This document shows positions 1 to 64,000 of a stretch of 64,000 nt of DNA, piece after piece; the stretch's first letter is position 1; each line of letters begins with the position of its first letter. The stretch comes from Minisyncoccota bacterium (lineage in GTDB: Bacteria; Patescibacteriota; Minisyncoccia; UBA6257; 2-01-FULL-56-20), in contig JALHNY010000001.1 in the NCBI GenBank assembly GCA_022843285.1, forward strand, positions 79,128-143,127, read 5' to 3'. A program made the position numbers and the translations under genes. The notes beneath the pieces were generated by a model. The model was not told the origin of the DNA and searched no databases. It saw only the letters and a program-made list of their open reading frames with translations.

Positions 1-1
1 G

Positions 2-1012
2 TTGCCAGATATAGAGGAGAGGATGAAGGTGGCGGGAGAATATCTGAATTCTGATCGGGAACCTGCGGGAGGGTGCGAATGCGTATACAAGGCACGTAAG
101 AAGCACTGTACGAGTTTCCAGCTATCAAACCCGCATATACCCGATTATTCCGTTCACGATTTGTCTGGCGTAAGTAAGAAGAAACTCGACCTTTTCGTCG
201 CGCGAGGCATCTTTGACCTGAACGATATTCCCGATGATTTTGAGCTGACAGAAAATCAAAAGAATCAAGTACTCGCGCACCAGCGGCAGAAGCCAATGAT
301 TGATACAAGGAGGATACAAGAGGAGCTTGGCACGCTTACATTCCCGCTCTATTTCTTCGACTACGAAGCATTCGGCCCAGCGATACCTGCATTCAGTGGA
401 TACGGTCCGTACAAACATATCCCGTTCCAGTTTTCTCTTCATGTACTTCGCACTTCCGATAGTCCCCTTGAGCACATAGAGTTTCTCCATGAGGATTTGT
501 CCGATCCGTCAGAGCGAGTTACCGAACTACTCAAAGAGCACGTGCCGCCCGGGGGAACCGTCATCGCGTGGTATAAGCACTTTGAGAGGATGGTCTGCAA
601 AGAAATTGGAGTGCGTTTGCCGCAACACGCTGCGTTTTTTGAGGAGTTCAACGGCCGCATTTACGATCTCATGGATGTGTTCCATGACCAGTACTACGTA
701 CACCCTGGCTTCAAGGGGAAGAGTTCTATAAAGAAAGTGCTACCGACACTTGCCGCTGATTTACGCTATGACCTTCTGAATATCAAAGAAGGCGGTCAGG
801 CCGCCGATGCGTGGTGGCGCATGGTATCGCCAGCTACTTCTCCCGAGGAGAAAGAACAAATCGCCCATGACCTTAAGGTGTATTGCGGCTTCGATACGTA
901 TGCTATGTATGCCATTTGGCATCATCTACATGAAATGGTTGCTGACGGCACAGTGTCCGCTCGATCCCTGTACGCGCCTATTCACGAGAATGAGAGATCA
1001 AACACCAAGTAA
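2..1012 (+). CDS. Nuclease-family domain protein (DUF2779-like; PD-(D/E)XK superfamily suspected), 5' end outside window
   Basis: ORF open to window edge; motifs FDYEAFGPAIP and VYCGFDTYAMYAIWHHL recalled from DUF2779-type proteins; region is lower GC (~48%) than rest of window. Confidence 0.4.
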   Translation: MPDIEERMKVAGEYLNSDREPAGGCECVYKARKKHCTSFQLSNPHIPDYSVHDLSGVSKKKLDLFVARGIFDLNDIPDDFELTENQKNQVLAHQRQKPMIDTRRIQEELGTLTFPLYFFDYEAFGPAIPAFSGYGPYKHIPFQFSLHVLRTSDSPLEHIEFLHEDLSDPSERVTELLKEHVPPGGTVIAWYKHFERMVCKEIGVRLPQHAAFFEEFNGRIYDLMDVFHDQYYVHPGFKGKSSIKKVLPTLAADLRYDLLNIKEGGQAADAWWRMVSPATSPEEKEQIAHDLKVYCGFDTYAMYAIWHHLHEMVADGTVSARSLYAPIHENERSNTK

Positions 1013-1167
1013 GCCTATTGCTTTTAAAGCAGACACCTTCACAGAGGAGAGACTTTCTTTCCCGATTGTTCTTTATCCGGGGCATTATGGAGCGTGTTTT
1101 GCCTTCAAACAAAACACCGATATGACACGCAGCATTCCTGTGATTTTCACGACATCACTCTGAAGGC

Positions 1168-1179
1168 TATACTCCCCCC
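1168..1179 (+). promoter_or_regulatory. -10-like TATACT box 6 nt upstream of ATG (leaderless-type promoter)
   Basis: ggcTATACTccccccATG; same architecture recurs across window. Confidence 0.4.
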
Positions 1180-1707
1180 ATGAACTCCAAAAAAGGTTTC
1201 TCGACACTTTCTGTGCTTCTCGTAATCGCGGGTATCGCGGTGCTCGCCGCGGCTGGGTACATCTTCGTGCAGTCCCAGGCCACCGATACAACCGCAAACA
1301 ATCCTTCTCCGTCTCCGGCAGCTCAGGAGAACGCTGACGTGCGTGGCCCCCGCCCCACTGAATCCGAAGAGATCTCCGCCACCTGGCAGCTCACCGATGC
1401 CGGCGAGCGTGAGAACATTCCGTACACGAACGTCGCCGTCACGGTGAACGGCAAGGCGTACGACATGGGCAGCTTCGCGGGCAGCTGCAGCGAAATTGGC
1501 GAGAGCGGCGGCGTAGACGGCAAGGGTCTCCTCGCCGGTGAGCTGTTCGCGGTCCAGTGCTGGTTCGCCGGTGGCGGCGACGAGATTGGTGTCTTCGCAC
1601 ACGAGGACGGCGGCTTCGAGATTCTCGTCGGGCAGCTCGGGGAGCCCACCGAGGGCTCAGCTGGCTTCCGCGGCAACTTCACGGTCAAGCACTCCGTTCC
1701 GCTCTAA
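1180..1707 (+). CDS. Small signal-anchored/secreted protein, function unknown
   Basis: N-terminal KKGFSTLSVLLVIAGIAVLAAAGY hydrophobic segment (pilin-like but lacks conserved Glu5), then Gly/Glu-rich soluble domain; followed by hairpin terminator. Confidence 0.5.
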   Translation: MNSKKGFSTLSVLLVIAGIAVLAAAGYIFVQSQATDTTANNPSPSPAAQENADVRGPRPTESEEISATWQLTDAGERENIPYTNVAVTVNGKAYDMGSFAGSCSEIGESGGVDGKGLLAGELFAVQCWFAGGGDEIGVFAHEDGGFEILVGQLGEPTEGSAGFRGNFTVKHSVPL

Positions 1708-1720
1708 GCGCGACGGAAAA

Positions 1721-1750
1721 AAAGCCCGGCACTAGTTGCCGGGCTTTCTG
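1721..1750. terminator. Bidirectional rho-independent terminator (AAAAAAAGCCCGGCActagtTGCCGGGCTTTCT)
   Basis: perfect 9-bp stem, A-run on one side and T-run on other, between convergent genes; stop codon of helicase lies in loop. Confidence 0.6.
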
Positions 1751-3054
1751 CTGTACCCACCGGAGCTGCGCTGGGGTCCGCGCGGCGTGCGTCGGCGCGG
1801 GGGACGGCTGCTCGAGCCGGAGGGTGACGCCCCGGGGCCGCCGGAGGTCCTGCGCGCGCCACGGTTGCCGCGCCCGCCGGGGCCGCGGAACCCGCCACCT
1901 CGTGCCGGGCGGCGCGGCTCGTCGGAGTACGTGCGGGTTGGCGGCTCGATGCTGCCCGCCGCGCGGGGCATGGCCATCTTCATGAGGCGCTCGATCTCCT
2001 CGACGTCGCGCTTCTGGTCCGGCGCGGCGAACGAGATCGCGTGGCCGGATGCCCCCGCCCGCGCGGTGCGCCCGATGCGGTGCACGTAGTCCTCGGCGTC
2101 CATGGGGAGGTCGTAGTTGACGACGAGCTCGATGCCCTGGACGTCGATGCCGCGCGCGGCAATGTCGGTGGCGACCATGACGCGGTACTTGCCGCGCTTG
2201 AAGCCCTCGAGCGCCTCGCGGCGCTGCGCGAGCGAGCGGTTGCCGTGGATCTCGGTCGAGGAGTGGCCCGCCTTGCGGATGGCGAGCGCGAGCTTCTTCG
2301 CGCCGTGCTTGGTGCGCGTGAAGACGAGCGTCGTGCCCTTGTACTCGCCGAGCACCTTCGCGAGGAGTGCTTCCTTGTCCGGGCGGTGCACGAAGTACAC
2401 CTCCTGGGAGACGTTCGTCGCCACGGTCCCGGGCGGCGCGATCTCGACGTGGGTCGGCATGCGCATCTGCGACTGCGCGATGGCGATGATGGGCTTGGGC
2501 ATCGTCGCGGAGAAGAGGAGCGTCTGCTTGCTCGCGGGGATAGCCGCCAGGATGTCCTTGAGCTGCGGCAGGAAGCCCATGTCCAGCATGCGGTCCGCCT
2601 CGTCGAGGACGAGGATGTTGATCCGGTTCAGGTGCAGCCTCTTCTGCTTCATGAGGTCGTTGATGCGGCCCGGCGTGCCGATGATGAAGTGGGGGTTGGC
2701 GCGGAGTCCGGACACCTGGCGGTTCTGGCTCTCGCCGCCGACCACGAGGACGCTCTTGAGCCCGAGCGGCTGGGCGAGCGGGCGGAGCGCCTCCTGCACC
2801 TGCTGGGCCAGCTCGCGCGTGGGCAGCACGACGAGCGCGAGGTTGCCCCGCAGCGCGCCCGCAATCAGCGGGATGCCGAAGGCGAGCGTCTTGCCCGTGC
2901 CCGTCTGGGCGAGGCCGATGACGTCCTGACCCTGCATGGCGAGGGGAATGGACTTCTCCTGGATGGGGGTGGGCGTGGTGAACTTCAGCTTGTCGAGCAC
3001 GCCGAGCACCTTCGGCGGGATGCCGAGGCCGTAGAACGAGGGGGAACCTTCCAT
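1732..3054 (-). CDS. DEAD-box ATP-dependent RNA helicase with C-terminal RG/P-rich tail
   Basis: PTPIQ, AQTGTGKT, VLDEADRMLDMGF, SAT, HRIGRTARAG motifs; start chosen at MEGSPSF (ATG 3052-3054) because TACAGT-N5-ATG leaderless box precedes it; ORF extends to 3108. Confidence 0.9.
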   Translation of the reverse strand: MEGSPSFYGLGIPPKVLGVLDKLKFTTPTPIQEKSIPLAMQGQDVIGLAQTGTGKTLAFGIPLIAGALRGNLALVVLPTRELAQQVQEALRPLAQPLGLKSVLVVGGESQNRQVSGLRANPHFIIGTPGRINDLMKQKRLHLNRINILVLDEADRMLDMGFLPQLKDILAAIPASKQTLLFSATMPKPIIAIAQSQMRMPTHVEIAPPGTVATNVSQEVYFVHRPDKEALLAKVLGEYKGTTLVFTRTKHGAKKLALAIRKAGHSSTEIHGNRSLAQRREALEGFKRGKYRVMVATDIAARGIDVQGIELVVNYDLPMDAEDYVHRIGRTARAGASGHAISFAAPDQKRDVEEIERLMKMAMPRAAGSIEPPTRTYSDEPRRPARGGGFRGPGGRGNRGARRTSGGPGASPSGSSSRPPRRRTPRGPQRSSGGYSRKPGN

Positions 3055-3144
3055 GGGCGCACTGTACCACGGACGGAGCCCGCGTGCGTGGCGGCAGCTC
3101 CTTGTCACTACGCCCCGCTGTCAGTATTCTTTTCCCCGACCTGA

Positions 3145-3217
3145 GCCCCTATAGCTCAGTTGGTAGAGCAGCTCCCTTTTAAGGAGACGGTCCTAGGTTC
3201 GAGCCCTAGTGGGGGCA
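3145..3217 (+). tRNA. tRNA-Lys (anticodon UUU)
   Basis: 73-nt cloverleaf folded by hand: acceptor GCCCCTA/TAGTGGGGGC, D-arm GCTC..GAGC, anticodon loop CTTTTAA, T-arm CTAGGTTCGAGCCCTAG; no encoded CCA. Confidence 0.9.
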
Positions 3218-3239
3218 CACCCTTTGCGTTTCTCAAGTC

Positions 3240-4493
3240 ATGACATCACACCCAAAGACGTTCCTCGGCATCATCATCGCCCTGACGGTGCTCGCCGGCG
3301 TCTTCGTGTACCCCTGGTCTCCGCTCGCGCAGTACCGGCCGTGGCGCCTCGGCCTCGACCTGGTCGGCGGGTCGCACCTGACGTACCAGGTTGACCTCTC
3401 GAGCGTCGCCGAGGCGGACCGCCCGTCCGTCCTCTCGGGCCTGCGCGACGTCATCGAGCGGCGCGTGAACCTCTTCGGCGTCAGCGAGCCGCAGGTGTAC
3501 GTCGCATCGAGCGGTGACACCAGCAACCTCGTCGTCGAGCTCGCGGGCATCCGCGACGTGGGGGAGGCCATCAAGCAGATCGGCGAGACCCCGCTCCTCG
3601 ACTTCCGCGAGGTTGAGGTCACCGGCAGCTCGACGGAGGACGTGCGGTTCATCCCGACCCCCCTCACCGGGCGCTTCGTCACGGGCGCGCAGGTGGTGTT
3701 CGACCCGAACACGCGCGCGCCGCAGGTCGCCCTCTCCTTCAACAGCGAGGGCGCGAAGATTTTCGCCGACCTGACCGAGCGCAACATCGGCAACCCGATC
3801 GCCATCTTCCTGGACAACAACATGATCTCGAGCCCGGTGGTGAACGACAAGATCACCGACGGCAACGCGGTCATCACGGGCGTCTCGCTCGAGGAGGGCA
3901 AGCAGCTCTCGGAGCGCTTCAACGCCGGCGCGCTGCCCGCGCCCATCGAGCTCGCGAGCCAGCGCACCGTGGACCCGTCCCTCGGCACGAACTCGCTGAA
4001 GACCGCCGCCGTCGCCGGCATGGTCGGCACGCTCGCGGTCATGCTCTTCATGGTCGCGTACTACCGCGTCCGCGGCCTGTACGCGGCGCTCGCGCTCGTC
4101 ATCTACGTCATCCTGACGCTCGCGCTCTTCAAGCTCATTCCGATCACCATGACGCTCGCGGGCCTCGCCGGCTTCATCCTGACCATCGGCATGGCCGTGG
4201 ACGCCAACATCCTCATCTTCGAGCGCATCAGGGAGGAGGAGCGGGACGGCAAGTCGCGGCACGCGGCCATCGTGGAGGGCTTCCAGCGCGCGTGGCCGAG
4301 CATCCGTGACTCCAACGTGAGCTCCATCATCACGGCGGTCATCCTGTACTACTTCACGAGCGGCTTCGTGCGCGGCTTCGCCCTGACGCTCCTCTTCGGC
4401 GTCCTCGTGTCCATGTTCTCCGCGATCACCACGACGCGCCTCTTCCTCCTCGCCTTCGCACCCAAGTCGCGCCCCGCGCACCACGCACGCTAA
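3240..4493 (+). CDS. secD: Protein translocase subunit SecD
   Basis: N-terminal TM, LDLVGGSHLTYQVD motif, C-terminal 6-TM SecD/SecF domain; stop overlaps secF start (TAATG). Confidence 0.9.
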   Translation: MTSHPKTFLGIIIALTVLAGVFVYPWSPLAQYRPWRLGLDLVGGSHLTYQVDLSSVAEADRPSVLSGLRDVIERRVNLFGVSEPQVYVASSGDTSNLVVELAGIRDVGEAIKQIGETPLLDFREVEVTGSSTEDVRFIPTPLTGRFVTGAQVVFDPNTRAPQVALSFNSEGAKIFADLTERNIGNPIAIFLDNNMISSPVVNDKITDGNAVITGVSLEEGKQLSERFNAGALPAPIELASQRTVDPSLGTNSLKTAAVAGMVGTLAVMLFMVAYYRVRGLYAALALVIYVILTLALFKLIPITMTLAGLAGFILTIGMAVDANILIFERIREEERDGKSRHAAIVEGFQRAWPSIRDSNVSSIITAVILYYFTSGFVRGFALTLLFGVLVSMFSAITTTRLFLLAFAPKSRPAHHAR

Positions 4494-5383
4494 TGTTCAA
4501 CATCGCAAAGCTCCGCAACCTGTACCTCGGCATCGCGGCCGTGCTCCTCATCGCCGCCATCTCGCTGATCGGCAAGTACGGCTTCGAGCTCGGCATCGAC
4601 TTCACCGGTGGTGCGCTCTGGGAGGTCTCCGTCCCGTCCGCGACCCCCGAGCAGCTCGGGTCGGCGATCAGCGCGTCGACGGACACCACGGCGCACGTCA
4701 GCACGGACGCGACGAGCGGCCACTACCTCGTCCGCCTCGGCGACGCGTCGCCGGAGCTGTACCAGAACGTGCGCACCGTCGTGGGCGAGCAGTTCGGCGA
4801 GTACTCGGAGCACAGCTTCCAGTCCATCGGCCCGTCCGTGTCGGGCAAGCTGCGCACGGGCGCGCTCGCCGCGATCATCACGGTCATCACCCTGATCTCG
4901 CTCTACATCGTCTTCGCGTTCCGCGGCGCGACGGGCACCCTCGGCAGCTGGGCGTACGGCGTGTCGACGCTCGTCACGCTCTTTTACGACGTAGCCCTCC
5001 CGTCCGCGGTCATCGCCGTGCTCGGCCACTACGGGCAGGTCGAGCTCGACACGAACTTCGTCGTGGCGCTCCTGGTCATCATGGGCTTCTCGGTGCACGA
5101 CACCATCGTGGTGTTCGACCGCGTCCGCGAGAACCTGCGCACGACGCGGGGGACACTCGGCGAGATCGTGAACGCGTCCGTGCGCCAGACCCTCGCCCGC
5201 TCGCTCAACACCTCGTTCACCCTGGTCCTGGTGCTCATCGCCCTCCTGGTCCTGGGGCCGCCCACCCTCTGGTACTTCATCCTGATCCTCCTGATCGGCA
5301 CCGTCGGGGGAGCGTACTCGTCCATTTTCGTGGGCGCCCCCATCCTCCTGCTTTTCGGCCGAAAATCCGGGAAAAAGGGGTGA
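4493..5383 (+). CDS. secF: Protein translocase subunit SecF
   Basis: GIDFTGGALWEV motif and C-terminal SecDF TM bundle. Confidence 0.9.
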   Translation: MFNIAKLRNLYLGIAAVLLIAAISLIGKYGFELGIDFTGGALWEVSVPSATPEQLGSAISASTDTTAHVSTDATSGHYLVRLGDASPELYQNVRTVVGEQFGEYSEHSFQSIGPSVSGKLRTGALAAIITVITLISLYIVFAFRGATGTLGSWAYGVSTLVTLFYDVALPSAVIAVLGHYGQVELDTNFVVALLVIMGFSVHDTIVVFDRVRENLRTTRGTLGEIVNASVRQTLARSLNTSFTLVLVLIALLVLGPPTLWYFILILLIGTVGGAYSSIFVGAPILLLFGRKSGKKG

Positions 5384-5391
5384 GCCGAGCC

Positions 5392-5420
5392 TTGACGTAT
5401 CAGCCAAACTAAGTCATTAT
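5392..5420 (+). promoter_or_regulatory. sigma70-like promoter TTGACG-N17-CATTAT, ~15 nt before ATG 5436
   Basis: cTTGACGtatcagccaaactaagtCATTATtatcccacaaaaccgATG. Confidence 0.35.
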
Positions 5421-5435
5421 TATCCCACAAAACCG

Positions 5436-6467
5436 ATGTCCATCAACAAACTCATCGAGAACGCGTGGTCCCACCTCCAGCCCCGCCAGCAGGACATCCT
5501 CGCTGGCCGCTTTGGCGTCGGCGAGTACGACGAGCAGCAGACCCTCGCGGCTCTCGGCGACCGGTACGGCATCACGCGCGAGCGCGTCCGGCAGATTGAG
5601 TCCGCCGCGCTCGCATCGCTGCGCGAGGGCCTCTCCGAGTACCCCGAGGCGAAGGCCCTCGTGGAGAAGGTGCGCAAGGTGGTGAAGGAGCACGGGGGAG
5701 TGGCGTCCGTCGACCAGGTCATCGCGGGCACCCGCGCCGACGCGAAGGACATCACGCCGAACTCCCTGCAGCTCATCATCCGCGCGATGAACAGCATCCA
5801 CTACCACGCGGGTGACGACCGCTTCGTCGCCGCGTACGCGACCGACGCCGCGACCTTCAAGCAGGCCTCCGAGACCGTGTCGGCGTGGATCAAGCTCCTC
5901 GAGCAGAAGAAGGGCTCGGTCATCTCCGGTGACGCGTACCGCAAGCTGCTCTCGTCCTTCAGCAAGGACCGGGGCGTGCCGCTGCGCCACCTCGAGCACT
6001 TCGCGTCCCTCTCGAAGCAGATCGTCACGAACTCGTACGGCGAGACCGGCCTGTCCCACTGGACCGAGGTGAACCCGCGCACGGTCCGCGACCAGATCTA
6101 CCTCATCCTGCGCAAGCACGACGCGCCGCTCCACTTCGAGGAGATCGCGACCGCCATCAACAAGAGCGGCATCTCGGCGCGCCCGGCGCTCTCTGCGACC
6201 GTGCACAACGAGCTCATCAAGGACGAGCGCTTCGTGCTCGTCGGCCGCGGCAAGTACGCGCTCGCCGAAGCTGGGTACGAGCCCGGCACCGCCCGCGACG
6301 TGGTGCACCGCATCCTGTCCCAGAAGGGCCCGCTCACCCCGCCCGAGGTCATCCAGGCGGTGCAGAAGGAGCGCCTCTTCAAGCCGAACACCATTCTCGT
6401 GAACCTGCAGAACCGCCAGCACTTTACGCGCAACCCGGACGGCACGTACCAGGTTCGCGAAGCCTAG
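5436..6467 (+). CDS. HTH protein with sigma-70 region-4-like N-terminus and two C-terminal winged-helix-like repeats; first gene of 5-gene operon
   Basis: QTLAALGDRYGITRERVRQIESAAL resembles sigma70 region 4 HTH; repeated ...GKYALAE / ...GTYQV modules; 9-nt gap to next gene. Confidence 0.5.
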   Translation: MSINKLIENAWSHLQPRQQDILAGRFGVGEYDEQQTLAALGDRYGITRERVRQIESAALASLREGLSEYPEAKALVEKVRKVVKEHGGVASVDQVIAGTRADAKDITPNSLQLIIRAMNSIHYHAGDDRFVAAYATDAATFKQASETVSAWIKLLEQKKGSVISGDAYRKLLSSFSKDRGVPLRHLEHFASLSKQIVTNSYGETGLSHWTEVNPRTVRDQIYLILRKHDAPLHFEEIATAINKSGISARPALSATVHNELIKDERFVLVGRGKYALAEAGYEPGTARDVVHRILSQKGPLTPPEVIQAVQKERLFKPNTILVNLQNRQHFTRNPDGTYQVREA

Positions 6468-6476
6468 GCAGCTCGC

Positions 6477-7682
6477 ATGGACGTCATTCTCAGCCTCGTC
6501 GGTGGAGCGCTGCTTTTCGTGCTGTCCCTCTGGTGGATCGCGCTGCCCATCGCGCTCATCCCGCTGATTCTCTCGGCGCTCACGTTCTGGCGCCAGCAGC
6601 TGTACAAGGCCAAGTCCATGGAGTCCGTCCTCCTCGAGCTCCGCATCCCGCCGGACCTCCTGCGCAGCCCGCGGGCCATGGAGCAGGTCCTCATCGCCAT
6701 GCACGGCCTGAGGAACGCGCCGAAGACCTGGCGCCAGTACCACATCGACGGGCAGGTGACGCGCTGGTTCTCGTTCGAGATCGTGAGCGAGGGCGGCATG
6801 CTCCGCTTCTACGTGCGCACGCCCGCCGCGCTGCGCAACCTCGTCGAGGCCTCGCTCTTCTCCTACTACCCGGAGGTCGAGATCATCACCGTCCCGGACT
6901 ACGCCGCGGACATTCCCGACACCATCTACGAGATGGAGGCCAACGGCCTCGACGTGTGGGGCACCGAGATGACCGCCGCGAAGGACCCGGTCATCCCGTT
7001 CAAGACGTACGCCCACTTCGCCTCCGGCGAGAAGGACGGCATCGACCCGCTGTCTTCGCTGGTGGAGATCCTCGGTAAGATCAGGGCTGGCGAGTTCGCC
7101 GGCGTGCAGATCATCGCCGCGCCCGCGGACAGGAAGTGGAACTCCGGCGGGGGAGACCAGATCGCGAAGCTCAAGGAGTCGGGCATGCTCACCCCCGGGG
7201 AGTCTGCCTCCGTGAAGGAGATCGAGGAGAACGTGAGCAAGCCCGCCTTCAACACGCTCGTGCGCGTGCTCTACGTGGCGCCGAAGGAGGGCTTCAGCAG
7301 CGCGCTCGTCGCGAGCGGCGTCGGCAACGCGTACAACCAGCTCAGCGGCCCCAAGTACAACGCCTTCGCCCCGACGCAGGGGGTCGGGGGCAAGGGGGAG
7401 GCGCTCCGCTTCTCGAAGGCGCGCATGCTGTGGGCGTACCGCCGCCGCGCCATCCCCGAGTCCGAGTACATCGGCAAGGTGCTCACGAGCAACGGCAAGC
7501 TGCGCAACTTCTCCGAGCGCTGGGCGCCGATCAACGTCGAGGCGCTCGCCACGATGTTCCACCCGCTGACCTCGTCGGTGCTCACGGCCCCGCACATCGA
7601 GCGCCTCAGCTCGCGCCGCGTGTCGGCTCCCGCCGGGCTCCCGATCTACGGCGACGACGAAGCCATCAAGCGATTCCTGTAG
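6477..7682 (+). CDS. Membrane protein (N-terminal 2-TM hairpin + ~350 aa soluble domain), unknown function
   Basis: ILSLVGGALLFVLSLWWIALPIALIPLILSALTFW hydrophobic hairpin; tightly coupled (3-nt gaps) to downstream genes. Confidence 0.5.
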   Translation: MDVILSLVGGALLFVLSLWWIALPIALIPLILSALTFWRQQLYKAKSMESVLLELRIPPDLLRSPRAMEQVLIAMHGLRNAPKTWRQYHIDGQVTRWFSFEIVSEGGMLRFYVRTPAALRNLVEASLFSYYPEVEIITVPDYAADIPDTIYEMEANGLDVWGTEMTAAKDPVIPFKTYAHFASGEKDGIDPLSSLVEILGKIRAGEFAGVQIIAAPADRKWNSGGGDQIAKLKESGMLTPGESASVKEIEENVSKPAFNTLVRVLYVAPKEGFSSALVASGVGNAYNQLSGPKYNAFAPTQGVGGKGEALRFSKARMLWAYRRRAIPESEYIGKVLTSNGKLRNFSERWAPINVEALATMFHPLTSSVLTAPHIERLSSRRVSAPAGLPIYGDDEAIKRFL

Positions 7683-7685
7683 CCC

Positions 7686-8174
7686 ATGGAGACCATCTCA
7701 ACCGCCTACACCGTCTTGCAGATCTTCGTCATCGCGATTGACGCGGTGCTCGTCGCGCTCTTCGCGTGGGTGCTCTCCAAGGCGCACGCCGCCAAGCCGG
7801 ACATCATGGGTGCCCCCACCTCCACCACCGCGCAGACCGCGGCGACGAACCGGGCGAAGGCCGTGCAGGAGGCCTGGGCTGGCATCGAGGCCCAGGCTGC
7901 CCGCGGCGCCGAGGGGCAGCGCCTCGCCGTGATTGACGCGGACCGCCTCGCAGACCGCCTGCTCAAGGATGCCGGCTACGCGGGCGAGGGCGCGCTCGAC
8001 CGCATGCGTCAGCTCCCGGCCGACCGTCTCGCGACGGCCTCCGACCTGATGGCCGCGCACCGCTTCCGCAACCGCCTGGTGCACGAGGTCGGCTTCACCC
8101 CGTCAGACCGCGACCTGGAGAGCGCGCTCGCGCAGTACCGCGCGTTCCTCTCCGAGGTCGGGTACCTCCCGTAG
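7686..8174 (+). CDS. Small single-TM protein with alpha-helical soluble domain, unknown function
   Basis: N-terminal YTVLQIFVIAIDAVLVALFAWVL TM; operonic. Confidence 0.45.
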   Translation: METISTAYTVLQIFVIAIDAVLVALFAWVLSKAHAAKPDIMGAPTSTTAQTAATNRAKAVQEAWAGIEAQAARGAEGQRLAVIDADRLADRLLKDAGYAGEGALDRMRQLPADRLATASDLMAAHRFRNRLVHEVGFTPSDRDLESALAQYRAFLSEVGYLP

Positions 8175-8177
8175 CAG

Positions 8178-9284
8178 ATGGCAGAGAAGGGACAGAATCG
8201 CATCCAGCTCCACGCGGTGAAGTACTCGCCGCCGCCGGCCGATTTGCCGGTGTACGGCGCGAACTCCGGCGCGCAGATGACCGTGCTCGGGCGCAGCACG
8301 TACGTCGCCGCGCTCGACGAGCAGCGCTACGTGTACGGCATCCTCGAGGAGGATCGCGCCGCCGGCGTGCACGTGCTCGGCCGCGCCGGCATGGGCAAGA
8401 CGAAGCTGCTAGAGTCCATGGCCCGCCAGGACATCGCGGCCCGGCGCACCTTCGCCGTGATCGACGCGACGGGGAACCTGGCCACGAGCATCCTGCCGCT
8501 CCTCGACGGGGAGGCGAAGTCGCAGACGGCGCTCATCGGCAACGGCTGGGACGCGAGCGTCTCGCTCCTGCCGCGCTCCGGTGACGAGCTCCGCTTCGCG
8601 GACACGCTCGCCACCGCGACCGCCGAGTACGCGGGCACGAGCTTCGACCCGCTGCTCCGCCGCGAGCTCGCGGCCGTCCTGTCCTCGCAGAAGTTCGCTA
8701 CCGTTGCCGACCTCCTCCCCGCGCTTCCCGTGAAGCCCGTGATGGAGCCGGTGCGCGCGCTCCTCGAGGACCTGCTCGACCACCCGACCGCAAAGGCCGC
8801 GCTCTCCGGCACCCGCCCGATTGCCGGCAACGTCATCGCCGTGCTCTCGCCAGCGGACCTCGGCTTCTCGCGCGCCCGCGCCATCGCGCACCTGGTCAGC
8901 GACGCGGTGCTCTGGGCGCGCGAGCACGACGAGCTGCCCACGCCCTTCTACGTGGACGGCCTCGAGCTCCTGGGCGGCAGGGGAGGCGTGGCGCTCCTGC
9001 GCGACATGGCAGCCGCGAAGGTGCTGCCCGTCCTCGCGCACCGCGCCTACGCCGACGTGTCCGATGCGCTCCTGTCCGCCATGTCCGCAACGATTGGCAC
9101 CGAGGTCGCGTTCCGGCTCTCCGGCGAGGACGGCTCGCGCGCGCGCAACGAGTTCGCGCAGACCTTTGACGTGCGCGACTTCCTCGTGCTCGCCACCCGG
9201 CAGTGCTACGTGAGGCTCCAGATCAGGGGAGAGATTCGCGAGCCGTTCTCGGCGGAGACGCTGCCGCTCGTGGCCCCGAGATAG
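8178..9284 (+). CDS. P-loop ATPase, TraG/VirD4/TrwB (type IV coupling protein)-like, no TM segment, degenerate Walker B
   Basis: Walker A GRAGMGKTKLL; ...AVIDATGNL; C-terminal PFYVDGLELLGG...AHRAY resembles TraG-D_C but Walker B Glu replaced by Gly (VDGLE). Confidence 0.55.
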   Translation: MAEKGQNRIQLHAVKYSPPPADLPVYGANSGAQMTVLGRSTYVAALDEQRYVYGILEEDRAAGVHVLGRAGMGKTKLLESMARQDIAARRTFAVIDATGNLATSILPLLDGEAKSQTALIGNGWDASVSLLPRSGDELRFADTLATATAEYAGTSFDPLLRRELAAVLSSQKFATVADLLPALPVKPVMEPVRALLEDLLDHPTAKAALSGTRPIAGNVIAVLSPADLGFSRARAIAHLVSDAVLWAREHDELPTPFYVDGLELLGGRGGVALLRDMAAAKVLPVLAHRAYADVSDALLSAMSATIGTEVAFRLSGEDGSRARNEFAQTFDVRDFLVLATRQCYVRLQIRGEIREPFSAETLPLVAPR

Positions 9285-9285
9285 C

Positions 9286-9996
9286 CTAGGCTCGCCCCAG
9301 GTAGTGCTCGAGGGTGTAGACCCAGTCCTCCTCTGGGCGGTCTGAGTTCCGCTTCTGCTCCAGGAGCCACTCGAGGTAGCCCGGATCGGTGCGCGCCACG
9401 TCCTCGACCTTCGCGCCGAAGTACTTCCCGAACTTGATCGTGCGAATGAGCGAGGGGAGGAGCGAAATCTTCTGCATCTCGGCGATTGCCGCGTCCCGCT
9501 CCATGCCCGCAGCCTCCATCTTGGAGAGCAGCCGCTCGAAGAGCGCCGCGAGCACCCTCACGTCGGTGGCCGCGTCGTGCGCGCCACCGTCCACCTCGAT
9601 GCCCAGGTAGTACCTCAGGTACTGCAGCCCGTACTCGGGAATCACCGCGTCGGCGTCCAGGTGGCGCGCCACCTTGAGCGTGCAGATGCGGCGGGAGACC
9701 TCGATGCCCTCCGCCTCGAGCATGGCGGCATCAAAGGCGCAGTTGTGGCAGACCAGGATGCCGTCCTTCAGGAGGCCGGAAATCTTCTCGTGCGTGCCAC
9801 TGCCCGCGAACGCCGGCAGCCCCTCGAGCATCTTCTCGGTGATGTGCGTGATGCTCATGGCCTTCACGGACATGGGTACCGGCGGCTTGAAGCGGGCCAC
9901 CTCGAGCTCGCCGTCCACCTGGTACGCGACCTCGCAGAGGCGATCCTTCGCGGGGTCGTTGCCGGTGGTCTCGGTGTCCAGGAATACGAGCTTCAT
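9286..9996 (-). CDS. exoX: Exodeoxyribonuclease X-like DnaQ-family 3'-5' exonuclease
   Basis: FLDTETTG exo I motif, HNCAFD, DAATD...; C-terminal FGKYFGAKVEDVARTDPGYLEWLL...LEHYL matches E. coli ExoX C-terminus; leaderless TATACT-N7-ATG upstream. ORF-track extension to 11526 is spurious. Confidence 0.8.
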   Translation of the reverse strand: MKLVFLDTETTGNDPAKDRLCEVAYQVDGELEVARFKPPVPMSVKAMSITHITEKMLEGLPAFAGSGTHEKISGLLKDGILVCHNCAFDAAMLEAEGIEVSRRICTLKVARHLDADAVIPEYGLQYLRYYLGIEVDGGAHDAATDVRVLAALFERLLSKMEAAGMERDAAIAEMQKISLLPSLIRTIKFGKYFGAKVEDVARTDPGYLEWLLEQKRNSDRPEEDWVYTLEHYLGRA

Positions 9997-10056
9997 GGGT
10001 GGCAGTATAGCTGACTCTTTAGCAAGAACTGCACCGCGCCCTGGTATACTTGCTGC
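9997..10056. promoter_or_regulatory. Divergent intergenic region with TATACT boxes on both strands (minus 10004-10009, plus 10045-10050) feeding leaderless starts
   Basis: cagcTATACTgccacccATG (minus) and ggTATACTtgctgcGTG (plus). Confidence 0.45.
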
Positions 10057-11766
10057 GTGGAACAGCCCGAGGACATCACGTACATCGGCAGGACGGACTT
10101 CCGCGGCGCGGAGCGCCTCTTCGGCATCAAGCGCCGGGACCGCCGCCAGCACATGTACATCATCGGAAAGTCCGGCACGGGTAAGTCGACGCTGATCGGC
10201 AACCTCATGGTGCAGGACATCGCCAACGGCGAGGGCATCGCCGTCGTCGACCCGCACGGCGAGCTCGCGGAGCACACCATGGCGCGCATCCCACTCTCCA
10301 GGCGCCAGGACGTCGTGTACTTCAACCCGTCGGACCTGGAGTACTCCATCGGCTTTAACGTCCTGGAGCTCTCCGACCCGACCGACGCGAAGGAGAAGAA
10401 CCTCGTGGCCTCCGGCCTCATGAGCATCTTCGAGAAGCTCTGGGCGGGCACGTGGTCCTCGCGCATGGAGCACATCATGAACAACACCATCCTGGCGCTC
10501 CTCGACACGCCGGGCTCGACGCTCCTCGGCATCCCGCGCATGTTCGCGGACAACGCGTACCGGCAGCAGGTCCTCAACAACGTCACGGACCCGTCCGTGC
10601 TCTCGTTCTGGCTCAACGAGTACGAGACGTGGGACGACCGGTACCGCAAGGAGGCCATCGCGCCGATCCAGAACAAGGTCGGGCGCTTCCTCTCCACGCC
10701 GCTCATCCGCAACATCGTGGGGCAGAGCAAGAGCACGATCGACATCTACAAGATCATGAACGAGGGGAAGATCTTCATCATCAACCTCTCGAAGGGCATG
10801 ATCGGCGAGGACAACTCGGCGCTGCTCGGCGCGATGCTCATCACGAAGATTCAGCTCTCCGCCATGCGCCGCGTGGAGATTCGCGACGAGGACCAGCGCG
10901 TGGACTTCTACCTGTACGTCGACGAGTTCCAGAACTTCGCCACGGACTCCTTCGCCACTATTCTCTCGGAGGCCCGCAAGTACCGCCTGAACCTCGTGGT
11001 CGCGCACCAGTACGTCGGCCAGCTCGTCACGGACACGTCCACGCGCGTGCGCGACGCCATCTTCGGCAACGTGGGCACCATGGTGGCGTTCCGCGTGGGC
11101 GCCGATGACGCCGAGTTCCTCGAGCGCGAGTTCAAGCCGGAGTTCACGACCCACGACCTGATCAACCTCCCGAACCGCCGCATCTTCCTGAAGCTCATGG
11201 TGGACGGCGTCTCCTCGCGGCCGTTCTCCGCGTCCACGCTCCCGCCCTTCAAGGCAACCGAGGCGAGCATTCCCGAGGAGGAGATCGTCTCGGCGAGCCG
11301 CAAGCTGTACGCGCGGCCGCGCTACGTCATCGAGGCCGAAATCAACCAGAGCAGCGGCCTGGGCGGCACCGAGCAGCTCCGCCAGAAGCAGATCAGCGGC
11401 GCCATGCGCCGCGAGGGCCCGCGCGTGCGGACGCCGCAGCGCGGGGGAGACACCGCCGACCTCGCCGCGCTCGGCTTCGACATGACCTCGCACCGCTCTC
11501 CCGCGCCGCGCGCACCGCGCCCGCACGACGGCAACTACCGCCCCTCGAGCTTCGCCCCGCAGCGGAAGCCGGTGGCTCCACCCCCGCAGAGGCCGCCGGC
11601 CAAGCCGGCGGCGCCCGTCCGCGGCACCGGCGGCGTCTCGCTGTCCGCGCTCTCCGGGGAGGGCGGGTCGCGCCCGTCCATCGCGCCGAGCAAGCCCGTC
11701 GACGTCGAGGCAATCAAGAAGTCCATCGAGCAGGCACTGAAGAAGAATGAAGGCGACAAAGACTAG
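10057..11766 (+). CDS. TraG/VirD4/TrwB-family (type IV coupling protein-like) ATPase with intact Walker A/B and disordered Pro/Arg-rich C-terminal tail
   Basis: YIIGKSGTGKSTLIGNLMVQDI, AVVDPHGEL, FYLYVDEFQNFATDSF...RKYRLNLVVAHQYVGQL (TraG-D_C-like); GTG start; no N-terminal TM. Confidence 0.65.
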   Translation: MEQPEDITYIGRTDFRGAERLFGIKRRDRRQHMYIIGKSGTGKSTLIGNLMVQDIANGEGIAVVDPHGELAEHTMARIPLSRRQDVVYFNPSDLEYSIGFNVLELSDPTDAKEKNLVASGLMSIFEKLWAGTWSSRMEHIMNNTILALLDTPGSTLLGIPRMFADNAYRQQVLNNVTDPSVLSFWLNEYETWDDRYRKEAIAPIQNKVGRFLSTPLIRNIVGQSKSTIDIYKIMNEGKIFIINLSKGMIGEDNSALLGAMLITKIQLSAMRRVEIRDEDQRVDFYLYVDEFQNFATDSFATILSEARKYRLNLVVAHQYVGQLVTDTSTRVRDAIFGNVGTMVAFRVGADDAEFLEREFKPEFTTHDLINLPNRRIFLKLMVDGVSSRPFSASTLPPFKATEASIPEEEIVSASRKLYARPRYVIEAEINQSSGLGGTEQLRQKQISGAMRREGPRVRTPQRGGDTADLAALGFDMTSHRSPAPRAPRPHDGNYRPSSFAPQRKPVAPPPQRPPAKPAAPVRGTGGVSLSALSGEGGSRPSIAPSKPVDVEAIKKSIEQALKKNEGDKD

Positions 11767-12424
11767 GCCTAGGGTGCGCTTCTCGCTCCTCTCCGCCGCC
11801 CCCGAGGTGGCGGAGAGCTACGCGCGCTCGTCCATTCTCGGCCGCGCCCAGCGAGCCGGCCTCATCCAGGTGGACCTGGTGGCCCTCAGGGACTTCGCCG
11901 GTGACGCGCACCGCACCATCGACGACAAGCCCTTCGGCGGCGGGCCGGGCATGGTCCTGAAGGTGGAGCCGATCGTGCGAGCCGTGAGGAGCGTGCGCCC
12001 GCGCCCGGGCGCCACGAGCCGCGTCGTTCTGTTTTCGACGCGCGGCAAGCCGTTCACGCAGAAGGAGGCGAAGCGGCTCTCGAAGTACAGGCACCTCGTG
12101 CTCATCGCCGGGCGGTACGAGGGCGTGGACGAGCGCGTGGCTGAGCACGTCGCGGACGAGGAGATCTCCCTGGGTGACTTCGTGCTCACCGGGGGAGAGG
12201 TCCCGGCGCTCGCGGTGATAGACGCGGTGAGCCGCCTCGTACCCGGCGTGCTCGGCAAGTCCGAGTCCCTCGAGGAGGTGAACGGCAGCTTCCCCACGTA
12301 CACGAGGCCCGCCTCGTTCTCCCCGGGCAGGGGCAAGGAGACGTGGGACGTTCCCGAGGTGCTCGCGTCCGGCGACCACGGGGCGGTGGCAGCGTGGCGT
12401 CGCGCCTCGAGGGGGACGCGGTAG
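11747..12424 (+). CDS. trmD: tRNA (guanine37-N1)-methyltransferase TrmD
   Basis: DDKPFGGGPGMVLKVEP, GRYEGVDERV, SLGDFVLTGGE motifs; start may be slightly downstream (overlaps upstream gene by 20 nt). Confidence 0.85.
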   Translation: MKATKTRPRVRFSLLSAAPEVAESYARSSILGRAQRAGLIQVDLVALRDFAGDAHRTIDDKPFGGGPGMVLKVEPIVRAVRSVRPRPGATSRVVLFSTRGKPFTQKEAKRLSKYRHLVLIAGRYEGVDERVAEHVADEEISLGDFVLTGGEVPALAVIDAVSRLVPGVLGKSESLEEVNGSFPTYTRPASFSPGRGKETWDVPEVLASGDHGAVAAWRRASRGTR

Positions 12425-13506
12425 GGCTCGCGGCGGCCGGCGTCGTTTCGGGAACGGCGCTCGCCGCGCTGGGCGCCCCCGCTCTCCTCGCCGCGCTCTC
12501 CGCGTCCGCCCCGCTCGCTCTCCTGAGGCGCCGCGCCTGGGTGCTCAGCGCCGCCCTGCTGCTGGCGTTCGCGTCTTTCGCCACCCGGGTCGGCGGTGGC
12601 CGCTCCGCGCCCGATCCGCTCGCGACTTTGCGGGCGGGCCTGCTGGCCCCGCTGCTGCGGAGCGTGCCCGGCGATTCGGGCGCGCTCGCCGCGGGCCTCA
12701 CGCTCGGCGATGACGGGTACTTCAGCGCGGACGCCCGGCGCAGCTTCCGCGACAGCGCCACGACCCACCTCGTCGCCCTCTCGGGGTTCAACGTGGCGCT
12801 CATGGTCGGCGCGCTCCGGAGGGTTCTCGCGAGGCACCTGAGCCCGCGCCGCTTCGCGGTGCTCGCGTGCGCCGCCCTCCTGGCCTTCCTCTGCGTCACG
12901 GGCTTCCAGCCCTCCCTGCTGCGAGCCTCGCTCGCCGGCGGCGCGCTCCTGCTCGCCGGGGCGTGGGGGAGGCGCGCGGGGCACGCGCGCGTGGTGCTCC
13001 TGGTGGCCGCGGCGATGCTCGTCGCGGCGCCGTCCTTCGCCCTTCACCTCGGCTTCACGCTCTCCTTTGCCGCAGCGTGGGCGCTCGTTGCTACGGTGGG
13101 TGACGTGGAGAGGCTCCTCATCAGCGGCCGGGCGACGGCAAGGGACGTGATCGTCTCCGGCGTGATCCCGACGGCCGTCGCGCAGCTCGCCGTGCTGCCG
13201 GTGCTCCTCGCGGCGGTGGGCACGGTCCCGCTCGTGGGGTTCCTGGTGAACCCCGCCCTCGTTCCCGCGGTTCCCGCCCTCACCGCCGCGTCGTGGCTGC
13301 AGCTGCTCGCCTCGCACGTGTCGCCCGACGTCGCGACACTCGGCGGCGCGGTGACCGGCGCCGCGCTGAGCTTCGTCACGGGCGCCGCGGGCGCCGCCGC
13401 CAGCACCCCGCTCGCCGTTACGCTGCCCGTCCCGCCGCTCCTGGTCGTCGCCGGGTACGCCGCGTGGTTCCTCCTCGCCGTGCGCCGCAAGCCGCGCCTG
13501 TGGTGA
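12343..13506 (+). CDS. comEC: ComEC/Rec2 competence-channel (polytopic membrane) domain protein; start uncertain (ATG 12343 overlaps trmD; GTG 12541 alternative)
   Basis: HLVALSGFNVALMVGALRRVL signature of ComEC competence domain, many TM helices; ends at TGA overlapping GTG of next ORF (GTGGTGA). Confidence 0.6.
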   Translation: MGRSRGARVRRPRGGGSVASRLEGDAVGLAAAGVVSGTALAALGAPALLAALSASAPLALLRRRAWVLSAALLLAFASFATRVGGGRSAPDPLATLRAGLLAPLLRSVPGDSGALAAGLTLGDDGYFSADARRSFRDSATTHLVALSGFNVALMVGALRRVLARHLSPRRFAVLACAALLAFLCVTGFQPSLLRASLAGGALLLAGAWGRRAGHARVVLLVAAAMLVAAPSFALHLGFTLSFAAAWALVATVGDVERLLISGRATARDVIVSGVIPTAVAQLAVLPVLLAAVGTVPLVGFLVNPALVPAVPALTAASWLQLLASHVSPDVATLGGAVTGAALSFVTGAAGAAASTPLAVTLPVPPLLVVAGYAAWFLLAVRRKPRLW

Positions 13507-14315
13507 GGCACGGCTTCCTGCTCCTCCTCGCACTCACCGGGTGCGCGTGCCTGCTCACGCTGCCGCGGCGCGACTCAGCCCGCGCGCTCTCGCTCATCGA
13601 CGTGGGCCAGGGTGACGCCGCCTACATCCAGTCCGGCGGCGCCGGGCTGCTGGTCGACACGGGCGTCCCCGGGAGCTCCGCAGACCTCTCGGCACCCGGC
13701 CCGGTGAGCGCGCTCCTGGTTACGCACCTGGAGCGCGACCACGCGGGCGACGCGGCGAAGGTCATCGCGCGTGGCAACCTCGCCGCCGTTTTCTGGAACG
13801 GGCGCACCGATGCGCCGCTCCACGGCGATGTTGCGAGGGCAGCCGGTGCGGCTGGCGTGCCGCTCGTCGCGCTCGTGCCCGGTGACGTCCTCAGGGTGGG
13901 GGACGTGCGGCTCGAGGTCCTATCTCCCGGCCCCGGGTACCGGACGAGCGCGGACCACAACGACAGCTCTCTCGTCCTGCGCGCCGACTTTCCCGAGTTC
14001 TCGGCTCTCCTGACGGGGGACGCCCCCGCCGAGGTCGAGCGCCTCCTGCCGCCGGGTCCGGCGGACGTCGACGTCCTGAAGCTCGGCCACCACGGCTCCA
14101 AGACGGCCACCGGTGACCACCTCCTGGATCTCGCGACGCCCGCACTGGCCCTCGTGTCCGTCGGGGCGGGCAACCGCTACGGGCACCCCGCGCCCGAGGT
14201 GCTCGCGCGGCTCGAGGGGCGCGGCATCCCGCTCCTGCGCACGGACGAGCAGGGGACCATCACGGTGTTCTGGCGCGACGGCGAGCTGCGCGCCTCGACG
14301 TCGAGCGCGCGCTAG
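13503..14315 (+). CDS. comEC: ComEC C-terminal metallo-beta-lactamase (MBL) nuclease domain encoded as separate ORF (or frameshifted)
   Basis: TM helix then LIDVGQGDAAYI and LLVTHLERDHAGDA, KLGHHGSK MBL motifs; different frame from upstream ComEC ORF. Confidence 0.6.
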   Translation: MRHGFLLLLALTGCACLLTLPRRDSARALSLIDVGQGDAAYIQSGGAGLLVDTGVPGSSADLSAPGPVSALLVTHLERDHAGDAAKVIARGNLAAVFWNGRTDAPLHGDVARAAGAAGVPLVALVPGDVLRVGDVRLEVLSPGPGYRTSADHNDSSLVLRADFPEFSALLTGDAPAEVERLLPPGPADVDVLKLGHHGSKTATGDHLLDLATPALALVSVGAGNRYGHPAPEVLARLEGRGIPLLRTDEQGTITVFWRDGELRASTSSAR

Positions 14316-14325
14316 GGGTGCACGG

Positions 14326-14337
14326 TATACTGGGCTC
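14326..14337 (+). promoter_or_regulatory. TATACT box 6 nt upstream of GTG start of ftsW (leaderless)
   Basis: cggTATACTgggctcGTG. Confidence 0.45.
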
Positions 14338-15450
14338 GTGCCCAACCTCAAGACCATCTTCCGGCGCGCGCACTCCGCGGACCAGATGCTCGCGGCCATC
14401 ATGGCGCTCCTCGTCGCCGGGGGACTGGTCATCCTCGCCTCCGCGTCCAGCAACCTCGGCGAGGTGAACTACGGTGACTCGTACTACTACCTCAAGCACC
14501 AGATCCTGTACGGCCTCACGCTGGGCATCGCCGGCTTCCTGATCGCGAGCCGCGTGCACTACACGTGGCTCAAGAAGGTAGCCTTCCCGCTGCTCATCGT
14601 CTCCGCGCTCTGCCTGCTGCTCGTCCCGTTCGTGGGCGTCACCGTGCAGGGGGCGACCCGCTGGCTGGCCATCGGCCCCATCACGTTCCAGCCGTCCGAG
14701 CTGCTCAAGATCACCTACATCCTGTACCTGGCCGCGTGGCTCTCCGGCGCGTCCCGCCGCCGCACGCAGGACGTGCGGACGGGGTTCCTGCCGTTCCTCA
14801 TCGTCTCGGGGGGCATCGCGCTCCTGCTCATGCTGCAGCCGGCGACCTCGACGCTGATCATCCTGCTCGGGTCCGGCCTCATCCTGTACACGTTCGGCGG
14901 CGCGCCGTTCAAGTACTTCCTCATCTCGGTGCTGCTCGGCGTCGTCGCAATCGGGGCGCTCATCTCCATTACCGGGTACCAGCTGGACCGCATCAAGGGC
15001 TTCCTGAACCCCTCCGAGACGTCCCAGGCAGAGGGCTTCCACACCACGCAGGCGCTGATCGCGATCGGCTCGGGGGGCATCACGGGCGTCGGGTACGGCG
15101 AGTCCACGACGAAGGTCTCGTTCCTCCCCGAGCCCACCGATGACTCCATCTTCGCCGTCGCCGCCGAGGAGTTCGGGTTCATAGGCTCGAGCATCATCGT
15201 CGCGCTCTTCGGCTCGCTCGTGGTCCGCCTCTACATGCTCGCGTGGCGCACCAAGGACCAGTTCGGGCAGCTCCTGCTCGTCGGGTTCGGCACGGTCATC
15301 GGCGCGCAGGCGTTCGTCAACATGGCGGTCATCTCGGGCATGGGGCCGCTCACGGGCGTCCCGCTGCCGTTCATCAGCTACGGCGGCACGGCTCTCGCCG
15401 TCTTCATGACGATGATCGGCATCTCGAGCAACGTCTCGGCCAACAACTGA
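14338..15450 (+). CDS. ftsW: SEDS-family peptidoglycan glycosyltransferase FtsW/RodA
   Basis: multi-TM, conserved ...GATRWLAIGPITFQPSELLKI... and C-terminal PLPFISYGGT; placed before murG. Confidence 0.8.
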   Translation: MPNLKTIFRRAHSADQMLAAIMALLVAGGLVILASASSNLGEVNYGDSYYYLKHQILYGLTLGIAGFLIASRVHYTWLKKVAFPLLIVSALCLLLVPFVGVTVQGATRWLAIGPITFQPSELLKITYILYLAAWLSGASRRRTQDVRTGFLPFLIVSGGIALLLMLQPATSTLIILLGSGLILYTFGGAPFKYFLISVLLGVVAIGALISITGYQLDRIKGFLNPSETSQAEGFHTTQALIAIGSGGITGVGYGESTTKVSFLPEPTDDSIFAVAAEEFGFIGSSIIVALFGSLVVRLYMLAWRTKDQFGQLLLVGFGTVIGAQAFVNMAVISGMGPLTGVPLPFISYGGTALAVFMTMIGISSNVSANN

Positions 15451-15480
15451 TCCCGCGCCTGGTATACTCACGGCACTGCC

Positions 15481-16605
15481 ATGGGCACCAGGCGCATTCT
15501 CATGACCGGCGGCGGGAGCGGGGGGCACGTGTACCCGCTGCTTGCCGTTGCCGAGGTGATTCGCTCCCAGGATTTGGGGAGGACCATTGAGTTGCACTAC
15601 CTGGGGCCCCAGGACGCGTACCGGCCGCTCTTCGAGGCGCTGGACGTGCAGGTGCACGCGCTCTCGGGCGCGAAGCTGCGCCGCTACTTCTCGGTCCAGA
15701 ACCTGCTCGACGTGCCGCGCTTCTTCCTCTCCCTGCTGCAAGCGTTCTGGCGCGTCTTCCTCCTGATGCCCGACGCCACGTACTCGAAGGGCGGCCCCGG
15801 AGCCCTCCCGGTGGTGTTCGCGTCCTGGTTCTTCCGCGTGCCCGTGCTCATCCACGAGTCCGACGTCGTGCCGGGCCTCACCAACCGCATCTCGGCGCGC
15901 TTCGCCCGCCGCATCGCGGTGAGCTTCGAGTCCGCCGTGCACCACTTCCCGCCGTCCAAGGTCGCCTGGAGCGGCCACCCGGAGCGCCGCAGCATCCGCG
16001 AGGCGGGTCTCACGCGCGAGGGCGCGAAGTCCAAGCTCGGGTTCCTCCCCGATGAGCCCCTCACCGTGGTCATCGGCGGGTCGCAGGGCTCCGTGCGCCT
16101 CAACGAGGCGGTCCTGGGCGCCATGGCTGCGCTCGTGCCGGTCACGCAGGTGCTGCACCAGGTCGGGCCCGGGAACGAGGCCGAGGCGGGCGCCATTGCG
16201 GAGGCCGGCATGCTCGCGGCTGCCGGGATGGTCGCGGCGCGCCACCCGTGGAAGGTCGTCCCGTACCTCGTCGACATCGGCACGGCGATCACCGCCGCGG
16301 ACCTGGTGGTGTCACGGGCGGGGAGCGGCAGCATCTTCGAGATCGCGTCATTCGGGCGCCCCGCCATTCTCGTGCCCCTGCCCGAGTCCGCGAACGACCA
16401 CCAGCGCCTCAACGCGCTCGCCTTCGCCGAGGCGGGCGGGGCGCTCGTCATCGAGGAGACGAACCTCGTGCCGGGCATCCTCGCGCGCCAGGTTTCCGAC
16501 ATTCTCGGCAACCTCTCCCGGCGGCAGGCCATGGAGACGGCGAGCCGCTCGTTCTCGAAGGACGGCGCGGCAGACCTCATCGCCGCGGAGCTCCTGCGCA
16601 TCTAG
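15481..16605 (+). CDS. murG: UDP-N-acetylglucosamine--N-acetylmuramyl-(pentapeptide) pyrophosphoryl-undecaprenol GlcNAc transferase MurG
   Basis: MTGGGSGGHVYPLLAV N-terminus, GT28 C-terminal domain; TATACT 12 nt upstream. Confidence 0.85.
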   Translation: MGTRRILMTGGGSGGHVYPLLAVAEVIRSQDLGRTIELHYLGPQDAYRPLFEALDVQVHALSGAKLRRYFSVQNLLDVPRFFLSLLQAFWRVFLLMPDATYSKGGPGALPVVFASWFFRVPVLIHESDVVPGLTNRISARFARRIAVSFESAVHHFPPSKVAWSGHPERRSIREAGLTREGAKSKLGFLPDEPLTVVIGGSQGSVRLNEAVLGAMAALVPVTQVLHQVGPGNEAEAGAIAEAGMLAAAGMVAARHPWKVVPYLVDIGTAITAADLVVSRAGSGSIFEIASFGRPAILVPLPESANDHQRLNALAFAEAGGALVIEETNLVPGILARQVSDILGNLSRRQAMETASRSFSKDGAADLIAAELLRI

Positions 16606-16684
16606 TTGCTGTTCCTGGGAAAAGTGATATAACTTTTACCGGTGCCACGGACGTGGCAAATTTTATAACTGAGAGGTAGTAGAG

Positions 16685-17026
16685 ATGAGAAACGAAATTC
16701 CCGACGCCCTGTCTCAGGACGAGAGCACGGGCTGCCTGCAGTACATCGTGGCGACGGTCATCGGAGTGGTGATCAGCCTCGTGGGCTTTTTCACCAACGA
16801 GCGCACGCTGGCGAACTTCGCCCTGGCGAGCCTCGCCGGCGCCACGACAGCCGTCGCGTGCCTGCTCATGTGGGCTTTCGCCAACAACGACGAGAAGCTC
16901 GGTCGGGAGCGCACGCGCGATGTGCTGCACTCCTGGCTCATCGTCTGGGTAATCATGCTCGTGCTCGTCGCGTGCTACTCCGCCCTGGCGTTTGCCATAT
17001 GGCTGGCTTACCGGTGGATTTTTTAG
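16685..17026 (+). CDS. Small 4-TM membrane protein, unknown function
   Basis: hydrophobic segments; SD-like gagagg upstream. Confidence 0.45.
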   Translation: MRNEIPDALSQDESTGCLQYIVATVIGVVISLVGFFTNERTLANFALASLAGATTAVACLLMWAFANNDEKLGRERTRDVLHSWLIVWVIMLVLVACYSALAFAIWLAYRWIF

Positions 17027-17107
17027 GCAGTTTCCCAGGTGAGCGGTGCAACGAAGTCCGGGGCGAGAGCCTCGGATTTCTCCTTTTCTGGTGGTACAGT
17101 GACGTCC

Positions 17108-18514
17108 ATGAGCGAGCAGATTCGCGTCCGCATGGCACCGTCCCCGACGGGGCACCTGCACGTCGGCACCGCACGGGCCGCGCTCTTCAACTACCTCTAC
17201 GCCCGCCACTACGGCGCCACGTTCATCCTGCGCCTCGAGGACACGGACCAAGAGCGCAGCCGGGACGAGTTCGCCCGGGAGATCGTGGAGGGCCTCGAGT
17301 GGATGGGCATGCGCTGGGACGAGGGCCCGTACGTCGAGGGCGGCGAGTGGCGCTCGCGCGGCGACTTCGGCCCGTACCTCCAGAGCCAGCGCACCGAGAC
17401 GTACCGCACGTACCTCGAGCGCCTGCTCGCGTCTGGGCACGCGTACTGGTGCTACTGCACCAAGGAGGAGCTCGAGGCGGAGCGCGCCCGGCAGCAGGAG
17501 GCGAAGCAGGCACCGCGGTACGCGGGCACCTGCCGCGAGCTCTCCGGCCCGCCCGAAGGCAAAATTGCACAGGTCGTCCGCTTCAAGACGCCAGGTGGGG
17601 ACGTGACGTTCGCGGACGTCATCCGCGGCGAGATCAAGACCGACGCCGCGCTCCTCGATGACTTCGCGATTGCGAAGGGCCTCGATGTGCCCCTGTACAA
17701 CTTCGCGGTGGTGGCGGACGACATAGAGATGCAGATCACGCACGTCATCCGCGGCGAGGATCACATCTCGAACACGCCGAAGCAGCTGCTCATTTTTGCG
17801 GCGCTCGGCGCCACCCCGCCGCGCTACGCGCACCTGCCACTCGTCCTCGCCGCGGACCGCACGAAGCTCTCCAAGCGCACGAGCGAGACGTCGCTGCTCG
17901 CGTACCGCGACCAGGGCTTCCTGCCCTCCGCGCTCGTGAACTTCTTCGCGCTCCTCGGCTGGCACCCCGCGGGGGACCGGGAGGTGCTCTCCCCGGACGA
18001 GCTCATTGCCGAGTTCACCATCGAGCGCGTGCAGAAGTCCGGCGCCGTCTTCGATGAGGCGAAGCTCAGGCACATCAACCGGGAGCACATCAAGCTGATG
18101 GACCCGCGCGACCTGGCACTGGCGCTCCGCCCCTTCTTTGCGGGTGCAAACCTCAGCGACGAGGTGCTGGAGCGGTTCGCCGCTGCGGAGCAGGGGAGGG
18201 CGGACACGCTCGCCGAGATGGCTGCGGGTGCCGCCTGGCTCACGTCGTACGAGCTGCCCGGTGCGGACGTCCTGGACCGCCAGGGAGGCGCCCGCGCGCA
18301 CCTGGAAGCCGCCGCAGCTGCAGCCGCCAGCGGCCGCCTGGAGTCCTGGATTGCCCCGTACGCCGAGGAGCACGGGAAGAAGGAGGTGTACTGGCCGGTG
18401 CGCGTGGCCCTCTCCGGATCGGAGAAGTCTCCCGATCCCGTTTCCCTCGCGGCGGTGCTCGGCCCGGAGGAGTCTGCCGCGCGCCTGGCTGCCGCAGCCC
18501 AGAAGCTCCAGTAA
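17108..18514 (+). CDS. gltX: Glutamate--tRNA ligase
   Basis: RMAPSPTGHLHVGTARAALFNY (HIGH), LRLEDTDQERS, KLSKR (KMSKS-like); TACAGT-N7-ATG upstream; ORF-track start 17039 is an upstream extension. Confidence 0.85.
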   Translation: MSEQIRVRMAPSPTGHLHVGTARAALFNYLYARHYGATFILRLEDTDQERSRDEFAREIVEGLEWMGMRWDEGPYVEGGEWRSRGDFGPYLQSQRTETYRTYLERLLASGHAYWCYCTKEELEAERARQQEAKQAPRYAGTCRELSGPPEGKIAQVVRFKTPGGDVTFADVIRGEIKTDAALLDDFAIAKGLDVPLYNFAVVADDIEMQITHVIRGEDHISNTPKQLLIFAALGATPPRYAHLPLVLAADRTKLSKRTSETSLLAYRDQGFLPSALVNFFALLGWHPAGDREVLSPDELIAEFTIERVQKSGAVFDEAKLRHINREHIKLMDPRDLALALRPFFAGANLSDEVLERFAAAEQGRADTLAEMAAGAAWLTSYELPGADVLDRQGGARAHLEAAAAAAASGRLESWIAPYAEEHGKKEVYWPVRVALSGSEKSPDPVSLAAVLGPEESAARLAAAAQKLQ

Positions 18515-18563
18515 GTGCGGGGCTCCTGACCCGTTGTAGCGGGTAGTGTATACTTACCCCCGT

Positions 18564-19874
18564 ATGCAGTGGAGTTACGCCAAGCGCGCCGCTACCGTTT
18601 TTGGTCTCAGCGCCCTAGCGATTGGAATAGCTGCGTCCCCGCAGTACGTCCCAGCCCTCTTCGGGGCTCTTTCCGGTGCCACGGCCGCCCAGAGCGCGCT
18701 GGCGCAGAGCCTCACCAAGGAGCAGCTCGAGGCCCAGATCAACGATCGCAACAGCAAGCTCCGCGAGGTGCAGCTCAAGCTCGACGCCGCCCGCGGGCGG
18801 CTCAACACGACGAGCGGCCAGCGCAAGACGCTCCAGGGCGAGGTGAACCGCCTGGAGGCGCAGATCGACGAGCTGGAGCTGGGCATCCGAGAGGACGAGC
18901 TCATGGTCGAGCGCCTCGGCTTCGAGATTTCCGCGCTCAACAACGACGTCACGTCGCTGCGCTCCCGCATGAAGGACAAGCAGGGGACCATCGCCGCGCT
19001 CCTCGTGCAGGTGCAGAAGACGGAGGCGCAGTCCCCGCTCATCAAGCTGCTGAGCACCGACACCCTGAGCGACAGCGTGCTCACGGCGCACTCCATTGCC
19101 GCCCTCCAGGACCGCGTGCGGGTCGACCTCGCCGAGCTGCGCGACTTCCAGAACCAGGTGCTCGGCAAAATTGACTCATCGAGCGAGAAGCGCGCCGAGG
19201 CGGAGCAGCGCGCGCTCTCCCTGTCCACGAAGAAGGAGCTCGTCGCGGACCAGCAGGCGAGCCGCGCGCAGGTGCTCGCCCGCACGAAGAGCGAGGAGGC
19301 GGTCTACCAGGCCCAGGTCGCAGCCCTCGCGGCCGAGCAGAAGAAGATTGCCGCCGAGATGGAGGCGCTGGACGCGGCGCTCCGCGCGCAGATCAACAAG
19401 GCGAACCTCCCGACGAGCGGCAAGGGGACGCTCGTGATGCCGGTTGCCGGGCGCATCTCGCAGGGGTACGGCGCGACGAGCTTCGCGCAGACCGGGTACG
19501 CGGGAAAGTGGCACAACGGCATCGACATCGCCGCGCCGCTGGGCACGCCGATTTACGCTGCCGCGGACGGCACCGTGTCGGCAGCGGGCAACCAGGACGC
19601 GTACTGCCCGCGCGGCGCGTACGGGCGGTTCACCGTGATCAGCCACACCAACGGCCTGACGAGCCTGTACGCGCACCAGTCCAAGCAGCTGGTCGCGGCG
19701 GGCAGCACCGTCACCCGCGGGCAGCTGATCGGCTACGTGGGTGCCACCGGCTACGCGACCGGCCCCCACCTGCACTTCACCGTGTACTCCAGCCCGACCT
19801 TCAAGATGGGCGGGAGCCGCGTGTGCGGCCCCATGCCCCAGGGAGGCGACGTGAACCCGTTCAACTACCTCTAG
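18564..19874 (+). CDS. M23 family peptidoglycan endopeptidase with N-terminal coiled-coil (EnvC-like)
   Basis: signal peptide, long coiled coil (LEAQINDRNSKLREVQLKLD...), C-terminal WHNGIDIAAPLGTPIYAAADGTV...HLHF M23 motifs; TATACT 9 nt upstream of ATG 18564. Confidence 0.75.
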   Translation: MQWSYAKRAATVFGLSALAIGIAASPQYVPALFGALSGATAAQSALAQSLTKEQLEAQINDRNSKLREVQLKLDAARGRLNTTSGQRKTLQGEVNRLEAQIDELELGIREDELMVERLGFEISALNNDVTSLRSRMKDKQGTIAALLVQVQKTEAQSPLIKLLSTDTLSDSVLTAHSIAALQDRVRVDLAELRDFQNQVLGKIDSSSEKRAEAEQRALSLSTKKELVADQQASRAQVLARTKSEEAVYQAQVAALAAEQKKIAAEMEALDAALRAQINKANLPTSGKGTLVMPVAGRISQGYGATSFAQTGYAGKWHNGIDIAAPLGTPIYAAADGTVSAAGNQDAYCPRGAYGRFTVISHTNGLTSLYAHQSKQLVAAGSTVTRGQLIGYVGATGYATGPHLHFTVYSSPTFKMGGSRVCGPMPQGGDVNPFNYL

Positions 19875-19875
19875 C

Positions 19876-20043
19876 ATGGAACCCGAAATCGTGGGTACCT
19901 TTCTCTCGGATCTGCGCGAGCAGCTGTCCGGCCTCCTGGGCCTGGCTGAGGATTTCATCGCCCTGATTGACCGTCTGGTGGTGCTCGCAGCTGACGCGAT
20001 CCGGTCGCTCCTGTCTGCACTGGCTGGCATCATCGGAGCGTAA
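19876..20043 (+). CDS. Possible small protein (55 aa), unknown
   Basis: ATG 2 nt after upstream stop; not in ORF track (<60 aa); weak support. Confidence 0.25.
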   Translation: MEPEIVGTFLSDLREQLSGLLGLAEDFIALIDRLVVLAADAIRSLLSALAGIIGA

Positions 20044-20085
20044 GGTTTGGGAAAAGGTGGATAGTGTGTATACTTGGATACGATT

Positions 20086-21276
<1,191 letters not shown>

Positions 21277-21328
21277 GCAAAGAGCTACCCGTTCAGGGTA
21301 GCTCTCGTTTCACGACACAAGTCGGTCC

Positions 21329-21568
21329 TCAACTGACCAGAATAATCCGCTCTGTAAAGGTGCCGCGGGATTCAGCTTTGAGCTTCTTGATCTCCCAGAT
21401 GGCGTCCCAGTTCATGCCGCGGTACTCCAGTATGGCTTCCAGAACCTCCAGGATGTCGGCGATCTCTCCGGTGTTTTCCGAAGACGTAAACTCGTCCGCC
21501 TCCTCGTGGAGCTTCTTCTTGAGCTCTGCCCAGTACTCGTCATCGGTTGCGATGTGAGTGACCGCCAC
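21329..21568 (-). CDS. Small MazG/HisE-like all-alpha NTP pyrophosphohydrolase
   Basis: KKLHEEADEF...GEIADILEVLEAILEYRGMNWDAI matches HisE/MazG EExxE...ELGDLL pattern; located in low-GC island. Confidence 0.5.
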   Translation of the reverse strand: MAVTHIATDDEYWAELKKKLHEEADEFTSSENTGEIADILEVLEAILEYRGMNWDAIWEIKKLKAESRGTFTERIILVS

Positions 21569-21599
21569 AGCGCCGTCTTTGCGAATGATGTCGGGAATC

Positions 21600-22007
21600 T
21601 TATCCCGTACCAGTTTCTACGTTTTCATTTTGAACCTCCAGCGTTTTTTTGAAATCGTGCAATGCCATAAGTCCGCCGAGGATGAAGCAGGGCATTTTTA
21701 GCTTCTTCACCCACAGCCAGGTTCGAAACTGTGCCACCGTAGCCTTACCTCGCGCGTGGCGACGCTCTAGGGTTCTCCACGTCTTACGATACGCGATCAA
21801 GCTCGATCGTAGGTTCTCGAGCGCGACTAGAGACATAAGTAGGTTCAGTGGCCAGATTTCTGGCACGTATCCCGGTAGATCAGACTGTACAAAGTTTAGG
21901 ATGTTCGCCGTGATGACCAGAGACAGGCACAGGCCTGTCACCGGATTCACTATTACTAGCTGCAATCGTTTGAGCACACCAACGTGCACCCGAGTAGTTT
22001 TAAACAT
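21600..22007 (-). CDS. Hypothetical protein (low-GC island)
   Basis: ORF in ~47% GC region ending 32 nt before MazG-like gene; no recognisable motif; competing + strand ORF. Confidence 0.25.
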   Translation of the reverse strand: MFKTTRVHVGVLKRLQLVIVNPVTGLCLSLVITANILNFVQSDLPGYVPEIWPLNLLMSLVALENLRSSLIAYRKTWRTLERRHARGKATVAQFRTWLWVKKLKMPCFILGGLMALHDFKKTLEVQNENVETGTG

Positions 22008-22162
22008 TCAGGTTCTCCCAGATTGAAATTTGATAAGCACTTTGGCTTCACTGATTAGGACTATGCCAATTGGGGCCTTTTAAATCCATAGTCGTGACGC
22101 AAATTGTATATTGTGCGACATGCAAGGAGAAACAAGGTGTGGGGCTTGAAAACCCCACCGCT

Positions 22163-22633
22163 TCAGCCGATTACGTCCGGCCAGTCGTCCTCCCCTCGCT
22201 CGTCAGTCTCCTCGATCAGCTCTGCGGGCATTGCGCCGAGGAAAGCTTCGCCCTCGCCGATGCGGTTCCAGGTGTGCTCGATGAGCACGTTGACTGCTCC
22301 GATAATTGTGTCCGGGAAGTCACCGCTGCCGGCGCTGTCATACTCAAGCACCAGGTGCCTCTCGCCCACGCAGACCGCGATCACGCCGTCGGTGAGCAGC
22401 AGGTTCGCCACGAAAGACTGCAGCTCGAGCGGCAAGCTCAGGATGGATCCCCCGAACTCATCGACGCGCAGGCTCACCGTTGAACCCTCGCTTCCCTCTT
22501 CGGGCTCGAAGCCCTCGCTGAGTTTGAACATTGCCGGCTCATCCGTGATGAGGCAGGCAAACTGCAGCACGGGCGCAATCGCTCCCGAGGGTTCTAGCTC
22601 CCAGGTCGGCGCTACCGCCATTCCTAACTCCAT
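22163..22633 (-). CDS. Acidic hypothetical protein (pI very low; immunity-protein-like composition)
   Basis: good RBS aggagaagaaaaaaATG; Asp/Glu-rich; no known motif. Confidence 0.45.
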   Translation of the reverse strand: MELGMAVAPTWELEPSGAIAPVLQFACLITDEPAMFKLSEGFEPEEGSEGSTVSLRVDEFGGSILSLPLELQSFVANLLLTDGVIAVCVGERHLVLEYDSAGSGDFPDTIIGAVNVLIEHTWNRIGEGEAFLGAMPAELIEETDERGEDDWPDVIG

Positions 22634-22790
22634 TTTTTTCTTCTCCTATTCTGGCATTAAGTTTCCGCCACCAGGCTACCCTCCCCTCCCGGGCGTGACA
22701 AGCTAGCCCACTGGTGGTCTGACTGGACTCCCAAAGTGCGCAAAAGCGCGGACGCACCCTCAGGTGAATCCGCGCTTCGAGTTGTACCGC

Positions 22791-23342
22791 CTACTGGGCG
22801 ATGGCCACCTGCTCGATGACCTTCTCCTCGAGAGGAGGCAGGCCGACACCCTTCCTGAGCACCGTGTAGCCCCAGTGACGCCAGTTGCTGTTCTTCTCCA
22901 GAATCATGTGCTTAGCAACTTTCTTCTGAAGCGAGCAGCTGTACAGGAGCTCCTCCCATGAGGTTACCGTCGTGGCGTCTACCAGACCGTAGCGGGTCGA
23001 GTACGCCTTGAAGGTAGCCATCTGGAACTGGAGGCAGCCGTAGCTGTAGCGCCCATTCACGTCGAGGACCTTGATCCTCTCGCGGTTGTTGGACTCCTTT
23101 TCGGCGAGGTGGTCGAGCCACGCATCCAGGTTCGTGTAAACCAGGGTCGTGCTCGCAGTCGTCGAAGCGGTGTTCGGGATGGTTCCCATTACCGTGCTCG
23201 AAGTGGTCGAGCTGGTAGCGGGCTTAGCAGTTGAGCCGTATGTAGCCGTCGCGGTTATTGCATTCAGGTTGGTGGTGAGTAAACCGCTCACCACCGCCCC
23301 TACTGCCGCACTCACGACAACGTTTTTGAGGTTGATACCCAT
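22791..23342 (-). CDS. Secreted lysozyme-like / transglycosylase-like protein with Ser/Thr-rich linker
   Basis: signal peptide; S/T-rich low-complexity linker; C-terminal ESNNRERIKVLDVNGRYSYGCLQFQMATF resembles CESGGN...GLFQF of Rpf/SLT-like domains. Confidence 0.45.
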   Translation of the reverse strand: MGINLKNVVVSAAVGAVVSGLLTTNLNAITATATYGSTAKPATSSTTSSTVMGTIPNTASTTASTTLVYTNLDAWLDHLAEKESNNRERIKVLDVNGRYSYGCLQFQMATFKAYSTRYGLVDATTVTSWEELLYSCSLQKKVAKHMILEKNSNWRHWGYTVLRKGVGLPPLEEKVIEQVAIAQ

Positions 23343-23601
23343 TCAGCGGCAAAGTTGGCAATATCGAGATCTGTCGTTCGCTCCAACTTGCCTGAAACTG
23401 TGCCCCTCTTTCATTAGGCGCAGACTCAGACAAACCACGTGCTCTTGGGAACAAAAAACCTGCGCGCGGCAGATTTAACTGCCCGCAGTATACACCCGGC
23501 GGGGGCCCCCGGTCAAGCCCCTTTGTGGCAACAACTCGTGAAAAAGCTTGGAAATGCTAGCCCTTTTCGGCTATTTCGTGGTACTATCCACAGGCACTTT
23601 C

Positions 23602-24369
23602 ATGGGCAAATCCTTCTCCCCCACCCCCGATCAGTTCCGCCAGGAAAACGGGTACGAAATTGACGGCGTCTGGTACCCCCGGGTGACGTCCATTGTCGGC
23701 ATCAAGGCGAAGCCGGCGCTCTACCGCTTCTACGGAGAGCAGCCGAGCTTCTACGCCGGCCAGCAGGTCACCGAACGTTCGGCAGAAGAGGGCACGCGCA
23801 TTCACGAGGCGGCGCAGGCAATCCTGCTCGGAGAAGAGCCGGAGGTGCCCAACGACATCGCCCCCGCGATTCAGGCGTTCCGCAAGTTCATCGAGCGGCA
23901 GCCCATCACCACGGAGGCAGCCCACATCGAGCGGCGCATCCACCACCCCGAGATGCGCTACGCCGGGACCATCGACATTCTCGGCACCATGAAGGGCCGC
24001 GTGGGCGTCATCGACATCAAGACGTCCCAGGCCATCTACCGGGACTACAACCTCCAGACCTCCGCGTACATGGAGGCGCTGCTCCCCGACTTCCCCGATC
24101 TCTCGACGCGCTGGATCCTCCGCCTGGACCAGCTCCAGTTCTGCCAGGACTGCAACTCGAGCCGCCGCGTGAAGGGCGGGCGCGAGAAGATTAAGAAGGA
24201 CTACACATCGAAGGTGAAATCCTGCGGCATCCACATCTGGGGTCCGGTCACGGGCATCGCCCAGATCAAGGAGTTCCCAGACTGGAAGGACGACTACGCC
24301 GGCTTCCTGGCTGCCAAGCGCCTCTGGGAGTGGGAGAACGCGGAGCTGCTCGAGAGCATCGGCTACTGA
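23602..24369 (+). CDS. PD-(D/E)XK superfamily nuclease (YqaJ/Cas4-like fold)
   Basis: RIHE...GTIDIL...GVIDIKT...QTSAYM (D, (D/E)xK, QxxxY motifs); ORF-track start 23548 probably upstream extension. Confidence 0.6.
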   Translation: MGKSFSPTPDQFRQENGYEIDGVWYPRVTSIVGIKAKPALYRFYGEQPSFYAGQQVTERSAEEGTRIHEAAQAILLGEEPEVPNDIAPAIQAFRKFIERQPITTEAAHIERRIHHPEMRYAGTIDILGTMKGRVGVIDIKTSQAIYRDYNLQTSAYMEALLPDFPDLSTRWILRLDQLQFCQDCNSSRRVKGGREKIKKDYTSKVKSCGIHIWGPVTGIAQIKEFPDWKDDYAGFLAAKRLWEWENAELLESIGY

Positions 24370-24505
24370 CGCTCCCCGCAGGCCTCAAAAACGAGCTTCG
24401 GCACTCCCCTCACCCCGGCGGCGTACCCAACGGCAGAGGCGCAGAAGGTTGCCAGGGCAAAGAGGGCTGCCAGGTAGTAGATGCTCAAGCGAAACCGGGG
24501 CCTAA

Positions 24506-24533
24506 TTGACACTCCGCCAGCCTACAGTACAAT
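24506..24533 (+). promoter_or_regulatory. Canonical sigma70 promoter TTGACA-N16-TACAAT upstream of rpmA with hairpin-containing ~55-nt leader
   Basis: aaTTGACActccgccagcctacagTACAATtgcc; leader hairpin GGGGCgttaaGCCCC. Confidence 0.45.
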
Positions 24534-24588
24534 TGCCAGGCACTACTGAGCGGGGCGTTAAGCCCCCTCGCACCACTTTTCTACTGCT

Positions 24589-24867
24589 ATGGCACATACA
24601 ATGTCAGGTGGATCAACCCGCAACGGGCGTGATTCACGTGCCAAGAGCCTCGGCGTGAAGATGCACGACGGCGCCATTGCTGCACCCGGCATGATCATCA
24701 TCCGCCAGCGCGGCCTGAAGTACCTCCCGGGTGAGGGCGTCCGCCGCGGCGACGATGACACGCTGTACGCGATCACCGAGGGCGTCGTGCGCTACGGCAC
24801 CGCACGCAAGAAGAAGTTCGATGGCAACACCCGCGTCGCCACTATTGTGGCTGTACGCGCGCAGTAA
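24589..24867 (+). CDS. rpmA: 50S ribosomal protein L27
   Basis: [24 protein letters not shown]...IIIRQRG matches L27 N-terminus. Confidence 0.85.
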
Positions 24868-25285
24868 GCTTCGCCCTCACCCCCTCTTTCCAGGAGACCA
24901 CCACCGCGTGGTCTCCTGTCGTTTTCAGCGGCTGCTTCGGTTCGAGCACGGCGTCCGGGCTCATGCCGTACTCGTCCGCAACCTGGCGGAGAATCTCGTC
25001 TGCCTTCACCGATCCGAAGGTGGTCCCGCTCGCGTCCGTGCGCAAAAAGAACGTGAGGGTCGCCCCGCTCACCTTCTCAGCAATCGCCCTGACCTTCTCG
25101 ATGCGCGCCGCGGCATTGGCGGCTACCTGGTTCGCGTGAGACTGGTGCCCCGAGAGCGTGCCGCCCGTTGCCGGCACGGCTAGCTTGCGCGCGATGAGAA
25201 AGTTGCGCGCGTAGCCCTCCGCCACCTCCTTGATTTCGCCACGCCTGCCGACGCCGCGAACGTCAGCTACGAGCAGCACCTTCAT
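24842..25285 (-). CDS. rplI: 50S ribosomal protein L9
   Basis: [31 protein letters not shown] matches L9 N-domain; 3' end overlaps rpmA 3' end by 26 nt (convergent). Confidence 0.8.
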
Positions 25286-25287
25286 GG

Positions 25288-26496
25288 CTAGCGGGAGAAC
25301 TGCTGCCGCGCGACCTCGAGCGCCCTCTGGAGCTGGACGTCCGTCTTCGGGTCATCGTCTTCCTCCACGGCTTCATCCGGCGCGAGGCCGACGTTGTTGA
25401 TCTGCTTGCCGTTGGGCGTGAGCCACTCGGCGACGGTCACCTTGATGGAGGCGCCGTTGCCACCCGGGAGGTCGCGCACCTCCTGCACGGTCCCCTTCCC
25501 GAACGTGGTTTGCCCCACGAGCGGCGCGCGGCGAATGTCGCGCAGGGCCCCCGCTAGGATCTCCGACGCCGATGCGGACCCCGCGTTCACGAGCACCACG
25601 ACGGGCACGTTCTCGAGTGTGCTCGGGCCGCGGGCCGTGAAGTTCAGCACCTCGCCGGAGCGCTCTGCTTCTTTGACCACGACCGCATCACGCGGCACGA
25701 ACCAGCCGGCGATGTCGACGGCCACCTCGAGGAAACCTCCCGGGTTGTTGCGCAGGTCCAGCACGATTGCCTGCGTGTCACTGGGGAGCTCGCGCACCGC
25801 TTCCGCGAACTTTGCGCCGGCGTCCGCGGTGAACTCGTAGAGCTGGATGTGGGCGACCTTCCCCTCCATGGAAACCTCGATGGCGGGGATCTCGATGCGC
25901 TGGCGCACCAGCTCAACCTTGCGCGGCTGCTCGTCCTTCTCGCCCATGACGGTGAGGGTCACCTTTGTCCCCTCCTTGCCCCTGATCTTACTGACCGCCT
26001 CGGTTATGGTGATCATGTCCGTTGAGGCTCCGTCAATTTCCAAGATGAACTCTCCCGCTTTGATGCCCGCGCGCTCTGCGGGCGTGTTCTTGAGCGGCGC
26101 GATGACGACGAGGCTCGCCTCGCGGAAGCCGAGCTCTATGCCCACGCCGCCGAATGCGCCCTGCACGGACTCAGAGAACCTCTGGTTCTCCTCGGGCGTG
26201 AAGAATTCGGAGTGCGGGTCACCCAGTGACTGCACGAGGCCGCGGATGGCGCCGTACACGCGGTTCTGCGTGGAGTCCTCCTCGGCCCTGTAGTGGGCAG
26301 CGTCGATGAGCCGCCACGCTTTCCAGAAGAGGCTGAAGTCTCCGGCATCAATGTCCGATGGGACCGTCGCGTTCGCGACGTTGCTCGCGGGCGCCCCGTC
26401 CGCGCTCCTCGCGCCGAAGGCGTAGCCGCCAAAGAAGCCCGCGCTAGCCACTATGACTGCGACGAGCAGTCCCCCGATGAGCTTCTTTCTATCCAT
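25288..26496 (-). CDS. ctp: Carboxyl-terminal processing protease (S41, Ctp/Prc-like) with PDZ domain
   Basis: N-terminal TM, PDZ ([13 protein letters not shown]), S41 catalytic region ([11 protein letters not shown]..., TFGKG). Confidence 0.85.
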
Positions 26497-26548
26497 GGTA
26501 CGTGGCGCAAGCCTAGCAGAATTGGGGCCCGTTCGCTAGGATACGGGC

Positions 26549-26851
26549 GTGCTAGACCGCGAGCGCTACCTGTCCGAGCTCGCCGCCAGGCGACGGAAAA
26601 GCCGCGCCTACACCCGGCACCAGCTCATGGGACTCCTGATCGCGGAAGTGCTCGGAGACCGCGCGCACAAGTCGCTGTACATCAAGATGGCCAAAGAGGG
26701 AAACCCGGATTTTCTCATGAGCCTCGCCAAGGACGTCGCGGACCGTCCGGGCATAGACAACCGCGGCGCGTACTTCATGGCTGCCGCCCACGAGCGAGGC
26801 CTCATCCCCTTCACCGACCCAGACCATGCAACCGATCTACCAGCTAGCTGA
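26549..26851 (+). CDS. Hypothetical protein (100 aa)
   Basis: GTG start 6 nt after TAGGAT box; 3' end overlaps def start. Confidence 0.4.
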   Translation: MLDRERYLSELAARRRKSRAYTRHQLMGLLIAEVLGDRAHKSLYIKMAKEGNPDFLMSLAKDVADRPGIDNRGAYFMAAAHERGLIPFTDPDHATDLPAS

Positions 26852-27317
26852 TCCCGCGCAGGGCAAGGTGCTCCGCACGCCCCCGCAGCCCTACGCGTTC
26901 GGGGACCACACCCCCGCCGAGACCCGCGCGCTCGTGGACCGCATGAAGCGCGCCATGCACGCGGCGCAGGGCATCGGCCTCTCCGCCAACCAGATTGGCC
27001 TGCCGTGGCAGGTGTTCGTCGGGCAGATTGCCTCCGCGCAGGGCAAGCCGAAGTTCTACGCCGTCTTCAACCCCAAGGTCACCTGGAAGAGCGACGACGT
27101 GAGCCCGTTCGAGGAGGGGTGCCTCAGCATCCCCGGCGTGTACGGCATGGTGGAGCGCAGCGAGAAGATCGTCCTCGAGGGCCAGGACAAGAACGGGAAG
27201 CCGCTGAAGATTAAAGCATGGGGGCTCCTCGCCCGCATGTTCCAGCACGAGGTGGACCACCTCTCCGGCGTCGTGTTCACCGACAAGGCAAAAAACGTGC
27301 GACCCATCATCGAGTGA
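26826..27317 (+). CDS. def: Peptide deformylase
   Basis: GIGLSANQIG, EGCLSIPG, QHEVDHLSG motifs. Confidence 0.85.
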   Translation: MQPIYQLADPAQGKVLRTPPQPYAFGDHTPAETRALVDRMKRAMHAAQGIGLSANQIGLPWQVFVGQIASAQGKPKFYAVFNPKVTWKSDDVSPFEEGCLSIPGVYGMVERSEKIVLEGQDKNGKPLKIKAWGLLARMFQHEVDHLSGVVFTDKAKNVRPIIE

Positions 27318-28159
27318 AGTACGTCCTCTTTGCCACGCCGCGCTTCGGGGAGCTCGTGCTCCGCGGGCTGGCTGCGCGCGGCCTGCCTCCCGCTCTGGTC
27401 GTGACCAACCCGGACCGCCCGGCTGGGCGCAACCAGGTCATGACCTCGCCGCCGGCTAAAATCGCGGCTGATGAGCTGGGCATCCCGACCCTGCAGCCGG
27501 AGCTGCTCTCCGGCGCCCTCGACGCGCTGCGGGCTGCCGAGGCGGACGTGTTTCTCGTCGCCGCGTACGGGAAGATCCTGAAGCCGGACCTCCTCGCGAT
27601 TCCACCCCGGGGCGTGATCGGCGTGCACCCGTCCCTCCTCCCCCGCCACCGCGGCCCCTCGCCGATGCAGCAGGCCATCCTGGATGGCGACACTGAGACC
27701 GGCGTCACGCTGTTCCTCGTCGACGAGGAGGTAGACCACGGACCGGTCATTGCGCTGGAGCGCGCTCCGCTGGGTTCCGCGGAGACGTACCTCGACCTCG
27801 AGGCTCGCCTGGCAGACCTAGGCGCTGGCCTGGCCTCCCGCACGCTCCCCTCCTGGGTTGCCGGAGAGATCGTTGCCGCCGAGCAGGAGCACCCGGCTGC
27901 GACGTTCACGCGCAAGTTCTCGAGCGAGGACGCGCACGTGAGCTGGGACGAGCTCGTCGAGGCACAGTCTGATCCCGGCGTGGCGGAGCGCGTCGCGCGC
28001 GTGGTGCGCGGCCTCAACCCCGAGCCCGGCGCGTGGACCGAGCGTGCCGGCGTGCGCGTGAAGCTCCTCTCCGCTGAGGTCGCGGGTGGCAGGCTCGCCG
28101 TCACGGAGCACCAGGTGGCGGGCAAGAAGCCGAGCCGGGAACCTTTTCCGATTCTCTGA
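27314..28159 (+). CDS. fmt: Methionyl-tRNA formyltransferase
   Basis: GTG start overlapping def stop (GTGA); formyltransferase N-domain (FLVAAYGKILK, HPSLLPRHRG) and C-terminal domain. Confidence 0.8.
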   Translation: MKYVLFATPRFGELVLRGLAARGLPPALVVTNPDRPAGRNQVMTSPPAKIAADELGIPTLQPELLSGALDALRAAEADVFLVAAYGKILKPDLLAIPPRGVIGVHPSLLPRHRGPSPMQQAILDGDTETGVTLFLVDEEVDHGPVIALERAPLGSAETYLDLEARLADLGAGLASRTLPSWVAGEIVAAEQEHPAATFTRKFSSEDAHVSWDELVEAQSDPGVAERVARVVRGLNPEPGAWTERAGVRVKLLSAEVAGGRLAVTEHQVAGKKPSREPFPIL

Positions 28160-28213
28160 ACGCAAAAAGGGCCCCCGCGAGGAGGCCCCAGTTTTGAACA
28201 ATGCGACGGCGCG

Positions 28214-28729
28214 TCAGCCGAGGAACGTGATTCCCGACCGCGGCAGGTAGCCCTTTGAGACGATGACTATCGCCCCGTTGCGAACGAGTCCCGAAGAAAC
28301 CGTGCGGCTCTCCATCGTGCGCTCCCGGAAGTCGAAGGTGACCTCCTGGTAGCTCGAGTTGCTGCCCTGGTCGGGCACGGTGACGACGAATTTGGTCTGG
28401 CGTTTCTTGCCAGTCCGCTCTCGCAGCCAAGCCTTCAAGCTCTTGGAACACGCTTCGGACTTCATGCACCCCGTGAACATTTCTCCGAACCTCGCCGCGG
28501 ATAACGCGCGCGACTGGTCCGTGAGCCTGCCAACGGGGAGCTCTCCATCCGGGCTCGAAACTTGGACGACCTCGAAATCTCCGAGGTTCGCCTTCATTCT
28601 CGCGGGTTGAGCTGGCACGTCTCGCCAGCTCCTGGTGCTCGTGCTCTCGTGCAACTGCCCGAGACGCTCTTCGCGTTGCTCATTCATGGAAACCAGCGAC
28701 GTGCCGGCTCCAGAGTCGTAACTAGACAT
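28214..28729 (-). CDS. Hypothetical protein in AT-richer segment downstream of helicase-nuclease
   Basis: RBS ggagagaaaataaATG; ~52% GC; no motif recognised. Confidence 0.45.
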   Translation of the reverse strand: MSSYDSGAGTSLVSMNEQREERLGQLHESTSTRSWRDVPAQPARMKANLGDFEVVQVSSPDGELPVGRLTDQSRALSAARFGEMFTGCMKSEACSKSLKAWLRERTGKKRQTKFVVTVPDQGSNSSYQEVTFDFRERTMESRTVSSGLVRNGAIVIVSKGYLPRSGITFLG

Positions 28730-28797
28730 TTATTTTCTCTCCAAATTTTTAAGATGCGTTCCAGCAGGAAGTGCTGAGACCAACGTATTAAACGCTT

Positions 28798-31700
28798 TTA
28801 GAGCTTTTTCGTCAACAGATCCTCCTCAAACGCCAGCACGCCGTCCAGGTCTTTCGAGTAGCCGCTCACGTCTGGCAGCTCGACGCGGCGCACGAGCGCC
28901 GACACCACCTGGATGAGCTTTGCGGTGCGCTCCCGCTCCGCCGCCGTGGGCTCAATGGGCAGGTCCAGAACTTTGCCCTCTGCGTTCGGCTCCACGAACG
29001 AGAGCATCGCCTTTCCAACCGTCTTCCCCCTGAACCTCTCGGAGTTCTCGGCGAGCACCGTGTAAAAGAGCAGCTGCTGCCTGTTGCCGTGCCGCTTGAG
29101 CTCCCTGCCCTTCTCATCCCAGTCCTCGCTCGCCCTCCCGGTCTTGTAGTCGATGATCGTCAGGGTGCCGTCCTCTTCCTCGCAGATGACGTCCGCCTTT
29201 CCCGTGATGCGCGCCTCGCCGATCGCGACCCCGTCCCGCGAGAAGTTCACCTCGACGTGCGTCGCCCTCTTGAGTTCCTCGCCGCGCTGCGAGACGTACG
29301 CCCGGATGGCGCTCTCGCCGAGCTGCTGGTGCTGCTCGAGCTCCCTGCCCCTGAAGTCGTTCTCCCCGAGGGCCTCAGCGACGAGGAGCGACACGCGCTC
29401 GGGCTCCGGCAGGCTCTTCCCCGCGTGCACGTCCAGGACGATGCGCTCGAGCACCTGGTGCACCGCGCGCCCGAACCGCACGTACGGGTCTGCGTACTGC
29501 GGGAAGCGCAGCACGTGCCGCTCGAAGAAAGCCTGCGGCCCCGCTTCTGCCACGTTGAGGAAGTCGTTGAGCTGCGTCGCGGTCAGCTGGAAGTCTGCGA
29601 CGAGGGGCTGGAACACCTCGCGCTCCTCCGCGCTCACGGGCGGCACGTCGCGCTCCCACCCCAGCTGCTCGGGAATCGGCGCAGGCTCCCCCGCGTCCGG
29701 GGGCTCCGGCAGGTGCTCCGTGGCGGGCAGCGGCTCTCCCCTCCCCGCGTCCGTCGGCGACACGCCGAACACGAGCTCGCGCTTGGCGCGGGTCACGGCG
29801 ACGTACAGGGCGCGCGCGTGGTCATCGTCGTCGTCGCCAGCGGGCGAGATGGAGAGGTTCTCCGGGAAGCGGATCTTTCGCCCGCGCCCGGACTTGAGCC
29901 ACGGGTCGGTGCTCGCGTGCAAAATGACCACCGTGTCGAACTCCATGCCCTTCGCCCGGTGCGTGGTCAGCAGGTGCACGGCGTTGCCGTCCGGCGTGAC
30001 GTGCGTCTTGATGGGCTCCCCGTGCGCCCGGCGCACGTCCGCGAACTGGACGAAGTCGGCGACGCGCGCATCCCCGCCGCGCTGCGATGCGCGGAAAGCC
30101 AGCAGCACGCTCCTGAGGCTCGCCACGAGGCTGAGGAGCCCAGCCGGGTCGCGCTCCCTCGCCCCTGTGCCGAAGTAGTAGGAGTGGAAGGGGCTCACCC
30201 TCCCCTCGTCCGTGGGGCGGGTGCCGATGAGCTGGTCCAGCACGAGCTCCGCCGGGTCGTCCGCCGCGCGGGTCGCGACCTCCGCGAGGAGCTCGGCTGC
30301 CGCTCGGACCTGCGGCACGCCGCTCTCGAGGGCCAGGTGCAGCCACGGCTGCTTGGTCGCGTGCGCGCCCCGAGACAGCTGCCAGAGCTCGAGCCGCGGG
30401 ATGCCCCAGAACGGGAAGCTCAGGGTGTGGTGCACGAGCACGTCGCTCCCCGCCGCCCTCCCGCTGCCGAGCGCCGCGACGAGCCGCGCGAGGTCAATCA
30501 CCTCCCGCACGTGCGGGTCAGCCAGCGCGTCACGCTGGCGGTCGTAGCTCACGCGAATGCCGCGCGCGCCGAGGTGGGGCACCAGGCGCTCCAGGTTGTC
30601 GTGCCGGCGCCCGATGATCGCAATGTCTCCTGGCTCCGTGCCGCTCTGGATCCTCTTCTCAACGAGCGCGGCGAGCCGCGCACGCTCCTCATCGCGGGAG
30701 CCCGCCCGAACGGCGTAGATCTCAGCTCCGCCCGCCTCGCCTCCGGATTTGAGCTCCTTGCTCAGCCCCTCGATGCGCCCCTCGAGCCTGTTGCCGATGC
30801 CGCGCACCTGCGCGACAGCAAGGTCGAGGATGCCCTGCCTGGAGCGGTAGTTGGTGGCCATGGTCACCACCGTGGCCCGCGGGTACCGCTCGCGGAAGCC
30901 GAGGATGTGCTCGATGCCCGCCCCGTGGAAGCGGTAGATGGACTGGTCGTCATCCCCGACCACCATGAGGTTCGGGTTGCCCTCGTTCGCCGGGTGGTCC
31001 GCCAGGAGAGCCAGTAGCTCAGCCTGCGCGCCGTTGGTGTCCTGGTACTCGTCCACGAGGACGTACTGGAAGCGCTCTTGCAGGTCCGCGCGGAAGTCAG
31101 GGTTCTCCCTCAGCGTGCCGATGAGGTCGACGATGAGGTCGTCAAAGTCGCGGAGCCCGCGCTCCGCGGTGAGCGCCTGGTACGCGCGGTACGCTGCCGA
31201 GAGCGACTTCAGCTTCTCGTGCTGGCCCGTTGCCTTCAGGACCTGCGCGTCACCCGACTTCTCCATGTGCCTCTTCTTCCACGCGGTGATGGGCTCGGTG
31301 CTGCCGCCGGCCTCGGCGTCCATGACGGCCGCCTCGAGGCTGTTGGCGATTGCCACGTTGAGGCTGGGGTGCGACGCGAGCGGGAAGGGCTTCACGGGCA
31401 GGGCGCGCACGGCTGCGGCTGCCGCGGCGTAGCGCGGCAGGAGCTTCTTGCCGGTGCGCTCACTGAAGACGGCGAGCGCACCGTTAATCTGCGGGATGAC
31501 CTCCCCGTTGCGCTCCAAAATTGCATCGAGCGTGTCCGGCCCGATGCCGGCCCGCTTGAGGTCCTGGAGGCACGAGCCGACGTCCCCGAGGTACGTGAAC
31601 TCCTCCGACGGGTGGCCGGTTCGCAGCACGTCGCGGAGCGGGAGGGACCGCAGCACCTCGGCAATGATCTCGGCGCGCTCCACGTCCTCGGTGGTCTCGA

Positions 31701-32034
31701 GGTTCGCACCCGATGCGAAGAGCTCGGGGTACTCCCCCGCGATCTTCGCCGCGAACGAGTGGAACGTGCCAATCGTCACGCGGTACGCGTCGCGGCCGAC
31801 GAGCTCGGCGAGGCGCCGGCGCATGGTGGACGCTGCGGAGTCGGTGAAGGTGAGGCACAGGATGCTCGTGGGTCCGGCATCGGTCTTCCTGAGAATCTGG
31901 GCCACGCGCAGGGCCAGGATCTCGGTCTTTCCCGATCCCGGTCCCGCCACGACGAGCACCGCGCCCTCGACGGTGCCCACCGCGAGGCGCTGCTGGTCGT
32001 TGAGCTTGGCGTAGCGCTCCTCGAAGCTTGGCAC
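28798..32034 (-). CDS. UvrD/PcrA-family helicase fused to C-terminal PD-(D/E)XK nuclease (AddA-like helicase-nuclease)
   Basis: N-terminal AGPGSGKT Walker A, UvrD motifs (LVDEYQDTN, helicase C-terminal region), C-terminal ...ITGKADVICEEEDGTLTIIDYKTGR nuclease motif. Confidence 0.8.
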   Translation of the reverse strand: MPSFEERYAKLNDQQRLAVGTVEGAVLVVAGPGSGKTEILALRVAQILRKTDAGPTSILCLTFTDSAASTMRRRLAELVGRDAYRVTIGTFHSFAAKIAGEYPELFASGANLETTEDVERAEIIAEVLRSLPLRDVLRTGHPSEEFTYLGDVGSCLQDLKRAGIGPDTLDAILERNGEVIPQINGALAVFSERTGKKLLPRYAAAAAAVRALPVKPFPLASHPSLNVAIANSLEAAVMDAEAGGSTEPITAWKKRHMEKSGDAQVLKATGQHEKLKSLSAAYRAYQALTAERGLRDFDDLIVDLIGTLRENPDFRADLQERFQYVLVDEYQDTNGAQAELLALLADHPANEGNPNLMVVGDDDQSIYRFHGAGIEHILGFRERYPRATVVTMATNYRSRQGILDLAVAQVRGIGNRLEGRIEGLSKELKSGGEAGGAEIYAVRAGSRDEERARLAALVEKRIQSGTEPGDIAIIGRRHDNLERLVPHLGARGIRVSYDRQRDALADPHVREVIDLARLVAALGSGRAAGSDVLVHHTLSFPFWGIPRLELWQLSRGAHATKQPWLHLALESGVPQVRAAAELLAEVATRAADDPAELVLDQLIGTRPTDEGRVSPFHSYYFGTGARERDPAGLLSLVASLRSVLLAFRASQRGGDARVADFVQFADVRRAHGEPIKTHVTPDGNAVHLLTTHRAKGMEFDTVVILHASTDPWLKSGRGRKIRFPENLSISPAGDDDDDHARALYVAVTRAKRELVFGVSPTDAGRGEPLPATEHLPEPPDAGEPAPIPEQLGWERDVPPVSAEEREVFQPLVADFQLTATQLNDFLNVAEAGPQAFFERHVLRFPQYADPYVRFGRAVHQVLERIVLDVHAGKSLPEPERVSLLVAEALGENDFRGRELEQHQQLGESAIRAYVSQRGEELKRATHVEVNFSRDGVAIGEARITGKADVICEEEDGTLTIIDYKTGRASEDWDEKGRELKRHGNRQQLLFYTVLAENSERFRGKTVGKAMLSFVEPNAEGKVLDLPIEPTAAERERTAKLIQVVSALVRRVELPDVSGYSKDLDGVLAFEEDLLTKKL

Positions 32035-32132
32035 GGGCTAACTGTACCGCACGCGCCCCTCCGCTACGTGGACATTCTTGCAATGTATGGCATGATGCTG
32101 AAACCGCATTTTGAAAGAGGAGAGGAAAGCAA

Positions 32133-32480
32133 ATGGAGACCATGTCGTCTATGAAAAAGTCACTCCGCAGCGCCTTCGGCTTGCGGACGCGGCTCCGGCG
32201 CGAGCTGGATGCCATTTTGGATGCCTGCGGCATCCCGCAGGAGCGGGCGCACCTTTCGCACGATGGCAAGGAGCGCCGTGCCGTCACGGTGTGGGCGCCG
32301 GGTGGGGTCAACCCCCTCGGCACGATCACGCTCAACCTGCAGCGAGCGCCCGGGGCGACGAGCCACGAGACGTTCGTGACGCTCTCGATGAACCACGCCC
32401 AGGACCAGGAGCACTACAACCTGGAACTGGACCGGCACACCGTGCACGTCCGCGTGCGGGCAATGGCGTTCCCGCCCTGA
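32133..32480 (+). CDS. Hypothetical protein (115 aa)
   Basis: SD agaggagagg 8 nt upstream of ATG. Confidence 0.4.
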   Translation: METMSSMKKSLRSAFGLRTRLRRELDAILDACGIPQERAHLSHDGKERRAVTVWAPGGVNPLGTITLNLQRAPGATSHETFVTLSMNHAQDQEHYNLELDRHTVHVRVRAMAFPP

Positions 32481-32519
32481 GGAAAAGAAAAACTGAGGGC
32501 CGCGAGAGCGGCCCTCTCG

Positions 32520-33152
32520 CTACCCTCGGTGGCGCCAGTACAGGTACGCGAGCCCCGCGATGAGCCCGAGGAGCACGCCCACCTGCACAAGAGACTCGAT
32601 GCTCGAGGACTGCTCAATGAACGCCTTCGCGGCACCCGTCCCCACGTACCCCACGTACAGGTACACGAAGTCGCGCATGACCGTGCCGACGTACGTGGCG
32701 AACGCGTAGAGGCGCAGGTTCACCTTGAGCACGCCGCAGCCCACCGAGATGAGCGAGCTCGGCACGATTGGGAGTGCCCTGAAGACGGTGAGGAGCACGT
32801 AGTCCCTCCAGCCGTTGCCGAGTCGCTTGCCGAACGACTCAATCTGGGCGTGCGTGACGCCGAAGAACTTGGCGAAGCGCCCCGAGAGCAGGTCCTCCGC
32901 GCGGTCCGCGACCTTGTACACGAGGAGCGCGCCGAGAAGCTTCCCGAGCGAGCCGAGGAGGGCGAGCGTGATGAGACCGCCGATCGCGTACCCCTGCACG
33001 TCCGCGAGCGAGCCGGAGACCACCATGACCGCCGGTGACGGCACCGGCGCGACCACCTCTTCGACGAACGATGCCACGATGGCAAAAACCTCCAGGGGTA
33101 CCCTGTCCGCGTACGAGATGAGCAGAGCCTCGAGCTCGCTGAAGATGGACAT
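32520..33152 (-). CDS. DedA/SNARE-associated (TVP38) family membrane protein
   Basis: characteristic DedA pattern ...VEEVVAPVPS...LVYKVADRAEDLL...GRF.KFFG...VLLTVFRALPIVPSSLISVGCGVLK; start ATG 33150-33152 preceded by TACAGT-N10. Confidence 0.75.
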   Translation of the reverse strand: MSIFSELEALLISYADRVPLEVFAIVASFVEEVVAPVPSPAVMVVSGSLADVQGYAIGGLITLALLGSLGKLLGALLVYKVADRAEDLLSGRFAKFFGVTHAQIESFGKRLGNGWRDYVLLTVFRALPIVPSSLISVGCGVLKVNLRLYAFATYVGTVMRDFVYLYVGYVGTGAAKAFIEQSSSIESLVQVGVLLGLIAGLAYLYWRHRG

Positions 33153-33255
33153 CAGTACACACACTGTACAGGAACGCCCGCCGCGGTGCGTTGACTAAAC
33201 TCTAAATTGTGTTTACGTTACGTACAGAGACTGAACAACACGAGGAAAACTGAAT

Positions 33256-33738
33256 ATGACCATGCAACTGCCCATGGACGTCAGCCAAATGGCTGCGTTC
33301 TCGAGGCTCCACCACAACCTGAGGACAGGCGCGAGCCTGAGCGAGAGCCCCTTCGAGGAGTACCAGCGCGGCGACAACTTCACCGTCTGGCTCTACAAAA
33401 CGGACCCGCGTATCGAGTACGTCGAGCTGACCGGCGCGAGCAAGCCGCACTGCCACGAACGCCAGAACAGCGCGTTCTGGTTTCTGACACCGGCGACGCT
33501 GGTGCTCGGCGGGTCCGGCGTCAAGGGTCCGCGCGCCACCGTGGTCGCGTACCTGACGCGGTACGCCGCGGAGATCGGCACCCCCTACCTGGTGCCGCCC
33601 TACGTCTTTCACGCCGTGGAGCCGCTCCCCGACCAGATTCGCGCGCGCTTCTTCATCTTCAACTCGGCGCACCGCCCGAGGACGAGCTCCGAGTACACGG
33701 ACGACTCGATCTTCCCGGACCACTGCGTGTACCGCTGA
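33256..33738 (+). CDS. Cupin-fold protein (putative)
   Basis: KPHCHERQNSAFWFL...G fits cupin HxH...E...G metal motif; SD gaggaaaa. Confidence 0.4.
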   Translation: MTMQLPMDVSQMAAFSRLHHNLRTGASLSESPFEEYQRGDNFTVWLYKTDPRIEYVELTGASKPHCHERQNSAFWFLTPATLVLGGSGVKGPRATVVAYLTRYAAEIGTPYLVPPYVFHAVEPLPDQIRARFFIFNSAHRPRTSSEYTDDSIFPDHCVYR

Positions 33739-33775
33739 CTTAAACCGAAAGCCTGGCTCCCCGCCAGGCTTTTCG

Positions 33776-35410
33776 CTACTTCACGTGCTGCTGCGCGTAC
33801 GCCCAGTCTCCGTGCACCTTCTTGCCGGGGTTGAAGATGCCCCGCGGGTCGAAGATGTCCTTCGTCCTCTCGAAGAGGCGCGTGACCTCGGGGCCGAACT
33901 GCTGCTCCACGAAGCGCGTGCGGATGAGGCCGTCGTTGTGCTCGCCGCTGGTGGACCCGCCGAACGCGAGGGTGAGGTCTATGGCCTCGTCCTGCAGCTG
34001 GTACATGGCTCTGCGCGCCTCGGGATCGTGGAGGTTGATGAGCGGAATGATGTGGAAGTTGCCGTCCCCGACGTGCCCGGCGATGGTGTACGTCATCAGG
34101 TGCGCGTACTTCTCCATGAGCTTCTCGAGCTGCGGCATGAACTCGGAGAGCTTCTCCGGCGCGACGATGAGGTCGTCGATGAAGGGCGCGGTCTGCCGGT
34201 CCTTCACGCGCTCGCGCAGGAGCGAGAAGCTCTCGCGCCGAATCGCCCAGTACTTGTTAGCCTCCCCGCTCCTGCCGGCAGCCTTGTGCGCGATGCCGCG
34301 CTCCGTGAGCATGGCGCGCAGCCCCGCCGTCCGGCTGGCGAGCTCTGCCGGGTCATCGGACGTGAGCTCCGCGAGGATGGTTAGGCGGGGCATGCCGTGG
34401 CGCACCGCGTAGAGCAGCTCCGGGATGAAGCGCAGGCCGAGCGTGAGCATGCCCACGCCCAGGTGGCGCGCGAGCACCGGCACGAAGCGGATCGCGAGCC
34501 GGAGCGTGTGGTGGTCGAAGGACTCGAGGCTCTCGGGCCTGAAGGCGAGTATGTCCTTCACGAGCGGCGCGATGTGCGACTCGCTCTCGAGGAACGCGAC
34601 GGTGAGCTCGGAGTGCGCCTTGGGCTTCTCGAGGCGCAGGGTGACGTCCGTGATGAGGCAGAGCGTCCCCTGCGATCCGGTCACCAGCTGCGTGACGTCG
34701 AAGGTCTTCGCCTCAGGGTTCCACACATCCCATAGTGCGTACCCGGAAGAGTTCTTGGTGACCTTCGGCCGCGCCCCCCGGATGGTGGCCTGGTGCTTCA
34801 TGACGAGCTCGTGGAGCCCGCGGTACACCTCGCCCTCGCGGTTCTGGAGCGCGAGCTTCTCCCCGAGCTCAGCCTCGCCGAGCTTGCGGAAGGTCACCTG
34901 GGAGCCGTCATCCAGCACTGCGTCGATGCTCTCCACGTAGCGGTTCGTCTTGCCGTACCCGAGGTTCTTCTCTCCGCCGGCGTTGTTCGCCACCATGCCG
35001 CCGATGGCGCAGATGTTCTTCGAGGCGGGGTAGCTTGGGAAGAAGTACCCCGCCTTCGCGGCGCGCGCTTCGAGCTCGCGGTAGTAGGTGCCGGGCCCGG
35101 CAGACGCGGTGCTCCCCCCGGAGTACCCGATGTGGTTCAGCTTGGCGCAGTCCACCTGGATGGACTCCGTGAGCGACCCCCCGCTCATGCAGGTGCCGCC
35201 GGCTCGCGCGGTGAGGGAGACCTCCTCGCCCGCCTCAGCCCGCAGGTGCACCGCCCTCACGGCGTTCGCCAGGTCGGTCGCGTCCTCGGGGATGAACACG
35301 GCTGCGGGGACCACCCTGAAGATGGACGCGTCCGTGCTCCGCGCCGCGCGCGAGCTCTCATCCTCGAGCACCTTGCCGCGGACCGCTGACCTCAGGAAAC
35401 CCAAATCCAT
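33776..35410 (-). CDS. FAD-linked oxidase (GlcD/D-lactate dehydrogenase-like, PCMH FAD-binding + C-terminal oxidase domain)
   Basis: FAD_binding_4-type N-domain (ARAGGTCMSGGS...), C-terminal FAD-oxidase_C (HVGDGNFH, GGSTSGEHNDG). Confidence 0.8.
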   Translation of the reverse strand: MDLGFLRSAVRGKVLEDESSRAARSTDASIFRVVPAAVFIPEDATDLANAVRAVHLRAEAGEEVSLTARAGGTCMSGGSLTESIQVDCAKLNHIGYSGGSTASAGPGTYYRELEARAAKAGYFFPSYPASKNICAIGGMVANNAGGEKNLGYGKTNRYVESIDAVLDDGSQVTFRKLGEAELGEKLALQNREGEVYRGLHELVMKHQATIRGARPKVTKNSSGYALWDVWNPEAKTFDVTQLVTGSQGTLCLITDVTLRLEKPKAHSELTVAFLESESHIAPLVKDILAFRPESLESFDHHTLRLAIRFVPVLARHLGVGMLTLGLRFIPELLYAVRHGMPRLTILAELTSDDPAELASRTAGLRAMLTERGIAHKAAGRSGEANKYWAIRRESFSLLRERVKDRQTAPFIDDLIVAPEKLSEFMPQLEKLMEKYAHLMTYTIAGHVGDGNFHIIPLINLHDPEARRAMYQLQDEAIDLTLAFGGSTSGEHNDGLIRTRFVEQQFGPEVTRLFERTKDIFDPRGIFNPGKKVHGDWAYAQQHVK

Positions 35411-35422
35411 GCGGCTATCGTA

Positions 35423-36277
35423 TCACGCGAAGCACGCGCGCAGCCTCTTCAGGTTCTCCTCGTCTGGCCCGAGGTCATCGATGCCGGGCACCTCGAGCAC
35501 CCACGCCGCGTGGCTGAACGCGCCGCTGCCCGCGAGCGCGCGGAAGCCGTCCGTGCCGATGTGCCCGTCCCCGATGTTCTCGTGCTTGTCGTTGTGGCTC
35601 CCCGCCAGCGTCTTCGAGTCGTTGGCGTGCACCGCGTACGTCCGCGCGAAGCCGACCGTGCTGTTCCAGCGTTCCAGGAACGCCCCGAGCGTGCCGGGGT
35701 CCGCGTAGTCGTCGATGATGCCGGACTCGAAGGCGTGGGCCGTGTCCAGGCAGCAGCCCGTGCGCTCCGGGTCCCCCACCTCGGCGAGCATGGCTGCAAT
35801 CTCCTCGGGGTTGCCCCCGAGCTTCGTGCCGCCGGCCGCGGTGTTCTCGATCAGCAGGCGCGCCTTGCCCGGGACCGACTCGAGCACCCTGCGCATGCCC
35901 GCCGCCGTGAGCCTGATGCCATCTTCCGGCAGCTGCGCGCCGTACGAGCCCGGGTGGAAGACGAGCCCGTCCGCGCCGAGAGCCTCGGCAATCGCCATGT
36001 GCGCGGCGAGGTTCTTCTCGGATCGCGCGCGCAGCGCCGGCGTGTCCGAGCTCAGGTTCACCAGGTACGCCGCGTGGAGGTACACGGCGCCGATGCCGGT
36101 CTTCTCCCGCGCCTCCCGGAAGGCTGCCACGTCCTCGTCCCCCGGCAGGTTGGCCACGTACGAGCGCGGGGAGGCGCCAAAGATCTGAATCGCCTCCGCC
36201 CCCATGTCCTTGCCACGGTACAGGGCGCGGTACGCGCCACCCGCCGCCGACACGTGCATTCCCAGGAGCGGCCGCAT
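35423..36277 (-). CDS. nfo: Deoxyribonuclease IV (endonuclease IV, AP endonuclease family 2)
   Basis: LGMHVSAAGG, HAAYLVNL, FHPGS, CLDTAHAF, AVHANDSK motifs. Confidence 0.85.
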   Translation of the reverse strand: MRPLLGMHVSAAGGAYRALYRGKDMGAEAIQIFGASPRSYVANLPGDEDVAAFREAREKTGIGAVYLHAAYLVNLSSDTPALRARSEKNLAAHMAIAEALGADGLVFHPGSYGAQLPEDGIRLTAAGMRRVLESVPGKARLLIENTAAGGTKLGGNPEEIAAMLAEVGDPERTGCCLDTAHAFESGIIDDYADPGTLGAFLERWNSTVGFARTYAVHANDSKTLAGSHNDKHENIGDGHIGTDGFRALAGSGAFSHAAWVLEVPGIDDLGPDEENLKRLRACFA

Positions 36278-36278
36278 G

Positions 36279-37040
36279 CTACTTCTCGGCGTGGTGCTTC
36301 TTGCCAGCCACGAAGCCCTCGACCGCCTTCAGGATTTCGAGCGGCACCGTGAAGATAATCGTGTTGGACTGGTCCGACGACACGTCGTTGATGGACTGGA
36401 GCGTGCGCAGGTGGAGCGCGCCGTCCACGCCCGAGAGGATGCGCGCTGCCTCCGCCATGTTCTGGGCGGCCGCGAGCTCACCCTCGGAGTTGATGATGAC
36501 CGCGCGCTTCTCGCGCTCCGCCTCGGCCTGCTTGGCGATGGTGCGCTCCATGTCCCCCGGCAGGCTGATGTCCTTAAGTTCCACGTTGCTCACCTTGAGG
36601 CCCCACGCGTCCGTCTCGCGGTCCACGATGTCCCTGATGCGCTCCGCAATCTTCTCGCGGTTGGCGAGCAGCTCGTCGAGCGTCGCCTCTCCCACCACGT
36701 TGCGCATGGTGGTCTGCGCGTACTGCGAGATGGCGTAGAAGAAGTTCTCCACCTCCAAAATGGCACGCTCCGCCGAGCTCACGCGGTAGTAGATGACCGC
36801 GTTCACGGTCACCGAGACGTTGTCGCGCGTGATCGCGCGCTGGTCCGGCACGTCGACCGCCTTCACGCGCATGTCCACCTTCCGGTAGCTCTGGAACACC
36901 GGGACCACGAGGCGCCACCCCGGCGCCATGGTCCCCGTGAAGCGGCCCATGGTGAACTTCAGGCCCACCTCGTACTGGTTGATCTGCTTGAGGCTCGCGA
37001 AGAGCACCAGGAGCAGGAAAATAACAGTGAAGAACGTCAT
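36279..37040 (-). CDS. SPFH/band-7 (stomatin/prohibitin-like) membrane protein
   Basis: N-terminal TM, QYEVGLKFTMGRF, ...RDNVSVTVNAVIYYRV...; true start ATG 37038-37040 (ORF-track extends to 37934 spuriously). Confidence 0.8.
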   Translation of the reverse strand: MTFFTVIFLLLVLFASLKQINQYEVGLKFTMGRFTGTMAPGWRLVVPVFQSYRKVDMRVKAVDVPDQRAITRDNVSVTVNAVIYYRVSSAERAILEVENFFYAISQYAQTTMRNVVGEATLDELLANREKIAERIRDIVDRETDAWGLKVSNVELKDISLPGDMERTIAKQAEAEREKRAVIINSEGELAAAQNMAEAARILSGVDGALHLRTLQSINDVSSDQSNTIIFTVPLEILKAVEGFVAGKKHHAEK

Positions 37041-37076
37041 GCGCCGAGTATAGCACCGGTCAGGTATACTGTGCGC
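37041..37076. promoter_or_regulatory. Divergent leaderless promoter pair: TATACT-N6-ATG on both strands
   Basis: minus: gtgcTATACTcggcgcATG (SPFH); plus: aggTATACTgtgcgcATG (META-domain gene). Confidence 0.5.
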
Positions 37077-37568
37077 ATGACCAAAAAAGTGATTTTCGTT
37101 GCCATCCTTGCCCTCATCGTGGCAGCCGCGTTCTTCATTGCCGACATGGAGCAGACGAAGGCTCCCGAAGTGGCCACCACCGAGCAGCCCAGCGGCACGC
37201 CACAGCAGGCGAACTCCCCCGCCGCGCCCGGCGTCGACGGCACGCGCTGGGAGTGGCGGCAGACGGTGAACGCCGACGGCACGGTGACCAAGCCCGCCGA
37301 TCCCTCGAAGTTCGTCATCACATTCAGCGGCGACACGTTCTCCAGCACCACGGACTGCAACTCCATGCGCGGCCTGCTCGCGGTGGACGGCGAGGTCATG
37401 AGCATGGGGCAGATCGCGAGCACGAAGATGTTCTGCGAGGGAAGCCTGGAGGTTGAGTACGCCCAGGACCTCCAGCTCGTGGGCTCCCACCAGATCTCCG
37501 GCGACACCCTGACCCTCATCCAGCTGAAGGACGCGGGCACGATGACCTTCGCACGGGTGAACGGCTAG
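37077..37568 (+). CDS. META/HslJ-like domain protein with N-terminal membrane anchor
   Basis: TM then ...FSGDTFSSTTDCNSMRGLLAVDGEVMSMGQIASTKMFCEG... resembles META (DUF306) motif; ORF-track start 36204 spurious. Confidence 0.45.
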   Translation: MTKKVIFVAILALIVAAAFFIADMEQTKAPEVATTEQPSGTPQQANSPAAPGVDGTRWEWRQTVNADGTVTKPADPSKFVITFSGDTFSSTTDCNSMRGLLAVDGEVMSMGQIASTKMFCEGSLEVEYAQDLQLVGSHQISGDTLTLIQLKDAGTMTFARVNG

Positions 37569-37569
37569 C

Positions 37570-38052
37570 ATGATCTCCAAAGATTTCCTCAGGCAGCTCC
37601 TCGCCAAGGAGTACGCGACCACGCTCCGCGTCCTGCGCGCCTTCCCCGCGGACCAGGCGAGCTTCACCCCGCACGAGCGATCCAACACGGCTCTGCGCCT
37701 CGCGCAGACGTTCGTGTTCGAGATGCTCCTCCTGAACCGCGACGCGTTCGGCAAGCCGCTCGCCGCTGACGCGTTCTCCGCGTACAACCCCCCGGACCTC
37801 GAAGCCGCAATAGCGGACTTCGAGCGCGAGTCTGCCGGCACGCTCGCCAACCTCGACGCCCTCCCGGAGCAGGACCTCCGGCGAGAGGTGCAGTTCGCGG
37901 GCAGGACGTTCTGGGTTGGCGAGTACATTCTCATGATGCTGTTCGACCAGATTCACCACCGCGGCCAGCTCACCGTCTACGTGCGCATGGCTGGGGGCAA
38001 GGTTCCCTCTATCTACGGCCCCTCCGCCGACGACCCCTCGACGAACCTCTAG
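37570..38052 (+). CDS. DinB/YfiT-like (DinB_2) family metal-dependent protein
   Basis: four-helix DinB signature incl. ...ILMMLFDQIHHRGQLTVYVR... Confidence 0.65.
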   Translation: MISKDFLRQLLAKEYATTLRVLRAFPADQASFTPHERSNTALRLAQTFVFEMLLLNRDAFGKPLAADAFSAYNPPDLEAAIADFERESAGTLANLDALPEQDLRREVQFAGRTFWVGEYILMMLFDQIHHRGQLTVYVRMAGGKVPSIYGPSADDPSTNL

Positions 38053-38069
38053 CCGTTGCAAGAGCCCCT

Positions 38070-38098
38070 CTGCCGTGCCAGCATCACGGCAGCTTTTA
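38070..38098 (+). terminator. Rho-independent terminator after DinB-like gene
   Basis: CTGCCGTGccagcatCACGGCAGCTTTTACT. Confidence 0.5.
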
Positions 38099-38120
38099 CT
38101 ATTTCTATTCGAGGTGATGT

Positions 38121-38705
38121 ATGAAAAAGAAAACTATCGGGGGCGGCACCGTCGTTGCCGCCATGATCTGCCCTGGTCCGTACCAGACGACGTCCGTTCC
38201 CTTCGACAAGGTAACCGCCATTCGCGGGTTCGGGTTCAGGGGCGACCGGCACGCGGGCACCAGAATTTCGGATGTCCGCGAGCTGGGGCAGTGCGGCATT
38301 CCGAAGGGGCACGAGGTATCCAACATGAGGGAGTTTTCGGCTGTCTCCGTTGAGGAACTCCGCGAAATTCAGGAGAGGCTGGGGCTGCCCGAAGCAGTGC
38401 CGCTCGGCTGCCTGGGCGAGAACTTGGTCATTTCCGGGATTCCGAACCTGACCCAGCTTCCCTGCGGCAGCCTGCTCACCTTCGCAGACGAGCGCGGCGT
38501 GCGGCGCACGACGGTGCTCGCGGTGTGGGGTGCCAACAACCCCTGCCGCATACCGGGAGAGAACGTGCAGGTTCACTTCCCCGACGTTCCGAAAGTTGCC
38601 GCACGCTTCCCGAAAGCGGCAATGGGGCGGCGCGGCATCGTCGGGTTCGTGTTCTGCTCGGGGTTCATCAAGCGCGGCGACCAGGTGACGGTCCTGCTGC
38701 CGTGA
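38121..38705 (+). CDS. MOSC domain protein
   Basis: ...GFGFRGDRHAG...LGENLVISG...RCRIPGEN pattern of MOSC beta-barrel; SD aggtga. Confidence 0.65.
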   Translation: MKKKTIGGGTVVAAMICPGPYQTTSVPFDKVTAIRGFGFRGDRHAGTRISDVRELGQCGIPKGHEVSNMREFSAVSVEELREIQERLGLPEAVPLGCLGENLVISGIPNLTQLPCGSLLTFADERGVRRTTVLAVWGANNPCRIPGENVQVHFPDVPKVAARFPKAAMGRRGIVGFVFCSGFIKRGDQVTVLLP

Positions 38706-38709
38706 ACGA

Positions 38710-38744
38710 GGGGGAAGGCTCAGCACCTTCCCCCTAAATTTTTG
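38710..38744. terminator. Bidirectional hairpin terminator GGGGGAAGG-loop-CCTTCCCCC + T-run
   Basis: between convergent MOSC and nth genes. Confidence 0.5.
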
Positions 38745-39378
38745 TGAGCGGACAGCTCTCGTGGTCGTGCCTCCGCGCGGGGCAGTGGTCGCGCCCGTAG
38801 CTCACGAGCCGGTAGCCGAGCTTGAGCCAGGAGGACTTCGGGAAAAACTCCATGAGGTCGCGCTCCACCTTCACCGGATCTGTCTCGTCGCTGAACCCGT
38901 ACCGCTTCGCGAACCGGAGCACGTGCGTGTCCACGGGAATGCCCACGACGATTCCGAACGCGTTCTGCAGGACGATGTTCGCCGTCTTTCTCGCCACGCC
39001 GGGCAGCCTGGTCAGCTCCTCCATGGTGCGCGGCACCTCTCCCCCGAACTCGTCCATGACGACGTTCGCCGCCCGCTTGAGGTTCTTCGCCTTCGCACGG
39101 TAGAAGCCGCTCGAGAAGATGAGCCGCTCGATTTCTCCCACGTCGGCATCGGCGTACTGCTTGACCGTCCTGAACCTCTTGAAGAGCTTCTTCGTGACCT
39201 CGTTGATCTGCCGGTCCGTGGACTGCGCGGACAGCATGACGGCCACGGTGAGCTCCCACGGGTTGCCGTGATCCAGGAAGACCTTGCCCTCGGGGTACAG
39301 GCGGCTCAAGACCCGGACCGCCTTGCGCGCCCGAGCTCTCAGTTCGTCCCTAGCTTTTGGCGTGAGCCTCCGCTTCAC
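38734..39378 (-). CDS. nth: Endonuclease III (DNA glycosylase/AP lyase)
   Basis: HhH-GPD (LPGVARKTANIVL), catalytic K/D, C-terminal 4Fe-4S Cys ligands (CPARRHDHESCP). Confidence 0.85.
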   Translation of the reverse strand: MKRRLTPKARDELRARARKAVRVLSRLYPEGKVFLDHGNPWELTVAVMLSAQSTDRQINEVTKKLFKRFRTVKQYADADVGEIERLIFSSGFYRAKAKNLKRAANVVMDEFGGEVPRTMEELTRLPGVARKTANIVLQNAFGIVVGIPVDTHVLRFAKRYGFSDETDPVKVERDLMEFFPKSSWLKLGYRLVSYGRDHCPARRHDHESCPLTKI

Positions 39379-39635
39379 TTCGCAGCCTTCTTCGCGGTCC
39401 GCTTCTTCGGCCTGAGAATACCCAGGACGCCCTCCGCGCCACCGGTGAGCTTCTCTCCCACGGACTTCACGGCTCCGGCTACCGCCTTCACCTCAGAGCG
39501 GACGGTGCGGGCCAGCGCGAACAGCTCGAACACCGTCTTGATCAGCAGCGCGAGGGCGATGACCATGCCCAGCCCCACGAGCGCCGCGAGGACCAGGACG
39601 ATGGTGACGAGCACGCTGATTACCTCGGAGTCCAT
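39375..39635 (-). CDS. Small membrane protein (86 aa), unknown
   Basis: N-terminal TM VISVLVTIVLVLAALVGLGMVIALALLI; overlaps nth start. Confidence 0.4.
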   Translation of the reverse strand: MDSEVISVLVTIVLVLAALVGLGMVIALALLIKTVFELFALARTVRSEVKAVAGAVKSVGEKLTGGAEGVLGILRPKKRTAKKAAK

Positions 39636-39839
39636 TTACTTGGATTCACGGATCATGCGCTCGACCTCCTCGCGCGAGACGAGGTTGCGCGCCCTGATGG
39701 CCTTCTCCACCTCCTCGCGAATGACCTCTTCCATCATGCCCTTGCTCTCCTTGGCCTTCTCGAGGAGGTCCTTGATCTGGTCCGGGCTCATGCCCTTGAG
39801 CATCTCCTGGGCGCCCTTCAGCTGTCCGAAGATGCTCAT
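39636..39839 (-). CDS. UbiK/BMFP (YqiC)-like small coiled-coil protein
   Basis: ...[16 protein letters not shown]... resembles UbiK DLVSREEFDVQ segment. Confidence 0.35.
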
Positions 39840-40072
39840 GCGACCGGCGCCGCGTCCGGTGCGACCTCGTCCTCGGGGTTGCTCTCGCGGTCGGCGATGA
39901 GCTGCTCGAGGAGGGCTACCTGCTCACCCTTCTGGGTGGCGAGCTGGTCCCAGAACGCGAGGAGCTCCTCGTCCCCCTCCGCGTCCTCCCGGTAGTCGTT
40001 GAGGATGCGCCAGAGGCTCTTGTGCTCCTGCACGGCTTGCATCATGAGGTTATACACGTTGTTGTCGTACAT
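39836..40072 (-). CDS. Hypothetical small acidic protein (78 aa)
   Basis: leaderless TACTAT-N6-ATG upstream; first gene of 4-gene minus-strand operon ending in nth. Confidence 0.35.
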
Positions 40073-40114
40073 GCGTGCATAGTACCATACCGTGGCTCAC
40101 CAAAATCAACTTCC

Positions 40115-40435
40115 ATGCTCAAAGAATTCAAGGAGTTCGCCATGCAGGGCAACGTGCTCGACCTGGCCATCGGCGTCATCATCGGTGCCGCGTTCGGCAA
40201 GATCGTGACCTCGCTCGTGAATGACATCATCATGCCGCTCATCGGCATCATCCTGGGCGGCTACGACTTCAAGACCATGTCGCTCTCGATCGGCGAGTCC
40301 ACGCTCATGTACGGCGCGTTCATTCAGAACATTGTCGACTTCGTCATCGTAGCCTTCGTCATCTTCATCTCAATCCGCACGATCAACCGCGTCTCCAAGC
40401 GGCAGGTCGCGACGGTCGAGAAGAAAGCTGAGTAA
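40115..40435 (+). CDS. mscL: Large-conductance mechanosensitive channel
   Basis: [31 protein letters not shown]...IMPLIG signature; ORF-track start 40022 is extension. Confidence 0.85.
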
Positions 40436-40443
40436 CTGCGGTC

Positions 40444-40483
40444 ACAAAAAAAAGAGCCAGCACGTCGCTGGCTCTTTTTTTTA
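40444..40483 (+). terminator. Strong rho-independent terminator (AAAAAAAAGAGCCAGCacgtcGCTGGCTCTTTTTTTT)
   Basis: 9-bp GC-rich stem flanked by A-run and T-run; bidirectional. Confidence 0.7.
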
Positions 40484-40491
40484 CGTTCCCT

Positions 40492-41061
40492 TTACTCGAA
40501 CGACACCGAGCTGAGGATCGCGTCGAAGTCCCCCAGCAGGCGATCAGCCGCCTCCATCCAGGTGACCGCGAACACGTAGGCGCGCGTCCCCTTCGTGACG
40601 ACGACAGTCTTGCCCTCGTAGAGGCCGGACCAGCTGAACGTCACGCCCCGCTGCCCGCTGACCGTGGTTGCCGTTGAAGAGGTGTTGGCAACGGTCCAGT
40701 TGGTGTCCCGCTGCACCCAGTCCTCAGCGGGCAGCTCGTCCGGGTTCTCGTACACGTCCACCGTGATGCTGGTCGGTCCCTCGCGACCCTCCGCGCCCTC
40801 GCCATCGAGGAGGGCGACGTTCTCCGGCGTGTTCTCGACGAGCACGATGGACAGCGGGTTCACCGTGCCCTCGCGCTCAATCTCTTTCATGTAGAGGCCC
40901 TCCTCGGGGGTGGCGAACGCGATGCCCCCGAGCTCGCTGCGGTACCCGGTGGGCACCCCAGCATCGGGCTCCGGCCGCGTGCGGCTGAGCCCGAGGTGCA
41001 GGAGCCCGAGGCCGATGACCGTGACGATGAGTCCGAGGAGAATCTTGGAGGTGGTCTTCAT
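40492..41061 (-). CDS. Secreted/membrane-anchored hypothetical protein
   Basis: MKTTSKILLGLIVTVIGLGLLHLG signal-anchor; start ATG 41059-41061. Confidence 0.45.
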   Translation of the reverse strand: MKTTSKILLGLIVTVIGLGLLHLGLSRTRPEPDAGVPTGYRSELGGIAFATPEEGLYMKEIEREGTVNPLSIVLVENTPENVALLDGEGAEGREGPTSITVDVYENPDELPAEDWVQRDTNWTVANTSSTATTVSGQRGVTFSWSGLYEGKTVVVTKGTRAYVFAVTWMEAADRLLGDFDAILSSVSFE

Positions 41062-41129
41062 GGGATTTGCTTTGGCACATCTTACCACGACCTTGCCCAG
41101 AGGCCTCAATTTCCGTACCTTGAACGCTC

Positions 41130-42596
41130 ATGCCCAAAGCAGCAGCACCCACGGGAGAAGTCGTCCTCCGCTTCGACGGGGTCTCCTTCGAGTACAGCAA
41201 CCAGAAGCCCATCCTCGATGACGTCTCCTTTTCGGTGCGCCGCGGAGCGAAGATCACGCTCATGGGACAAAACGGTGCCGGCAAGAGCACCATCTTCCAG
41301 CTCATCACGCGTGACCTGAAGCCGGAGGGCAAGGTGGTCACGGACAAGGATGCGAGCATCGCCATTGCGCGGCAGGTCATCCCCCGCGCCGAGCTCGCCC
41401 TGTCCGTGCGTGACTTCTTCGGCGCCGTCTTCTCTGACGTCCCCCGCGATTTGGACAAGCGCATCGCCCGCGTGCTCGACGCGGTCAACCTCGAGGCGAA
41501 CCTGGACCGCGCGGTCTCCGAGTTCTCCGGTGGCCAGCAGGCGCGCCTCCTCCTCGCGCAAGCGCTCATCCAAGATCCGGACATTCTGCTGCTCGACGAG
41601 CCGACGAACAACCTCGACAAGGCGGGCATCGAGCACCTCGTCGCGTTCCTACTCGAGACTGATGCCACCGTGCTCGTCATTAGCCACGACGCGGACTTCC
41701 TCAACAGTTTCTCGACGGGCGTCCTGTACCTGGACCTGCACACCCGCAAGGTGGAGCAGTACACCGGCAACTACTTCTCCGTGGTGAAGGAAATCGCCGC
41801 GCGCCTCGAGCGCGAGCGGCAGAAGAACGTGCGCATTGCCAAGGAGATTGCCCACCGCAAGGAGCAGGCCAACTTCTTCGCGCAGAAGGGCGGCCACATG
41901 CGCGACGTGGCCAAGAAGATGCGCGACAAGATCGACGAGCTCGAGGACGACGTCGTCGAGGTGCGCAGGGAGGACAAGACCATCCGCCCGTTCACCATTC
42001 CGGAGCAACCCGACCTGGGCCGCATCCTGGTCGAGATCACGAGCCTCGACGTCATGCGCAAGACGGGCCCCGCCGCGCGCCCCGTGAAGCTCGAGATGCG
42101 CAAGAATGAGCACCTGCACCTGACCGGCCCCAACGGCACCGGCAAGTCCACGCTCCTGCGCGCAATCGTCGCCGGCAAAGCCGCGGGCGTGAAGGTGCAG
42201 GACGGCCTCAAGGTCGGCTACTACAGCCAGGACTTCAGCAACCTGGACCACGACAAGGTGGTGTACGAGGTGCTCCGCGACGAGATTCAGGGCGGCACGG
42301 ACCAGGAGCTGCGCAGCCACGCGGCGGGCTTCCTCATAGACGCGGAGATCATCCGCACCAGGGTCGGCGCCCTCTCCGAAGGACAGAAGGGCCTCGTGGC
42401 CTTCGCGCGCCTCGCCCTGACCAAGCCGGGCCTCCTCATCCTCGATGAGCCGACCAACCACATCAACTTCCGGCACATTCCCGTGATCGCGAAGGCGCTC
42501 GACAGGTACGCCGGCGCGATGATCCTGGTGTCCCACGTTCCCGAGTTCGTGAAGCAGATTCGCATCGACCACACGATTGATCTGGGAAAAATCTGA
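41130..42596 (+). CDS. ABC-F family ATPase (tandem ABC domains, no TM; translation-associated)
   Basis: two Walker A (GQNGAGKST, GPNGTGKST), two signatures (FSGGQQARL, LSEGQKGLV), inter-domain linker. Confidence 0.85.
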   Translation: MPKAAAPTGEVVLRFDGVSFEYSNQKPILDDVSFSVRRGAKITLMGQNGAGKSTIFQLITRDLKPEGKVVTDKDASIAIARQVIPRAELALSVRDFFGAVFSDVPRDLDKRIARVLDAVNLEANLDRAVSEFSGGQQARLLLAQALIQDPDILLLDEPTNNLDKAGIEHLVAFLLETDATVLVISHDADFLNSFSTGVLYLDLHTRKVEQYTGNYFSVVKEIAARLERERQKNVRIAKEIAHRKEQANFFAQKGGHMRDVAKKMRDKIDELEDDVVEVRREDKTIRPFTIPEQPDLGRILVEITSLDVMRKTGPAARPVKLEMRKNEHLHLTGPNGTGKSTLLRAIVAGKAAGVKVQDGLKVGYYSQDFSNLDHDKVVYEVLRDEIQGGTDQELRSHAAGFLIDAEIIRTRVGALSEGQKGLVAFARLALTKPGLLILDEPTNHINFRHIPVIAKALDRYAGAMILVSHVPEFVKQIRIDHTIDLGKI

Positions 42597-42675
42597 TTTG
42601 ACGTTTCCGCTACTTGCCTGTTTGGTTACAGCAGCAACGGCATGGTGTAGGTGACCCTGAGAGGGTGCTCACCGC

Positions 42676-42700
42676 CAGGGTTCGATTCCCTGCCCGGACC
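42676..42700 (+). other. tRNA T-arm/acceptor-like element (CAGGGTTCGATTCCCTG + CCCGGAC) without a foldable 5' half
   Basis: GGTTCGATTCC T-loop consensus with 5-bp stem; no complementary 5' acceptor strand found nearby. Confidence 0.2.
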
Positions 42701-42727
42701 GAGTCTCTCGGGATGGTGGTGCTAGAA

Positions 42728-42752
42728 GAGGCGGCCCAGAGCCGCCCTTTTT
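42728..42752 (+). terminator. Rho-independent terminator GAGGCGGCccagaGCCGCCCTTTTT
   Basis: 6-bp GC stem + T5, 130 nt after ABC-F stop. Confidence 0.55.
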
Positions 42753-42758
42753 GTGCCG

Positions 42759-42770
42759 TATACTTGCAGC
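42759..42770 (+). promoter_or_regulatory. TATACT-N6-ATG leaderless promoter box for bcp
   Basis: cgTATACTtgcagcATG. Confidence 0.45.
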
Positions 42771-43241
42771 ATGACCCTCAAAGCTGGCGACACTGCACCG
42801 ACGTTCACCCTCCCGGACCAGGACGGCAACCCGCGCTCCCTCTCCGATTACCGCGGCAAGTGGGTGCTGCTCTACTTCTACCCGAAGGATGACACGCCCG
42901 GCTGCACCACCGAGGCGTGCACACTCCGGGATGCGCAGGCGGACTACGAGAAGCTCGGCATCCAGGTCCTGGGCGTCAGCGCGGACTCCGTGGCGCGCCA
43001 CGCCAAGTTCCGGGACAAGTACGACCTCCCCTTCCCCCTGCTCTCGGACACCGAGCGCACCGTCCTGGAGGCGTACGGGGCTTGGCGCGAGAAGAAATTC
43101 ATGGGCCGGACCTACATGGGCATCGCCCGGATATCCTTCCTGATCGACCCAGCGGGCAAGATTTTCAAGGCGTACGAGGCCGTGAAGCCGCCCGCCCACG
43201 CGGGGGAGGTTTTGGCGGACACCCGGGCAGCGGCGGGCTAG
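42771..43241 (+). CDS. bcp: Peroxiredoxin Bcp (thiol peroxidase, AhpC/TSA family)
   Basis: GKWVLLYFYPKDDTPGCTTEAC peroxidatic Cys motif. Confidence 0.85.
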   Translation: MTLKAGDTAPTFTLPDQDGNPRSLSDYRGKWVLLYFYPKDDTPGCTTEACTLRDAQADYEKLGIQVLGVSADSVARHAKFRDKYDLPFPLLSDTERTVLEAYGAWREKKFMGRTYMGIARISFLIDPAGKIFKAYEAVKPPAHAGEVLADTRAAAG

Positions 43242-43262
43242 TTCCCGGCCAGCGGTTGCTGG

Positions 43263-43274
43263 TATACTTCCCGC
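43263..43274 (+). promoter_or_regulatory. TATACT-N6-ATG leaderless promoter box
   Basis: tggTATACTtcccgcATG. Confidence 0.45.
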
Positions 43275-43439
43275 ATGTCCAACATCTCTCAGGAATTCGT
43301 TTCCGGCGAGCGCCGCCCGTACAAGCTCGCTCTCGGCAAGATCAACGCTAGCTCCCTCTCCGGATTCATCGCCGGCGCGATCGTCGCGTCGATCATTTTC
43401 CTCACCGGAATTCTCCTCTCCATCTACTTCTTCCAGTAG
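43275..43439 (+). CDS. Small membrane protein (54 aa)
   Basis: C-terminal TM GFIAGAIVASIIFLTGILLSIYFF; not in ORF track (<60 aa). Confidence 0.35.
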   Translation: MSNISQEFVSGERRPYKLALGKINASSLSGFIAGAIVASIIFLTGILLSIYFFQ

Positions 43440-43699
43440 TGGCTGAGCGGAAGCTCTGGTTCAAGGCCAAGCGGTACGGCTGGGGTTGGCACCCAGCCTC
43501 GTGGCAGGGCTGGCTGTGTGTGGCTGCGTACGTCGCAGCCATTTGCACGTCCTCGTGGCTCATGGCTGTGCACGGCGCGTCTGATGACATCGTGCTGGGG
43601 CTCTCGTTCCTGGCTGCAATTTGCGCCACGGCGGCGCTGATTGCCATTTGCTGGGCGCGCGGAGAGGCTCCCCGCTGGCGCTGGGGCAAGAGAGCCTAG
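43439..43699 (+). CDS. Small 2-TM membrane protein (86 aa), Trp-rich
   Basis: GTG start overlapping upstream stop (TAGTG). Confidence 0.4.
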   Translation: MAERKLWFKAKRYGWGWHPASWQGWLCVAAYVAAICTSSWLMAVHGASDDIVLGLSFLAAICATAALIAICWARGEAPRWRWGKRA

Positions 43700-44319
43700 T
43701 ACAGCTCGATTCCCAGGGCCGCCATGATCTGTGCCCTGAAGAGCAGCGTCACGAGCATCGCGATCAGGAACGGGATGCCGAGCGTGGTGAGCTGCTCTTT
43801 GAAGACTGCCGTGCGCACCACCGAGACCACCACGAGCGCCACGCCCGCGAGCGGCAGGAGCACCACTACCCCCGGCCACCCAATGACGAACATTGCCAGC
43901 GTGGCGAGCACGATTTCTCCCTCGTCGAAGAAGCGATCCGTCCTTGCCCTGAGCACCCGCAGGAACACGTACCAGGCGACTGCCAGAATGGTAGCCAGGA
44001 TGAGCCCCATCCAGAACTGCTGGGTCACGTAGCCCACGAAGTACGAGATGGGCTGGTGCGGCGGGAGGAACAGCTGCGTGAAGCTCTCCTGCGTCCATAG
44101 CCAGTACTGGGCTGCCGTCTGGTACGCGGCGATGGAGGCCCTGGCCAGGAAGCCGAAGGCGAGGAGCACGACACCCGCGAAGTGCATCTCCTTGCCAGGC
44201 CTCAGGTACGCGTACGCCGCGACCATGCCCAGCGCCATGACCCACAGGACGTACGTGGGCCCATCCGCGAGGAGCCAGTTGGTGACGGGGTTGGTGAAGA
44301 AGGTCGCGTACATGTGCAC
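43696..44319 (-). CDS. Polytopic membrane protein, possibly A24 prepilin-peptidase-like
   Basis: ~6 TM; DEGEIVLATLAMFVIGW vaguely resembles A24 GGGDVKLLAALGAWLGW and GIPFLIA resembles PFGPFLAI; weak. Confidence 0.3.
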   Translation of the reverse strand: MHMYATFFTNPVTNWLLADGPTYVLWVMALGMVAAYAYLRPGKEMHFAGVVLLAFGFLARASIAAYQTAAQYWLWTQESFTQLFLPPHQPISYFVGYVTQQFWMGLILATILAVAWYVFLRVLRARTDRFFDEGEIVLATLAMFVIGWPGVVVLLPLAGVALVVVSVVRTAVFKEQLTTLGIPFLIAMLVTLLFRAQIMAALGIELY

Positions 44320-44330
44320 CCATTTTACAA

Positions 44331-44358
44331 CAAAAACGGACCCAGCAAGCTGGGTCCG
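44331..44358 (-). terminator. Rho-independent terminator downstream of 3D-domain gene
   Basis: minus strand CGGACCCAGcttgCTGGGTCCGTTTTTG. Confidence 0.5.
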
Positions 44359-44379
44359 AGTCTAGGGTTATGCGGCGGG

Positions 44380-44970
44380 CTACCTGGTCACGGAGACCAG
44401 TTCCGGCGCGACGTTTTCCATGTTCTTCTTTGCGTCTGCTTGGGCGACCACCTGCTCGAAGACAGAGGAGATGCTCTCGTCGTAGTCGAACGTCCACCAG
44501 CTCAGGGCGTTCTGGTCAAAGAACGCGCACTGATCTGGGGAGGGCTCGTCTAGGATGACGTACACGTCCTGGAACCTTTTGCCAAAGCGCAGAGCCTCGG
44601 CGTGCGTCCGAGCACGAATGTCGAACTGCACGATTCCCTGACGCGCCATCTTCCTCATCCCGCCGCCCGTGTCGTCCACGTTGCGGATGGGATTCGTTTT
44701 CAGACCCGGGATGAATACGCGAGAGCCGAATGGTACCAGCTGCGGTGCAGCTGCCACTCCATTAGGTTTTCGTGCATCGGTGCCTGTCGCGGTCTTCTTT
44801 CCGCCCGACCACTTCTCACAACAGATAGAGCATGTGCAGTAGCTGGTGAGCTTGGCGCGGACTTTGTAGACCTTCGGTGCAGGGAGCTGTGCTTCCTGCG
44901 CGGTTGCCTGAGAGACAAAAAGAAAATTAATGAAAATTATTACGAATAAGAAAGTTTTGTATTGGAACAA
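44380..44970 (-). CDS. Secreted 3D-domain protein (MltA C-terminal-like, YuiC-type cell-wall protein)
   Basis: AT-rich signal peptide MFQYKTFLFVIIFINFLFVSQATA; KLTSYCTCSICCEKW...GVAAAP...FGSRVFIPG...VDDTGGGM...VQFDIR 3D-domain pattern; TTG start with AGGAGG SD. Confidence 0.6.
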   Translation of the reverse strand: MFQYKTFLFVIIFINFLFVSQATAQEAQLPAPKVYKVRAKLTSYCTCSICCEKWSGGKKTATGTDARKPNGVAAAPQLVPFGSRVFIPGLKTNPIRNVDDTGGGMRKMARQGIVQFDIRARTHAEALRFGKRFQDVYVILDEPSPDQCAFFDQNALSWWTFDYDESISSVFEQVVAQADAKKNMENVAPELVSVTR

Positions 44971-45018
44971 AAATGCTTTCCTCCTTTGTTAAAGTTCTAA
45001 CTGCTAAATAGCTCACGC

Positions 45019-45047
45019 ATTGTAATACACAGTTGTGAATAAGTCAA
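45019..45047 (-). promoter_or_regulatory. Canonical sigma70 promoter TTGACT-N17-TACAAT for 3D-domain gene
   Basis: minus strand cTTGACTtattcacaactgtgtatTACAATgcg, ~35-nt leader with AGGAGG SD. Confidence 0.45.
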
Positions 45048-45063
45048 GCTTGACGTAGAAACG

Positions 45064-46260
45064 CTAGTAAAACATGGCTTTTCCACGCATTCGCCGGTGA
45101 TTTTTGATGGCAAACCGGTGGGCCTCGTCCCTCACCCGGATCAGAGTTTCCACGCTCACGGTGTGGGGCACGACCCCGATGACGTCGTTCCTCTTGCGCT
45201 CAGTCCCCTTGGCTATGCCCACCACCGGAACCTTGACCCCCGCCTCGCGCAGGACGGCCTTCACCGCGTGCACCTGCCCCGCTCCCCCGTCGATGAGGAA
45301 GGCGTCGGGCAGAGGCCACTCGGGGTGCTTGAGCCTGCGGGTGATGACCTCGGCGAGCGACGCGTAGTCGTCCGGCTGGCTCACGCTCTTGATCTTGAAG
45401 AGGCGGTACGAGGCTTTCTCGGGCTCGCCGTTCACGAAGACCACCATGGACCCCACGGACTGGTTGCCCATGGTGTTGCTGATGTCGTACCCCTCCACCC
45501 GCACCGTGCGCTCGCGGTCCCGCTGCACCTCCTCGCGCGTGATGATGGAGGTGTCGTTCACGTGCTCCAGGGCAAATAGCGTGCGCTTAATCTTCTCAGC
45601 CTTCTCGAACTCGAGGCTTTTAGCCGCCGAGCTCATGCTGCGCCGGAGCTGCGCGATCACCTGCTTCTGCTTTCCGGCGAGAATGAGCTCGAGCTTCCGC
45701 ACCGCCGCGCGGTACATGCGCTTGTCCACGAGCCCCGCGCAGGTGCCGGGGCAGAGGCCGATCTGGTAATCGAAGCAGGGCCGGTCTCCTGGCTTGCCCG
45801 GCGCGTGGGTCGCGTACGGGATGATGCGGCGCAGGATGCGCATGCCCTCCCTTATCGGCCGGTCCGCCAGAAACGGCCCGTACCGCTTTCCCTGGATGGG
45901 CGTCCTGGCTCGCACCAGCTGGATGCGGGGAAAGTCCTCATCCGTGAACTCCACGTACGTGAAGCTCTTGTCGTCCTTCTGCTCGATGTTGTAGAACGGC
46001 AGGAACTCCTTGATGCGAGCTGCCTCGACGATGAGAGCCTCGAGCGCGGACCCCGCGTCCTCGTGGTCAACCCGGACCACCTCCCGCACGAGCGCGCTGA
46101 TTCGCGCGTCCTGGGGGCGCGTGAAGTAGCTCGAGACGCGCCGCTTGAGGTTGACCGCCTTCCCGACGTAGATAATGGTCCCCTTCGCGTTGCGCATGAG
46201 GTACACGCCCGGCGTCGAGGGTAGGTCCTCGTACAGGTGCGCCTTCGGGTTCCTCTCCAT
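45064..46260 (-). CDS. uvrC: Excinuclease ABC subunit C, short form lacking C-terminal (HhH)2
   Basis: GIY-YIG (PGVYLM...IYVGKAVNLKRRV), UvrC family region, RNase-H-like endonuclease domain; 398 aa; ORF-track N-terminal extension spurious. Confidence 0.8.
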   Translation of the reverse strand: MERNPKAHLYEDLPSTPGVYLMRNAKGTIIYVGKAVNLKRRVSSYFTRPQDARISALVREVVRVDHEDAGSALEALIVEAARIKEFLPFYNIEQKDDKSFTYVEFTDEDFPRIQLVRARTPIQGKRYGPFLADRPIREGMRILRRIIPYATHAPGKPGDRPCFDYQIGLCPGTCAGLVDKRMYRAAVRKLELILAGKQKQVIAQLRRSMSSAAKSLEFEKAEKIKRTLFALEHVNDTSIITREEVQRDRERTVRVEGYDISNTMGNQSVGSMVVFVNGEPEKASYRLFKIKSVSQPDDYASLAEVITRRLKHPEWPLPDAFLIDGGAGQVHAVKAVLREAGVKVPVVGIAKGTERKRNDVIGVVPHTVSVETLIRVRDEAHRFAIKNHRRMRGKAMFY

Positions 46261-46261
46261 G

Positions 46262-48820
46262 CTACGAGTGTGAGTCCAGGACCTTGCGCAGGTACGGTGC
46301 CGTGGCAGATCCCTTGACCTTGCTGATGTGTTCGGGCGTTCCGGCACCCATGAGCTTGCCGCCGCGCACGCCCCCGTCCGGGCCCAGGTCCACGACCCAG
46401 TCCGCAGACTTGATGACGTCCAGGTTGTGCTCGATGACCACCACCGTGTTGCCCCGCTCCACGAGGCGCTGCAGGACGTCGATGAGCTGCCGGACGTCAT
46501 CAAAGTGGAGACCCGTGGTCGGCTCGTCGAAGAGGTACAGCGTCCGACGCGTGTCGCGCTTGCCGAGCTCCGCGGCGAGCTTGATACGCTGCGCCTCACC
46601 CCCCGAGAGCGTCGTGGCGGACTGACCCAGCTCGAGGTAGCCGAGGCCGACGTCGTTGAGAATGGAGAGCCGATCGTGCAGCCACGGAATGTCCTTGAAG
46701 AACACGACCGCCTCCTCGATGGTGGTCCTCAGCACGTCGTAGATGTTCTTGCCGCGGTACTTCACCTCGAGCGTCTCGCGCTCGAAGCGCTTGCCCTTGC
46801 AGACCTCGCACGTGACGTAGACGGTGGGCAGGAAGTGCATCTCGATGGCGATGGTGCCGTGCCCCTCGCAGTTCTCGCAGCGGCCACCCTTCACGTTGAA
46901 ACTGAAGCGTCCCGGCTTGTACCCGCGCACGCGGGCATCATCGGTTGAGGCGAAGAGGTCGCGGATGTACGTCCACGCGCCCACGTAGGTGGCCGGGTTC
47001 GAGCGCGGCGTGCGCCCGATGGCAGCCTGGTCCACGGACACGACGCGGTTCACGTTCTCCGCGCCGAAGATCGCCCCGGCGGCGCCCTCGCGGTAGCTGG
47101 CACCGTTGAACTTGTTCGCCAGGTGCTTGTAGAGCACGTCGTACACGAGCGTGCTCTTGCCCGATCCCGAGACGCCGGTCACGACCGTGAACCTGGAAAC
47201 CGGGACCTCGACGGTGATGCCGTCCAGGTTGTTCTCTGTGGCGTTCTTGATCGTGATGAACTTTCCGCTCGGCTTCACCGGGCGGCGCGCGTTCGGGAGT
47301 TCGACCCGCCTGGTGCCGCGCAGGTACTGGAGCGTCAGCGAGTCCTGCTTCTTGTCTTTCAGCAGGTCGGGCATGGGGCCGATTGCCGTGATCTCACCCC
47401 CGTGCACGCCCGCGCCGGGTCCTATGTCCACGAGGAAATCGGCGGCGTGGATCGTGTCCTCGTCGTGCTCCACGACCAGCACCGTGTTGCCGAGGTCGCG
47501 CAGCTCCAGGAGCGTCGCGATCAGCTTCTCGTTGTCGCGCTGGTGCAGGCCAATGGTCGGCTCATCGAGGATGTAGAGCGTGCCGACGAGGCGCGACCCG
47601 ATCTGGCTCGCGAGGCGGATGCGCTGGGCCTCGCCGCCGGAGAGCGTTCCCGCCTTGCGATCCAGCGTCAGGTACCCGAGCCCGACGTCGTCCATGAACT
47701 GGAGGCGCGACGTAATCTCGCGGAGCGGCACCTCCGCAATCTGGAAACGCCCGCTGCCCGCTTCCTTCTGCTTCGCGGACTCTTTCTGGAGCTTGTCGCG
47801 GAGCTCGCGGAAGAACTTCAGTGATGACTCGACGGAGTCCTCGGTGACGCCCACGACGTTGCGCCCATCGATGAGCACGGAGAGCGCCTCGCGCTTCAGG
47901 CGCTTGCCCGCGCACATCGGGCACGGCTTCTCCGAGTAGGCAGACTCGGTGCCCAGGCCATGGCACTCCTCGCATGCCCCGTACGGGCTGTTGAAGGAGA
48001 AGAGGCGGGGCTCGATCTCGGGGAAGGAGAAGCCGTCATTGGGACAGGTGAACTGCGCGGAGAGCGAGGTCTCCTCGTCCGTGATGATGGTGACGACGTC
48101 GTTGCCGTACTTGAGCGCGGATTCGATGGCTTCGGCGAGGCGCAGGCGGTTGTCCTTGTCCTCGAAGTTCAGGAGGCCGGGAATGCGGTCCACCACGAGG
48201 TCGATGTCGTGCGTGCCGTACCGGGAGAGCTGGATGCGGTTCCTGAGGCTCTGGAGCTTGCCGTCCACGCGCACCTCGGAGAACCCGGCGTTCAGGAAGT
48301 CGTAGAGCATCTGGTAGTGCTCCCCCTTCCTCCCGCGCACCACGGGCGCGAGCACCAGAATGTTCGTACCCTTCTCGTTGCGCCTCGCGATGTCCACGGC
48401 GATGTCCACGATCTGCTCCCGCGTGAGCTTCTTGATCTGCGTCCCGCACTCGGGGCAGTGCGGGACCCCGAGGCGCGCGAAGAGGACGCGCAGGTAGTCG
48501 TAAATCTCGGTGATGGTGGCCACCGTGGACCGCGGGTTGCCGGAGTGGCTCTTCTGGTCGATTGAGATGGCCGGCGAGAGGCCGTCAATCTCATCGACGT
48601 CCGGCTTGTCCAGCCTCCCGAGGAACTGGCGCGCGTACGCGGAGAGCGACTCGATGTACCTGCGCTGCCCCTCGGCGAAGATGGTGTCGAACGCGAGGGA
48701 TGACTTCCCAGAGCCGGAAAGCCCCGTGAACACGACGAGCTTGTCGCGCGGGATCTCGAAGGACACGTTCTTGAGGTTGTGCTCTCGGGCGCCAGAAACG
48801 GCGATGCGGTTCTTCTGCAT
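46262..48820 (-). CDS. uvrA: Excinuclease ABC subunit A (compact, 852 aa)
   Basis: [38 protein letters not shown]-terminus, two ABC modules ([10 protein letters not shown]), Zn-finger Cys clusters. Confidence 0.9.
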
Positions 48821-48901
48821 CGGGGGTAGTGGGCCGAGTATAGCTCATTTGCGAGCGGCTGGGTACCCAAAAGAGCTTGAAAACAGGGGGCTTCTAGCCC
48901 G

Positions 48902-48930
48902 TTGACAGACTGCACCCGGGAGAGTAGTAT
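48902..48930 (+). promoter_or_regulatory. Canonical sigma70 promoter TTGACA-N17-TAGTAT
   Basis: gTTGACAgactgcacccgggagagTAGTATctcggtAcg. Confidence 0.5.
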
Positions 48931-48936
48931 CTCGGT

Positions 48937-48996
48937 ACGCTTTTAATTTATTAGGAGCGTCAGAGACACCGCCGCAAGGCGGTGTCTTCTGTTTTT
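48937..48996 (+). ncRNA. Candidate ~60-nt small RNA / attenuator leader (promoter-to-terminator unit) upstream of 49029 gene
   Basis: bounded by promoter above and hairpin terminator AGAGACACCGCCgcaaGGCGGTGTCTTCTGTTTTT (48962-48996); no ORF; not matched to a known riboswitch. Confidence 0.3.
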
Positions 48997-49028
48997 AGTT
49001 TTCTGATTTCTGGAATAGGAGCTGACTG

Positions 49029-49364
49029 ATGCAAAGAAAAGTCCGACTTGCCGGTGGGATCACGGCTGTGAACCCCAGAACCCTGCTGCTCGCCGACGCC
49101 CGTGAAGAGCTCGGCGCCAAGTGCCAGTTCATAGATGAGCGTGAGCTCGCCGTCATGGAGAGCGACCTCTCCGAGAACCACCTCGCCCGCGCAGACCTCA
49201 TTGCCCGGCTCAAGGTGAGCGAGGGTGCAGCCCTGCTCGTAACCCTCCCAGCTGAGGGTGCCATCGAGTTCGTTCGCGCGCTGCACGTGCGGCCGAGCGG
49301 TTCCACCCGCGTCCCGCTGTACCGCGTCACCAAAAACACGTTCGTCCTGGTGCGCCGCACCTGA
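49029..49364 (+). CDS. Hypothetical protein (111 aa)
   Basis: SD aggagctga; unknown. Confidence 0.4.
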   Translation: MQRKVRLAGGITAVNPRTLLLADAREELGAKCQFIDERELAVMESDLSENHLARADLIARLKVSEGAALLVTLPAEGAIEFVRALHVRPSGSTRVPLYRVTKNTFVLVRRT

Positions 49365-49401
49365 GTTCATTCCGACGCCCGCACCCCGTGCGGGCGTTGC
49401 C

Positions 49402-49848
49402 CTACCTCGTCAGGGAAATGGTAGCTCCCAGCTCTGCTCCGGGCGCGAAGATGGTGACCTGCCCCGTGCTGCTCGCCCTGCTGATCACGTACCCGGTGTC
49501 GTACTGCCCCATGGAGAGGAAGTGCGCGCCGGCGAGCTGCGGGTCAAACGGCATCGCGGTCAGGAAGGTCGGAATCAGGCACGGCGCGATGTCGTACCCC
49601 CCGCTGGACCTCATCTGCGTCGGCGTCTCCGGAATGGGGCCCGAGGTGCACGTGAACGTGTTGCTCCCCGACTCGGCGATGCTCTGGCGCACGGAGTTCA
49701 TGATGGCCTGCAGGTGCAGATTGCGCTGCGTGTTGCGCGCGCCGGCCACCTGGCCGAACGGGTTGATGGCAATGAGCACGACCCCTCCCAGGATGGCCAG
49801 GAGCGCCATGCCGACGACAATCTCCGCAACGGTTACTCCCCTCCTCAT
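49402..49848 (-). CDS. Type IV pilin (prepilin-type N-terminal cleavage/methylation domain)
   Basis: MRRG|VTVAEIVVGMALLAILGGVVL with Glu+5; last gene of pilus operon. Confidence 0.7.
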   Translation of the reverse strand: MRRGVTVAEIVVGMALLAILGGVVLIAINPFGQVAGARNTQRNLHLQAIMNSVRQSIAESGSNTFTCTSGPIPETPTQMRSSGGYDIAPCLIPTFLTAMPFDPQLAGAHFLSMGQYDTGYVISRASSTGQVTIFAPGAELGATISLTR

Positions 49849-49862
49849 GCCCTGAGTGTACA

Positions 49863-51296
49863 TCAGCGGACCTCTTCCCAGGAGAGGAGCTCGTACTGGT
49901 CTGACGCCAGCGGGAAGCCGGGCGGCGGCCCGTACAGCAAATTCGCGTCGTAGGTCAGGTTGCGGGTCTGGTACCCGGTGCCGTCCGTGTACGCGAACCC
50001 GTACCGGCCGTTGGTCACGAGCGTGCCGTAGCTCGTGAGCGTGGTGCGCACGTGGTTGGGCGAGCAGCGGTTGCTCCCGCCGCCGGGCCCCTGGTAGTAG
50101 TAGCGCCCCACGCGGCCGTTCTGGGCTACGAGCGCGGCATCAATGCGCAGGTCGTTCTCGCTGAAGAGCCCCACGTTGACGTTGTTCTGCGCGATGAGGG
50201 CCACCGCCGCAGACCCATCGTAGGCGCCGTACGTCAGGTCCGCGTTCACCGTGATGCTGGTGTACGTCGAGCTGTTCACGGGGAACCGCCCGGAGCCCAC
50301 GGTGATGTGCCGGTTGCTCACCGTCCCGCTGACCCAGATGTGGTCCTCCACGAAGAAGATGCCGTTCGCGGGCAGCGCGCCATCGTCGGTCACCTGCGTC
50401 CGGTTGTTGACGCTCCACGTCCCCCAGCCCGCCTGGGAGGCCGAGTTGCTGCACCCGCTCGGCGCGCTGCGAAGGGACGTCACCCGGTACAGGTCGTACG
50501 TGCCGTTCGCATTGAACACGAGCTCGTACCCGGAAGAGCCAGAGTTGGCGACGTAAACGCCGCTCGCCTGGGCGTCCGTGCGGAGCTGCGAGAGGTCCTG
50601 GGTGATTCCCGCGAAGTCTATGGCGGGGAGGGGGAACTGCCTGCCCCCGCCGAACACGTCCGCCCGGTCTGGCAGCGCCCCGGGCGGGAGCGGATCCGTG
50701 GACCCGAGGTGCGTGTGCACGCCGTACTCCACGCCGCCGGAGTGGTCTGGATCATCGTACGTCGCCTGCGCGCTCTGCACGGTGTTGTGCGCGTAGCCGT
50801 CGAAACGAATGCCACCGTTGCTGAACACCTCGCCGAAGATCTCCGTCCCCTCTCCGAAGCGCATGGCAGAGTTTGCCGCCACGGCGTACCGCGCGAGGGA
50901 CGGCTTGCCGAGGAGCACCTCAATCGTCTTCTCGGTCGTGCTGTCCCCGAGCACGGAACCGGTGCTGCGGATGCGCACCATGGACGTGCCGGCCACCGGC
51001 TCAATCTCGAGCTCGAAAGATCCGAGGTGCCGCCCGTCCCTCGCGTAGTACTGGTGGACGTACGGACCGGGTGCGCCCGTGCCGTCCTGGAAGTCTTCCG
51101 GGGCGTGCGCCAGGTGCCAGCGGTAGTACTCGATGCCAGCCTCGGCAATGGAGAACGACAGGTTCCGGTTGAGGCTCCTCGTGGAGAGCTGCAGGAACGA
51201 GACGGCGAGGAACGTGAAACCAGTGATGAGCACCACGACCACCGCGGAGAGCACGATGACCTGGAGCGAGACCTGACCCTGCTTGCGGCTAATCAT
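49863..51296 (-). CDS. PilX-N-like pilus-associated protein (minor pilin/tip factor candidate)
   Basis: N-terminal QVIVLSAVVVVLITGFTFLAVSFLQLS hydrophobic segment typical of PilX_N; large beta-rich domain. Confidence 0.5.
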   Translation of the reverse strand: MISRKQGQVSLQVIVLSAVVVVLITGFTFLAVSFLQLSTRSLNRNLSFSIAEAGIEYYRWHLAHAPEDFQDGTGAPGPYVHQYYARDGRHLGSFELEIEPVAGTSMVRIRSTGSVLGDSTTEKTIEVLLGKPSLARYAVAANSAMRFGEGTEIFGEVFSNGGIRFDGYAHNTVQSAQATYDDPDHSGGVEYGVHTHLGSTDPLPPGALPDRADVFGGGRQFPLPAIDFAGITQDLSQLRTDAQASGVYVANSGSSGYELVFNANGTYDLYRVTSLRSAPSGCSNSASQAGWGTWSVNNRTQVTDDGALPANGIFFVEDHIWVSGTVSNRHITVGSGRFPVNSSTYTSITVNADLTYGAYDGSAAVALIAQNNVNVGLFSENDLRIDAALVAQNGRVGRYYYQGPGGGSNRCSPNHVRTTLTSYGTLVTNGRYGFAYTDGTGYQTRNLTYDANLLYGPPPGFPLASDQYELLSWEEVR

Positions 51297-51894
51297 CTCT
51301 GAGGTTTCTGATGCTGATGAGCTGGCTGACGTACGCCGGCCGGGGCGCCTCGCGCGGGCGCACGTCCACGTAGAGCGTCACGCGGACCAGTCGCACGGCG
51401 CTGGCCAGGGTACTCGTCGGGGCCAGCGGATCTTCCACACCGGTGTAGTCATCGCCGTAGTACGTGAACACGTTGGAGGAGGTCGTCCGGGTGAGGTTGC
51501 TCACGAGCGTGGAGACCGTCTCCGATGACGAGGAGTACGCGAGCGGCGTGCCGGATGGCTTCGTGACACCCCGGTCCAGCGTCGTGGTGCCCACGGTGTA
51601 GCGGATGCGCTCGAAGAGGCCGTCGCTGTCCACGTCGCTGTAGAAGATGAGAGTGCTCGTCGTCGCGGCCTCCACGGGGTACGCACCCTGGTTGCTGGGC
51701 GCCGCCGAGCGAATCTCGGTGACCATCTGCTCCATGGCGCGGTCGATGTCCTGGCGAGACTGGAGCTTCTGGCTGACGAGGTTACTGAGCGTGTCCACGT
51801 TGGTGCGCAGCGTCGCCACCACGAAGATCAGCACCGTGAACACCGCCGCTGAGATCAGCACCTCGATGACGGAGAATCCGGACCTCTGGCTCAT
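51289..51894 (-). CDS. Pseudopilin / minor pilin (prepilin-type N-terminus)
   Basis: MSQRSG|FSVIEVLISAAVFTVLIFVV with Glu+5. Confidence 0.65.
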   Translation of the reverse strand: MSQRSGFSVIEVLISAAVFTVLIFVVATLRTNVDTLSNLVSQKLQSRQDIDRAMEQMVTEIRSAAPSNQGAYPVEAATTSTLIFYSDVDSDGLFERIRYTVGTTTLDRGVTKPSGTPLAYSSSSETVSTLVSNLTRTTSSNVFTYYGDDYTGVEDPLAPTSTLASAVRLVRVTLYVDVRPREAPRPAYVSQLISIRNLRDD

Positions 51895-53615
51895 GATGGG
51901 CTCATGGTAACGGTCACGGACTGCCACCCGCTACCGACCGTCGTCGTCGCGGACGCGGCGGAGTACCCCCCGGCGGCCGCGTCCACGGTGTACGACCCAG
52001 CCGCCAGGTTCTGGAACAGGCGCTGGCCCGGCGGCACGCAGGGACCAGCAAACGTCAGGCGCACCTCGCTGACCGCTGGCGTCGTGAGCTCGTCCGCAGT
52101 TTCCAGGTACGCGCGGTACCGCACGTACCGCTTCCCCGCCGCAGATCCCGCGACCGCTGCGGGAGAGGTGAAGTACGATGATCCGCTCCCGTCCGGACCC
52201 ACGAAGCTCCAGCTGCCGCCATCGTCGCTGCCCGCGACCTGGAAGCGCACGGAGCCGGAGGCATCCCAGTCGAAGAACGTGGCACCCGCCGGCGTCCCCC
52301 CGAGGTCGAGGGTCGCGGACTCGAGCGTCGCGACCGAAGAGGTCGCGTAGGGACCCCCAGCGGGGCTCATGCGGATCTCGCCGCTCGATGTTTCGGTGCC
52401 CGAGAGCGATGAGTACGAAGCCGGGTTGGACCAGTCAGACTCGGCGTGGACGGCGGCGCCAGCTGCCCCGGCAGGGTCTGACGCGCCCGGCCCGTTCAGC
52501 GTGAAGCTCGCGGCAACCGGGCTACCCGTCACGGCATCGACGGCGGTAACCAGCAGGGACGGCGCCCCTGACGGCGCGAGCACGAAGCGGAACGGCTGGT
52601 CCTCATCGGGGGCCAGCGCGAAGGGCGAGAGCGGGACCGTCCCGGCTAGGTCCATGGATCCGGTGTACGTGGCGGTGTACGCGTCCCACTCGACGCCGGA
52701 GACGGTCGTCTCCCCTCCCGCGGCTGTCGAGCCGCTGAAGGTGTACTTGAGAACGTCCGGGGCGGTGCCCACGAGCTTGGTGCCCGCCAGCGTGAACGGC
52801 TGGCTCGCCACCGCCTCGCAGCGGTACCCCGAGCTCGCCACCTCAACGCTGCCCACCCGGTCAATCGCGAAGCTCAGCACCGTCACGGCTTGGGAGCCCA
52901 CCGTCGCGTGCGGCTTCACGGGGTTCGGGTTGCCGGGCGCGCCAACCGGGTAGGTGCCCTCGCTCGAGTACCCAGCCTTGGTCACCGTGACGTGGTACGC
53001 CTGGGTGCTGGTCGGGACGTCCACCAGCTGCAGCAGGCCGTTGGTGCCGGTGATGTCACTGAAGTTAATTGCCGGCGAAACGGCCGAGTTGGTAATCGTG
53101 ACCTCCGCAGACGGCACCGGCTGCCCGTTGGCATCGAACACCGAGATGAAGAGCGAGCCGTTCTGCGAGGCGCTCTCCAGTCCCTGCGGGGCCACGGTGG
53201 TGGTAATCGATACCGGCGTGAAGCGGGGGCACGTGGGGCAGGTCACGCTGAACTCGACGAGCTTGTAGTCAGCCGGCGCGGTGTCCCCGGGGCTGCCACC
53301 CGCGGTTCCGTCGAACGGGTCATCCACGTTGCGCACCGCCGTCTGCACGATGAACTCGGCGCCGTCCCAGGAGACCTGCTCCGACTGTTCCAGGATGCCC
53401 GAGGGGATGCCGCCGATGACACCCACCTGCTCGTAGCTCAGGTTCCTCACGAGCTCCACCTTCTGGTTCAGGACGTTGGAGGCCGCGCGGCGCAGCTCGT
53501 AGTTCACGGCCGTATCGACGATGGAGAAGTAGACGAGGAAGATGCCGCCGAACAGGACGGCAATGATGCCGATTGCCAGAATGAGATCGATGAGGCTGAA
53601 GCCACGTCTGCTCAT
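51891..53615 (-). CDS. Giant pilin-like protein (574 aa) with prepilin N-terminus and Thr/Ser/Gly-rich beta domain (adhesin-like)
   Basis: MSRRG|FSLIDLILAIGIIAVLFGGIFL (Asp+5), long low-complexity T/S/G/A-rich body. Confidence 0.6.
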   Translation of the reverse strand: MSRRGFSLIDLILAIGIIAVLFGGIFLVYFSIVDTAVNYELRRAASNVLNQKVELVRNLSYEQVGVIGGIPSGILEQSEQVSWDGAEFIVQTAVRNVDDPFDGTAGGSPGDTAPADYKLVEFSVTCPTCPRFTPVSITTTVAPQGLESASQNGSLFISVFDANGQPVPSAEVTITNSAVSPAINFSDITGTNGLLQLVDVPTSTQAYHVTVTKAGYSSEGTYPVGAPGNPNPVKPHATVGSQAVTVLSFAIDRVGSVEVASSGYRCEAVASQPFTLAGTKLVGTAPDVLKYTFSGSTAAGGETTVSGVEWDAYTATYTGSMDLAGTVPLSPFALAPDEDQPFRFVLAPSGAPSLLVTAVDAVTGSPVAASFTLNGPGASDPAGAAGAAVHAESDWSNPASYSSLSGTETSSGEIRMSPAGGPYATSSVATLESATLDLGGTPAGATFFDWDASGSVRFQVAGSDDGGSWSFVGPDGSGSSYFTSPAAVAGSAAGKRYVRYRAYLETADELTTPAVSEVRLTFAGPCVPPGQRLFQNLAAGSYTVDAAAGGYSAASATTTVGSGWQSVTVTMSPS

Positions 53616-53619
53616 GCCG

Positions 53620-54690
53620 CTACCCTATTCCCTGCGACAGCGAGTAGATCGGCAGGATGATGGAGAGCGCCACGAATCCCACGAGGAGCCCCATGCCCAC
53701 CAGCAGGATGGGCTCCAGGAGCGAGGTCAGCGTCTTGAGCGCCTCCTCGGTCTCCTCGGTGTAGTGCCCCGAGAGGTAGATCAGGTTGTCCTCGAGGTTG
53801 CCCGTCCCCTCGCCGATCGTGACGATGCCGCTCATGAGGGGCGGGAACTGCTTCGGGTGCTTCTCGAGGTACGTGCCGAGGGTCTCACCGCGCCTGATGG
53901 CGTCCGCGGCGCCCACGATGATGTCCCGGTACACCAGGTTGGTGAACGTACTGCTGGTGATGGTGATGCCCTCCACGATGTGCACGCCGCTCTTGAGCAG
54001 CAGCCCGAGGACGCGGCTGAAGTTCGCCACGTTGACGTTCACCATGAGGTGGCCGAGGACCGGCACCGCGAGCAGGGAGCGGTGCAGCGCCTTGCGCAGG
54101 AAGCGCACGCGCGTGAAGAGTACCCTGCCCCCGATAGCCGCCGCCGCAGTGCCGAGCACGGCGTACAGGCCGTACGCGCGGGTGAAGTCGAGGAACCCGA
54201 TGAGGATGCGGGTGGTGAGCGGCAGCTCCACGTTGAAGCCGGAGAGCACCGGCAAAATCTTCGGGAACACGAAGAACGTGAGGAAGCTCACGACGGCAAT
54301 GGTGGCGAGCAGGAGCACGATCGGGTAGATAAGCGCCGAGCGGACCTTCGCCTGAAGCTCCTTGCTCTTCTTAATTTCCTCCGCGAGGTACGAGAGGTTG
54401 TCCGCGAGCGTGCCGCTGGTCTCCCCAACGCGCACGATGTTCGTGAAGAAGTCCCCGAAGAGCTGGGGGAACCGCCCGAGGCTGTCCGCGAGGAACTTAC
54501 CCGCGTTGATGTCCTCGATCACGATGTCTATGACCTTCGAGAGCGTCTTCGAGAACTTCTGCTTGCGCAGCATGCGCAGGCCCTCGAGGAGCGGGAGGCC
54601 CGCACGCACGACCATGGCGAGGTGGCGCGCGAAGTTGATCTTCTCCTGCGCCTTCAGCCTGGCAAAGAGCATGCGCGGCGAGCTGGCCAT
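53620..54690 (-). CDS. pilC: Type IV pilus assembly platform protein PilC (GspF family)
   Basis: two T2SSF repeats, 3 TM, ...GETSGTLADNL / ...GEGTGNLEDNL pairs. Confidence 0.85.
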   Translation of the reverse strand: MASSPRMLFARLKAQEKINFARHLAMVVRAGLPLLEGLRMLRKQKFSKTLSKVIDIVIEDINAGKFLADSLGRFPQLFGDFFTNIVRVGETSGTLADNLSYLAEEIKKSKELQAKVRSALIYPIVLLLATIAVVSFLTFFVFPKILPVLSGFNVELPLTTRILIGFLDFTRAYGLYAVLGTAAAAIGGRVLFTRVRFLRKALHRSLLAVPVLGHLMVNVNVANFSRVLGLLLKSGVHIVEGITITSSTFTNLVYRDIIVGAADAIRRGETLGTYLEKHPKQFPPLMSGIVTIGEGTGNLEDNLIYLSGHYTEETEEALKTLTSLLEPILLVGMGLLVGFVALSIILPIYSLSQGIG

Positions 54691-54691
54691 C

Positions 54692-55954
54692 CTACTCGTA
54701 GATGAGGCGAATGACCTCCTCGATGGACGTGACGCCCGCGGCCGCCTTCTCGACGCCGTCTCGCATCATGGTCTTCATGCCCTCCTTCACGGCCTGCTGC
54801 TTGATGTCCGCAGCCGATGCCCGCTCGAGGACGAGCTTCTGGATGCCCGGTGTCATGGGCAGCACCTCGCGGATGCCGATGCGGCCGCGGAACCCCGAGT
54901 GGTGGCACTGGTCGCAGCCGGGCGAGGTCCACAGCTGCTCGAGGTGCTCGTCGTCCGCGTCGTCGCCGAGAATCTCCATGACGCCCTTGCGCTCCTTCGC
55001 GTCCACGGGGCGCACCACCTTGCAGTCCGGGCAGAGCGTGCGCACGAGGCGCTGGCCCATGGCGACGTTGACCGTGCTCGCGACCAGGAACGGGGGCACG
55101 CCCATGTCCATGAGGCGCGGGAAGGTGGTTGCCGCGTCGTTGGTGTGCAGCGTGGAGAGCACGAGGTGGCCGGTCAGCGCGGCGTTCACCGCGATGCCCG
55201 CGGTCTCCTGGTCGCGGATTTCACCGACCATCAGGATGTTCGGATCCTGGCGCAGAATGGAGCGGAGTCCAGACGCGAACGTGAAGCCGACCTGCGCGTT
55301 GGTCTGCATTTGCGTCACGCCGGGCAGCGCGTACTCGATGGGGTCCTCAATGGTGATGATGGAGCGGTCCGCCTGGTTGAGCTCCTTGAGAATGGTGTAC
55401 AGCGTCGTGGTCTTCCCGGAGCCGGTGGGGCCGTTTGCGAGAATCATGCCGTACGGGCGCTTGATCGCTTTCCGCACGCGCTCCAGCTGGTCCGGTGGGA
55501 AGCCGAGCGAGTCGAGGGTGAACGCCTGGTTCTCGGCGAGGACGCGGAGCACCGCGTTCTCGCCGTGGTACGTCGGCGCGATGGAGACGCGCACCGCGAC
55601 CGTCTCGTCCCCTATCTTCACCTTGAGGCGGCCGTCCTGCGGCACCAGGTGCTCGTCCGTGCGGAGACCGCACATGACCTTGATGCGGCTGATGAGCTCG
55701 TCGTGGAGAGACATCGGAATGGGCATCTCCTCGAGCGCGTCCTGGAGCATGCCGTCTATGCGGAAGCGCAGGCGCACCGATTCCTCGGTGGGCTCGATGT
55801 GCACGTCCGAAGTTTTCGCCGTGTACGCGTACTCGAGGATCTGGTCCACGAGGCTGACCACGCTCACGTCCGTGGCATCTTTGCCTATCGTCTCCTTAAT
55901 CGCGGCGCGCACCGCATCGAGGTCTCTCATGTGCCGTAAGTATAGCAGGCTCAT
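54692..55954 (-). CDS. pilB: Type IV pilus extension ATPase PilB/GspE family (short form without N-terminal N1 domain)
   Basis: Walker A GPTGSGKTTT, Asp/His boxes, tetracysteine CPDC...CDQC zinc motif characteristic of PilB/GspE. Confidence 0.85.
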   Translation of the reverse strand: MSLLYLRHMRDLDAVRAAIKETIGKDATDVSVVSLVDQILEYAYTAKTSDVHIEPTEESVRLRFRIDGMLQDALEEMPIPMSLHDELISRIKVMCGLRTDEHLVPQDGRLKVKIGDETVAVRVSIAPTYHGENAVLRVLAENQAFTLDSLGFPPDQLERVRKAIKRPYGMILANGPTGSGKTTTLYTILKELNQADRSIITIEDPIEYALPGVTQMQTNAQVGFTFASGLRSILRQDPNILMVGEIRDQETAGIAVNAALTGHLVLSTLHTNDAATTFPRLMDMGVPPFLVASTVNVAMGQRLVRTLCPDCKVVRPVDAKERKGVMEILGDDADDEHLEQLWTSPGCDQCHHSGFRGRIGIREVLPMTPGIQKLVLERASAADIKQQAVKEGMKTMMRDGVEKAAAGVTSIEEVIRLIYE

Positions 55955-56042
55955 GGCTCAAAACGTGCCCTGGACTTACGCGTGAAACGGCGGTATAGCT
56001 TGGCGGAGCTTTTTGAGAAATTTACAAGCAAGGAGACAAGAA

Positions 56043-56588
56043 ATGGACTACAAGTACCTCGTCCTGTTCCCCATCAGGGGAGCTCAGGGCGAACACCTCG
56101 TTCAGGTCATGGACCGCATGGCTGAGCTAACGGGGCTTCCCGCCCCGCACACCCAGCTCCCGCCGCACGTGACCTTTCACAAGCCGATTGCCGGCATCAA
56201 TGAGGAGACCGTGCTGAACCTGGTCCAGAGCGTCGCGCTCCAGACCAAACAGACCCGCCTCACCTACGAGGCGCACCCGTTCTTCTTCGGGAAGCAGTAC
56301 GTCGTCGTCCGCATCAACCCGACCATCGAGCTCGCGAGCTTCTGGAGCGAGGTCAGCAACCTCATCACCAAGGTTCCCGAGTACGAGCACGGTCCGTTTG
56401 ACCGGGACAACACGCTGCACATCACGCTAGCCCGCAAGACCAGCTCGGTGTTCGATAAGGTCTGGGGAGAACTCAGCGCCATGGTGCTCACACCCGAAGA
56501 GGTGACCTTCGATTCCGTGGACCTGTACCGCAAGCCGCTCACGGGCGGAGCGTGGGAGCAGGTGCAATCTCTGCCGATTCCTACCTAG
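56043..56588 (+). CDS. 2H phosphoesterase superfamily protein (LigT/2'-5' RNA ligase-like)
   Basis: two H-x-T motifs (PHVTFH and LHITLA); SD aaggaga upstream of ATG 56043. Confidence 0.55.
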   Translation: MDYKYLVLFPIRGAQGEHLVQVMDRMAELTGLPAPHTQLPPHVTFHKPIAGINEETVLNLVQSVALQTKQTRLTYEAHPFFFGKQYVVVRINPTIELASFWSEVSNLITKVPEYEHGPFDRDNTLHITLARKTSSVFDKVWGELSAMVLTPEEVTFDSVDLYRKPLTGGAWEQVQSLPIPT

Positions 56589-56635
56589 CGGATTTCACCG
56601 TCCGACTGCGCCCCCGCTCCCGCGGGGGTTTCGCT

Positions 56636-58705
<2,070 letters not shown>

Positions 58706-58744
58706 CTGGTCAGTGTAGCACCCGCCGGCTACGGGGCTAGCGCG

Positions 58745-59746
58745 CTAGAGGAGCGCCAGCTGGGCCATCTTCGCCCTGGTGATCGGCCCGAAGTAGCCGG
58801 ATGCCGGCGAGATGCCGACGGCTGCCTGGTACTCGGCGAGCGCTTTCTGCGTCACGGGTCCGAAGTACCCCGTGGCACCGGCTGCTTTGAGCGCAGCGGC
58901 CGCGGGTCCCTTCGCCTGCGCGATGAGCGCCGCCTGCAGCTTGGCCACGTCCGCGCCCTGTGAGCCGAGCGTGAGGTCACGCGAGGTACTCGCGCCGCCG
59001 GGCGGTGCCACCGGCGCCACGCCCGTCGCGAGGGCTAGAGCTTTCGTGATCTCAGCTGGTAGGTCTTCGCCGCGTGCGGCTGCCTGGCGGAAGAACGCGA
59101 GCTGGTCCCCCACCAGGACGCGCGCCTCTGCGTCCGCATCGTCCGCGTCCTCGATGATGCGCTCCACGGCGCTCAGGCGCTCGGCGGCCGTGAACTCCTC
59201 GGTCATCCTCGGGTACGGGTTCTCCGCGCCCCTCTCGTAGATGCCGAGGTGGAGGTGCGGCGACGTGCCCTGCGCGTTGCCGCTGTCGCCCACGTACCCG
59301 ATGAGGTCACCCTTCTTGAGAATGTCGCCAACCTTCAGGCCGTCCCTGTAACCCTCGAGGTGCGCGAAGTAGAACCGCTCGCCGCCGGGGTTCGTGGTGT
59401 ACACGAAGTTGCCGCCGTTCGCGCCGTACCCGATTGAGGTCACGACCGAGTCAGACGGCGCCACGATGTGGGCGCCACGGCGCGCGAAGATGTCCGTGCC
59501 CTCGTGGGTGCGGCCGTTGCTGCGCGCGTCTCCCCAGGTGTCATTGACCTGGCTCGGGGCTACGCCAAAGAGAATCGGAACGGGGAACGATTCGAGCTCG
59601 TCCAGGTTGCTGAGCCTGCGCACCTCACGCTGCGCTGCCGTGGGCAACCTGCTGCTCCTGCTGCCGCTCGTGTGAGAGGCGTCCGCCACGGGTACGCCGC
59701 TCGCCGCGACGAGCAGCGCCGCGGCCAGAGAAAGAATTTTGTGCAT
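58745..59746 (-). CDS. Secreted M23 peptidase with C-terminal peptidoglycan-binding (PG_binding_1) repeats
   Basis: signal peptide; HEGTDIFA...GDSGNAQGTSPHLHL M23; two LxxGxxGxxVxxLQxxL-type PG-binding repeats. Confidence 0.75.
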   Translation of the reverse strand: MHKILSLAAALLVAASGVPVADASHTSGSRSSRLPTAAQREVRRLSNLDELESFPVPILFGVAPSQVNDTWGDARSNGRTHEGTDIFARRGAHIVAPSDSVVTSIGYGANGGNFVYTTNPGGERFYFAHLEGYRDGLKVGDILKKGDLIGYVGDSGNAQGTSPHLHLGIYERGAENPYPRMTEEFTAAERLSAVERIIEDADDADAEARVLVGDQLAFFRQAAARGEDLPAEITKALALATGVAPVAPPGGASTSRDLTLGSQGADVAKLQAALIAQAKGPAAAALKAAGATGYFGPVTQKALAEYQAAVGISPASGYFGPITRAKMAQLALL

Positions 59747-59809
59747 ACGCTCTGTTTAACGATTTCTGCGCGCCGCGCTTACGCGTGGCTGGTGCGGCCA
59801 GTATACCAG

Positions 59810-60823
59810 CTAGAACAGGCGCAAGACGTCGCGGGCCGTCAAGAGCAGCATGAGCGTGATCAGAATCAGGAACGTCACCGCGTTGATGCGCACCTCGAGC
59901 CAGTGGGGCATCTTCTTGCCGCTCACCCACTCCACGAGCGTCAGGTACAGCCTGCCGCCGTCCAGCGCAGGAATGGGCAGCAGGTTCAGGATGGCGAGGT
60001 TCACCGAGATCACCGCGAGCATCTGCACGAGGTAAATGGCGCCGATGCCGCTCACCTGCCCCGCCGTCGAAACGATGCCGACCGGGCCCACGACGTCCGC
60101 GGGGACGCTGCCGGTGAAGAGCCTCGCGATGAGACCAGCAAAGCCCTGGACCGTGGCGACGCTGATGTCCCACGTGGTCTTCAGGGCCTCCCACGGCGCC
60201 TTCCAAAAAGGCGTCGCGTCGATGCCACCCTCGGTGAGCCCGACCCCCAGCGCGCCGGGCTGCTCGGGTGAGACCTCGCGGGGCGTGACCGTCACGGTGA
60301 CCTTCTCCGCGCCGCGCTGGACATCGAAGGTGAACGTGCCGCCGATCGCGCCCCGCGCGGTGGTGGCGAACTCTTCCGCGCTCTCGTAGTCGAGAATGAC
60401 GTCGCTCGGCTGGATGCCGGCTGCTGCAGCTGGCGAGCCGTCCTCGACCTCCGTGATGACCACGACGTGCGGGGTTCCCACCATGAAGATGCCCGTGAGC
60501 AGCACCCACGCGAGCGCGGCGTTCACGGCGACGCCCGCCACGATGACGAGTGCCCGCTTCCACGGCGGCTGCGCCGAGAGCAGCTTCTCCGGCGGCACGC
60601 CGGCGCTGTCCTCGTCCTCACCCGCGATGCGGACGAAGCCGCCGATGGGCAGCGCGTTCAGCGAGTACTCGGTATCCCCGCGCTTCTTGGCGAAGAGCCT
60701 CGGCGGGAAGCCGACGCCGAACTCGTGCACGTGCAGCTTGAACGCCTTCGCCGCGAGGAAGTGCCCCAGCTCGTGCGCGACGATGAGGAGGACGAGCCCT
60801 ACCGCAATGAGCAGGCCCGCCAT
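59810..60823 (-). CDS. rseP: RIP site-2 zinc metalloprotease RseP (M50) with PDZ domain
   Basis: HELGHFLAAK HExxH in TM1, PDZ, LAILNLLPIPALDGG. Confidence 0.8.
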   Translation of the reverse strand: MAGLLIAVGLVLLIVAHELGHFLAAKAFKLHVHEFGVGFPPRLFAKKRGDTEYSLNALPIGGFVRIAGEDEDSAGVPPEKLLSAQPPWKRALVIVAGVAVNAALAWVLLTGIFMVGTPHVVVITEVEDGSPAAAAGIQPSDVILDYESAEEFATTARGAIGGTFTFDVQRGAEKVTVTVTPREVSPEQPGALGVGLTEGGIDATPFWKAPWEALKTTWDISVATVQGFAGLIARLFTGSVPADVVGPVGIVSTAGQVSGIGAIYLVQMLAVISVNLAILNLLPIPALDGGRLYLTLVEWVSGKKMPHWLEVRINAVTFLILITLMLLLTARDVLRLF

Positions 60824-61377
60824 TACTCGGAAATTGCCTCGAGCTTGGCGTCGACGAGCTCGTCCACCCGCTTGTTCGCGCGGTCCACGATTGCCTGCAG
60901 TGCGTCACGGATGGAGCGCTCATCGTCCTCGGTGATTTCCTTCGCGTCCTTCGCGGAGCGCACCTTTTTCATGGAGTCGTCACGGTGGTTGCGAATCGCG
61001 ATGCGCGCCGCCTCCGCGGTCTTCTTGACCGTCTTGGTCAGCTCCTCGCGGCGCTCGCTGGTGAGCGCCGCCATGGAGGCGCGCACGGTCATGCCGTCGT
61101 TTGTCACGGAGAGACCCACCTGCGCGTCCTGAATCGCCTTCACGACCGGTGCCACCGCTGTCTGGTCCCAGAGCGTGATGAGCACGGTGCGCGGGGCCTC
61201 AATGGAGAGCGACCCCAGCTGCTGGATGGTCATGGGCTGGCCGTAGTGGATGAGGGAGATCTTCTCCACCAGCTCGACAGACGCGCGCGACGAGCGCAGC
61301 GCGGCGAGGTCTTCCTGGAGGCGGCCGAGGGTGCCGTCTAGGTCGGCCTGGAGGTGCTTGTCGTAGTCGTTAGTCAT
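60823..61377 (-). CDS. frr: Ribosome recycling factor
   Basis: full-length RRF pattern (…LRSSRASVELVEKISLIHYGQP…LSVTNDGMTVR…). Confidence 0.85.
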   Translation of the reverse strand: MTNDYDKHLQADLDGTLGRLQEDLAALRSSRASVELVEKISLIHYGQPMTIQQLGSLSIEAPRTVLITLWDQTAVAPVVKAIQDAQVGLSVTNDGMTVRASMAALTSERREELTKTVKKTAEAARIAIRNHRDDSMKKVRSAKDAKEITEDDERSIRDALQAIVDRANKRVDELVDAKLEAISE

Positions 61378-62203
61378 TGGGTAGGTTGGCGAACAGCGCG
61401 GCGAGCTGCAACCTGAGGTTGAGCGGGCTCACCTGGGCCTGGCGGATGAGAGACTGCGTCCGGTGCCAGAGCTCCACGTTGCGCGCGGTACGGGCATTAT
61501 ACGCGAGCAGCACCGAGAGCGCACGGAGAATTTCGAGCAGCGGGATCTCCGCGGCGGCAGCCTCTTTGGCGATGCCGGGCACGGCGCTCGCCGGGCTCGC
61601 GAGGAGCTCCTCGGCGCAGGCGCGCGCCGGAGCGTCCGCCACCTGTTCGGCTGCGAGAGCCAGCGACCCGCCCGAGTGGCTGGCCACGCGCGCCGCGTGG
61701 TCCGCCTCGACGCCGTGCACCTCGCGCAGCCACGCTGCCACCTCGATGTCCTGGAGGGGCGGGACGGCGACGCGCTGCAACCTGGAGCGGAGCGTGGGCA
61801 GGATGCGCTCCTCGTCGGTCGTGGCGAGCAGCAGCACGGAGTGCTCGGGCGGCTCCTCCGCCACCTTCAGGAGCGCGTTCTGCGCCTCGGTGGTGAGGAG
61901 CTCCGCTCCGAGCACGAGCGCGACACGGTACGCCGCCACGCCCGGGAAGGAGGCGAGGTGCGGGCGCACGTGGTCGTTCACCACCTTGATGCCGATGGAG
62001 CTGTCCTCCTCTCCGCGCTCCACGATGACGCCGTCTGCCAGCTGCAGGCGGTGCTCGCCGTCCACGGCGCGCAGCGCCGCGCGGGATACCTCGGCTAGCC
62101 AGACGGAGTCCCTGCCCACGAGCAGGTACCCGTGGGCGAGCTCACGCTCGCGGGCCAGGCCGGCAAACCACTCCACGAGCTCGGTGCGCGCCGAGAGGGG
62201 CAT
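61370..62203 (-). CDS. holB: DNA polymerase III delta' subunit-like (HolB), AAA+ lacking canonical P-loop
   Basis: AHGYLLVG...VLLLATTDEERILPTLRSRLQRV (SRC motif context); start ATG 62201-62203 overlapping mreB stop; ORF-track extension to 62704 spurious. Confidence 0.55.
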   Translation of the reverse strand: MPLSARTELVEWFAGLARERELAHGYLLVGRDSVWLAEVSRAALRAVDGEHRLQLADGVIVERGEEDSSIGIKVVNDHVRPHLASFPGVAAYRVALVLGAELLTTEAQNALLKVAEEPPEHSVLLLATTDEERILPTLRSRLQRVAVPPLQDIEVAAWLREVHGVEADHAARVASHSGGSLALAAEQVADAPARACAEELLASPASAVPGIAKEAAAAEIPLLEILRALSVLLAYNARTARNVELWHRTQSLIRQAQVSPLNLRLQLAALFANLPND

Positions 62204-63222
62204 CAGGATGACCTCTTGTTGAGGAGCGTGCGCTTGTACACGTCGATGTGGCTCAGGATGAGGCCCGTGCCCTTGGCGACGCAGTAGAGCGGATCCTCCG
62301 CGAGGTACACCGGCACGCCCAGGAACCGCTCGAAGAACTGCGGCAGGTAGTTGAGCTGCCCCGTGCCTCCCGAGATAATGATTCCCTTCTCCATGATGTC
62401 CGCGACGAGCTCGGGCGGGGTGTCGTTGAACACGTTCTGCACGGCCTGGTACACCTCCATGAGGAGCGGGTTGAGCGCGTCGGCAATCTCGTTGCTCGTA
62501 AGCGTGACGTCCTTGGGTAGGCCCGAGGCGAGGTCGCGGCCGCGCACCTGCATCTCGCGGCGGTCCTTCGTGATGAGCGCAGAGCCGACCTTCATCTTTA
62601 TGTTCTCGGCGGTCTGGTCTCCGATTGAGAGGCCGTACTTCTTCTTGATGTAGTCGCTGATGGCGCCATCGAACTTGTTGCCCGCTACGCGCAGCGACGC
62701 CCACGACACGATGTTGCCGAGCGCTATGACCGCGACCTCGGAGGTGCCGCCGCCCATGTTGATGATCATGTGGCCCGAGCGCGCGTTGATCGGGATGCCC
62801 GCGCCGAGCGCCGCGAGGATCGGCTCACGGACGATGAACGCCTGGCGCGCGCCGGCCTCCTTGGCGGCGTTGATCACCGCGCGGCGCTCCGTCTGCGTGA
62901 TGCCGGCGGGCACGGAGATGACGACCTCGGGGCCCATGATGTCCCACCAGTTCGTCGCCTTGGCGATGAAGTACGTCAGCATCGCCTTCGTGATGTAGTA
63001 GTCCGCCACCACGCCGTCCTTGAGGGGGCGGTACGCGACGATGTCGTCCGGCGTGCGGCCGACCATCTCCTTGGCCTCGGCGCCCACGGCGAGCACCGTG
63101 TTGTCGGGCTTGGAGAGCGCCACGATGGTGGGCTCGTTGATGATGAAGCCCCGCCCCGGGACGAAAACGACAGTGTTAGCCGTCCCCAGGTCGATGCCGA
63201 TTTTCCTCGTGAAAACGCCCAT
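62203..63222 (-). CDS. mreB: Rod shape-determining protein MreB
   Basis: IGIDLGTANTVV, actin-fold phosphate/adenosine motifs. Confidence 0.9.
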   Translation of the reverse strand: MGVFTRKIGIDLGTANTVVFVPGRGFIINEPTIVALSKPDNTVLAVGAEAKEMVGRTPDDIVAYRPLKDGVVADYYITKAMLTYFIAKATNWWDIMGPEVVISVPAGITQTERRAVINAAKEAGARQAFIVREPILAALGAGIPINARSGHMIINMGGGTSEVAVIALGNIVSWASLRVAGNKFDGAISDYIKKKYGLSIGDQTAENIKMKVGSALITKDRREMQVRGRDLASGLPKDVTLTSNEIADALNPLLMEVYQAVQNVFNDTPPELVADIMEKGIIISGGTGQLNYLPQFFERFLGVPVYLAEDPLYCVAKGTGLILSHIDVYKRTLLNKRSS

Positions 63223-63300
63223 GTACGAGGCGGATTCTATGCGCTACTCCCCCGCCGGGCAACCTCCGCCGGGACACCTATCCCCAGGAGACAAAAGCTT

Positions 63301-63336
63301 AAAAAGGTAGAATAAAAACAACCCCTTTATAGGGGA
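63301..63336 (-). terminator. Weak rho-independent terminator after small gene (CCCCTataaAGGGG + U-rich)
   Basis: short stem, long T-rich tail on minus strand. Confidence 0.3.
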
Positions 63337-63377
63337 TGGTGTGGGACGAGACGCGCGTACTCTACACTACGACCCTC

Positions 63378-63611
63378 TTACTGTCCGGTAATCAGATCGT
63401 TGAGCGACTTTACTCCGCGCTGCTTAAGCAGGGTGCCGAGCTTCATGTCGCTCCGGACTCCCAGGTCCACGCTGTACTTGTCCTCAATCGTTTTGACGAG
63501 GGTGTCGCTGCGCTTCTGGCGGAGCCGACCGTTTCCCTCGTTGCGAGGACGGTAGCCTGCCATTCCCGGTGCATCCGGCCGCCTATTGGTGTTTGCCATT
63601 AGGTTAAGCAT
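63378..63611 (-). CDS. Small basic protein (77 aa), possibly DNA-binding (HhH/SAP-like C-terminus)
   Basis: Arg-rich N-terminus, ...MKLGTLLKQRGVKSLNDLI...; preceded by ~170-nt structured leader. Confidence 0.35.
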   Translation of the reverse strand: MLNLMANTNRRPDAPGMAGYRPRNEGNGRLRQKRSDTLVKTIEDKYSVDLGVRSDMKLGTLLKQRGVKSLNDLITGQ

Positions 63612-63781
63612 TCACTAGTGAAAGAACCTTCGACTTGGTTCCTGACCGATACACGGCCCTGGTCGGCGGAAGGTCGGTCAATCAGGAGTCTCCGGCAGTA
63701 CGCGCGTCTGCGTACCCGCGGGGATGTTAGCAATCTTTGAGCGAGACTGCTAGTTCACTTGGCACTTCTACCCCATTAACT

Positions 63782-63823
63782 AAAGACTTGAGCCCCTCCA
63801 ACTGGAGGGGCTCAAGTCTTTTC
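63782..63823. terminator. Perfect 17-bp hairpin terminator AAGACTTGAGCCCCTCCaactGGAGGGGCTCAAGTCTT
   Basis: immediately after stop of minus-strand partial gene; T-run on plus side. Confidence 0.65.
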
Positions 63824-64000
63824 TACAGCGCGCAGCGCCCGCTCGCGCTCTTCCCAATCAATGAGATTGCCTGCTTGCAGAGGTCCGCGATGCTCTGCGG
63901 CTTCATGAACACGTGGTCCTCACCTCGGTAGATGGTGGTCTTCACGTTCTTGCCCTCAATCTTCAGGAGCTGGTCCAGCAGCGTCGTCTGCGAGTGCGGC
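63822..64000 (-). CDS. C-terminal fragment of alpha/beta-hydrolase-like protein (continues beyond window)
   Basis: ...KNVKTTIYRGEDHVFMKPQS... resembles catalytic His region of S9/esterase family. Confidence 0.3.

Follow-up and report, generated by a model that had tools for sequence, protein, structure and literature searches.

Type IV coupling proteins (T4CPs; VirD4, TrwB, TraG and TraD) carry an N-terminal transmembrane (TM) anchor in the same chain as their ATPase, together with substrate-binding tails. VirB4 proteins such as TrwK likewise unite an N-domain and a VirB4-type ATPase in one chain, and mobile elements encode single-chain 'DUF87' coupling proteins, among them an 886-aa protein of the B. 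subtilis MH-1 plasmid, phage G gp156, phage CP-51 gp91 and phrog_5156. A 2025 survey of 3,035 Patescibacteria genomes counted 5,713 VirD4-like homologs, present in 2,918 of the genomes; 148 of these homologs lay near virB4, and relaxases numbered 109 in total. The Patescibacterial VirB4 clade was nested within monoderm MPF-FATA, and T4CP genes frequently lay at a distance from virB4 (PMC12102498). That T4CP homologs are more prevalent (96%) than VirB4 (80%) may simply stem from their presence in two copies per genome where assemblies are incomplete. Orphan T4CP homologs of these ultra-small (CPR) bacteria are thus known from this survey, which covers neither their partner genes nor the split into separate polypeptides that we propose here for a locus in a 64,000-nt stretch of DNA (the window) from a Minisyncoccota bacterium (JALHNY010000001.1:79128-143127).

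In the window, four plus-strand ORFs, g1 (5436-6467), g2 (6477-7682), g3 (7686-8174) and g4 (8178-9284), follow one another with gaps of 9, 3 and 3 nt. The tight packing noticed in a preliminary description is thereby confirmed, with four genes in place of the five it had counted at 5436-9284. The conserved upstream neighbours of this operon are secD (3240-4493) and secF (4493-5383), both on the plus strand. Downstream, an ExoX gene on the minus strand (9286-9996; RNase_T and ExoX-like_C domains) stands between the operon and a further ATPase gene, g6 (10057-11766, plus strand), whose start is 60 nt away. TrmD overlaps the 3' end of g6, and nearby lies ComEC, split as described earlier into two ORFs in different frames.

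The 569-aa product of g6 (hereafter paralog B) is a soluble VirD4/TrwB-type ATPase with Pfam and NCBIfam matches and, as first proposed, an intact one, with the motifs GKSGTGKS and YVDEFQ. Like T4CPs, it retains Walker A and B and passes the family cut-offs for TrwB_AAD_bind (39.1 bits, cut-off 20.5), T4SS-DNA_transf (38.3, cut-off 20.1) and TraG-D_C (29, cut-off 22). It also exceeds that of DUF87 (39.8 bits), a family shared across the superfamily and the sole HerA-related match; g6 matched neither FtsK_SpoIIIE nor HerA_C, no NurA-like neighbour is present, and AAA_10 (15.8 bits) stays under its cut-off of 27.5. Assignment to the VirD4/TrwB family, and not to FtsK, is therefore upheld. When a profile of both ATPase paralogs was compared with the PDB, TrwB (1e-5) and DotL (0.007) were the only secretion ATPases matched, and VirB4 was not among the hits. 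The C-terminal tail of g6 (138 aa, cysteine-free, net charge +10, pI 10.7) is disordered; across homologs, paralog B tails are either a zinc ribbon or strongly basic, and in this variability resemble the substrate-binding tails of T4CPs. More than 8000 homologs of g6 were found, and the best 120 of these are 53-84% identical to it, those with a source name all coming from Patescibacteria. Unlike T4CPs, g6 is a vertically inherited core gene, one of two paralogs, and neither g6 nor g4 contains a hydrophobic segment by Kyte-Doolittle analysis, whereas T4CPs have their anchor in the same chain.

We infer that the TM anchor is supplied in trans by g2 (plus strand, 6477-7682), a 401-aa probable member of the DUF8128 family (PF26449) with one or more N-terminal TM segments and a VirB4/TrwK-fold cytoplasmic domain. 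Its alignments with many PF26449-bearing proteins reach E 1e-106 or better; its own precomputed entry is '-', and a 79%-identical relative is labelled PF26449 (weak). The soluble domain of about 350 aa given in the preliminary description does lie C-terminal to a hydrophobic N-terminus. The two TM segments of that description agree with the AF2 model, which has helices at 2-17 and 19-47, and disagree with the Kyte-Doolittle profile, which has one segment at 13-31. In a fold search, DUF8128 matched the structure of VirB4 (TrwK), although a DUF8128 profile showed sequence-level similarity to no chain in the PDB. The fold-search output comes without aligned TrwK residues, and from three indirect points we infer that DUF8128 matched the N-terminal domain of VirB4: DUF8128 lacks a P-loop, the architecture of phage G gp155 fits, and DUF8128 is N-terminal to the ATPase in fusion proteins. 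In contrast to VirB4, the two parts are here separate polypeptides, and the ATPase is of VirD4 type. The g2 anchor is thus more than a TM hairpin, given its fold match to VirB4. Similarity to EccE of the mycobacterial ESX type VII secretion system was much weaker, and other ESX components are absent here.

That the anchor has been separated from the ATPase, as suggested earlier, is backed by Rosetta-stone fusions. Proteins of 825-911 aa encoded by Bacillus plasmids and phages unite DUF8128 and this ATPase in a single chain. The phrog_5156 family spans both (g2 at positions 72-223, g6 at positions 402-806), and phage G gp156, which adjoins the VirB4-like gp155, combines a DUF8128-like region at 29-318 (hhalign probability 97.5%) with a g6-like ATPase. 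In the 886-aa B. subtilis plasmid protein, positions 53-307 are DUF8128-like (probability 98.1%, E 7e-14) and positions 326-730 are g6-like (5e-37). These single-chain proteins are colinear with g2 followed by g6 and are matched at the fold level in BFVD at 1e-15 to 1e-17; they differ in being fused, in residing on mobile elements and in having their hydrophobic segment elsewhere in the chain. Three elements, the B. subtilis plasmid, phage CP-51 and an Embleya plasmid, have a Replic_Relax gene after the fused or long gene; both plasmids also have a VirB4-like gene alongside, and the B. subtilis one has TcpC and TcpE in addition. This relaxase-family neighbourhood implies DNA handling, and the Patescibacterial genes would therefore correspond to a chromosomal coupling protein split at the linker and lacking a relaxase. 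Overall, we consider it fairly probable that the cluster is a domesticated, chromosomally fixed T4CP machine divided into separate polypeptides. In such a machine, DUF8128 would serve as membrane anchor and adaptor, and g6, whose counterpart in Bacillus elements is joined to DUF8128 by a linker of ~18 residues, would be the catalytic motor. ATP hydrolysis by paralog B would power the movement of a polymer to, or through, a channel in the membrane; by homology, the polymer moved is most likely DNA. A point against such a machine is that, in the window, ExoX on the opposite strand comes between g6 and the operon.

The operon's own ATPase gene, g4 (8178-9284, plus strand), encodes a 368-aa degenerate ortholog of a second paralog, A. 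The protein is paralogous to g6 (BLASTP 5e-12 and 2e-9) and, with its motif loss, a predicted pseudo-ATPase. As reported previously, it is a soluble, ATPase-like protein without TM segments and with an altered Walker B (YVDGLE). A Walker A-like GRAGMGKT is retained; DPHG has become DATG and AHQY has become AHRAY, a deletion has shortened the Walker A-Walker B interval by ~56 aa, and there is no C-tail. Against Pfam, g4 reached no family cut-off and gave weak TraD P-loop matches only. The window shares the degenerate form with L004 and L092, the closest two genomes for which context was available, and in the L004 ortholog the Walker A lysine is lost as well. Full-length A paralogs of 435-526 aa occupy this operon position in 60 of 68 related loci, and each such copy examined has both Walker motifs intact. 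The active/inactive ATPase pair put forward in the preliminary description thus holds in so far as one paralog is degenerate, but not as a general design, as degeneration is limited to the window's clade. Nevertheless, g4 is kept as an intact ORF despite the loss of catalytic motifs and of about a quarter of its length, and is probably a non-catalytic subunit or adaptor.

Paralog A and the anchor have a short motif in common. The C-terminal tail of g2, which is conserved and modelled at low confidence, contains …SRRVSAPAGLPIYGDD…, and g4 retains an A-specific N-terminal PPPADLPVYG. The pattern P..LP[IVLM].G occurs in just two places in the window's predicted proteome, the g2 tail and the g4 N-extension; 58 of 62 A N-termini carry it, and 0 of 28 B N-termini do. 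We propose that the DUF8128 tail may tether a paralog B hexamer to the membrane, with the tail motif PAGLPIYG present in cis at the N-terminus of paralog A. According to this model, Paceibacteria would have gained paralog A together with the small TM protein g3.

The ATPases did not turn out to belong to an unrelated family, nor did the genes lack synteny in related genomes. Instead, the neighbourhood is strongly syntenic: the order SecD-SecF-g1-DUF8128-g3-ATPase is kept in most of 81 loci, SecD/SecF lie 5' of DUF8128 in 51 of the 61 related loci with enough flank, and the ATPase next in line is paralog A in the 60 of 68 loci given above and paralog B directly in 2 more. In three distant lineages, with DUF8128 at 30-33% identity, SecD/SecF are again upstream and a single B-like ATPase directly follows DUF8128. 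These ATPases group with paralog B in a neighbour-joining tree, by which B is the ancestral partner type of DUF8128. ExoX is an incidental neighbour: it was found in 0 of 81 related loci, and L092 has another gene in its place.

In two distant contigs, secA is linked as well; this and the secDF linkage could point to protein export. Were the operon with secD/secF (and sometimes secA) functional, the ATPases would serve Sec-associated protein export or membrane biogenesis. We regard this as very unlikely, as nothing in the domain content links the module to Sec components, the DNA-binding g1 stands between secF and DUF8128, and the fused relatives imply DNA handling. The same gene order bears on whether an integrated conjugative element or a prophage left the locus behind, or whether it defends against phages with a HerA/mad8-like ATPase and a HEPN nuclease. 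Weak PADLOC matches to mad8 (2.3e-11 for g6) and HerA, a HEPN-like motif in g3 and relatives in phages and plasmids would fit this. Defence islands and mobile elements, however, are patchily distributed and not core, whereas the secDF-side order is kept in ~80 species, down to 30% identity, and other classes that lack g3 keep DUF8128 and the ATPase. Moreover, no integrase, relaxase or transposase was found near the module, and its composition is that of host genes, with a GC3 of 0.93-0.97 for all operon genes and the same in adjoining housekeeping genes. Such an origin or role is extremely improbable.

For the split T4CP machine that we favour, candidate channels would be a Patescibacterial T4SS encoded elsewhere, or ComEC. 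If the former, the module would be the coupling protein of that T4SS and would recruit substrates to it, while being encoded away from the virB4 cluster, which is typically near oriC. This reading overlaps with the favoured one, the sole difference being the naming of the channel. It gains from the fused homologs being T4CPs inside Gram-positive T4SS clusters, from a VirB4-N-domain-like anchor that could dock on VirB3/VirB6-like partners, and from the MPF-FATA affiliation of Patescibacterial VirB4 and the frequent distance of T4CP genes from virB4 (PMC12102498). However, the same survey found few homologs near virB4 and relaxases almost absent, and the position of the module is fixed with secDF and g1 across classes. 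Consistent with the preliminary description, VirB4, VirB6 and relaxase genes were absent from the scanned window genes (Pfam, about half of 64 predicted); the gene tables of related loci likewise list no relaxase or VirB4- or VirB6-type genes. Unlike T4CPs, the module has no relaxase or T4SS genes nearby and has a separate VirB4-fold protein as partner; and whereas TrsD homologs of Patescibacteria are mostly beside virB4, DUF8128 is beside secDF. In S. epibionticum, the T4CP homolog was reported to be non-essential, whereas the T4SS is essential (PMC12102498). This speaks against an indispensable part in the T4SS, although redundancy between the paralogs could hide it. Taken together, a T4SS coupling role appears possible but rather doubtful.

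With ComEC as the channel, the module would be the DNA-uptake motor first suggested for this locus, pulling DNA through ComEC as a substitute for ComFA and working with type IV pili. The basic or zinc-ribbon tails of paralog B would suit such a motor, the order B-TrmD-ComEC occurs in the window's own clade as well as in some others, and comEC and the T4CP homolog are both dispensable for growth of S. epibionticum. Competence genes are also enriched in Patescibacteria (PMC11665869). However, only 8 of 43 loci (19%) have ComEC downstream, the linkage is absent in distant lineages, and the pilus genes are 38 kb from the module, so that cooperation with ComEC or pili is a guess. We know of no competence system that uses a T4CP. 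Overall, an uptake motor of this kind seems unlikely.

The remaining two proteins of the operon accompany DUF8128 to different extents. The 162-aa g3 (7686-8174, plus strand) is a single-pass membrane protein, its one TM segment, as claimed earlier, falling at 13-31 by Kyte-Doolittle analysis, with a conserved all-helical cytoplasmic domain; its AF2 single-sequence model is poor. It adjoins DUF8128 in 70 of 77 loci and is missing from the distant lineages. Its motif AHRxRNxLVH resembles the HEPN Rx4H motif, and RN(R)LVH is kept in at least 90% of sequences. HEPN_Swt1 matches to the g3 family are sub-threshold: with E values allowed up to 1, 12 of 44 members matched, the best at 0.0013. In two members examined one by one, the match covers the motif helix and reaches 13.9 and 12.8 bits, below the cut-off of 27.5. 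The HEPN-like motif could point to RNA.

The HTH regulator of the preliminary description is recognizable in g1 (5436-6467, plus strand), a 343-aa DNA-binding protein in which an N-terminal sigma-70 region 4 (Sigma70_r4, 55 bits, 4.6e-15) is followed by a HARE-HTH domain (39.6 bits, 7.2e-10) and a further winged-helix-like segment; its PDB matches were limited to region 4 of primary sigma factors. It lies immediately 5' of DUF8128 in 64 of 73 loci, and also in the distant lineages, and is a candidate DNA-side adaptor or regulator. In the secF-g1 gap, a sigma-70-like promoter (TTGACG-17-CATTAT; 5392..5420, plus strand) is present as a consensus match only; scanning 7.2 kb for such promoters gave 2 sites, against 0.3 expected from shuffles.

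The window has a GC content of ∼66%, and the closest relatives of its proteins are found in Patescibacteria (CPR), class Paceibacteria/Parcubacteria. A DEAD-box helicase gene on the minus strand (1732–3108) is followed by secD (3240–4493) and secF (4493–5383), and the gap between secF and the next gene holds a match to a sigma-70-like consensus (5392–5420). Then come g1 (5436–6467), g2 (6477–7682; the DUF8128 membrane anchor), g3 (7686–8174; a protein with one transmembrane (TM) segment) and g4 (8178–9284; the ATPase termed paralog A). An exoX gene on the minus strand (9286–9996) separates g4 from g6 (10057–11766; the ATPase termed paralog B), with trmD (11747–12424), ComEC as two ORFs in different frames (12343–13506 and 13293–14315), ftsW and murG after it. 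Third-position GC is 0.93–0.97 across the genes of the region. The preliminary description had five genes in a packed operon; the packing stands, with intergenic gaps of 9, 3 and 3 nt, but the operon comprises four genes, g1–g4. In g1, Pfam places sigma-70 region 4 at residues 12–64 and a HARE-HTH domain at residues 215–278, and PDB matches are limited to region 4 of primary sigma factors. Elsewhere in the window, GC falls to 0.57–0.62 at positions 1–2000 and 20001–24000, as compared with ∼0.66 for the remainder.

A scan of one genome per species with seven closer DUF8128 sequences as query yielded 80 loci with a DUF8128 gene, and we mapped the window proteins onto these and one metagenome locus (81 loci), counting for synteny only loci with sufficient flanking sequence. 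The g1 gene lies directly upstream of DUF8128 in 64 of 73 loci, with secD and secF further upstream in 51/61, and g3 follows directly downstream in 70/77. Paralog A comes after g3 in 60 of 68 loci, and a B-type ATPase takes the place directly after g3 in two more. An ortholog of g6 was present within 10 kb in 17 of 43 loci, and trmD downstream in 7/43. In about ten loci A neighbours B, with a gap of at most 70 nt. A defence island or ICE remnant was rejected as an explanation, as the gene order is that of a core, vertically inherited locus. In three contigs whose DUF8128 is only 30–33% identical, the order secD–secF–[Sigma70_r4+HARE-HTH]–DUF8128–ATPase is kept, and two of them have secA upstream. 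These contigs lack g3 and have a single ATPase, which in a rough neighbour-joining tree clusters with B, whereas A forms a separate Paceibacterial clade. As the distant contigs have no g3 and one B-grouping ATPase, the predicted ancestral module is g1–DUF8128–B, to which paralog A and g3 would have been added later. The DUF8128 profile recovered 3600 clusters at 50% identity, 1075 of them at E ≤ 1e-30; the best 150 of the 3600 are all stand-alone proteins of 281–549 aa, mostly longer than 400.

Paralog B (g6) scores above the Pfam cut-offs for TrwB_AAD_bind, T4SS-DNA_transf, TraG-D_C and DUF87, and it keeps intact Walker A and Walker B motifs (GKSGTGKS and YVDEFQ, respectively). No TM segment was found in g6. 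A PDB profile search with the g6 family matched TrwB (1e-5) and DotL (0.007) but not VirB4. An FtsK/HerA repair context for the ATPases was rejected, because family evidence for such a context was not found. More than 8000 g6 homologs were returned; among the best 120 (53–84% identity), every one with a named source is from Patescibacteria, and the tails of most contain a zinc ribbon (CxxC-x17-CxxC). The g6 tail itself (138 aa, 11353–11766) is cysteine-free, with a net charge of +10 and a pI of 10.7. Across the related loci, most B tails likewise have the zinc ribbon, and it is missing from those of the window, L004, L051 and L071, which are strongly basic (net charge +9 to +12); the genomes with these ribbon-less tails are also those with a degenerate or absent paralog A.

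The preliminary description took the system for a coupling protein whose membrane part is encoded by a separate gene, and both gene fusions and the deep synteny bear this out. The N-terminus of g2 is hydrophobic, its soluble domain spans ∼350 aa, and homologs of the protein are labelled PF26449 (DUF8128). The AF2 model of g2, built on an 89-sequence alignment, has a pLDDT of 90.4 and a pTM of 0.86, the last ∼40 residues being conserved and of low confidence. When this model was compared with the PDB by Foldseek, the top 12 matches were all chains of TrwK, a VirB4 homologue. Among viral models (BFVD), it matched Bacillus phage G gp156 (2.7e-17), phage Slash (1e-15) and phage JL (4e-15), as well as phage G gp155 (3e-6). 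The last is VirB4-like with a P-loop_TraG/AAA_10 domain at residues 331–547, and therefore the matched fold should be its N-terminal half. These model-based matches suggest that the DUF8128 fold is that of the VirB4 N-domain, which refines the separated membrane part to a domain matching VirB4 by fold. At the sequence level, a profile search against PDB sequences gave only noise, with no similarity of DUF8128 to any PDB chain, and tblastn of g2 against phages gave no matches; the link to phage proteins came through PHROGs, hhalign and the fold search. PHROG 5156 (824 positions) is matched by g2 at 72–223 and by g6 at 402–806. In phage G gp156 (825 aa), residues 29–318 align to the DUF8128 profile (hhalign 97.5%, E 5e-12) and the C-terminal half aligns to g6 (27.5% identity, 2e-38). 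An 886-aa protein of a B. subtilis plasmid resembles DUF8128 at residues 53–307 (98.1% probability, E 7e-14) and g6 residues 10–407 at residues 326–730 (28% identity, 5e-37). As the fusions are colinear with g2 followed by g6, the Patescibacterial gene pair thus corresponds to a single protein divided inside an ∼18-residue linker.

On the B. subtilis plasmid (NZ_CP032854, locus L091), the 886-aa gene is followed by genes for Replic_Relax (PF13814), TcpC, TcpE and a VirB4-like ATPase, and in phage CP-51 (L085) the Replic_Relax protein gp90 comes after gp91. An Embleya plasmid has an 812-aa type IV coupling protein (T4CP) gene between a VirB4-like gene and Replic_Relax; its ATPase is 32% identical to g6, and likeness of its N-terminus to DUF8128 was not shown (hhalign probability 19%). 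This genomic context indicates that the long form serves conjugative-type elements of Gram-positive bacteria as their coupling protein and has a relaxase-family gene as its partner, and mainly because of this pairing we propose DNA as the ancestral substrate. By homology, DNA is also the most probable substrate of the Patescibacterial module. The linkage to secDF and secA would favour protein export instead, which we regard as a minority possibility beside translocation of DNA. Large lytic Bacillus phages also encode the fused DUF8128–T4CP-like gene: it adjoins a VirB4-like gene in phage G (L084, 87999–97111), and a Replic_Relax gene and a partition gene in CP-51, a pairing as on the small Bacillus conjugative-type plasmid.

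Paralog A (g4) is paralogous to g6 (BLASTP 5e-12 and 2e-9), although no Pfam family scored above cut-off for it. Elsewhere, paralog A has 435–526 aa (median ∼484), and the motifs GKSGVGKSK, DPHGD, Y[VI]DEF, AHQY and GNVG are intact in every copy examined in other genomes. We compared the degenerate g4 with the orthologs from L004 and L092, which are the closest two genomes with context and have a DUF8128 that is 72% and 79% identical, respectively, to that of the window. All three have YVDG[LF]E as Walker B, DATG, DGTG or DASG in place of DPHG, and AHRxYAD in place of AHQY; they have also lost ∼56 residues from the stretch between the two Walker motifs, as well as the C-terminal tail. The L004 copy additionally lacks the Walker A lysine (GSGRT). 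In the next relative out, L093 (∼45% identity), A is intact with 484 aa. As the degenerate ORF is intact in three of three genomes and has diverged between the window and L004 at about the rate of g3 and SecF (62% identity for g4, 66% for each of the others), g4 is probably a pseudo-ATPase that is being maintained rather than a pseudogene in decay. The active/inactive ATPase pair of the preliminary description is thus present in the window, where A is degenerate and B intact, but it is clade-specific and not a general design, since the copies of A examined outside the clade are intact. Genomes with intact A, dead A or no A form a natural series for the tolerance of dead subunits by ring ATPases.

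Across the predicted proteins of the window (18,904 aa in total), the pattern P..LP[IVLM].G is matched just twice. One, PAGLPIYG, lies in the low-confidence C-terminal tail of g2 (residues 385–392; 7629–7652), and the other, PPADLPVYG, in the paralog-A-specific N-terminal extension of g4 (residues 19–27; 8232–8258). The motif occurs in 58/62 N-termini of A versus 0/28 of B; the strict pattern is present in 39 of 89 DUF8128 tails, and variants such as GLSIYG explain many of the remainder. The peptide could be an ATPase-docking element, which DUF8128 would supply in trans to B and which A would carry in cis. Paralog A may stem from a duplication in which the 3′ end of the DUF8128 gene was picked up.

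The g3 protein has one TM segment (residues 13–31) and a conserved helical C-domain with a nearly invariant A-H-R-x-R-N-x-L-V-H (residues ∼124–133), a sequence compatible with the Rx4H signature of HEPN RNases. HEPN_Swt1 is the Pfam family matched by the largest number of g3 members (12/44, best E 0.0013, all below cut-off), and in two members examined individually the match covers only the motif helix. A single-sequence AF2 model (pLDDT 52.5) was unusable for fold comparison, the g3 profile gave only marginal matches to the Rpb5 N-domain in the PDB, and a word-indexed search returned only close relatives, none with a Pfam label. A membrane-anchored HEPN protein beside a T4CP-like ATPase would be unusual. 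This HEPN-like protein would fit RNA as the substrate, again a minority possibility next to DNA.

A large part of bacterial diversity belongs to the Patescibacteria, whose ways of acquiring and exchanging macromolecules are largely unknown. The module is most likely a membrane-tethered, ATP-driven translocase of the T4CP type, with B as its motor and, in the clade of the window, A as a non-catalytic subunit. The predicted motor may serve the Patescibacterial type IV secretion system (T4SS), serve ComEC or act alone. A 2025 survey of 3,035 Patescibacteria genomes found VirB4 in 2,417 and 5,713 VirD4-like homologs in 2,918 (PMC12102498). This is about two per genome, which fits the A/B pair. Only 148 of the 5,713 lie near virB4, and only 109 relaxases were found (PMC12102498). 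In S. epibionticum, a T4CP homolog was reported as non-essential and T4SS genes as essential; the authors state that exaptation "cannot be ruled out", and name no partners for the orphan VirD4-like genes (PMC12102498). That T4CP homologs are more prevalent than VirB4 (96% versus 80%) was discounted as a sign of T4SS independence, because, with assemblies required to be only ≥50% complete, having two gene copies would suffice for about that gap. In the papers covered by our literature search, DUF8128 goes unmentioned, and we found no account of the secDF–g1–DUF8128–ATPase module, of the splitting of the coupling protein or of the inactive paralog. Wang et al. 2023 name neither VirD4 nor VirB4 in their main text, and searches on FtsK in Patescibacteria gave nothing informative.

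It is conceivable, if rather unlikely, that DUF8128 and the B-type ATPase, joined in Paceibacteria by A and HEPN-like g3, constitute a nucleic-acid translocase that operates independently of a T4SS and has a housekeeping role across the phylum. Such a translocase might, as one possibility, be the long-sought cytoplasmic motor of ComEC DNA import in organisms unable to make nucleotides, and in the clade of the window it would have become an assembly that obligatorily combines active with dead subunits.

The orphan VirD4-like genes are now tied to a defined conserved module, consisting of a DUF8128 anchor with a VirB4 fold match, a sigma-r4/HARE-HTH protein, secDF linkage, the A/B pair and a HEPN-like membrane protein, and gene fusion ties it to coupling proteins from Bacillus phages and from conjugative plasmids of Gram-positive bacteria. 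A DUF family that has thousands of members thereby gains a likely role, and a vague annotation gives way to hypotheses that can be tested in Saccharibacteria, which are now genetically tractable.

The links that the preliminary description drew to ExoX, ComEC and pili found weak support or none. The ExoX-type DEDDh exonuclease gene lies between A and B in the window genome only; a functional link was rejected, with ExoX in 0/81 loci. L092 has an AHSA1/Polyketide_cyc2-like gene at this position on the same strand, and the gap between A and B appears to be a variable insertion spot. ComEC is found downstream in 8 of 43 loci. In the window, one of its two ORFs encodes a Competence domain and the other a Lactamase_B domain; in L092 there are likewise separate genes (13701–14816, 371 aa, and 14810–15637, 275 aa), and tblastn coordinates suggest different frames in L004, L015, L029, L051 and L021. 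As the split recurs in relatives, it looks conserved and not like a sequencing error. A type IV pilus/T2SS-like cluster lies 38 kb from the module on the minus strand (49402–55954). It comprises a T2SSE ATPase (54692–55954), a T2SSF platform protein (53620–54690), a protein of 574 aa that combines Ig-like and CarboxypepD_reg domains (51891–53615), an ORF with an N-terminal methylation (prepilin-type) motif (51289–51927) and two ORFs without a family match (49863–51296 and 49402–49863). Also on the minus strand, 28798–32034 encodes a 1078-aa UvrD-like helicase/PD-(D/E)XK nuclease fusion that resembles AddA by Pfam scan, and the large ORFs at 46262–48820 and 56636–58705 look UvrA- and UvrB-like, judging by their N-terminal sequences.

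Follow-up and report, generated by a model that had tools for sequence, protein, structure and literature searches.

Is the GC-poor stretch between rarA and rpmA in this patescibacterial chromosome a foreign island? GC content in 400–500-bp windows was 0.49–0.60 across 21.2–23.6 kb of the window (the whole 64,000-nucleotide stretch of DNA that was analysed; mean 0.657, sd 0.048), with the lowest value ~3.5 sd under the mean. The dip has two lobes, at 21.2–22.2 kb and 22.8–23.6 kb, and the gene between them, which encodes a strongly acidic protein (acid156), is at 0.60–0.63. Comparable dips occur elsewhere in the window, at 1–1000, ~40000, 44500–45000 and 63200. A preliminary description had read the stretch as an old insertion, and as a phage-derived or defence/counter-defence island. 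The GC drop that it placed at 21.3–23.6 kb was borne out by the GC windows, all five of the ORFs it named were present where it put them, and its guesses at their domains (MazG-like, lysozyme/Rpf-like, PD-(D/E)XK and acidic) were good. Its central reading as an island or insertion did not stand, and neither did its placing of the nuclease in the low-GC island, its treatment of a 79-aa ORF as a whole gene, or its view of a 135-aa ORF as unassignable.

Nine species-level relatives, ultrasmall Patescibacteria as well, have the gene order of the window, namely GluRS–M23–RarA, then a slot, the acidic protein and a lysozyme-like protein (sec183), and then the PD-(D/E)XK nuclease and L27–L9. RarA, complete in seven of these relatives, is there 70–86% identical to that of the window. 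In those relatives for which GC was measured, the locus genes were GC-poorer than their flanks (0.49–0.57 against 0.61 overall in L087, 0.54–0.60 against 0.63 in L089, 0.57–0.59 against 0.65 in L091, and 0.53–0.58 against 0.59 in L096). As close relatives carry the same genes in the same order and with the same composition, the insertion reading fails; the synteny and the like compositional dip in the nine relatives speak against a foreign island. This comparison covers one clade, the window and its nine species-level relatives; the nearest GTDB representatives (RarA 63–66%) have the M23–RarA adjacency and nothing else in common downstream of rarA. We consider it likely that one clade of high-GC Patescibacteria conserves the low-GC stretch as a locus of its chromosome, and that the stretch is not an inserted element; this account, in three parts, is set out below.

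The dip itself arises from weak codon bias in lineage-restricted, fast-evolving genes, with an imported allele adding the rest. GC3 in these genes is 0.57–0.79, compared to ~0.9 in typical window genes, and the membrane and MazG-like genes next to rarA are at ~0.57, far under the typical value. Every gene of the locus is under purifying selection (dN/dS 0.09–0.30), and few genes nearby are as well conserved as those for sec183 and the nuclease. The flanking genes have a species-level dS of 0.65–0.8.

The nuclease, a 255-aa PD-(D/E)XK protein of the RecB/MGME1/phage-exonuclease type (23602–24369, plus strand), most likely starts at ATG 23602, which is the start of its orthologues (conserved MGKSF), while the mechanical ORF begins at TTG 23548. 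It matches PF12705 at 22.0 bits (cut-off 22), PHROG 298 'exonuclease' at 7e-26 and MGME1 at E 0.005, the last with alignment of the H-E, D, D-x-K and Q...Y motifs, and it shares 29–31% identity with annotated phage exonucleases. The domain had been recognised correctly in the preliminary description, which had made the gene part of a low-GC island. However, its GC of 0.64 and GC3 of 0.90 place it outside the dip, and each relative carries an orthologue in the corresponding place (69–89% identity). The gene belongs to the core and is native in composition, and its product is probably an exonuclease of recombination or repair.

MazG-like and PD-(D/E)XK domains are common in phage-derived and defence islands, and their presence here, together with the low GC and GC3 and a core flanked by two slots with strain-level turnover of orphan genes, is what speaks for a remnant defence or counter-defence island whose active parts would be MazG-like nucleotide depletion and the nuclease. 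This reading is largely refuted by the synteny and the common compositional dip of the nine species, and we regard it as very improbable. The nuclease is native in composition and present in every relative, and this strain has only a disrupted MazG-like gene. PADLOC found no defence system at the locus, only sub-significant nuclease-domain matches, and nothing in the slot cargo of the relatives. No integrase and no att repeats were found at the locus, as had been noted before, and neither a tRNA nor flanking repeats were found either.

What is left of an 'island' is a small gene-turnover slot adjoining rarA, in which the recent replacement of one allele can be demonstrated. Between 21557 and 22138, the window differs by ~36% from strains that are ~99% identical elsewhere. 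This tract of ~520–580 bp spans the 5' end of the MazG-like gene, the whole of a membrane protein gene (TM135) and the region upstream of it. It holds ~200 differences within 21557–22075 and a few more up to 22138, compared to 100 SNPs in the remaining 9.5 kb. Such divergence between otherwise 99%-identical strains indicates that an allele was replaced. The tract is also the GC minimum (48.7%, against 56.2% in the L081 allele), and in the membrane gene the two strains are separated by a dS of 1.5, compared to the species-level 0.65–0.8.

TM135 (21600–22007, minus strand) is the 135-aa ORF that had been left unassigned. It is a genuine gene, and its small membrane product is basic (pI 10.2), with two helices predicted near the N terminus and a C-terminal half rich in K/R; the gene is preceded by a GGGAG Shine–Dalgarno (SD) sequence and overlaps the start of the MazG-like gene by 29 nt. 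Orthologues occur in L081, L096, L087, L089 and L091, with N21, P22, Y73, R74, W99, P106, C107, G111 and A115 invariant and dN/dS of 0.13–0.30. No homologue outside the clade was found among 1.84 billion representative proteins. The gene is present in L087 and absent from L088, two strains that are 99% identical; L088, L094, L148, L149 and L150 lack it and keep sec183.

The MazG-like gene (21329–21628, minus strand) encodes an all-alpha NTP pyrophosphohydrolase of COG4997 and is disrupted. Its ATG (21628–21626) is preceded by a GGAGG SD, and codon 4 is TAG (21619–21617) in this strain only; L081 and L096 have CAG there and intact versions of 99 and 101 aa. Thus, the 79-aa ORF (21329–21568; GTG start, no SD), previously described as a HisE/MazG-like enzyme, belongs to that family but is the 3' remnant of a ~100-aa gene. 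It has lost the invariant L6, V7, R8, D9 and P12 and kept the EExxE...ExxD motif. The 118 homologues are ~100 aa long, and several are labelled 'house-cleaning noncanonical NTP pyrophosphatase (MazG superfamily)'. As the gene was found only in the window species and its sister species L096, it may be a horizontal gain in their common ancestor, and part of the low-GC stretch may in this respect have a foreign history. Between this gene and the convergent rarA (stop 21274–21276) lies a perfect 10-bp inverted repeat (AGAGCTACCC gttca GGGTAGCTCT, 21281–21305), probably a bidirectional terminator hairpin, which the consensus terminator scan missed because of its short T-run.

The lysozyme-like protein sec183 (22791–23342, minus strand) has a hydrophobic anchor or signal (residues ~5–26), a conserved NLNAIT, a Ser/Thr-rich linker (~30–68) and a catalytic domain of the lysozyme superfamily (70–175) carrying YSYGCLQFQ, which agrees with the secreted protein, linker and C-terminal lysozyme/Rpf-like motif of the preliminary description. 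Among 55 homologues, E83, S84, D94, N96, Y99, S100, G102, C103, Q105 and Q107 are invariant. A lysozyme-like fold is supported by the AF2 model (pLDDT 94–98 over residues 70–170), for which all top Foldseek matches were lysozymes or lytic transglycosylases, and family members match PF06737 (14/44) and PF01464 (6/44). We assign sec183 to the lysozyme/lytic-transglycosylase superfamily on this basis. With its single conserved catalytic Glu83–Ser84, its chemistry would be nearer to that of a lytic transglycosylase than of hen-egg lysozyme. A secreted enzyme acting on a cell wall, as first proposed, is plausible, and the target would be either its own wall or that of a host. The protein is under strong purifying selection and is 94% identical to that of the sister species, compared to 86% for RarA.

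Upstream of sec183 lies a conserved structured 5' leader of 106 nt (23335–23440, minus strand). It comprises P1, a long hairpin with a GAAA-containing loop; P2, a helix enclosing an invariant internal loop (GAGCGAACGA...CGAUAUUGC); and P4, a short hairpin that contains the AUG and codon 2. The leader was found 5' of sec183 in 9/9 relatives (93–130 bits) and is 72–95% identical, compared to 45–83% at sec183 third codon positions. In the alignment 97.9% of cells pair (22–43% with slid partners), and both P1 and P2 show compensatory changes; this covariation comprises four pairs in nine related sequences. Among 4227 Rfam families there was no match at E<=1. The covariation supports the structure of this undescribed conserved RNA, which may gate expression of sec183. 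A sigma-70-like promoter candidate, TTGACC-N18-TATACT (23487–23516, minus strand; 10/12 positions), has its TTGAC and TATA(C/A) blocks kept in six species. Between it and the leader motif is a short GC hairpin with a U-run (23456–23476, minus strand), whose structure is kept and sequence changed in relatives in a six-species alignment. This hairpin could be a 5' stabiliser or attenuator; being terminator-like and 5' of the motif, not 3', it fits the standard riboswitch layout poorly.

Homologues of the sec183 catalytic domain, preceded by an N-terminal hydrophobic segment, are also carried by 13 IMG/VR viral contigs and by one phage-like contig, in the latter next to AAA_24, PD-(D/E)XK, SSB and Metallophos genes. 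The gene may therefore have a phage origin, and a domesticated phage lysis cassette, used by the host for programmed lysis or release of contents, has to be weighed. The sec183 anchor has a high content of Gly, Ala, Ser and Val, as would suit a signal-anchor-release-type endolysin, and TM135 is holin- or pinholin-like in being small, fast-evolving and two-helical with a highly charged C-terminal half. However, ~40 Ser/Thr-linker residues separate the anchor from the domain, sec183 is under strong purifying selection and better conserved than RarA, and no further phage gene occurs at the locus in any of the nine species. The membrane gene forms its own transcription unit past a terminator, and the genomes that keep sec183 without it are listed above. 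TM135 matched no annotated holin family in PHROG, only families of unknown function, and these weakly (E 0.008–0.44). We judge a lysis cassette unlikely.

Directly 3' of sec183 lies acid156 (22163–22633, minus strand), which was correctly described as an acidic 156-aa protein with a strong SD (pI 4.05, 31 D+E against 5 K+R, AGGAG). It has no N-terminal hydrophobic segment, and its AF2 model is poor (pLDDT 48). A search of 5.8 billion proteins gave only two matches; positional homologues follow sec183 in L096, L087, L091, L149, L094 and L148. The protein diverges fast (43% identity to the sister species, against 86% for RarA; dS 2.1, dN/dS 0.2) and conserves a C-terminal motif, (E/D)(E/D)WP(D/R)xI. 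A 15-nt inverted repeat in the sec183–acid156 spacer (22744–22777, minus strand) is possibly an intercistronic hairpin. Five nucleotides past the acid156 stop codon starts a terminator-like hairpin with a T-rich tail (22139–22158, minus strand), which would end the sec183–acid156 transcription unit; L087 has an analogous hairpin 3' of its acidic gene.

A small co-transcribed gene directly 3' of sec183 in 8/9 species, with alleles as divergent as at immunity loci (dS 2.1, flanks 0.65–0.8), might suggest that sec183 is a wall-degrading effector against a host or competitors and acid156 its inhibitor or immunity protein, diversifying in an arms race. Surface lytic transglycosylases of Patescibacteria have indeed been proposed to breach or compromise host envelopes (review, PMC11665869). 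However, acid156 carries no signal peptide or anchor and would not reach the compartment of peptidoglycan cleavage. There is no co-evolution of the two proteins (94% conservation in sec183 against 43% in acid156), and comparison with Pfam, PADLOC and the PDB linked acid156 to no known immunity protein. This module is, in our view, distinctly unlikely.

We favour instead the conserved-locus account. The sec183 operon would encode a membrane-anchored or secreted enzyme that cleaves peptidoglycan glycan strands, transcribed from its own promoter through the structured leader, which would keep the start codon inside a small hairpin and so gate expression. The cytoplasmic acid156 would be co-transcribed, and the unit would stop at the terminator. 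Just downstream, the slot adjoining rarA carries the basic two-helix membrane protein and the MazG-like gene as its present cargo. In the window, the membrane gene and the first ~20 MazG-like codons are an allele imported through homologous recombination; its source is a relative that is divergent and lower in GC, and it carries the TAG that inactivates the MazG-like gene. The nuclease is a native core gene.

The stretch is ordinary as an island. It resembles genomic islands and integrative elements in its local dip of GC and GC3, in its orphan genes and in a content that varies between strains, but has no integrase, att repeats or tRNA target and the same composition in all sampled relatives. 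The value of following it up lies in the leader RNA and in the hypervariable acidic and membrane genes. Hypervariable chromosomal loci for surface antigens, immunity or specificity swap ancient alleles by homologous recombination; likewise, very high synonymous divergence is confined here to two genes between conserved flanks, and among ~99%-identical strains an allele has been swapped and a gene is present in some and absent from others. Here, in contrast, the two genes encode an acidic protein of the cytoplasm and a small, basic protein of the membrane, and neither could be linked to any known function as antigen or receptor or in immunity.

The individual products also depart from their known counterparts. 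The nuclease shares its motifs with MGME1 and matches the phage recombination exonucleases of PHROG 298 strongly, but it is a chromosomal core gene of the clade adjoining rpmA, with no phage recombination partners or CRISPR locus nearby, and we read a C-x2-C ... C-x-H insertion in its sequence in place of the four-Cys cluster that Cas4 and AddB have. The MazG-like copy has the acidic motif and the intact relatives the length of the COG4997/MazG/HisE/YpjD superfamily, whose members are the only PDB matches of the family profile. It differs in its stop codon, its missing N-terminal LVRD..P, its score under the Pfam PRA-PH cut-off (14.9 against 21.3 bits) and the absence of a histidine-biosynthesis or toxin–antitoxin (MazEF) context. 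The predicted fold of sec183 matches PF06737 (Rpf-type 'Transglycosylase-like'), PF01464 SLT, EtgA, Bdellovibrio DslA and i-/c-type lysozymes; its Glu lies at a helix end followed by Ser, YSYGCLQFQ aligns with DYGILQIN of hen lysozyme, and family members give sub-threshold to moderate Pfam matches. In contrast, sec183 of the window is under all Pfam cut-offs (16.5 against 27 bits), has invariant Ser100 at the position of lysozyme Asp52, has an architecture of its own, and is confined to Patescibacteria-like genomes and viral contigs bearing the domain.

In Actinobacteria, the ydaO (c-di-AMP) riboswitch precedes rpf genes. The leader of sec183 matches neither ydaO nor any other Rfam family at the same threshold, occurs so far at one locus in one clade, and has its terminator-like hairpin on the opposite side of the motif, but it is likewise a conserved structured 5' element directly upstream of a gene for an Rpf-/lysozyme-like hydrolase.

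The low-GC stretch between rarA and rpmA (the L27 gene), at 21290–24400, is inherited, not inserted. The fall in GC that the preliminary description placed at 21.3–23.6 kb was confirmed. The window has 65.6% GC (500-bp windows, mean 0.657, s.d. 0.048), and a window scan gave 0.49–0.60 over about 21.2–23.6 kb, with a minimum of 0.488 at 21.6–22.1 kb and a second lobe of 0.54–0.59 at 22.8–23.6 kb. All five of the ORFs listed in that description were present. As shown by codon-position analysis, GC3 was 0.57 for the 135-aa membrane protein gene (TM135; 21600–22007, minus strand) and about 0.57 for the MazG-like gene (21329–21628, minus strand), 0.79 for the acidic protein gene (acid156; 22163–22633, minus strand), 0.78 for the lysozyme-like gene (sec183; 22791–23342, minus strand) and 0.93 for RarA. 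The last of the five, 23602–24369 on the plus strand, does encode a PD-(D/E)XK nuclease, but with a GC of 0.64 and a GC3 of 0.90 it lies outside the dip.

Comparable GC dips are found in the window at 1–1000, about 40000, 44500–45000 and 63200. The first contains a DUF2779 gene at the window edge (2–1012, plus strand; Pfam 5e-36; GC 0.50, GC3 0.54), for which a foreign origin may be more plausible than for the stretch studied here. Dips in GC or GC3 also occur at 44380–44970 and 28214–28729 (both minus strand), about 40000–40400 and 63200–63700; orphan ORFs without a Pfam match account for the first two (GC3 0.70 and 0.77, respectively). A 171-aa orphan ORF among the dips has positional counterparts in relatives between Fmt and an AddA-like helicase.

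The decisive evidence came from relatives. The closest RarA proteins in a search of GTDB representatives were 63–66% identical and came from genomes labelled Candidatus Saccharibacteria or other Patescibacteria; genomes with RarA at this identity or below had nothing in common downstream of rarA, and were too distant for synteny. Informative relatives were obtained through exact-protein look-ups of sec183 homologues. These comprised contigs from strains that share ≥99% identity with the window (L081–L086), a sister species (L096), and seven more species (L087/88, L089/90, L091/92/97, L094, L148, L149 and L150). L096 shares 86% identity with the window in RarA, 94% in L27, 89% in the nuclease, 94% in sec183 and 87–88% in the MazG-like protein, but only 56% in the membrane protein and 43% in the acidic protein.

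In the window the neighbouring genes encode GluRS, an M23 peptidase, RarA, L27, L9, an S41 protease, deformylase and Fmt. All relatives have the order GluRS, M23, a small ORF and RarA, followed by variable genes, the acidic and lysozyme-like genes (both leftward) and the nuclease (rightward); beyond the nuclease, sometimes after extra genes, come L27, L9, S41, deformylase and Fmt. Both sec183 and the nuclease were at the same site in 9/9 relatives, and the acidic gene in 8/9 (it is missing from L150). No empty site was found among the nine, whose content varied only in the slot on the rarA side. The genes of the stretch were also GC-poorer than their surroundings in the relatives measured (0.49–0.57 against 0.61 overall in L087, and 0.57–0.59 against 0.65 in L091). 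Since relatives keep both the gene order and the composition dip, the stretch has been inherited. Relatives with the same genes at the same composition, which the preliminary description had itself named as evidence against its reading, thus exist, and the old insertion or remnant that it proposed gives way to a locus shared by nine relatives.

Searches for signs of mobility and defence gave the same picture. No integrase, recombinase or transposase domain of Pfam or NCBIfam was present in the ORFs between rarA and rpmA, flanking direct repeats of the att type were limited to short, chance-level ones, and there is no adjacent tRNA target, the sole tRNA of the window being at 3145–3218. The failure to detect an integrase or att site in the preliminary description was borne out by Pfam/NCBIfam, repeat and tRNA searches. 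A remnant of a defence island, another reading raised for these genes, has a low probability: PADLOC-DB 2.0 reported no defence system at the locus, and matched neither the other four proteins nor the slot cargo of the relatives. The PD-(D/E)XK protein gave weak nuclease-domain matches (Cas4, 8e-4; DruK, 3e-3). The island reading, whether as defence or counter-defence, is not supported.

What, then, gives rise to the deepest part of the dip? Between the window and the strain contig L081 there are 100 SNPs in 9.5 kb outside a divergent tract (21557–22138; 5293–5696 in L081). About 200 positions (~36%) differ between about 21557 and 22075, and the remaining few differences reach to 22138. The tract spans the first ~20 codons of the MazG-like gene, the entire 135-aa gene and its upstream region, and its GC is 48.7% in the window against 56.2% in L081. 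The two membrane-protein alleles are nevertheless homologous (56% identity, E 8e-53), and are under purifying selection (dN/dS 0.25). Their dS of 1.5 is about twice that of flanking genes between species (0.65–0.8). The simplest reading, from sequence comparison, is that homologous recombination imported an old or foreign allele from a relative of lower GC; the GC minimum noted previously is this allele.

Gene turnover between strains, the differing orphans in the slot and the excess of dS in the acidic gene (2.1, compared with its flanking genes) all point in the same direction as recombination. For example, the strains L087 and L088 are 99% identical, yet only one of them carries the membrane gene, and the cargo between the nuclease and L27 is one 226-aa orphan in one strain and two orphans of 214 and 220 aa in the other. 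Across species, the slot cargo consists of differing orphans, with a secreted protein of 176–186 aa or a protein of 211–221 aa; the slot orphans of the relatives had no Pfam, PADLOC or PHROG match. Hypermutation was rejected as the source of the divergent tract, as the spectrum is mixed (92 GC-to-AT and 50 AT-to-GC changes, with many transversions). Positive selection on the membrane and acidic genes was not supported by overall dN/dS, which was 0.13–0.30, although dS is saturated.

Several of the Logan assemblies (L082–L086) break at or near the divergent tract. The variable slots in L087 are at 8175–8961 and 11212–11798, flanking a conserved core. The right-hand slot boundary in L087/L088 falls just after a conserved promoter-like sequence, TGTCGCA(C/T)AATATAC, that is also found in the window at about 22106–22121.

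The 135-aa ORF, first described as unassignable, is a real gene with orthologues. In its family, two helices are predicted near the N-terminus, the C-terminal half is strongly basic (pI 10.2–11.7) and nine residues are invariant. A search of 1.84 billion representative proteins found only the protein itself and spurious repeat matches, with nothing similar beyond the clade, and an exact-sequence look-up of contigs gave no match. The neighbouring acid156 is strongly acidic (pI 4.05) and has a strong ribosome-binding site (AGGAG), as first described. Its AlphaFold2 model had a pLDDT of 48, from an alignment of 3 sequences that left out L087 and L091. Profile searches of the PDB with the membrane and acidic families gave chance-level matches only.

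The MazG-like ORF was reported as a 79-aa enzyme. The family holds; the gene does not, as this ORF is the 3′ remnant of a longer one. In L081 and L096 the gene encodes 99–101 aa, with an ATG that follows GGAGG and overlaps the end of the membrane gene. Codon 4 is CAG in both of these, and TAG in the window (21617–21619). Homologues of the intact form number 118 and are ~100 aa long, and many are named (JGI, NCBI) ‘predicted house-cleaning noncanonical NTP pyrophosphatase (MazG superfamily)’ or ‘phosphoribosyl-ATP pyrophosphohydrolase’. The window ORF retains the metal-binding motif EExxE(x9-28)ExxD, as LHEEADEF...GEIADILE, and E42, E43, E46, E55, D58 and E61 are invariant across 28 homologues. 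It lacks the invariant N-terminal K-LVRDKIP segment (L6, V7, R8, D9 and P12). Its score for PRA-PH (Pfam) was 14.9 bits, where the cut-off is 21.3. A MazG-family profile matched only all-alpha NTP pyrophosphatases in the PDB (HisE, YpjD, 2q73, 5ie9 and 1vmg), weakly (E 0.02–0.8). Given the motif, the names of the homologues and these profile matches, assignment to the all-alpha NTP pyrophosphohydrolases (MazG/HisE; COG4997) is probably sound, and in the window the gene has most likely lost its activity.

Comparison of this gene between the window and L096 indicated purifying selection (dN/dS 0.10), which argues that the TAG stop is recent. Among the relatives compared, only the window species and its sister have the gene at this locus; given this distribution and the low GC3, it may have been acquired horizontally at an earlier time. 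A COG4997 MazG-like gene also lies ~0.7–1 kb from a full-length sec183 homologue, on the opposite strand, in two distant contigs of Patescibacteria (L102, 2943–3266; L105, about 2926–3216). We considered a tie between the two genes and rejected it: the context in L102 is housekeeping (AspRS, NDK and AlaRS), and the proximity is probably a coincidence.

The Ser/Thr-rich linker and the YGCLQF motif first attributed to sec183 are both present, the motif as part of YSYGCLQFQ, together with a hydrophobic N-terminus, and the guess of a lysozyme- or Rpf-like protein was supported at the level of the fold by AlphaFold2 and Foldseek. The model is confident (pLDDT 94–98 for residues 70–170). Its top Foldseek matches in the PDB were i-type lysozyme (3ab6), Bdellovibrio DslA, EtgA, hen lysozyme, RpfB and Slt, and the leading matches among viral models (BFVD) were all SLT or LT_GEWL; probabilities reached 1.00, with modest E-values (1e-3 to 0.2). 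We found 55 homologues and aligned 44, in which E83–S84, D94, N96, Y99, S100, G102, C103, Q105 and Q107 are invariant and C136 nearly so. E83–S84, an E–S motif as in lytic transglycosylases, is at the end of helix 71–84 in the model. Known domain models reach the family only in part. PF06737 (Rpf-like) scored 16.5 bits on the window protein (gathering threshold 27), and at E ≤ 0.01 it matched 14/44 members (best 8.5e-6), while PF01464 (SLT) matched 6/44. Thus, sec183 represents a new family inside the known lysozyme-like superfamily.

Profile alignment placed E-S-N...YSYGCLQFQ of the sec183 family with E35...DYGILQIN of c-type lysozyme (GH22). Unlike in that enzyme, the second carboxylate, Asp52, is replaced by the invariant Ser100. 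With a single catalytic carboxylate, sec183 would most likely act as a lytic transglycosylase. The protein is 94% identical to that of the sister species, where RarA is 86% identical, and conservation exceeding that of RarA suggests that its function is a core one. In the comparison with L096, dS is 0.26 for sec183 and 0.22 for L27 (24589–24867), about one third of the 0.65–0.82 of their neighbours; either selection at synonymous positions or a more recent exchange between the two species may explain this.

The catalytic domain, behind an N-terminal hydrophobic segment, is also found on 13 IMG/VR contigs and one phage-like contig, so phages and this bacterial group share the family; sec183 had no match in GenBank phage records. 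The phage-like contigs, L095 (Logan SRR27710294, 36 kb) and L135–L147 (IMG/VR), are possibly from phages of Patescibacteria. Several have a 359-aa PG_binding_1 protein within a few kb. On L095 a gene for a 2347-aa protein and the sec183-like gene are followed by a module of AAA_24, PD-(D/E)XK, SSB and Metallophos.

With a family shared by phages, the locus might be read as a domesticated phage lysis cassette, and TM135 has the general features expected of its membrane component, being a small membrane protein with helices and a charged C-terminus. We regard this as improbable. The acidic gene and a terminator lie between TM135 and sec183, several relatives are without TM135, no annotated holin family was matched, and instead of a prophage setting there are housekeeping genes on both sides in nine species. 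An effector–immunity pair is likewise given a low probability. The sec183 enzyme may act on the wall of the cell itself or on that of a host.

Between the nuclease and sec183 genes, which diverge, a spacer of 259 bp holds three elements on the sec183 (minus) strand: a conserved promoter-like site (23516–23487), a short hairpin with a U-run (23476–23456) that keeps its structure while its sequence changes, and a structured leader element of 106 nt (23440–23335) that reaches into the start codon. A covariance model of the leader (R1), built from six species, found it upstream of sec183 in 9/9 relatives (93–130 bits), and found no other copy in the window, at the loci of distant sec183 homologues or at viral loci. 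Leader identity to the window was 72–95%, compared to 45–83% at adjacent third codon positions of sec183. In its consensus a long hairpin (P1) is joined by a helix (P2) whose internal loop is invariant and by a small hairpin (P4) with the AUG inside it. Pairing was kept in 97.9% of cells, compared to 22–43% in slid controls, and four pairs in P1 and P2 showed compensatory changes (11 cells; reached in 0/500 shuffles), a modest level of support as it comes from nine related sequences. The G–U pairs fit only the sec183-sense strand.

An apparent upstream ORF in the leader was rejected, as its ATG is absent in 5/9 species and indels are not multiples of three. Alternative helices from a single-sequence fold (a closing GUGGU/GCCGC pairing and a CCCA–UGGG pairing) were not conserved across relatives, and covariation gave the closing helix no support. 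Rfam 15 gave no match at E ≤ 1 in 21000–24700, and one tRNA only at the gathering score in the whole window. We read the element as a putative cis-regulatory leader of the hydrolase mRNA and a candidate new cis-regulatory RNA, which may sense a metabolite, a protein or temperature. A bolder reading seems doubtful, although the data allow it: that the leader founds a new class of regulatory RNA, one that senses a ligand or a protein and controls a peptidoglycan-cleaving enzyme in Patescibacteria, and that the acidic and basic membrane proteins form an undescribed hypervariable system, with a role such as strain-specific compatibility, immunity or phage exclusion, whose alleles would be older than the species and exchanged by recombination. 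What allows it is that the RNA matches no known family, and that both proteins are orphans under purifying selection with dS 2–4 times that of flanking genes.

The assignment of the nuclease to PD-(D/E)XK, correct as first made, is supported by PF12705 (22.0 bits, at the cut-off of 22) and PHROG 298 ‘exonuclease’ (7e-26). The motifs H-E, D, (D/E)-x-K and Q...Y are present as RIHEAAQ, GTIDILG, VIDIKTS and NLQTSAY, in alignment with MGME1. Annotated phage exonucleases are 29–31% identical to it, whereas its orthologues are 69–89% identical and occupy the same position in every relative, with an AddA-like helicase-nuclease a few kb away. Its composition is native. The Cas4 model TIGR00372 scored 13.7 bits, well short of 65, and neither the window nor the relatives have cas genes nearby. 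Rather than a defence gene, we infer a housekeeping exonuclease of recombination or repair. Orthologues place its start at ATG 23602. The mechanical ORF begins 18 codons upstream (23548–23601), in a hydrophobic stretch missing from most orthologues. A −10-like TACTAT is only ~14 nt before ATG 23602, and because it is so near, the mRNA may be nearly leaderless.

The locus comprises the conserved sec183 operon, for a surface enzyme predicted to cleave peptidoglycan, with its structured leader; an acidic orphan as partner; a small recombination-prone slot, in which the basic membrane protein gene and the broken MazG-like gene lie; and a core nuclease next to these. As an island it is ordinary; its value is in a leader RNA undescribed so far, a new lysozyme-like family of Patescibacteria and two hypervariable orphan genes. 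Patescibacteria, mostly uncultivated and with very small genomes, are believed to live on other cells. Through this locus they offer a clearly delimited and strongly conserved surface enzyme of the lysozyme-like kind, which could serve to remodel the wall or to breach the host envelope. As to how it is controlled, the structured leader offers a concrete candidate; natural regulatory RNAs are of practical interest as expression switches in Patescibacteria (PMC11665869). The acidic and membrane genes are where otherwise 99%-identical strains differ, and offer a handle on selection in natural populations. The case is a warning for scans of genomes, in that a clear dip in GC and GC3 with phage-flavoured domains proved to be a vertically inherited, lineage-specific locus, and comparison with relatives overturned the island call. 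The locus differs from a genomic island or integrative element in having no integrase, att repeats or tRNA target, and no empty site in relatives. The leader departs from the usual order of a riboswitch, its terminator-like hairpin being 5′ of the structured motif.

What the first reader, a model, noticed from the sequence alone, without database searches (positions are those of the whole stretch)
37041..37079. Pervasive GTATACT (TAnnnT) box 4-12 nt upstream of start codons implies leaderless mRNAs
The same hexamer sits immediately upstream of many starts, on both strands. TATACT-N6 precedes starts at 1168-1173, 10045-10050 (GTG), 14326-14331 (GTG), 37065-37070, 42759-42764 and 43263-43268, and on the minus strand at 37047-37052. 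The exoX gene has TATACT-N7. Variants occur upstream of the helicase start 3054 (TACAGT-N5), gltX 17108 (TACAGT-N7), start 26549 (TAGGAT-N6), start 40072 (TACTAT-N6) and uvrB 58705 (TACACT-N4). Longer spacings of 9-12 nt occur at 18564, 20086 and 15481. With transcription starting about 7 nt after a -10 box, these transcripts would begin at or within a few nt of the start codon. Most of these genes lack a Shine-Dalgarno. The few laterally acquired-looking genes (3D-domain gene, 22163, 28214, 32133) instead have classic AGGAG sites.
Basis: seen in the sequence. Interest (0 to 1): 0.6.

Follow-up and report, generated by a model that had tools for sequence, protein, structure and literature searches.

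The report
Promoter boxes abutting start codons
In this high-GC genome of an uncultured ultra-small bacterium (Patescibacteria/Parcubacteria), about half of the transcription units have a promoter "-10 box" placed so close to the start codon that the mRNA should begin at or within a few bases of it. This is the leaderless-mRNA layout already well known from Deinococcus and Actinobacteria, but I found no report of it for this group.

Summary
TATACT occurs 15 times against 2 expected. Thirteen copies lie 6-16 nt upstream of an ATG/GTG that opens a coding-type ORF, eight of them at exactly 6 nt. With the general -10 pattern TANNNT and start codons chosen without reference to the motif, 14 of 62 genes have the box at exactly N6, against about 1.2 at any other spacing. 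The boxes behave as sigma-70-type -10 elements. An extended -10 TGn precedes 11 of 27 of them, against 5% of other TANNNT. C occupies -1 at 13 of 14 N6 sites, which gives a Y-1 R+1 Y+2 start element 7 bp after the box. Boxes and spacing are conserved at orthologous genes in five related contigs with independent gene calls, including the flagged 36-bp divergent region. Leaderless transcription is therefore the best reading, though no transcription start is mapped. The organism is not Deinococcus. UvrB, the SPFH protein and the gene content place it in Patescibacteria (Parcubacteria, near Liptonbacteria). The same N6/N7 peak appears in 76 other Patescibacteria loci. It is absent from E. coli and Bacilli controls and present in a Deinococcus control. 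This is a known kind of architecture in a taxon where I found no published report.

The parts
37047..37052 (-). -10 box TATACT (preceded by TGc), N6 before ATG 37040 of the SPFH/Band_7 gene (36279-37040)
   Evidence: The same start is used in independent gene calls on Logan and JGI contigs. The box and N6 spacing are conserved in L093 and L094.
37065..37070 (+). -10 box TATACT, N6 before ATG 37077 of the META-domain gene (37077-37568). It stands back-to-back with the previous box in a 36-bp intergenic region.
   Evidence: An identical 163-aa product is called in public records. Conserved in L093 and L094.
1168..1173 (+). TATACT-N6-ATG 1180; the product has a prepilin-like N-terminus (MNSKKGFSTLS...)
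3061..3066 (-). TGg-TACAGT-N6-ATG 3054, DEAD-box helicase
10045..10050 (+). TGg-TATACT-N6-GTG 10057, VirD4/TraG-like ATPase. This GTG is the only start candidate upstream of the domain.
10004..10009 (-). TATACT-N7-ATG 9996, ExoX-like exonuclease; divergent partner of 10057 across a 60-bp intergenic region
14326..14331 (+). TATACT-N6-GTG 14338, FtsW; the box begins 10 nt after the comEC stop codon
26537..26542 (+). TAGGAT-N6-GTG 26549, 100-aa ORF without a Pfam match
32041..32046 (-). TACAGT-N6-GTG 32034, AddA/UvrD-type helicase-nuclease (first codon of the open frame)
35417..35422 (-). TGa-TACGAT-N6-ATG 35410, FAD-linked oxidase. The TGA stop of the upstream gene supplies the TGn.
   Evidence: Conserved in L094.
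40079..40084 (-). TGg-TACTAT-N6-ATG 40072, 78-aa ORF; divergent from mscL (ATG 40115) across 42 bp
42759..42764 (+). TATACT-N6-ATG 42771, AhpC/Bcp peroxiredoxin. The box lies 12 nt after a terminator hairpin (42730-42746).
43263..43268 (+). TGg-TATACT-N6-ATG 43275, 54-aa ORF
49855..49860 (-). TACACT-N6-ATG 49848, 148-aa ORF at the end of the pilus operon
58712..58717 (-). TGc-TACACT-N6-ATG 58705, uvrB
   Evidence: Orthologues carry TAGACT-N6 (L083, L086) and TAAACT-N8 (L084).
17095..17100 (+). TGg-TACAGT-N7-ATG 17108, gltX
41116..41121 (+). TACCTT-N8-ATG 41130, ABC-F ATPase; TTGCCC lies 17 nt upstream
   Evidence: L094 carries TACCGT-N8.
55939..55944 (-). TGc-TATACT-N8-ATG 55930, pilB
   Evidence: TGCTATACT is invariant in L083 and L086, at N10 and N9.
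44322..44327 (-). TAAAAT-N8-ATG 44313, directly after terminator hairpin 44358-44337
18549..18554 (+). TATACT-N9-ATG 18564, M23 peptidase (predicted leader of about 3 nt)
33163..33168 (-). TACAGT-N10-ATG 33152, DedA/VTT protein
20069..20074 (+). TATACT-N11-ATG 20086, RarA/MgsA
63234..63239 (-). TAGAAT-N11-ATG 63222, mreB, with a -35-like TTGCCC 17 nt upstream
   Evidence: TTGC-N17-TAGAAT-N11-ATG is invariant in four genomes.
15463..15468 (+). TGg-TATACT-N12-ATG 15481, murG
5418..5423 (+). TATTAT-N12-ATG 5436, Sigma70_r4 + HARE-HTH protein
26510..26515 (-). TGc-TAGGCT-N13-ATG 26496, S41 peptidase
48837..48842 (-). TATACT-N16-ATG 48820, uvrA (predicted leader of about 10 nt, no SD)
59800..59805 (-). 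TGg-TATACT with no start codon nearby; about 47 nt upstream of ATG 59746 (M23 peptidase): a leadered transcript
23487..23516 (-). Full canonical promoter TTGACC-N18-TATACT with no adjacent start codon. It shows TATACT serving as a -10 box independently of translation starts.

Best explanation
The TATACT/TAnnnT hexamers are the -10 elements of housekeeping (sigma-70-family) promoters, often of the extended -10 type (TGnTAnnnT) and mostly without a recognisable -35. In this genome they sit so that RNA polymerase should start 7 bp downstream, on the A or G of the ATG/GTG (N6, 14 genes), or 1-7 nt before it (N7-N13, 12 genes).

The resulting mRNAs have no room for a Shine-Dalgarno sequence. They would be translated by the leaderless route, in which a 70S ribosome or initiation complex binds the 5'-terminal AUG/GUG directly. 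Downstream genes in operons follow their predecessor's stop codon by 0-9 nt (or overlap it) without an SD, which suggests termination-reinitiation. About eight leadered genes use a GGAG-type SD.

Shown here: the motif, its spacing, its statistics, its promoter-like flanks, its conservation and the taxon. Inferred: the transcription start positions and the mode of translation.
For: - **Enrichment and spacing.** TATACT is 15 against 2.0 expected. There is a sharp N6 peak: 22 against 7.2, 15 against 2.4, and 14 of 62 against 1.2 with motif-blind starts.
- **Method controls.** E. coli K-12 shows no peak (4 against 6.7 +/- 4.4). The Deinococcus radiodurans MP1 megaplasmid shows one (10 against 3.9 +/- 1.6). 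The window gives 14 against 2.2 +/- 1.4.
- **Promoter flanks.** TGn precedes 7 of 14 N6 boxes and 11 of 27 start-associated boxes, against 11 of 224 other TANNNT (Fisher p = 9e-7). C is at -1 in 13 of 14 N6 sites (binomial p = 5e-6). This puts a YRY start element 7 bp after the -10, the preferred TSS geometry in PMC12641261.
- **TATACT works as a -10 without a start codon.** It occurs in a full TTGACC-N18-TATACT promoter. TAGAAT occurs in a TTGC-N17-TAGAAT promoter that is invariant in four genomes.
- **Start codons.** 10 ATG, 4 GTG, 0 TTG at N6 sites, as in D. deserti leaderless genes (PMC4007540).
- **Starts supported independently.** Pfam domains begin 6-26 residues after the proposed starts. 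Public gene calls use identical starts for SPFH and META.
- **Conservation.** The 36-bp divergent region is nearly identical in L093 although the coding flanks have diverged. In L094 both genes keep N6 boxes despite an inserted NUDIX gene. The uvrB, pilB, mreB, FAD-oxidase and ABC-F boxes are conserved.
- **Operon position.** Boxes at N6-N13 precede 23 of 39 first genes against 5 of 24 internal genes (p = 0.004).
- **Compact intergenic regions.** Terminator hairpins lie 9-12 nt before boxes at 42759 and 44327.
Against: - No transcription start site, RNA 5' end or N-terminal peptide is available for this organism.
- Most N6 boxes lack any -35, and the standard -35/-10 scan finds none of them.
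- Four N6 boxes lie at co-directional junctions of 25 nt or less (14338, 35410, 49848, 53615). For N6 alone, the contrast between first and internal genes is not significant (11 of 39 against 4 of 24, p = 0.37).
- The box at 53615 (TAGGGT) overlaps a stop codon and may be chance.
- Several starts rest on my own curation of 2-3 candidates per gene.
- 5'-GUG is a poor leaderless start in E. coli, although it works in Deinococcus.
Confidence: 0.85

Rival explanations
1. The boxes are real -10 elements, but polymerase starts a few bases away from the codon. The mRNAs then carry very short leaders of 1-7 nt, or start inside the ORF with translation beginning at a downstream codon. 'Leaderless' would be only approximately right.
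For: Twelve further boxes lie at N7-N13. The mreB box is fixed at N11 in four genomes, so short leaders clearly exist in this clade. TSS distance varies by +/- 1-2 nt in all bacteria.
Against: The sharp mode at exactly N6 and the C at -1 in 13 of 14 N6 sites point to the first base of the codon. In D. deserti, 47% of TSSs fall exactly on the first base with the same sequence layout. Leaders under 6 nt are functionally leaderless anyway.
Confidence: 0.08
2. The hexamer is a non-Shine-Dalgarno ribosome-binding or translation-enhancing signal inside a longer leader, as in Bacteroidetes-type 'group B' genomes. It would not be a promoter.
For: SD motifs are rare here: about 8 of 65 genes. A subgroup of Parcubacteria lacks the anti-SD (PMC9297842), so some non-SD mechanism is needed.
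Against: The motif matches the -10 consensus, with TGn upstream and YR downstream. It is mostly absent from operon-internal genes, whereas group B motifs precede all genes (PMC6028130). It occurs with a -35 and without any start codon. Terminators 9-12 nt upstream, and 36-60-bp divergent intergenic regions, leave no room for another promoter.
Confidence: 0.04
3. GTATAC is a palindrome, so the motif could be the operator of a global regulator or a restriction-modification-related site that happens to lie in intergenic DNA.
For: Ten of 15 TATACT copies are GTATACT, which contains the palindrome GTATAC. Two copies face each other in the flagged region.
Against: Non-palindromic variants (TACAGT, TACACT, TAGACT, TACGAT, TAGGAT, TACTAT) occupy the same N6 position here and in relatives. 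Orientation is always towards the gene. Spacing to the start codon is fixed to the nucleotide, which an operator does not require.
Confidence: 0.02
4. Artefact of start-codon choice or base composition. TA-containing hexamers are confined to intergenic DNA in a genome with 91% GC3, so any intergenic TANNNT will lie near some ATG/GTG.
For: TAT and CAT codons are almost absent (TAT 1 against TAC 494), so TA-rich words are indeed largely excluded from coding sequence.
Against: The internal control is the other spacings. Gaps 0-5 and 14-30 are at background while gap 6 is 6- to 11-fold higher. Control patterns of the same composition show no peak. Starts were chosen without the motif. Public gene callers agree.
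Confidence: 0.01

Closest known systems
Leaderless transcriptome of Deinococcus deserti / D. radiodurans (de Groot et al. 2014, PMC4007540)
   Same: - High-GC genome with a TAnnnT -10 box directly upstream of ATG or GTG (not TTG) start codons.
- No conserved -35.
- A minority of leadered genes carry an SD.
- About 60% of transcription units are leaderless or nearly so; here 23 of 39 first genes have a box at N6-N13.
- My Deinococcus control shows the same N6 peak.
   Different: - The phylum differs: Patescibacteria/Parcubacteria, not Deinococcota.
- The -10 consensus here is TATACT, with frequent TGn.
- Operon-internal genes here lack an SD.
- Nothing here has been mapped experimentally.
GeneMarkS-2 'group C' genomes (Lomsadze et al. 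2018, PMC6028130); Mycobacterium tuberculosis and Streptomyces leaderless genes
   Same: The defining layout is shared: a Pribnow box 6-8 nt from the start of first genes in operons, with a large fraction of operons affected.
   Different: Group C was described as mainly Actinobacteria and Deinococcus-Thermus. The main text names no Patescibacteria, and its supplementary lists were not available to me. In group C the internal genes use an SD-type RBS, which I do not see here.
Extended -10 (TGnTATAAT) sigma-70 promoters and the Y-1R+1Y+2 'start' element (PMC12641261)
   Same: TGn is enriched upstream of the boxes. The pyrimidine-purine-pyrimidine triplet is centred 7 bp after the box. Here the start codon itself supplies R+1 and Y+2.
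   Different: The -35 is usually absent. The identity of the sigma factor in this organism is unknown.
Archaeal leaderless mRNAs (Haloferax, Sulfolobus)
   Same: A 5'-terminal start codon and no SD.
   Different: There the promoter is a TATA box/BRE about 26 nt upstream of the start. Here it is a bacterial -10 box at 6 nt.

Membership tests
Bacterial leaderless-transcription genome class (GeneMarkS-2 group C; Deinococcus/Actinobacteria type) | Pribnow-like -10 motif located about 6-8 nt upstream of gene starts | tested here: met
   N6 peak of 14 of 62 genes against 1.2 at other gaps with motif-blind starts. 14 N6, 2 N7 and 3 N8 sites with coordinates.
Bacterial leaderless-transcription genome class (GeneMarkS-2 group C; Deinococcus/Actinobacteria type) | A substantial share (25% or more) of first genes in operons is affected | tested here: met
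   16 of 39 first genes (41%) at N6-N8 and 23 of 39 (59%) at N6-N13.
Bacterial leaderless-transcription genome class (GeneMarkS-2 group C; Deinococcus/Actinobacteria type) | Leaderless starts are ATG or GTG, essentially never TTG | tested here: met
   10 ATG, 4 GTG, 0 TTG at N6 sites; compare D. deserti at 83%/17%/0%.
Bacterial leaderless-transcription genome class (GeneMarkS-2 group C; Deinococcus/Actinobacteria type) | Internal operon genes and leadered genes use an SD-type RBS | tested here: inconclusive
   About 8 leadered genes carry GGAG 7-11 nt upstream. Operon-internal genes show stop-N0-9-ATG junctions without an SD. The motif-centred SD scan is too noisy at this GC content.
Bacterial leaderless-transcription genome class (GeneMarkS-2 group C; Deinococcus/Actinobacteria type) | Primary transcript 5' ends map to the first base of the start codon | not testable with these tools
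   No transcriptome data are reachable. The relevant samples are SRR15359043, SRR33155350 and SRR28154521-3.
Sigma-70-family -10 / extended -10 promoter | TAnnnT hexamer with a TGn one base upstream | tested here: met
   TGn in 11 of 27 start-associated boxes against 11 of 224 other TANNNT (p = 9e-7).
Sigma-70-family -10 / extended -10 promoter | -35 element (TTGACA-like) 16-18 bp upstream | tested here: not met
   No -35 consensus in the alignment of 25 boxes. The standard scan finds none of the N6 promoters. A -35 is present only at mreB (TTGCCC-17), at 41130 (TTGCCC-17) and at the orphan promoter 23516-23487 (TTGACC-18). This is as in Deinococcus, where no -35 was found either.
Sigma-70-family -10 / extended -10 promoter | Purine start preceded by a pyrimidine, 7-8 bp after the hexamer | tested here: met
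   C at -1 in 13 of 14 N6 sites, followed by A/G then T; the criterion comes from PMC12641261.
Sigma-70-family -10 / extended -10 promoter | Conserved at orthologous positions while flanks diverge | tested here: met
   The SPFH/META region in L093 and L094; uvrB, mreB, pilB, FAD oxidase and ABC-F in L083, L084, L086 and L094.
Sigma-70-family -10 / extended -10 promoter | Binds RNA polymerase holoenzyme and directs initiation | not testable with these tools
   Needs in vitro transcription or a reporter assay.
Non-SD ribosome-binding motif (GeneMarkS-2 group B, Bacteroidetes type) | The same motif lies upstream of first and internal genes alike, inside the transcribed leader | tested here: not met
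   23 of 39 first genes against 5 of 24 internal genes. Terminators and divergent starts leave 12-36 bp upstream.

The most novel reading that the evidence does not exclude
Leaderless transcription is not peculiar to this one high-GC genome. It may be a widespread and so far undescribed default across Patescibacteria (CPR).

In 76 unrelated Patescibacteria loci (1.2 Mb), a TATAAT-like box followed by ATG at N6/N7 occurs 83 times against 22-30 at control spacings. The hits are spread over 49 loci. The signal is strongest in loci labelled Saccharibacteria and Paceibacterota, and SD signals there are weak.

Combined with SD-free stop-start coupling inside operons, this would explain how Parcubacteria that lack the anti-SD tail initiate translation.
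Probability: 0.4. Interest if true: 0.55.

Novelty: new member of a known kind. Interest (0 to 1): 0.38.

Why it matters
Practical consequences:
- Gene starts in this lineage can be fixed to the nucleotide from the box.
- Several longest-ORF starts are wrong. The SPFH frame, for example, stays open 912 nt upstream of the real ATG.
- Small leaderless ORFs of 54 and 78 aa become credible genes.

Biological consequences:
- It adds Patescibacteria to Actinobacteria and Deinococcus-Thermus as a lineage that uses leaderless mRNAs heavily.
- It suggests how organisms with reduced ribosomes, some of which lack the anti-SD sequence (PMC9297842), start translation.
- It gives ready-made minimal promoters for the emerging genetics of these bacteria. 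One example is the 36-bp bidirectional region at 37041-37076.

The architecture itself is textbook for other phyla, so a specialist would be interested but not astonished.

Tried and rejected
- **Deinococcus origin.** This was my first guess, from 65% GC, DinB and leaderless genes. It is rejected. The SPFH protein's best relatives among GTDB species are all Patescibacteria. UvrB's best named relatives are Liptonbacteria, Jorgensenbacteria and Paceibacterota. The gene content is CPR-like: type IV pilus, ComEC, VirD4-like, many orphans.
- **Standard -35/-10 consensus scan.** It does not detect the N6 promoters, so it is uninformative for promoters that have only a -10.
- **Motif-centred SD scan.** It is swamped by GAG codon periodicity at this GC content.
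- **Pooling all CPR loci with plain TANNNT.** This showed only codon periodicity. The signal appeared only when I required a long ORF and a stricter box.
- **Exact-sequence look-up of UvrB.** It found nothing.
- **Rfam.** It finds only tRNA-Lys in the window and nothing behind the orphan promoter.
- **Literature.** Searches pairing 'leaderless' with Patescibacteria, Saccharibacteria, Parcubacteria, candidate phyla radiation or CPR bacteria returned no paper on the subject. The TM7x transcriptome paper (PMID 35975994) and the GeneMarkS-2 supplementary tables are not held.
I could not find it by Pfam.
Full report
**1. The observation**

The flagged 39 bases read, on the + strand, cat-GCGCCG-AGTATA-GCACCGGTCAGG-TATACT-GTGCGC-atg. 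Two TATACT boxes face away from each other, 12 bp apart. Each lies exactly 6 nt from a start codon.
- ATG 37040 on the minus strand opens a 253-aa SPFH/Band_7 protein.
- ATG 37077 on the plus strand opens a 163-aa META-domain protein.
- The intergenic region is only 36 bp.

TATACT occurs 15 times in the window against 2.0 +/- 1.4 in shuffles, and GTATACT 10 times against 0.47. Thirteen of the 15 copies are followed within 6-16 nt by an ATG/GTG that opens an ORF with the coding signature of this genome (GC3 about 0.9). Eight of these are at exactly 6 nt.

Two spacings were misread: helicase 3054 and uvrB 58705 are both N6. The start at 40072 is on the minus strand. I found three further N6 sites, at 32034, 35410 and 49848.

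**2. Is it more than chance?**

Three tests were run.

(a) Motif-centred test. Of 251 TANNNT on both strands, an ATG/GTG follows at gap 6 in 22 cases against a mean of 7.2 at the other 40 gaps (Poisson p = 7e-6). For starts that open coding-type ORFs the count is 15 against 2.4 (p = 4e-8).

(b) Gene-centred test, blind to the motif.
- I chose starts for 62 ORFs with a GC3 change-point likelihood and kept all candidates within 3.5 log units, which gave a mean of 2.3 per gene.
- Fourteen genes have TANNNT at exactly N6 against 1.2 at other gaps (p = 7e-11).
- Three control patterns of the same composition give about 1.

(c) Controls for the method.
- 50 kb of E. coli K-12 shows no peak: 4 against 6.7 +/- 4.4.
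- 100 kb of the Deinococcus radiodurans MP1 megaplasmid, from a genus known for leaderless mRNAs, shows one: 10 against 3.9 +/- 1.6.
- The window gives 14 against 2.2 +/- 1.4.

**3. What the boxes are**

Aligned on the hexamer, the 27 start-associated boxes read TA[T/C]A[C/G]T. TATACT accounts for 14 of them. The others are TACAGT, TACACT, TAGGAT, TACGAT, TACTAT, TAGAAT, TAAAAT, TACCTT, TATTAT and TAGGCT.

Four features mark them as sigma-70-type -10 elements rather than translation signals.
- The extended -10 dinucleotide TG, one base upstream, is present in 11 of 27 boxes against 11 of 224 other TANNNT in the window (Fisher p = 9e-7).
- The base before the start codon is C in 13 of 14 N6 sites (binomial p = 5e-6). 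The triplet C-A/G-T is therefore a Y-1 R+1 Y+2 'start element' centred 7 bp after the hexamer. PMC12641261 shows that this geometry fixes the transcription start.
- The same hexamers occur in complete promoters with no start codon nearby. One is TTGACC-N18-TATACT at 23516-23487 on the minus strand. Another is TTGC-N17-TAGAAT upstream of mreB, invariant in four genomes.
- Terminator hairpins end 9-12 nt before the boxes at 42759 and 44327. Divergent gene pairs are separated by only 36, 42 and 60 bp. There is no room for another promoter further upstream.

Most N6 boxes have no -35, and the standard two-hexamer scan misses them. Deinococcus deserti is the same: a -10 motif precedes 94% of TSSs and no -35 was found (PMC4007540).

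**4. Are the start codons right?**

- Pfam domains begin 6-26 residues after the proposed starts of the VirD4-like protein, FtsW, the AddA-like helicase, Bcp and UvrB. For 10057 and 32034 no other start candidate exists upstream of the domain.
- The product of 1180 begins with a prepilin-like MNSKKGFSTLS.
- Gene calls made by others on Logan, JGI and NCBI records use the same starts for SPFH, META, the FAD oxidase and the orthologous uvrB genes.
- N6 sites use ATG ten times, GTG four times and TTG never. This is the pattern of experimentally verified leaderless genes in D. deserti.

**5. Conservation**

Five related contigs were recovered through UvrB (83-86% identity: L083, L084, L086) and through the META protein (83% and 65%: L093, L094). 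Their GC content is 60-68%.

| Gene or region | Window | Relatives |
|---|---|---|
| SPFH/META intergenic region | 36 bp; both boxes TATACT-N6 | L093: again 36 bp, differs at 4 positions outside the boxes, although the adjacent coding DNA has diverged |
| SPFH | TATACT-N6 | L094: TATAAT-N6, despite a NUDIX gene inserted between SPFH and META |
| META | TATACT-N6 | L094: TATACT-N6 |
| uvrB | TACACT-N6 | TAGACT-N6 (L083, L086); TAAACT-N8 (L084) |
| pilB | TGCTATACT, N8 | TGCTATACT, N10 (L083) and N9 (L086) |
| FAD oxidase | TGATACGAT-N6 | Same in L094 |
| ABC-F | TACCTT-N8 | TACCGT-N8 (L094) |

Among 79 more distant orthologues of the SPFH gene, TANNNT sits at N6 in 11 against about 3.7 at other gaps.

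**6. Genome-level picture in the window**

I count about 65 protein genes.
- Using a purely positional definition, in which 'internal' means a co-directional upstream gene ends 25 nt away or less, 23 of 39 first genes have a box at N6-N13 and 16 of 39 at N6-N8. The figures for internal genes are 5 of 24 and 4 of 24 (p = 0.004 and 0.054).
- For N6 alone the contrast is not significant (11 of 39 against 4 of 24). Four N6 boxes sit at short junctions (14338, 35410, 49848, 53615). The first three look like internal promoters, and 35410 is conserved. The box at 53615 overlaps a stop codon and may be chance.
- About eight leadered genes carry GGAG 7-11 nt upstream: 16685, 22633, 28729, 32133, 33256, 38121, 49029 and 56043. 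They have lower GC3.
- Operon-internal genes typically follow a stop codon by 0-9 nt or overlap it (for example tagcATG) and have no SD.

**7. Mechanism proposed**

RNA polymerase holoenzyme recognises the -10 or extended -10 box, melts it and starts at the purine 7 bp downstream. At N6 genes that purine is the first base of the start codon. The mRNA has no 5' UTR and is bound through its 5'-terminal AUG/GUG. Downstream cistrons are reached by termination-reinitiation.

Shown here: the sequence layout, its statistics, its promoter-like context, its conservation and the taxon. Inferred: the actual 5' ends and the translation route. My confidence that these are promoters giving leaderless or near-leaderless mRNAs is 0.85.

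**8. Whose genome is it?**

It is not Deinococcus.
- The SPFH protein's 80 best relatives among GTDB species representatives are Patescibacteria (63-85% identity), apart from a few Bacilli/Lachnospiraceae records and a few MAGs titled Gammaproteobacteria or Bdellovibrionales.
- UvrB's best named relatives are Candidatus Liptonbacteria (including the roughly 60% GC genomes GWC1_60_9 and RIFCSPHIGHO2_12_FULL_60_13), Jorgensenbacteria, Paceibacterota and 'Patescibacteria group'. Their lineage is Patescibacteria group; Parcubacteria group.
- The gene content fits: type IV pilus operon, ComEC, a VirD4-like ATPase and many orphan ORFs.

**9. Comparison with what is known**

The architecture is that of GeneMarkS-2 'group C' genomes, in which a Pribnow box lies 6-8 nt from the start. 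That group was described mainly for Actinobacteria and Deinococcus-Thermus (PMC6028130). It also matches the D. deserti transcriptome, which is 60% leaderless. In that sense the finding is a known kind.

What I could not find is any report of it in Patescibacteria. Five full-text searches returned nothing relevant. Tsurumaki et al. noted that about half of Parcubacteria lack the anti-SD motif and left open how they initiate translation (PMC9297842).

**10. Extension beyond the window**

In the 76 Patescibacteria loci fetched for other reasons (1.2 Mb), a strict box TA[TC]A[ACT]T followed by an ATG opening an ORF of 100 codons or more occurs 83 times at N6/N7. Control gap pairs give 22 and 30. 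Hits fall in 49 loci against 19-23 for the controls.

| Group of loci | Count at N6 (and N7) | Background |
|---|---|---|
| Saccharibacteria-labelled | 14, 12 | 2.8 +/- 1.6 |
| Paceibacterota/Parcubacteria-labelled | 21 | 2.5 +/- 1.6 |
| Falkow-/Morani-/Uhrbacteria-labelled | 6 | 2.8 +/- 1.4 |
| Bacilli/Lachnospiraceae (4 loci) | 2 | 1.9 +/- 1.5 |

The peak is weak in the Falkow/Morani/Uhr group. The four Bacilli/Lachnospiraceae loci show no peak and instead have a clear AGGAG peak. This suggests, but does not prove, that leaderless genes are common across much of the radiation.

**11. Verdict**

It is a new member of a known kind: a familiar architecture in a taxon with no report I could find. 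Interest is moderate (0.38). It would rise if the radiation-wide reading holds and is indeed unpublished.

Noticed in passing
window, all called genes: TAG is the commonest stop codon (33 TAG, 19 TGA, 10 TAA among 62 genes), although the genome is 65% GC; my expectation from other high-GC bacteria is that TGA dominates. Usage varies among relatives: L083 has 15 TGA and 2 TAG, while L086, L093 and L094 are TAG-rich.
   Followed up: partly
window, e.g. 36277, 37570, 46260, 25285, 7686, 8178, 54690: Operon-internal genes start 0-9 nt after, or overlapping, the preceding stop codon (often ...TAGC-ATG). They have no Shine-Dalgarno motif, which suggests SD-independent termination-reinitiation coupling.
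   Followed up: partly
window 23487-23516 (-) and downstream to 23342: An orphan, near-consensus promoter TTGACC-N18-TATACT. The predicted transcript begins with a short hairpin plus a T6 run (AGTTAAATCTGCCGCGCGCAGGTTTTTT) and runs 138 nt to ATG 23342. Rfam finds nothing there. It could be an attenuator, a small RNA or a leader with a 23-codon uORF.
   Followed up: partly
window 3125-3240 (+): tRNA-Lys(UUU) at 3145-3218 has its own TATTCT box 14 nt upstream. The secD ATG (3240) follows only 21 nt after the tRNA 3' end, with no SD and no box, so secDF may be co-transcribed with the tRNA and released by its processing.
   Followed up: no
window 59800-59805 (-) to 59746: TGgTATACT lies about 47 nt upstream of the M23/PG_binding peptidase gene. 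This is one of the few clearly leadered transcripts, and the leader contains a CGCG-TAAG-CGCG hairpin and no SD.
   Followed up: no
window 36279-37040 (-); loci L003-L082: The SPFH/Band_7 protein is unusually conserved across very different Patescibacteria classes (63-85% identity). In L024 and L042 it lies within 10 kb of the same pilus operon and comEC that are found in this window.
   Followed up: partly
window 12394-14315 (+): ComEC (Competence domain plus metallo-beta-lactamase domain) is split over two overlapping frames (12394-13506 and 13500-14315). The region has unusually high GC (0.72) and a strong AT skew (-0.21), and both strands show coding-like GC3. This may be a frameshift, an assembly error or a real split.
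   Followed up: no
window 5436-6467 (+): A 343-aa protein combines Sigma70 region 4 with a HARE-HTH domain (the latter is my recollection of RNA polymerase delta-type proteins). It heads a four-gene operon of orphan ORFs. This is an odd architecture for a transcription factor.
   Followed up: no
window, coding regions: Codon bias is extreme: TAT 1 against TAC 494, CAT 2 against CAC 346, TGT 3 against TGC 85. TA-containing words are almost excluded from genes, which makes the promoter boxes stand out.
   Followed up: yes
window 43275-43439 (+) and 39836-40072 (-): Two small ORFs (54 and 78 aa) have perfect TGgTATACT/TGgTACTAT-N6-ATG promoters, a coding-type GC3 and no Pfam match. They are likely real small proteins that length-based gene callers could miss.
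   Followed up: partly
window 2-1012 (+): The left end of the window holds a DUF2779 gene in a lower-GC stretch (0.62).
   Followed up: no
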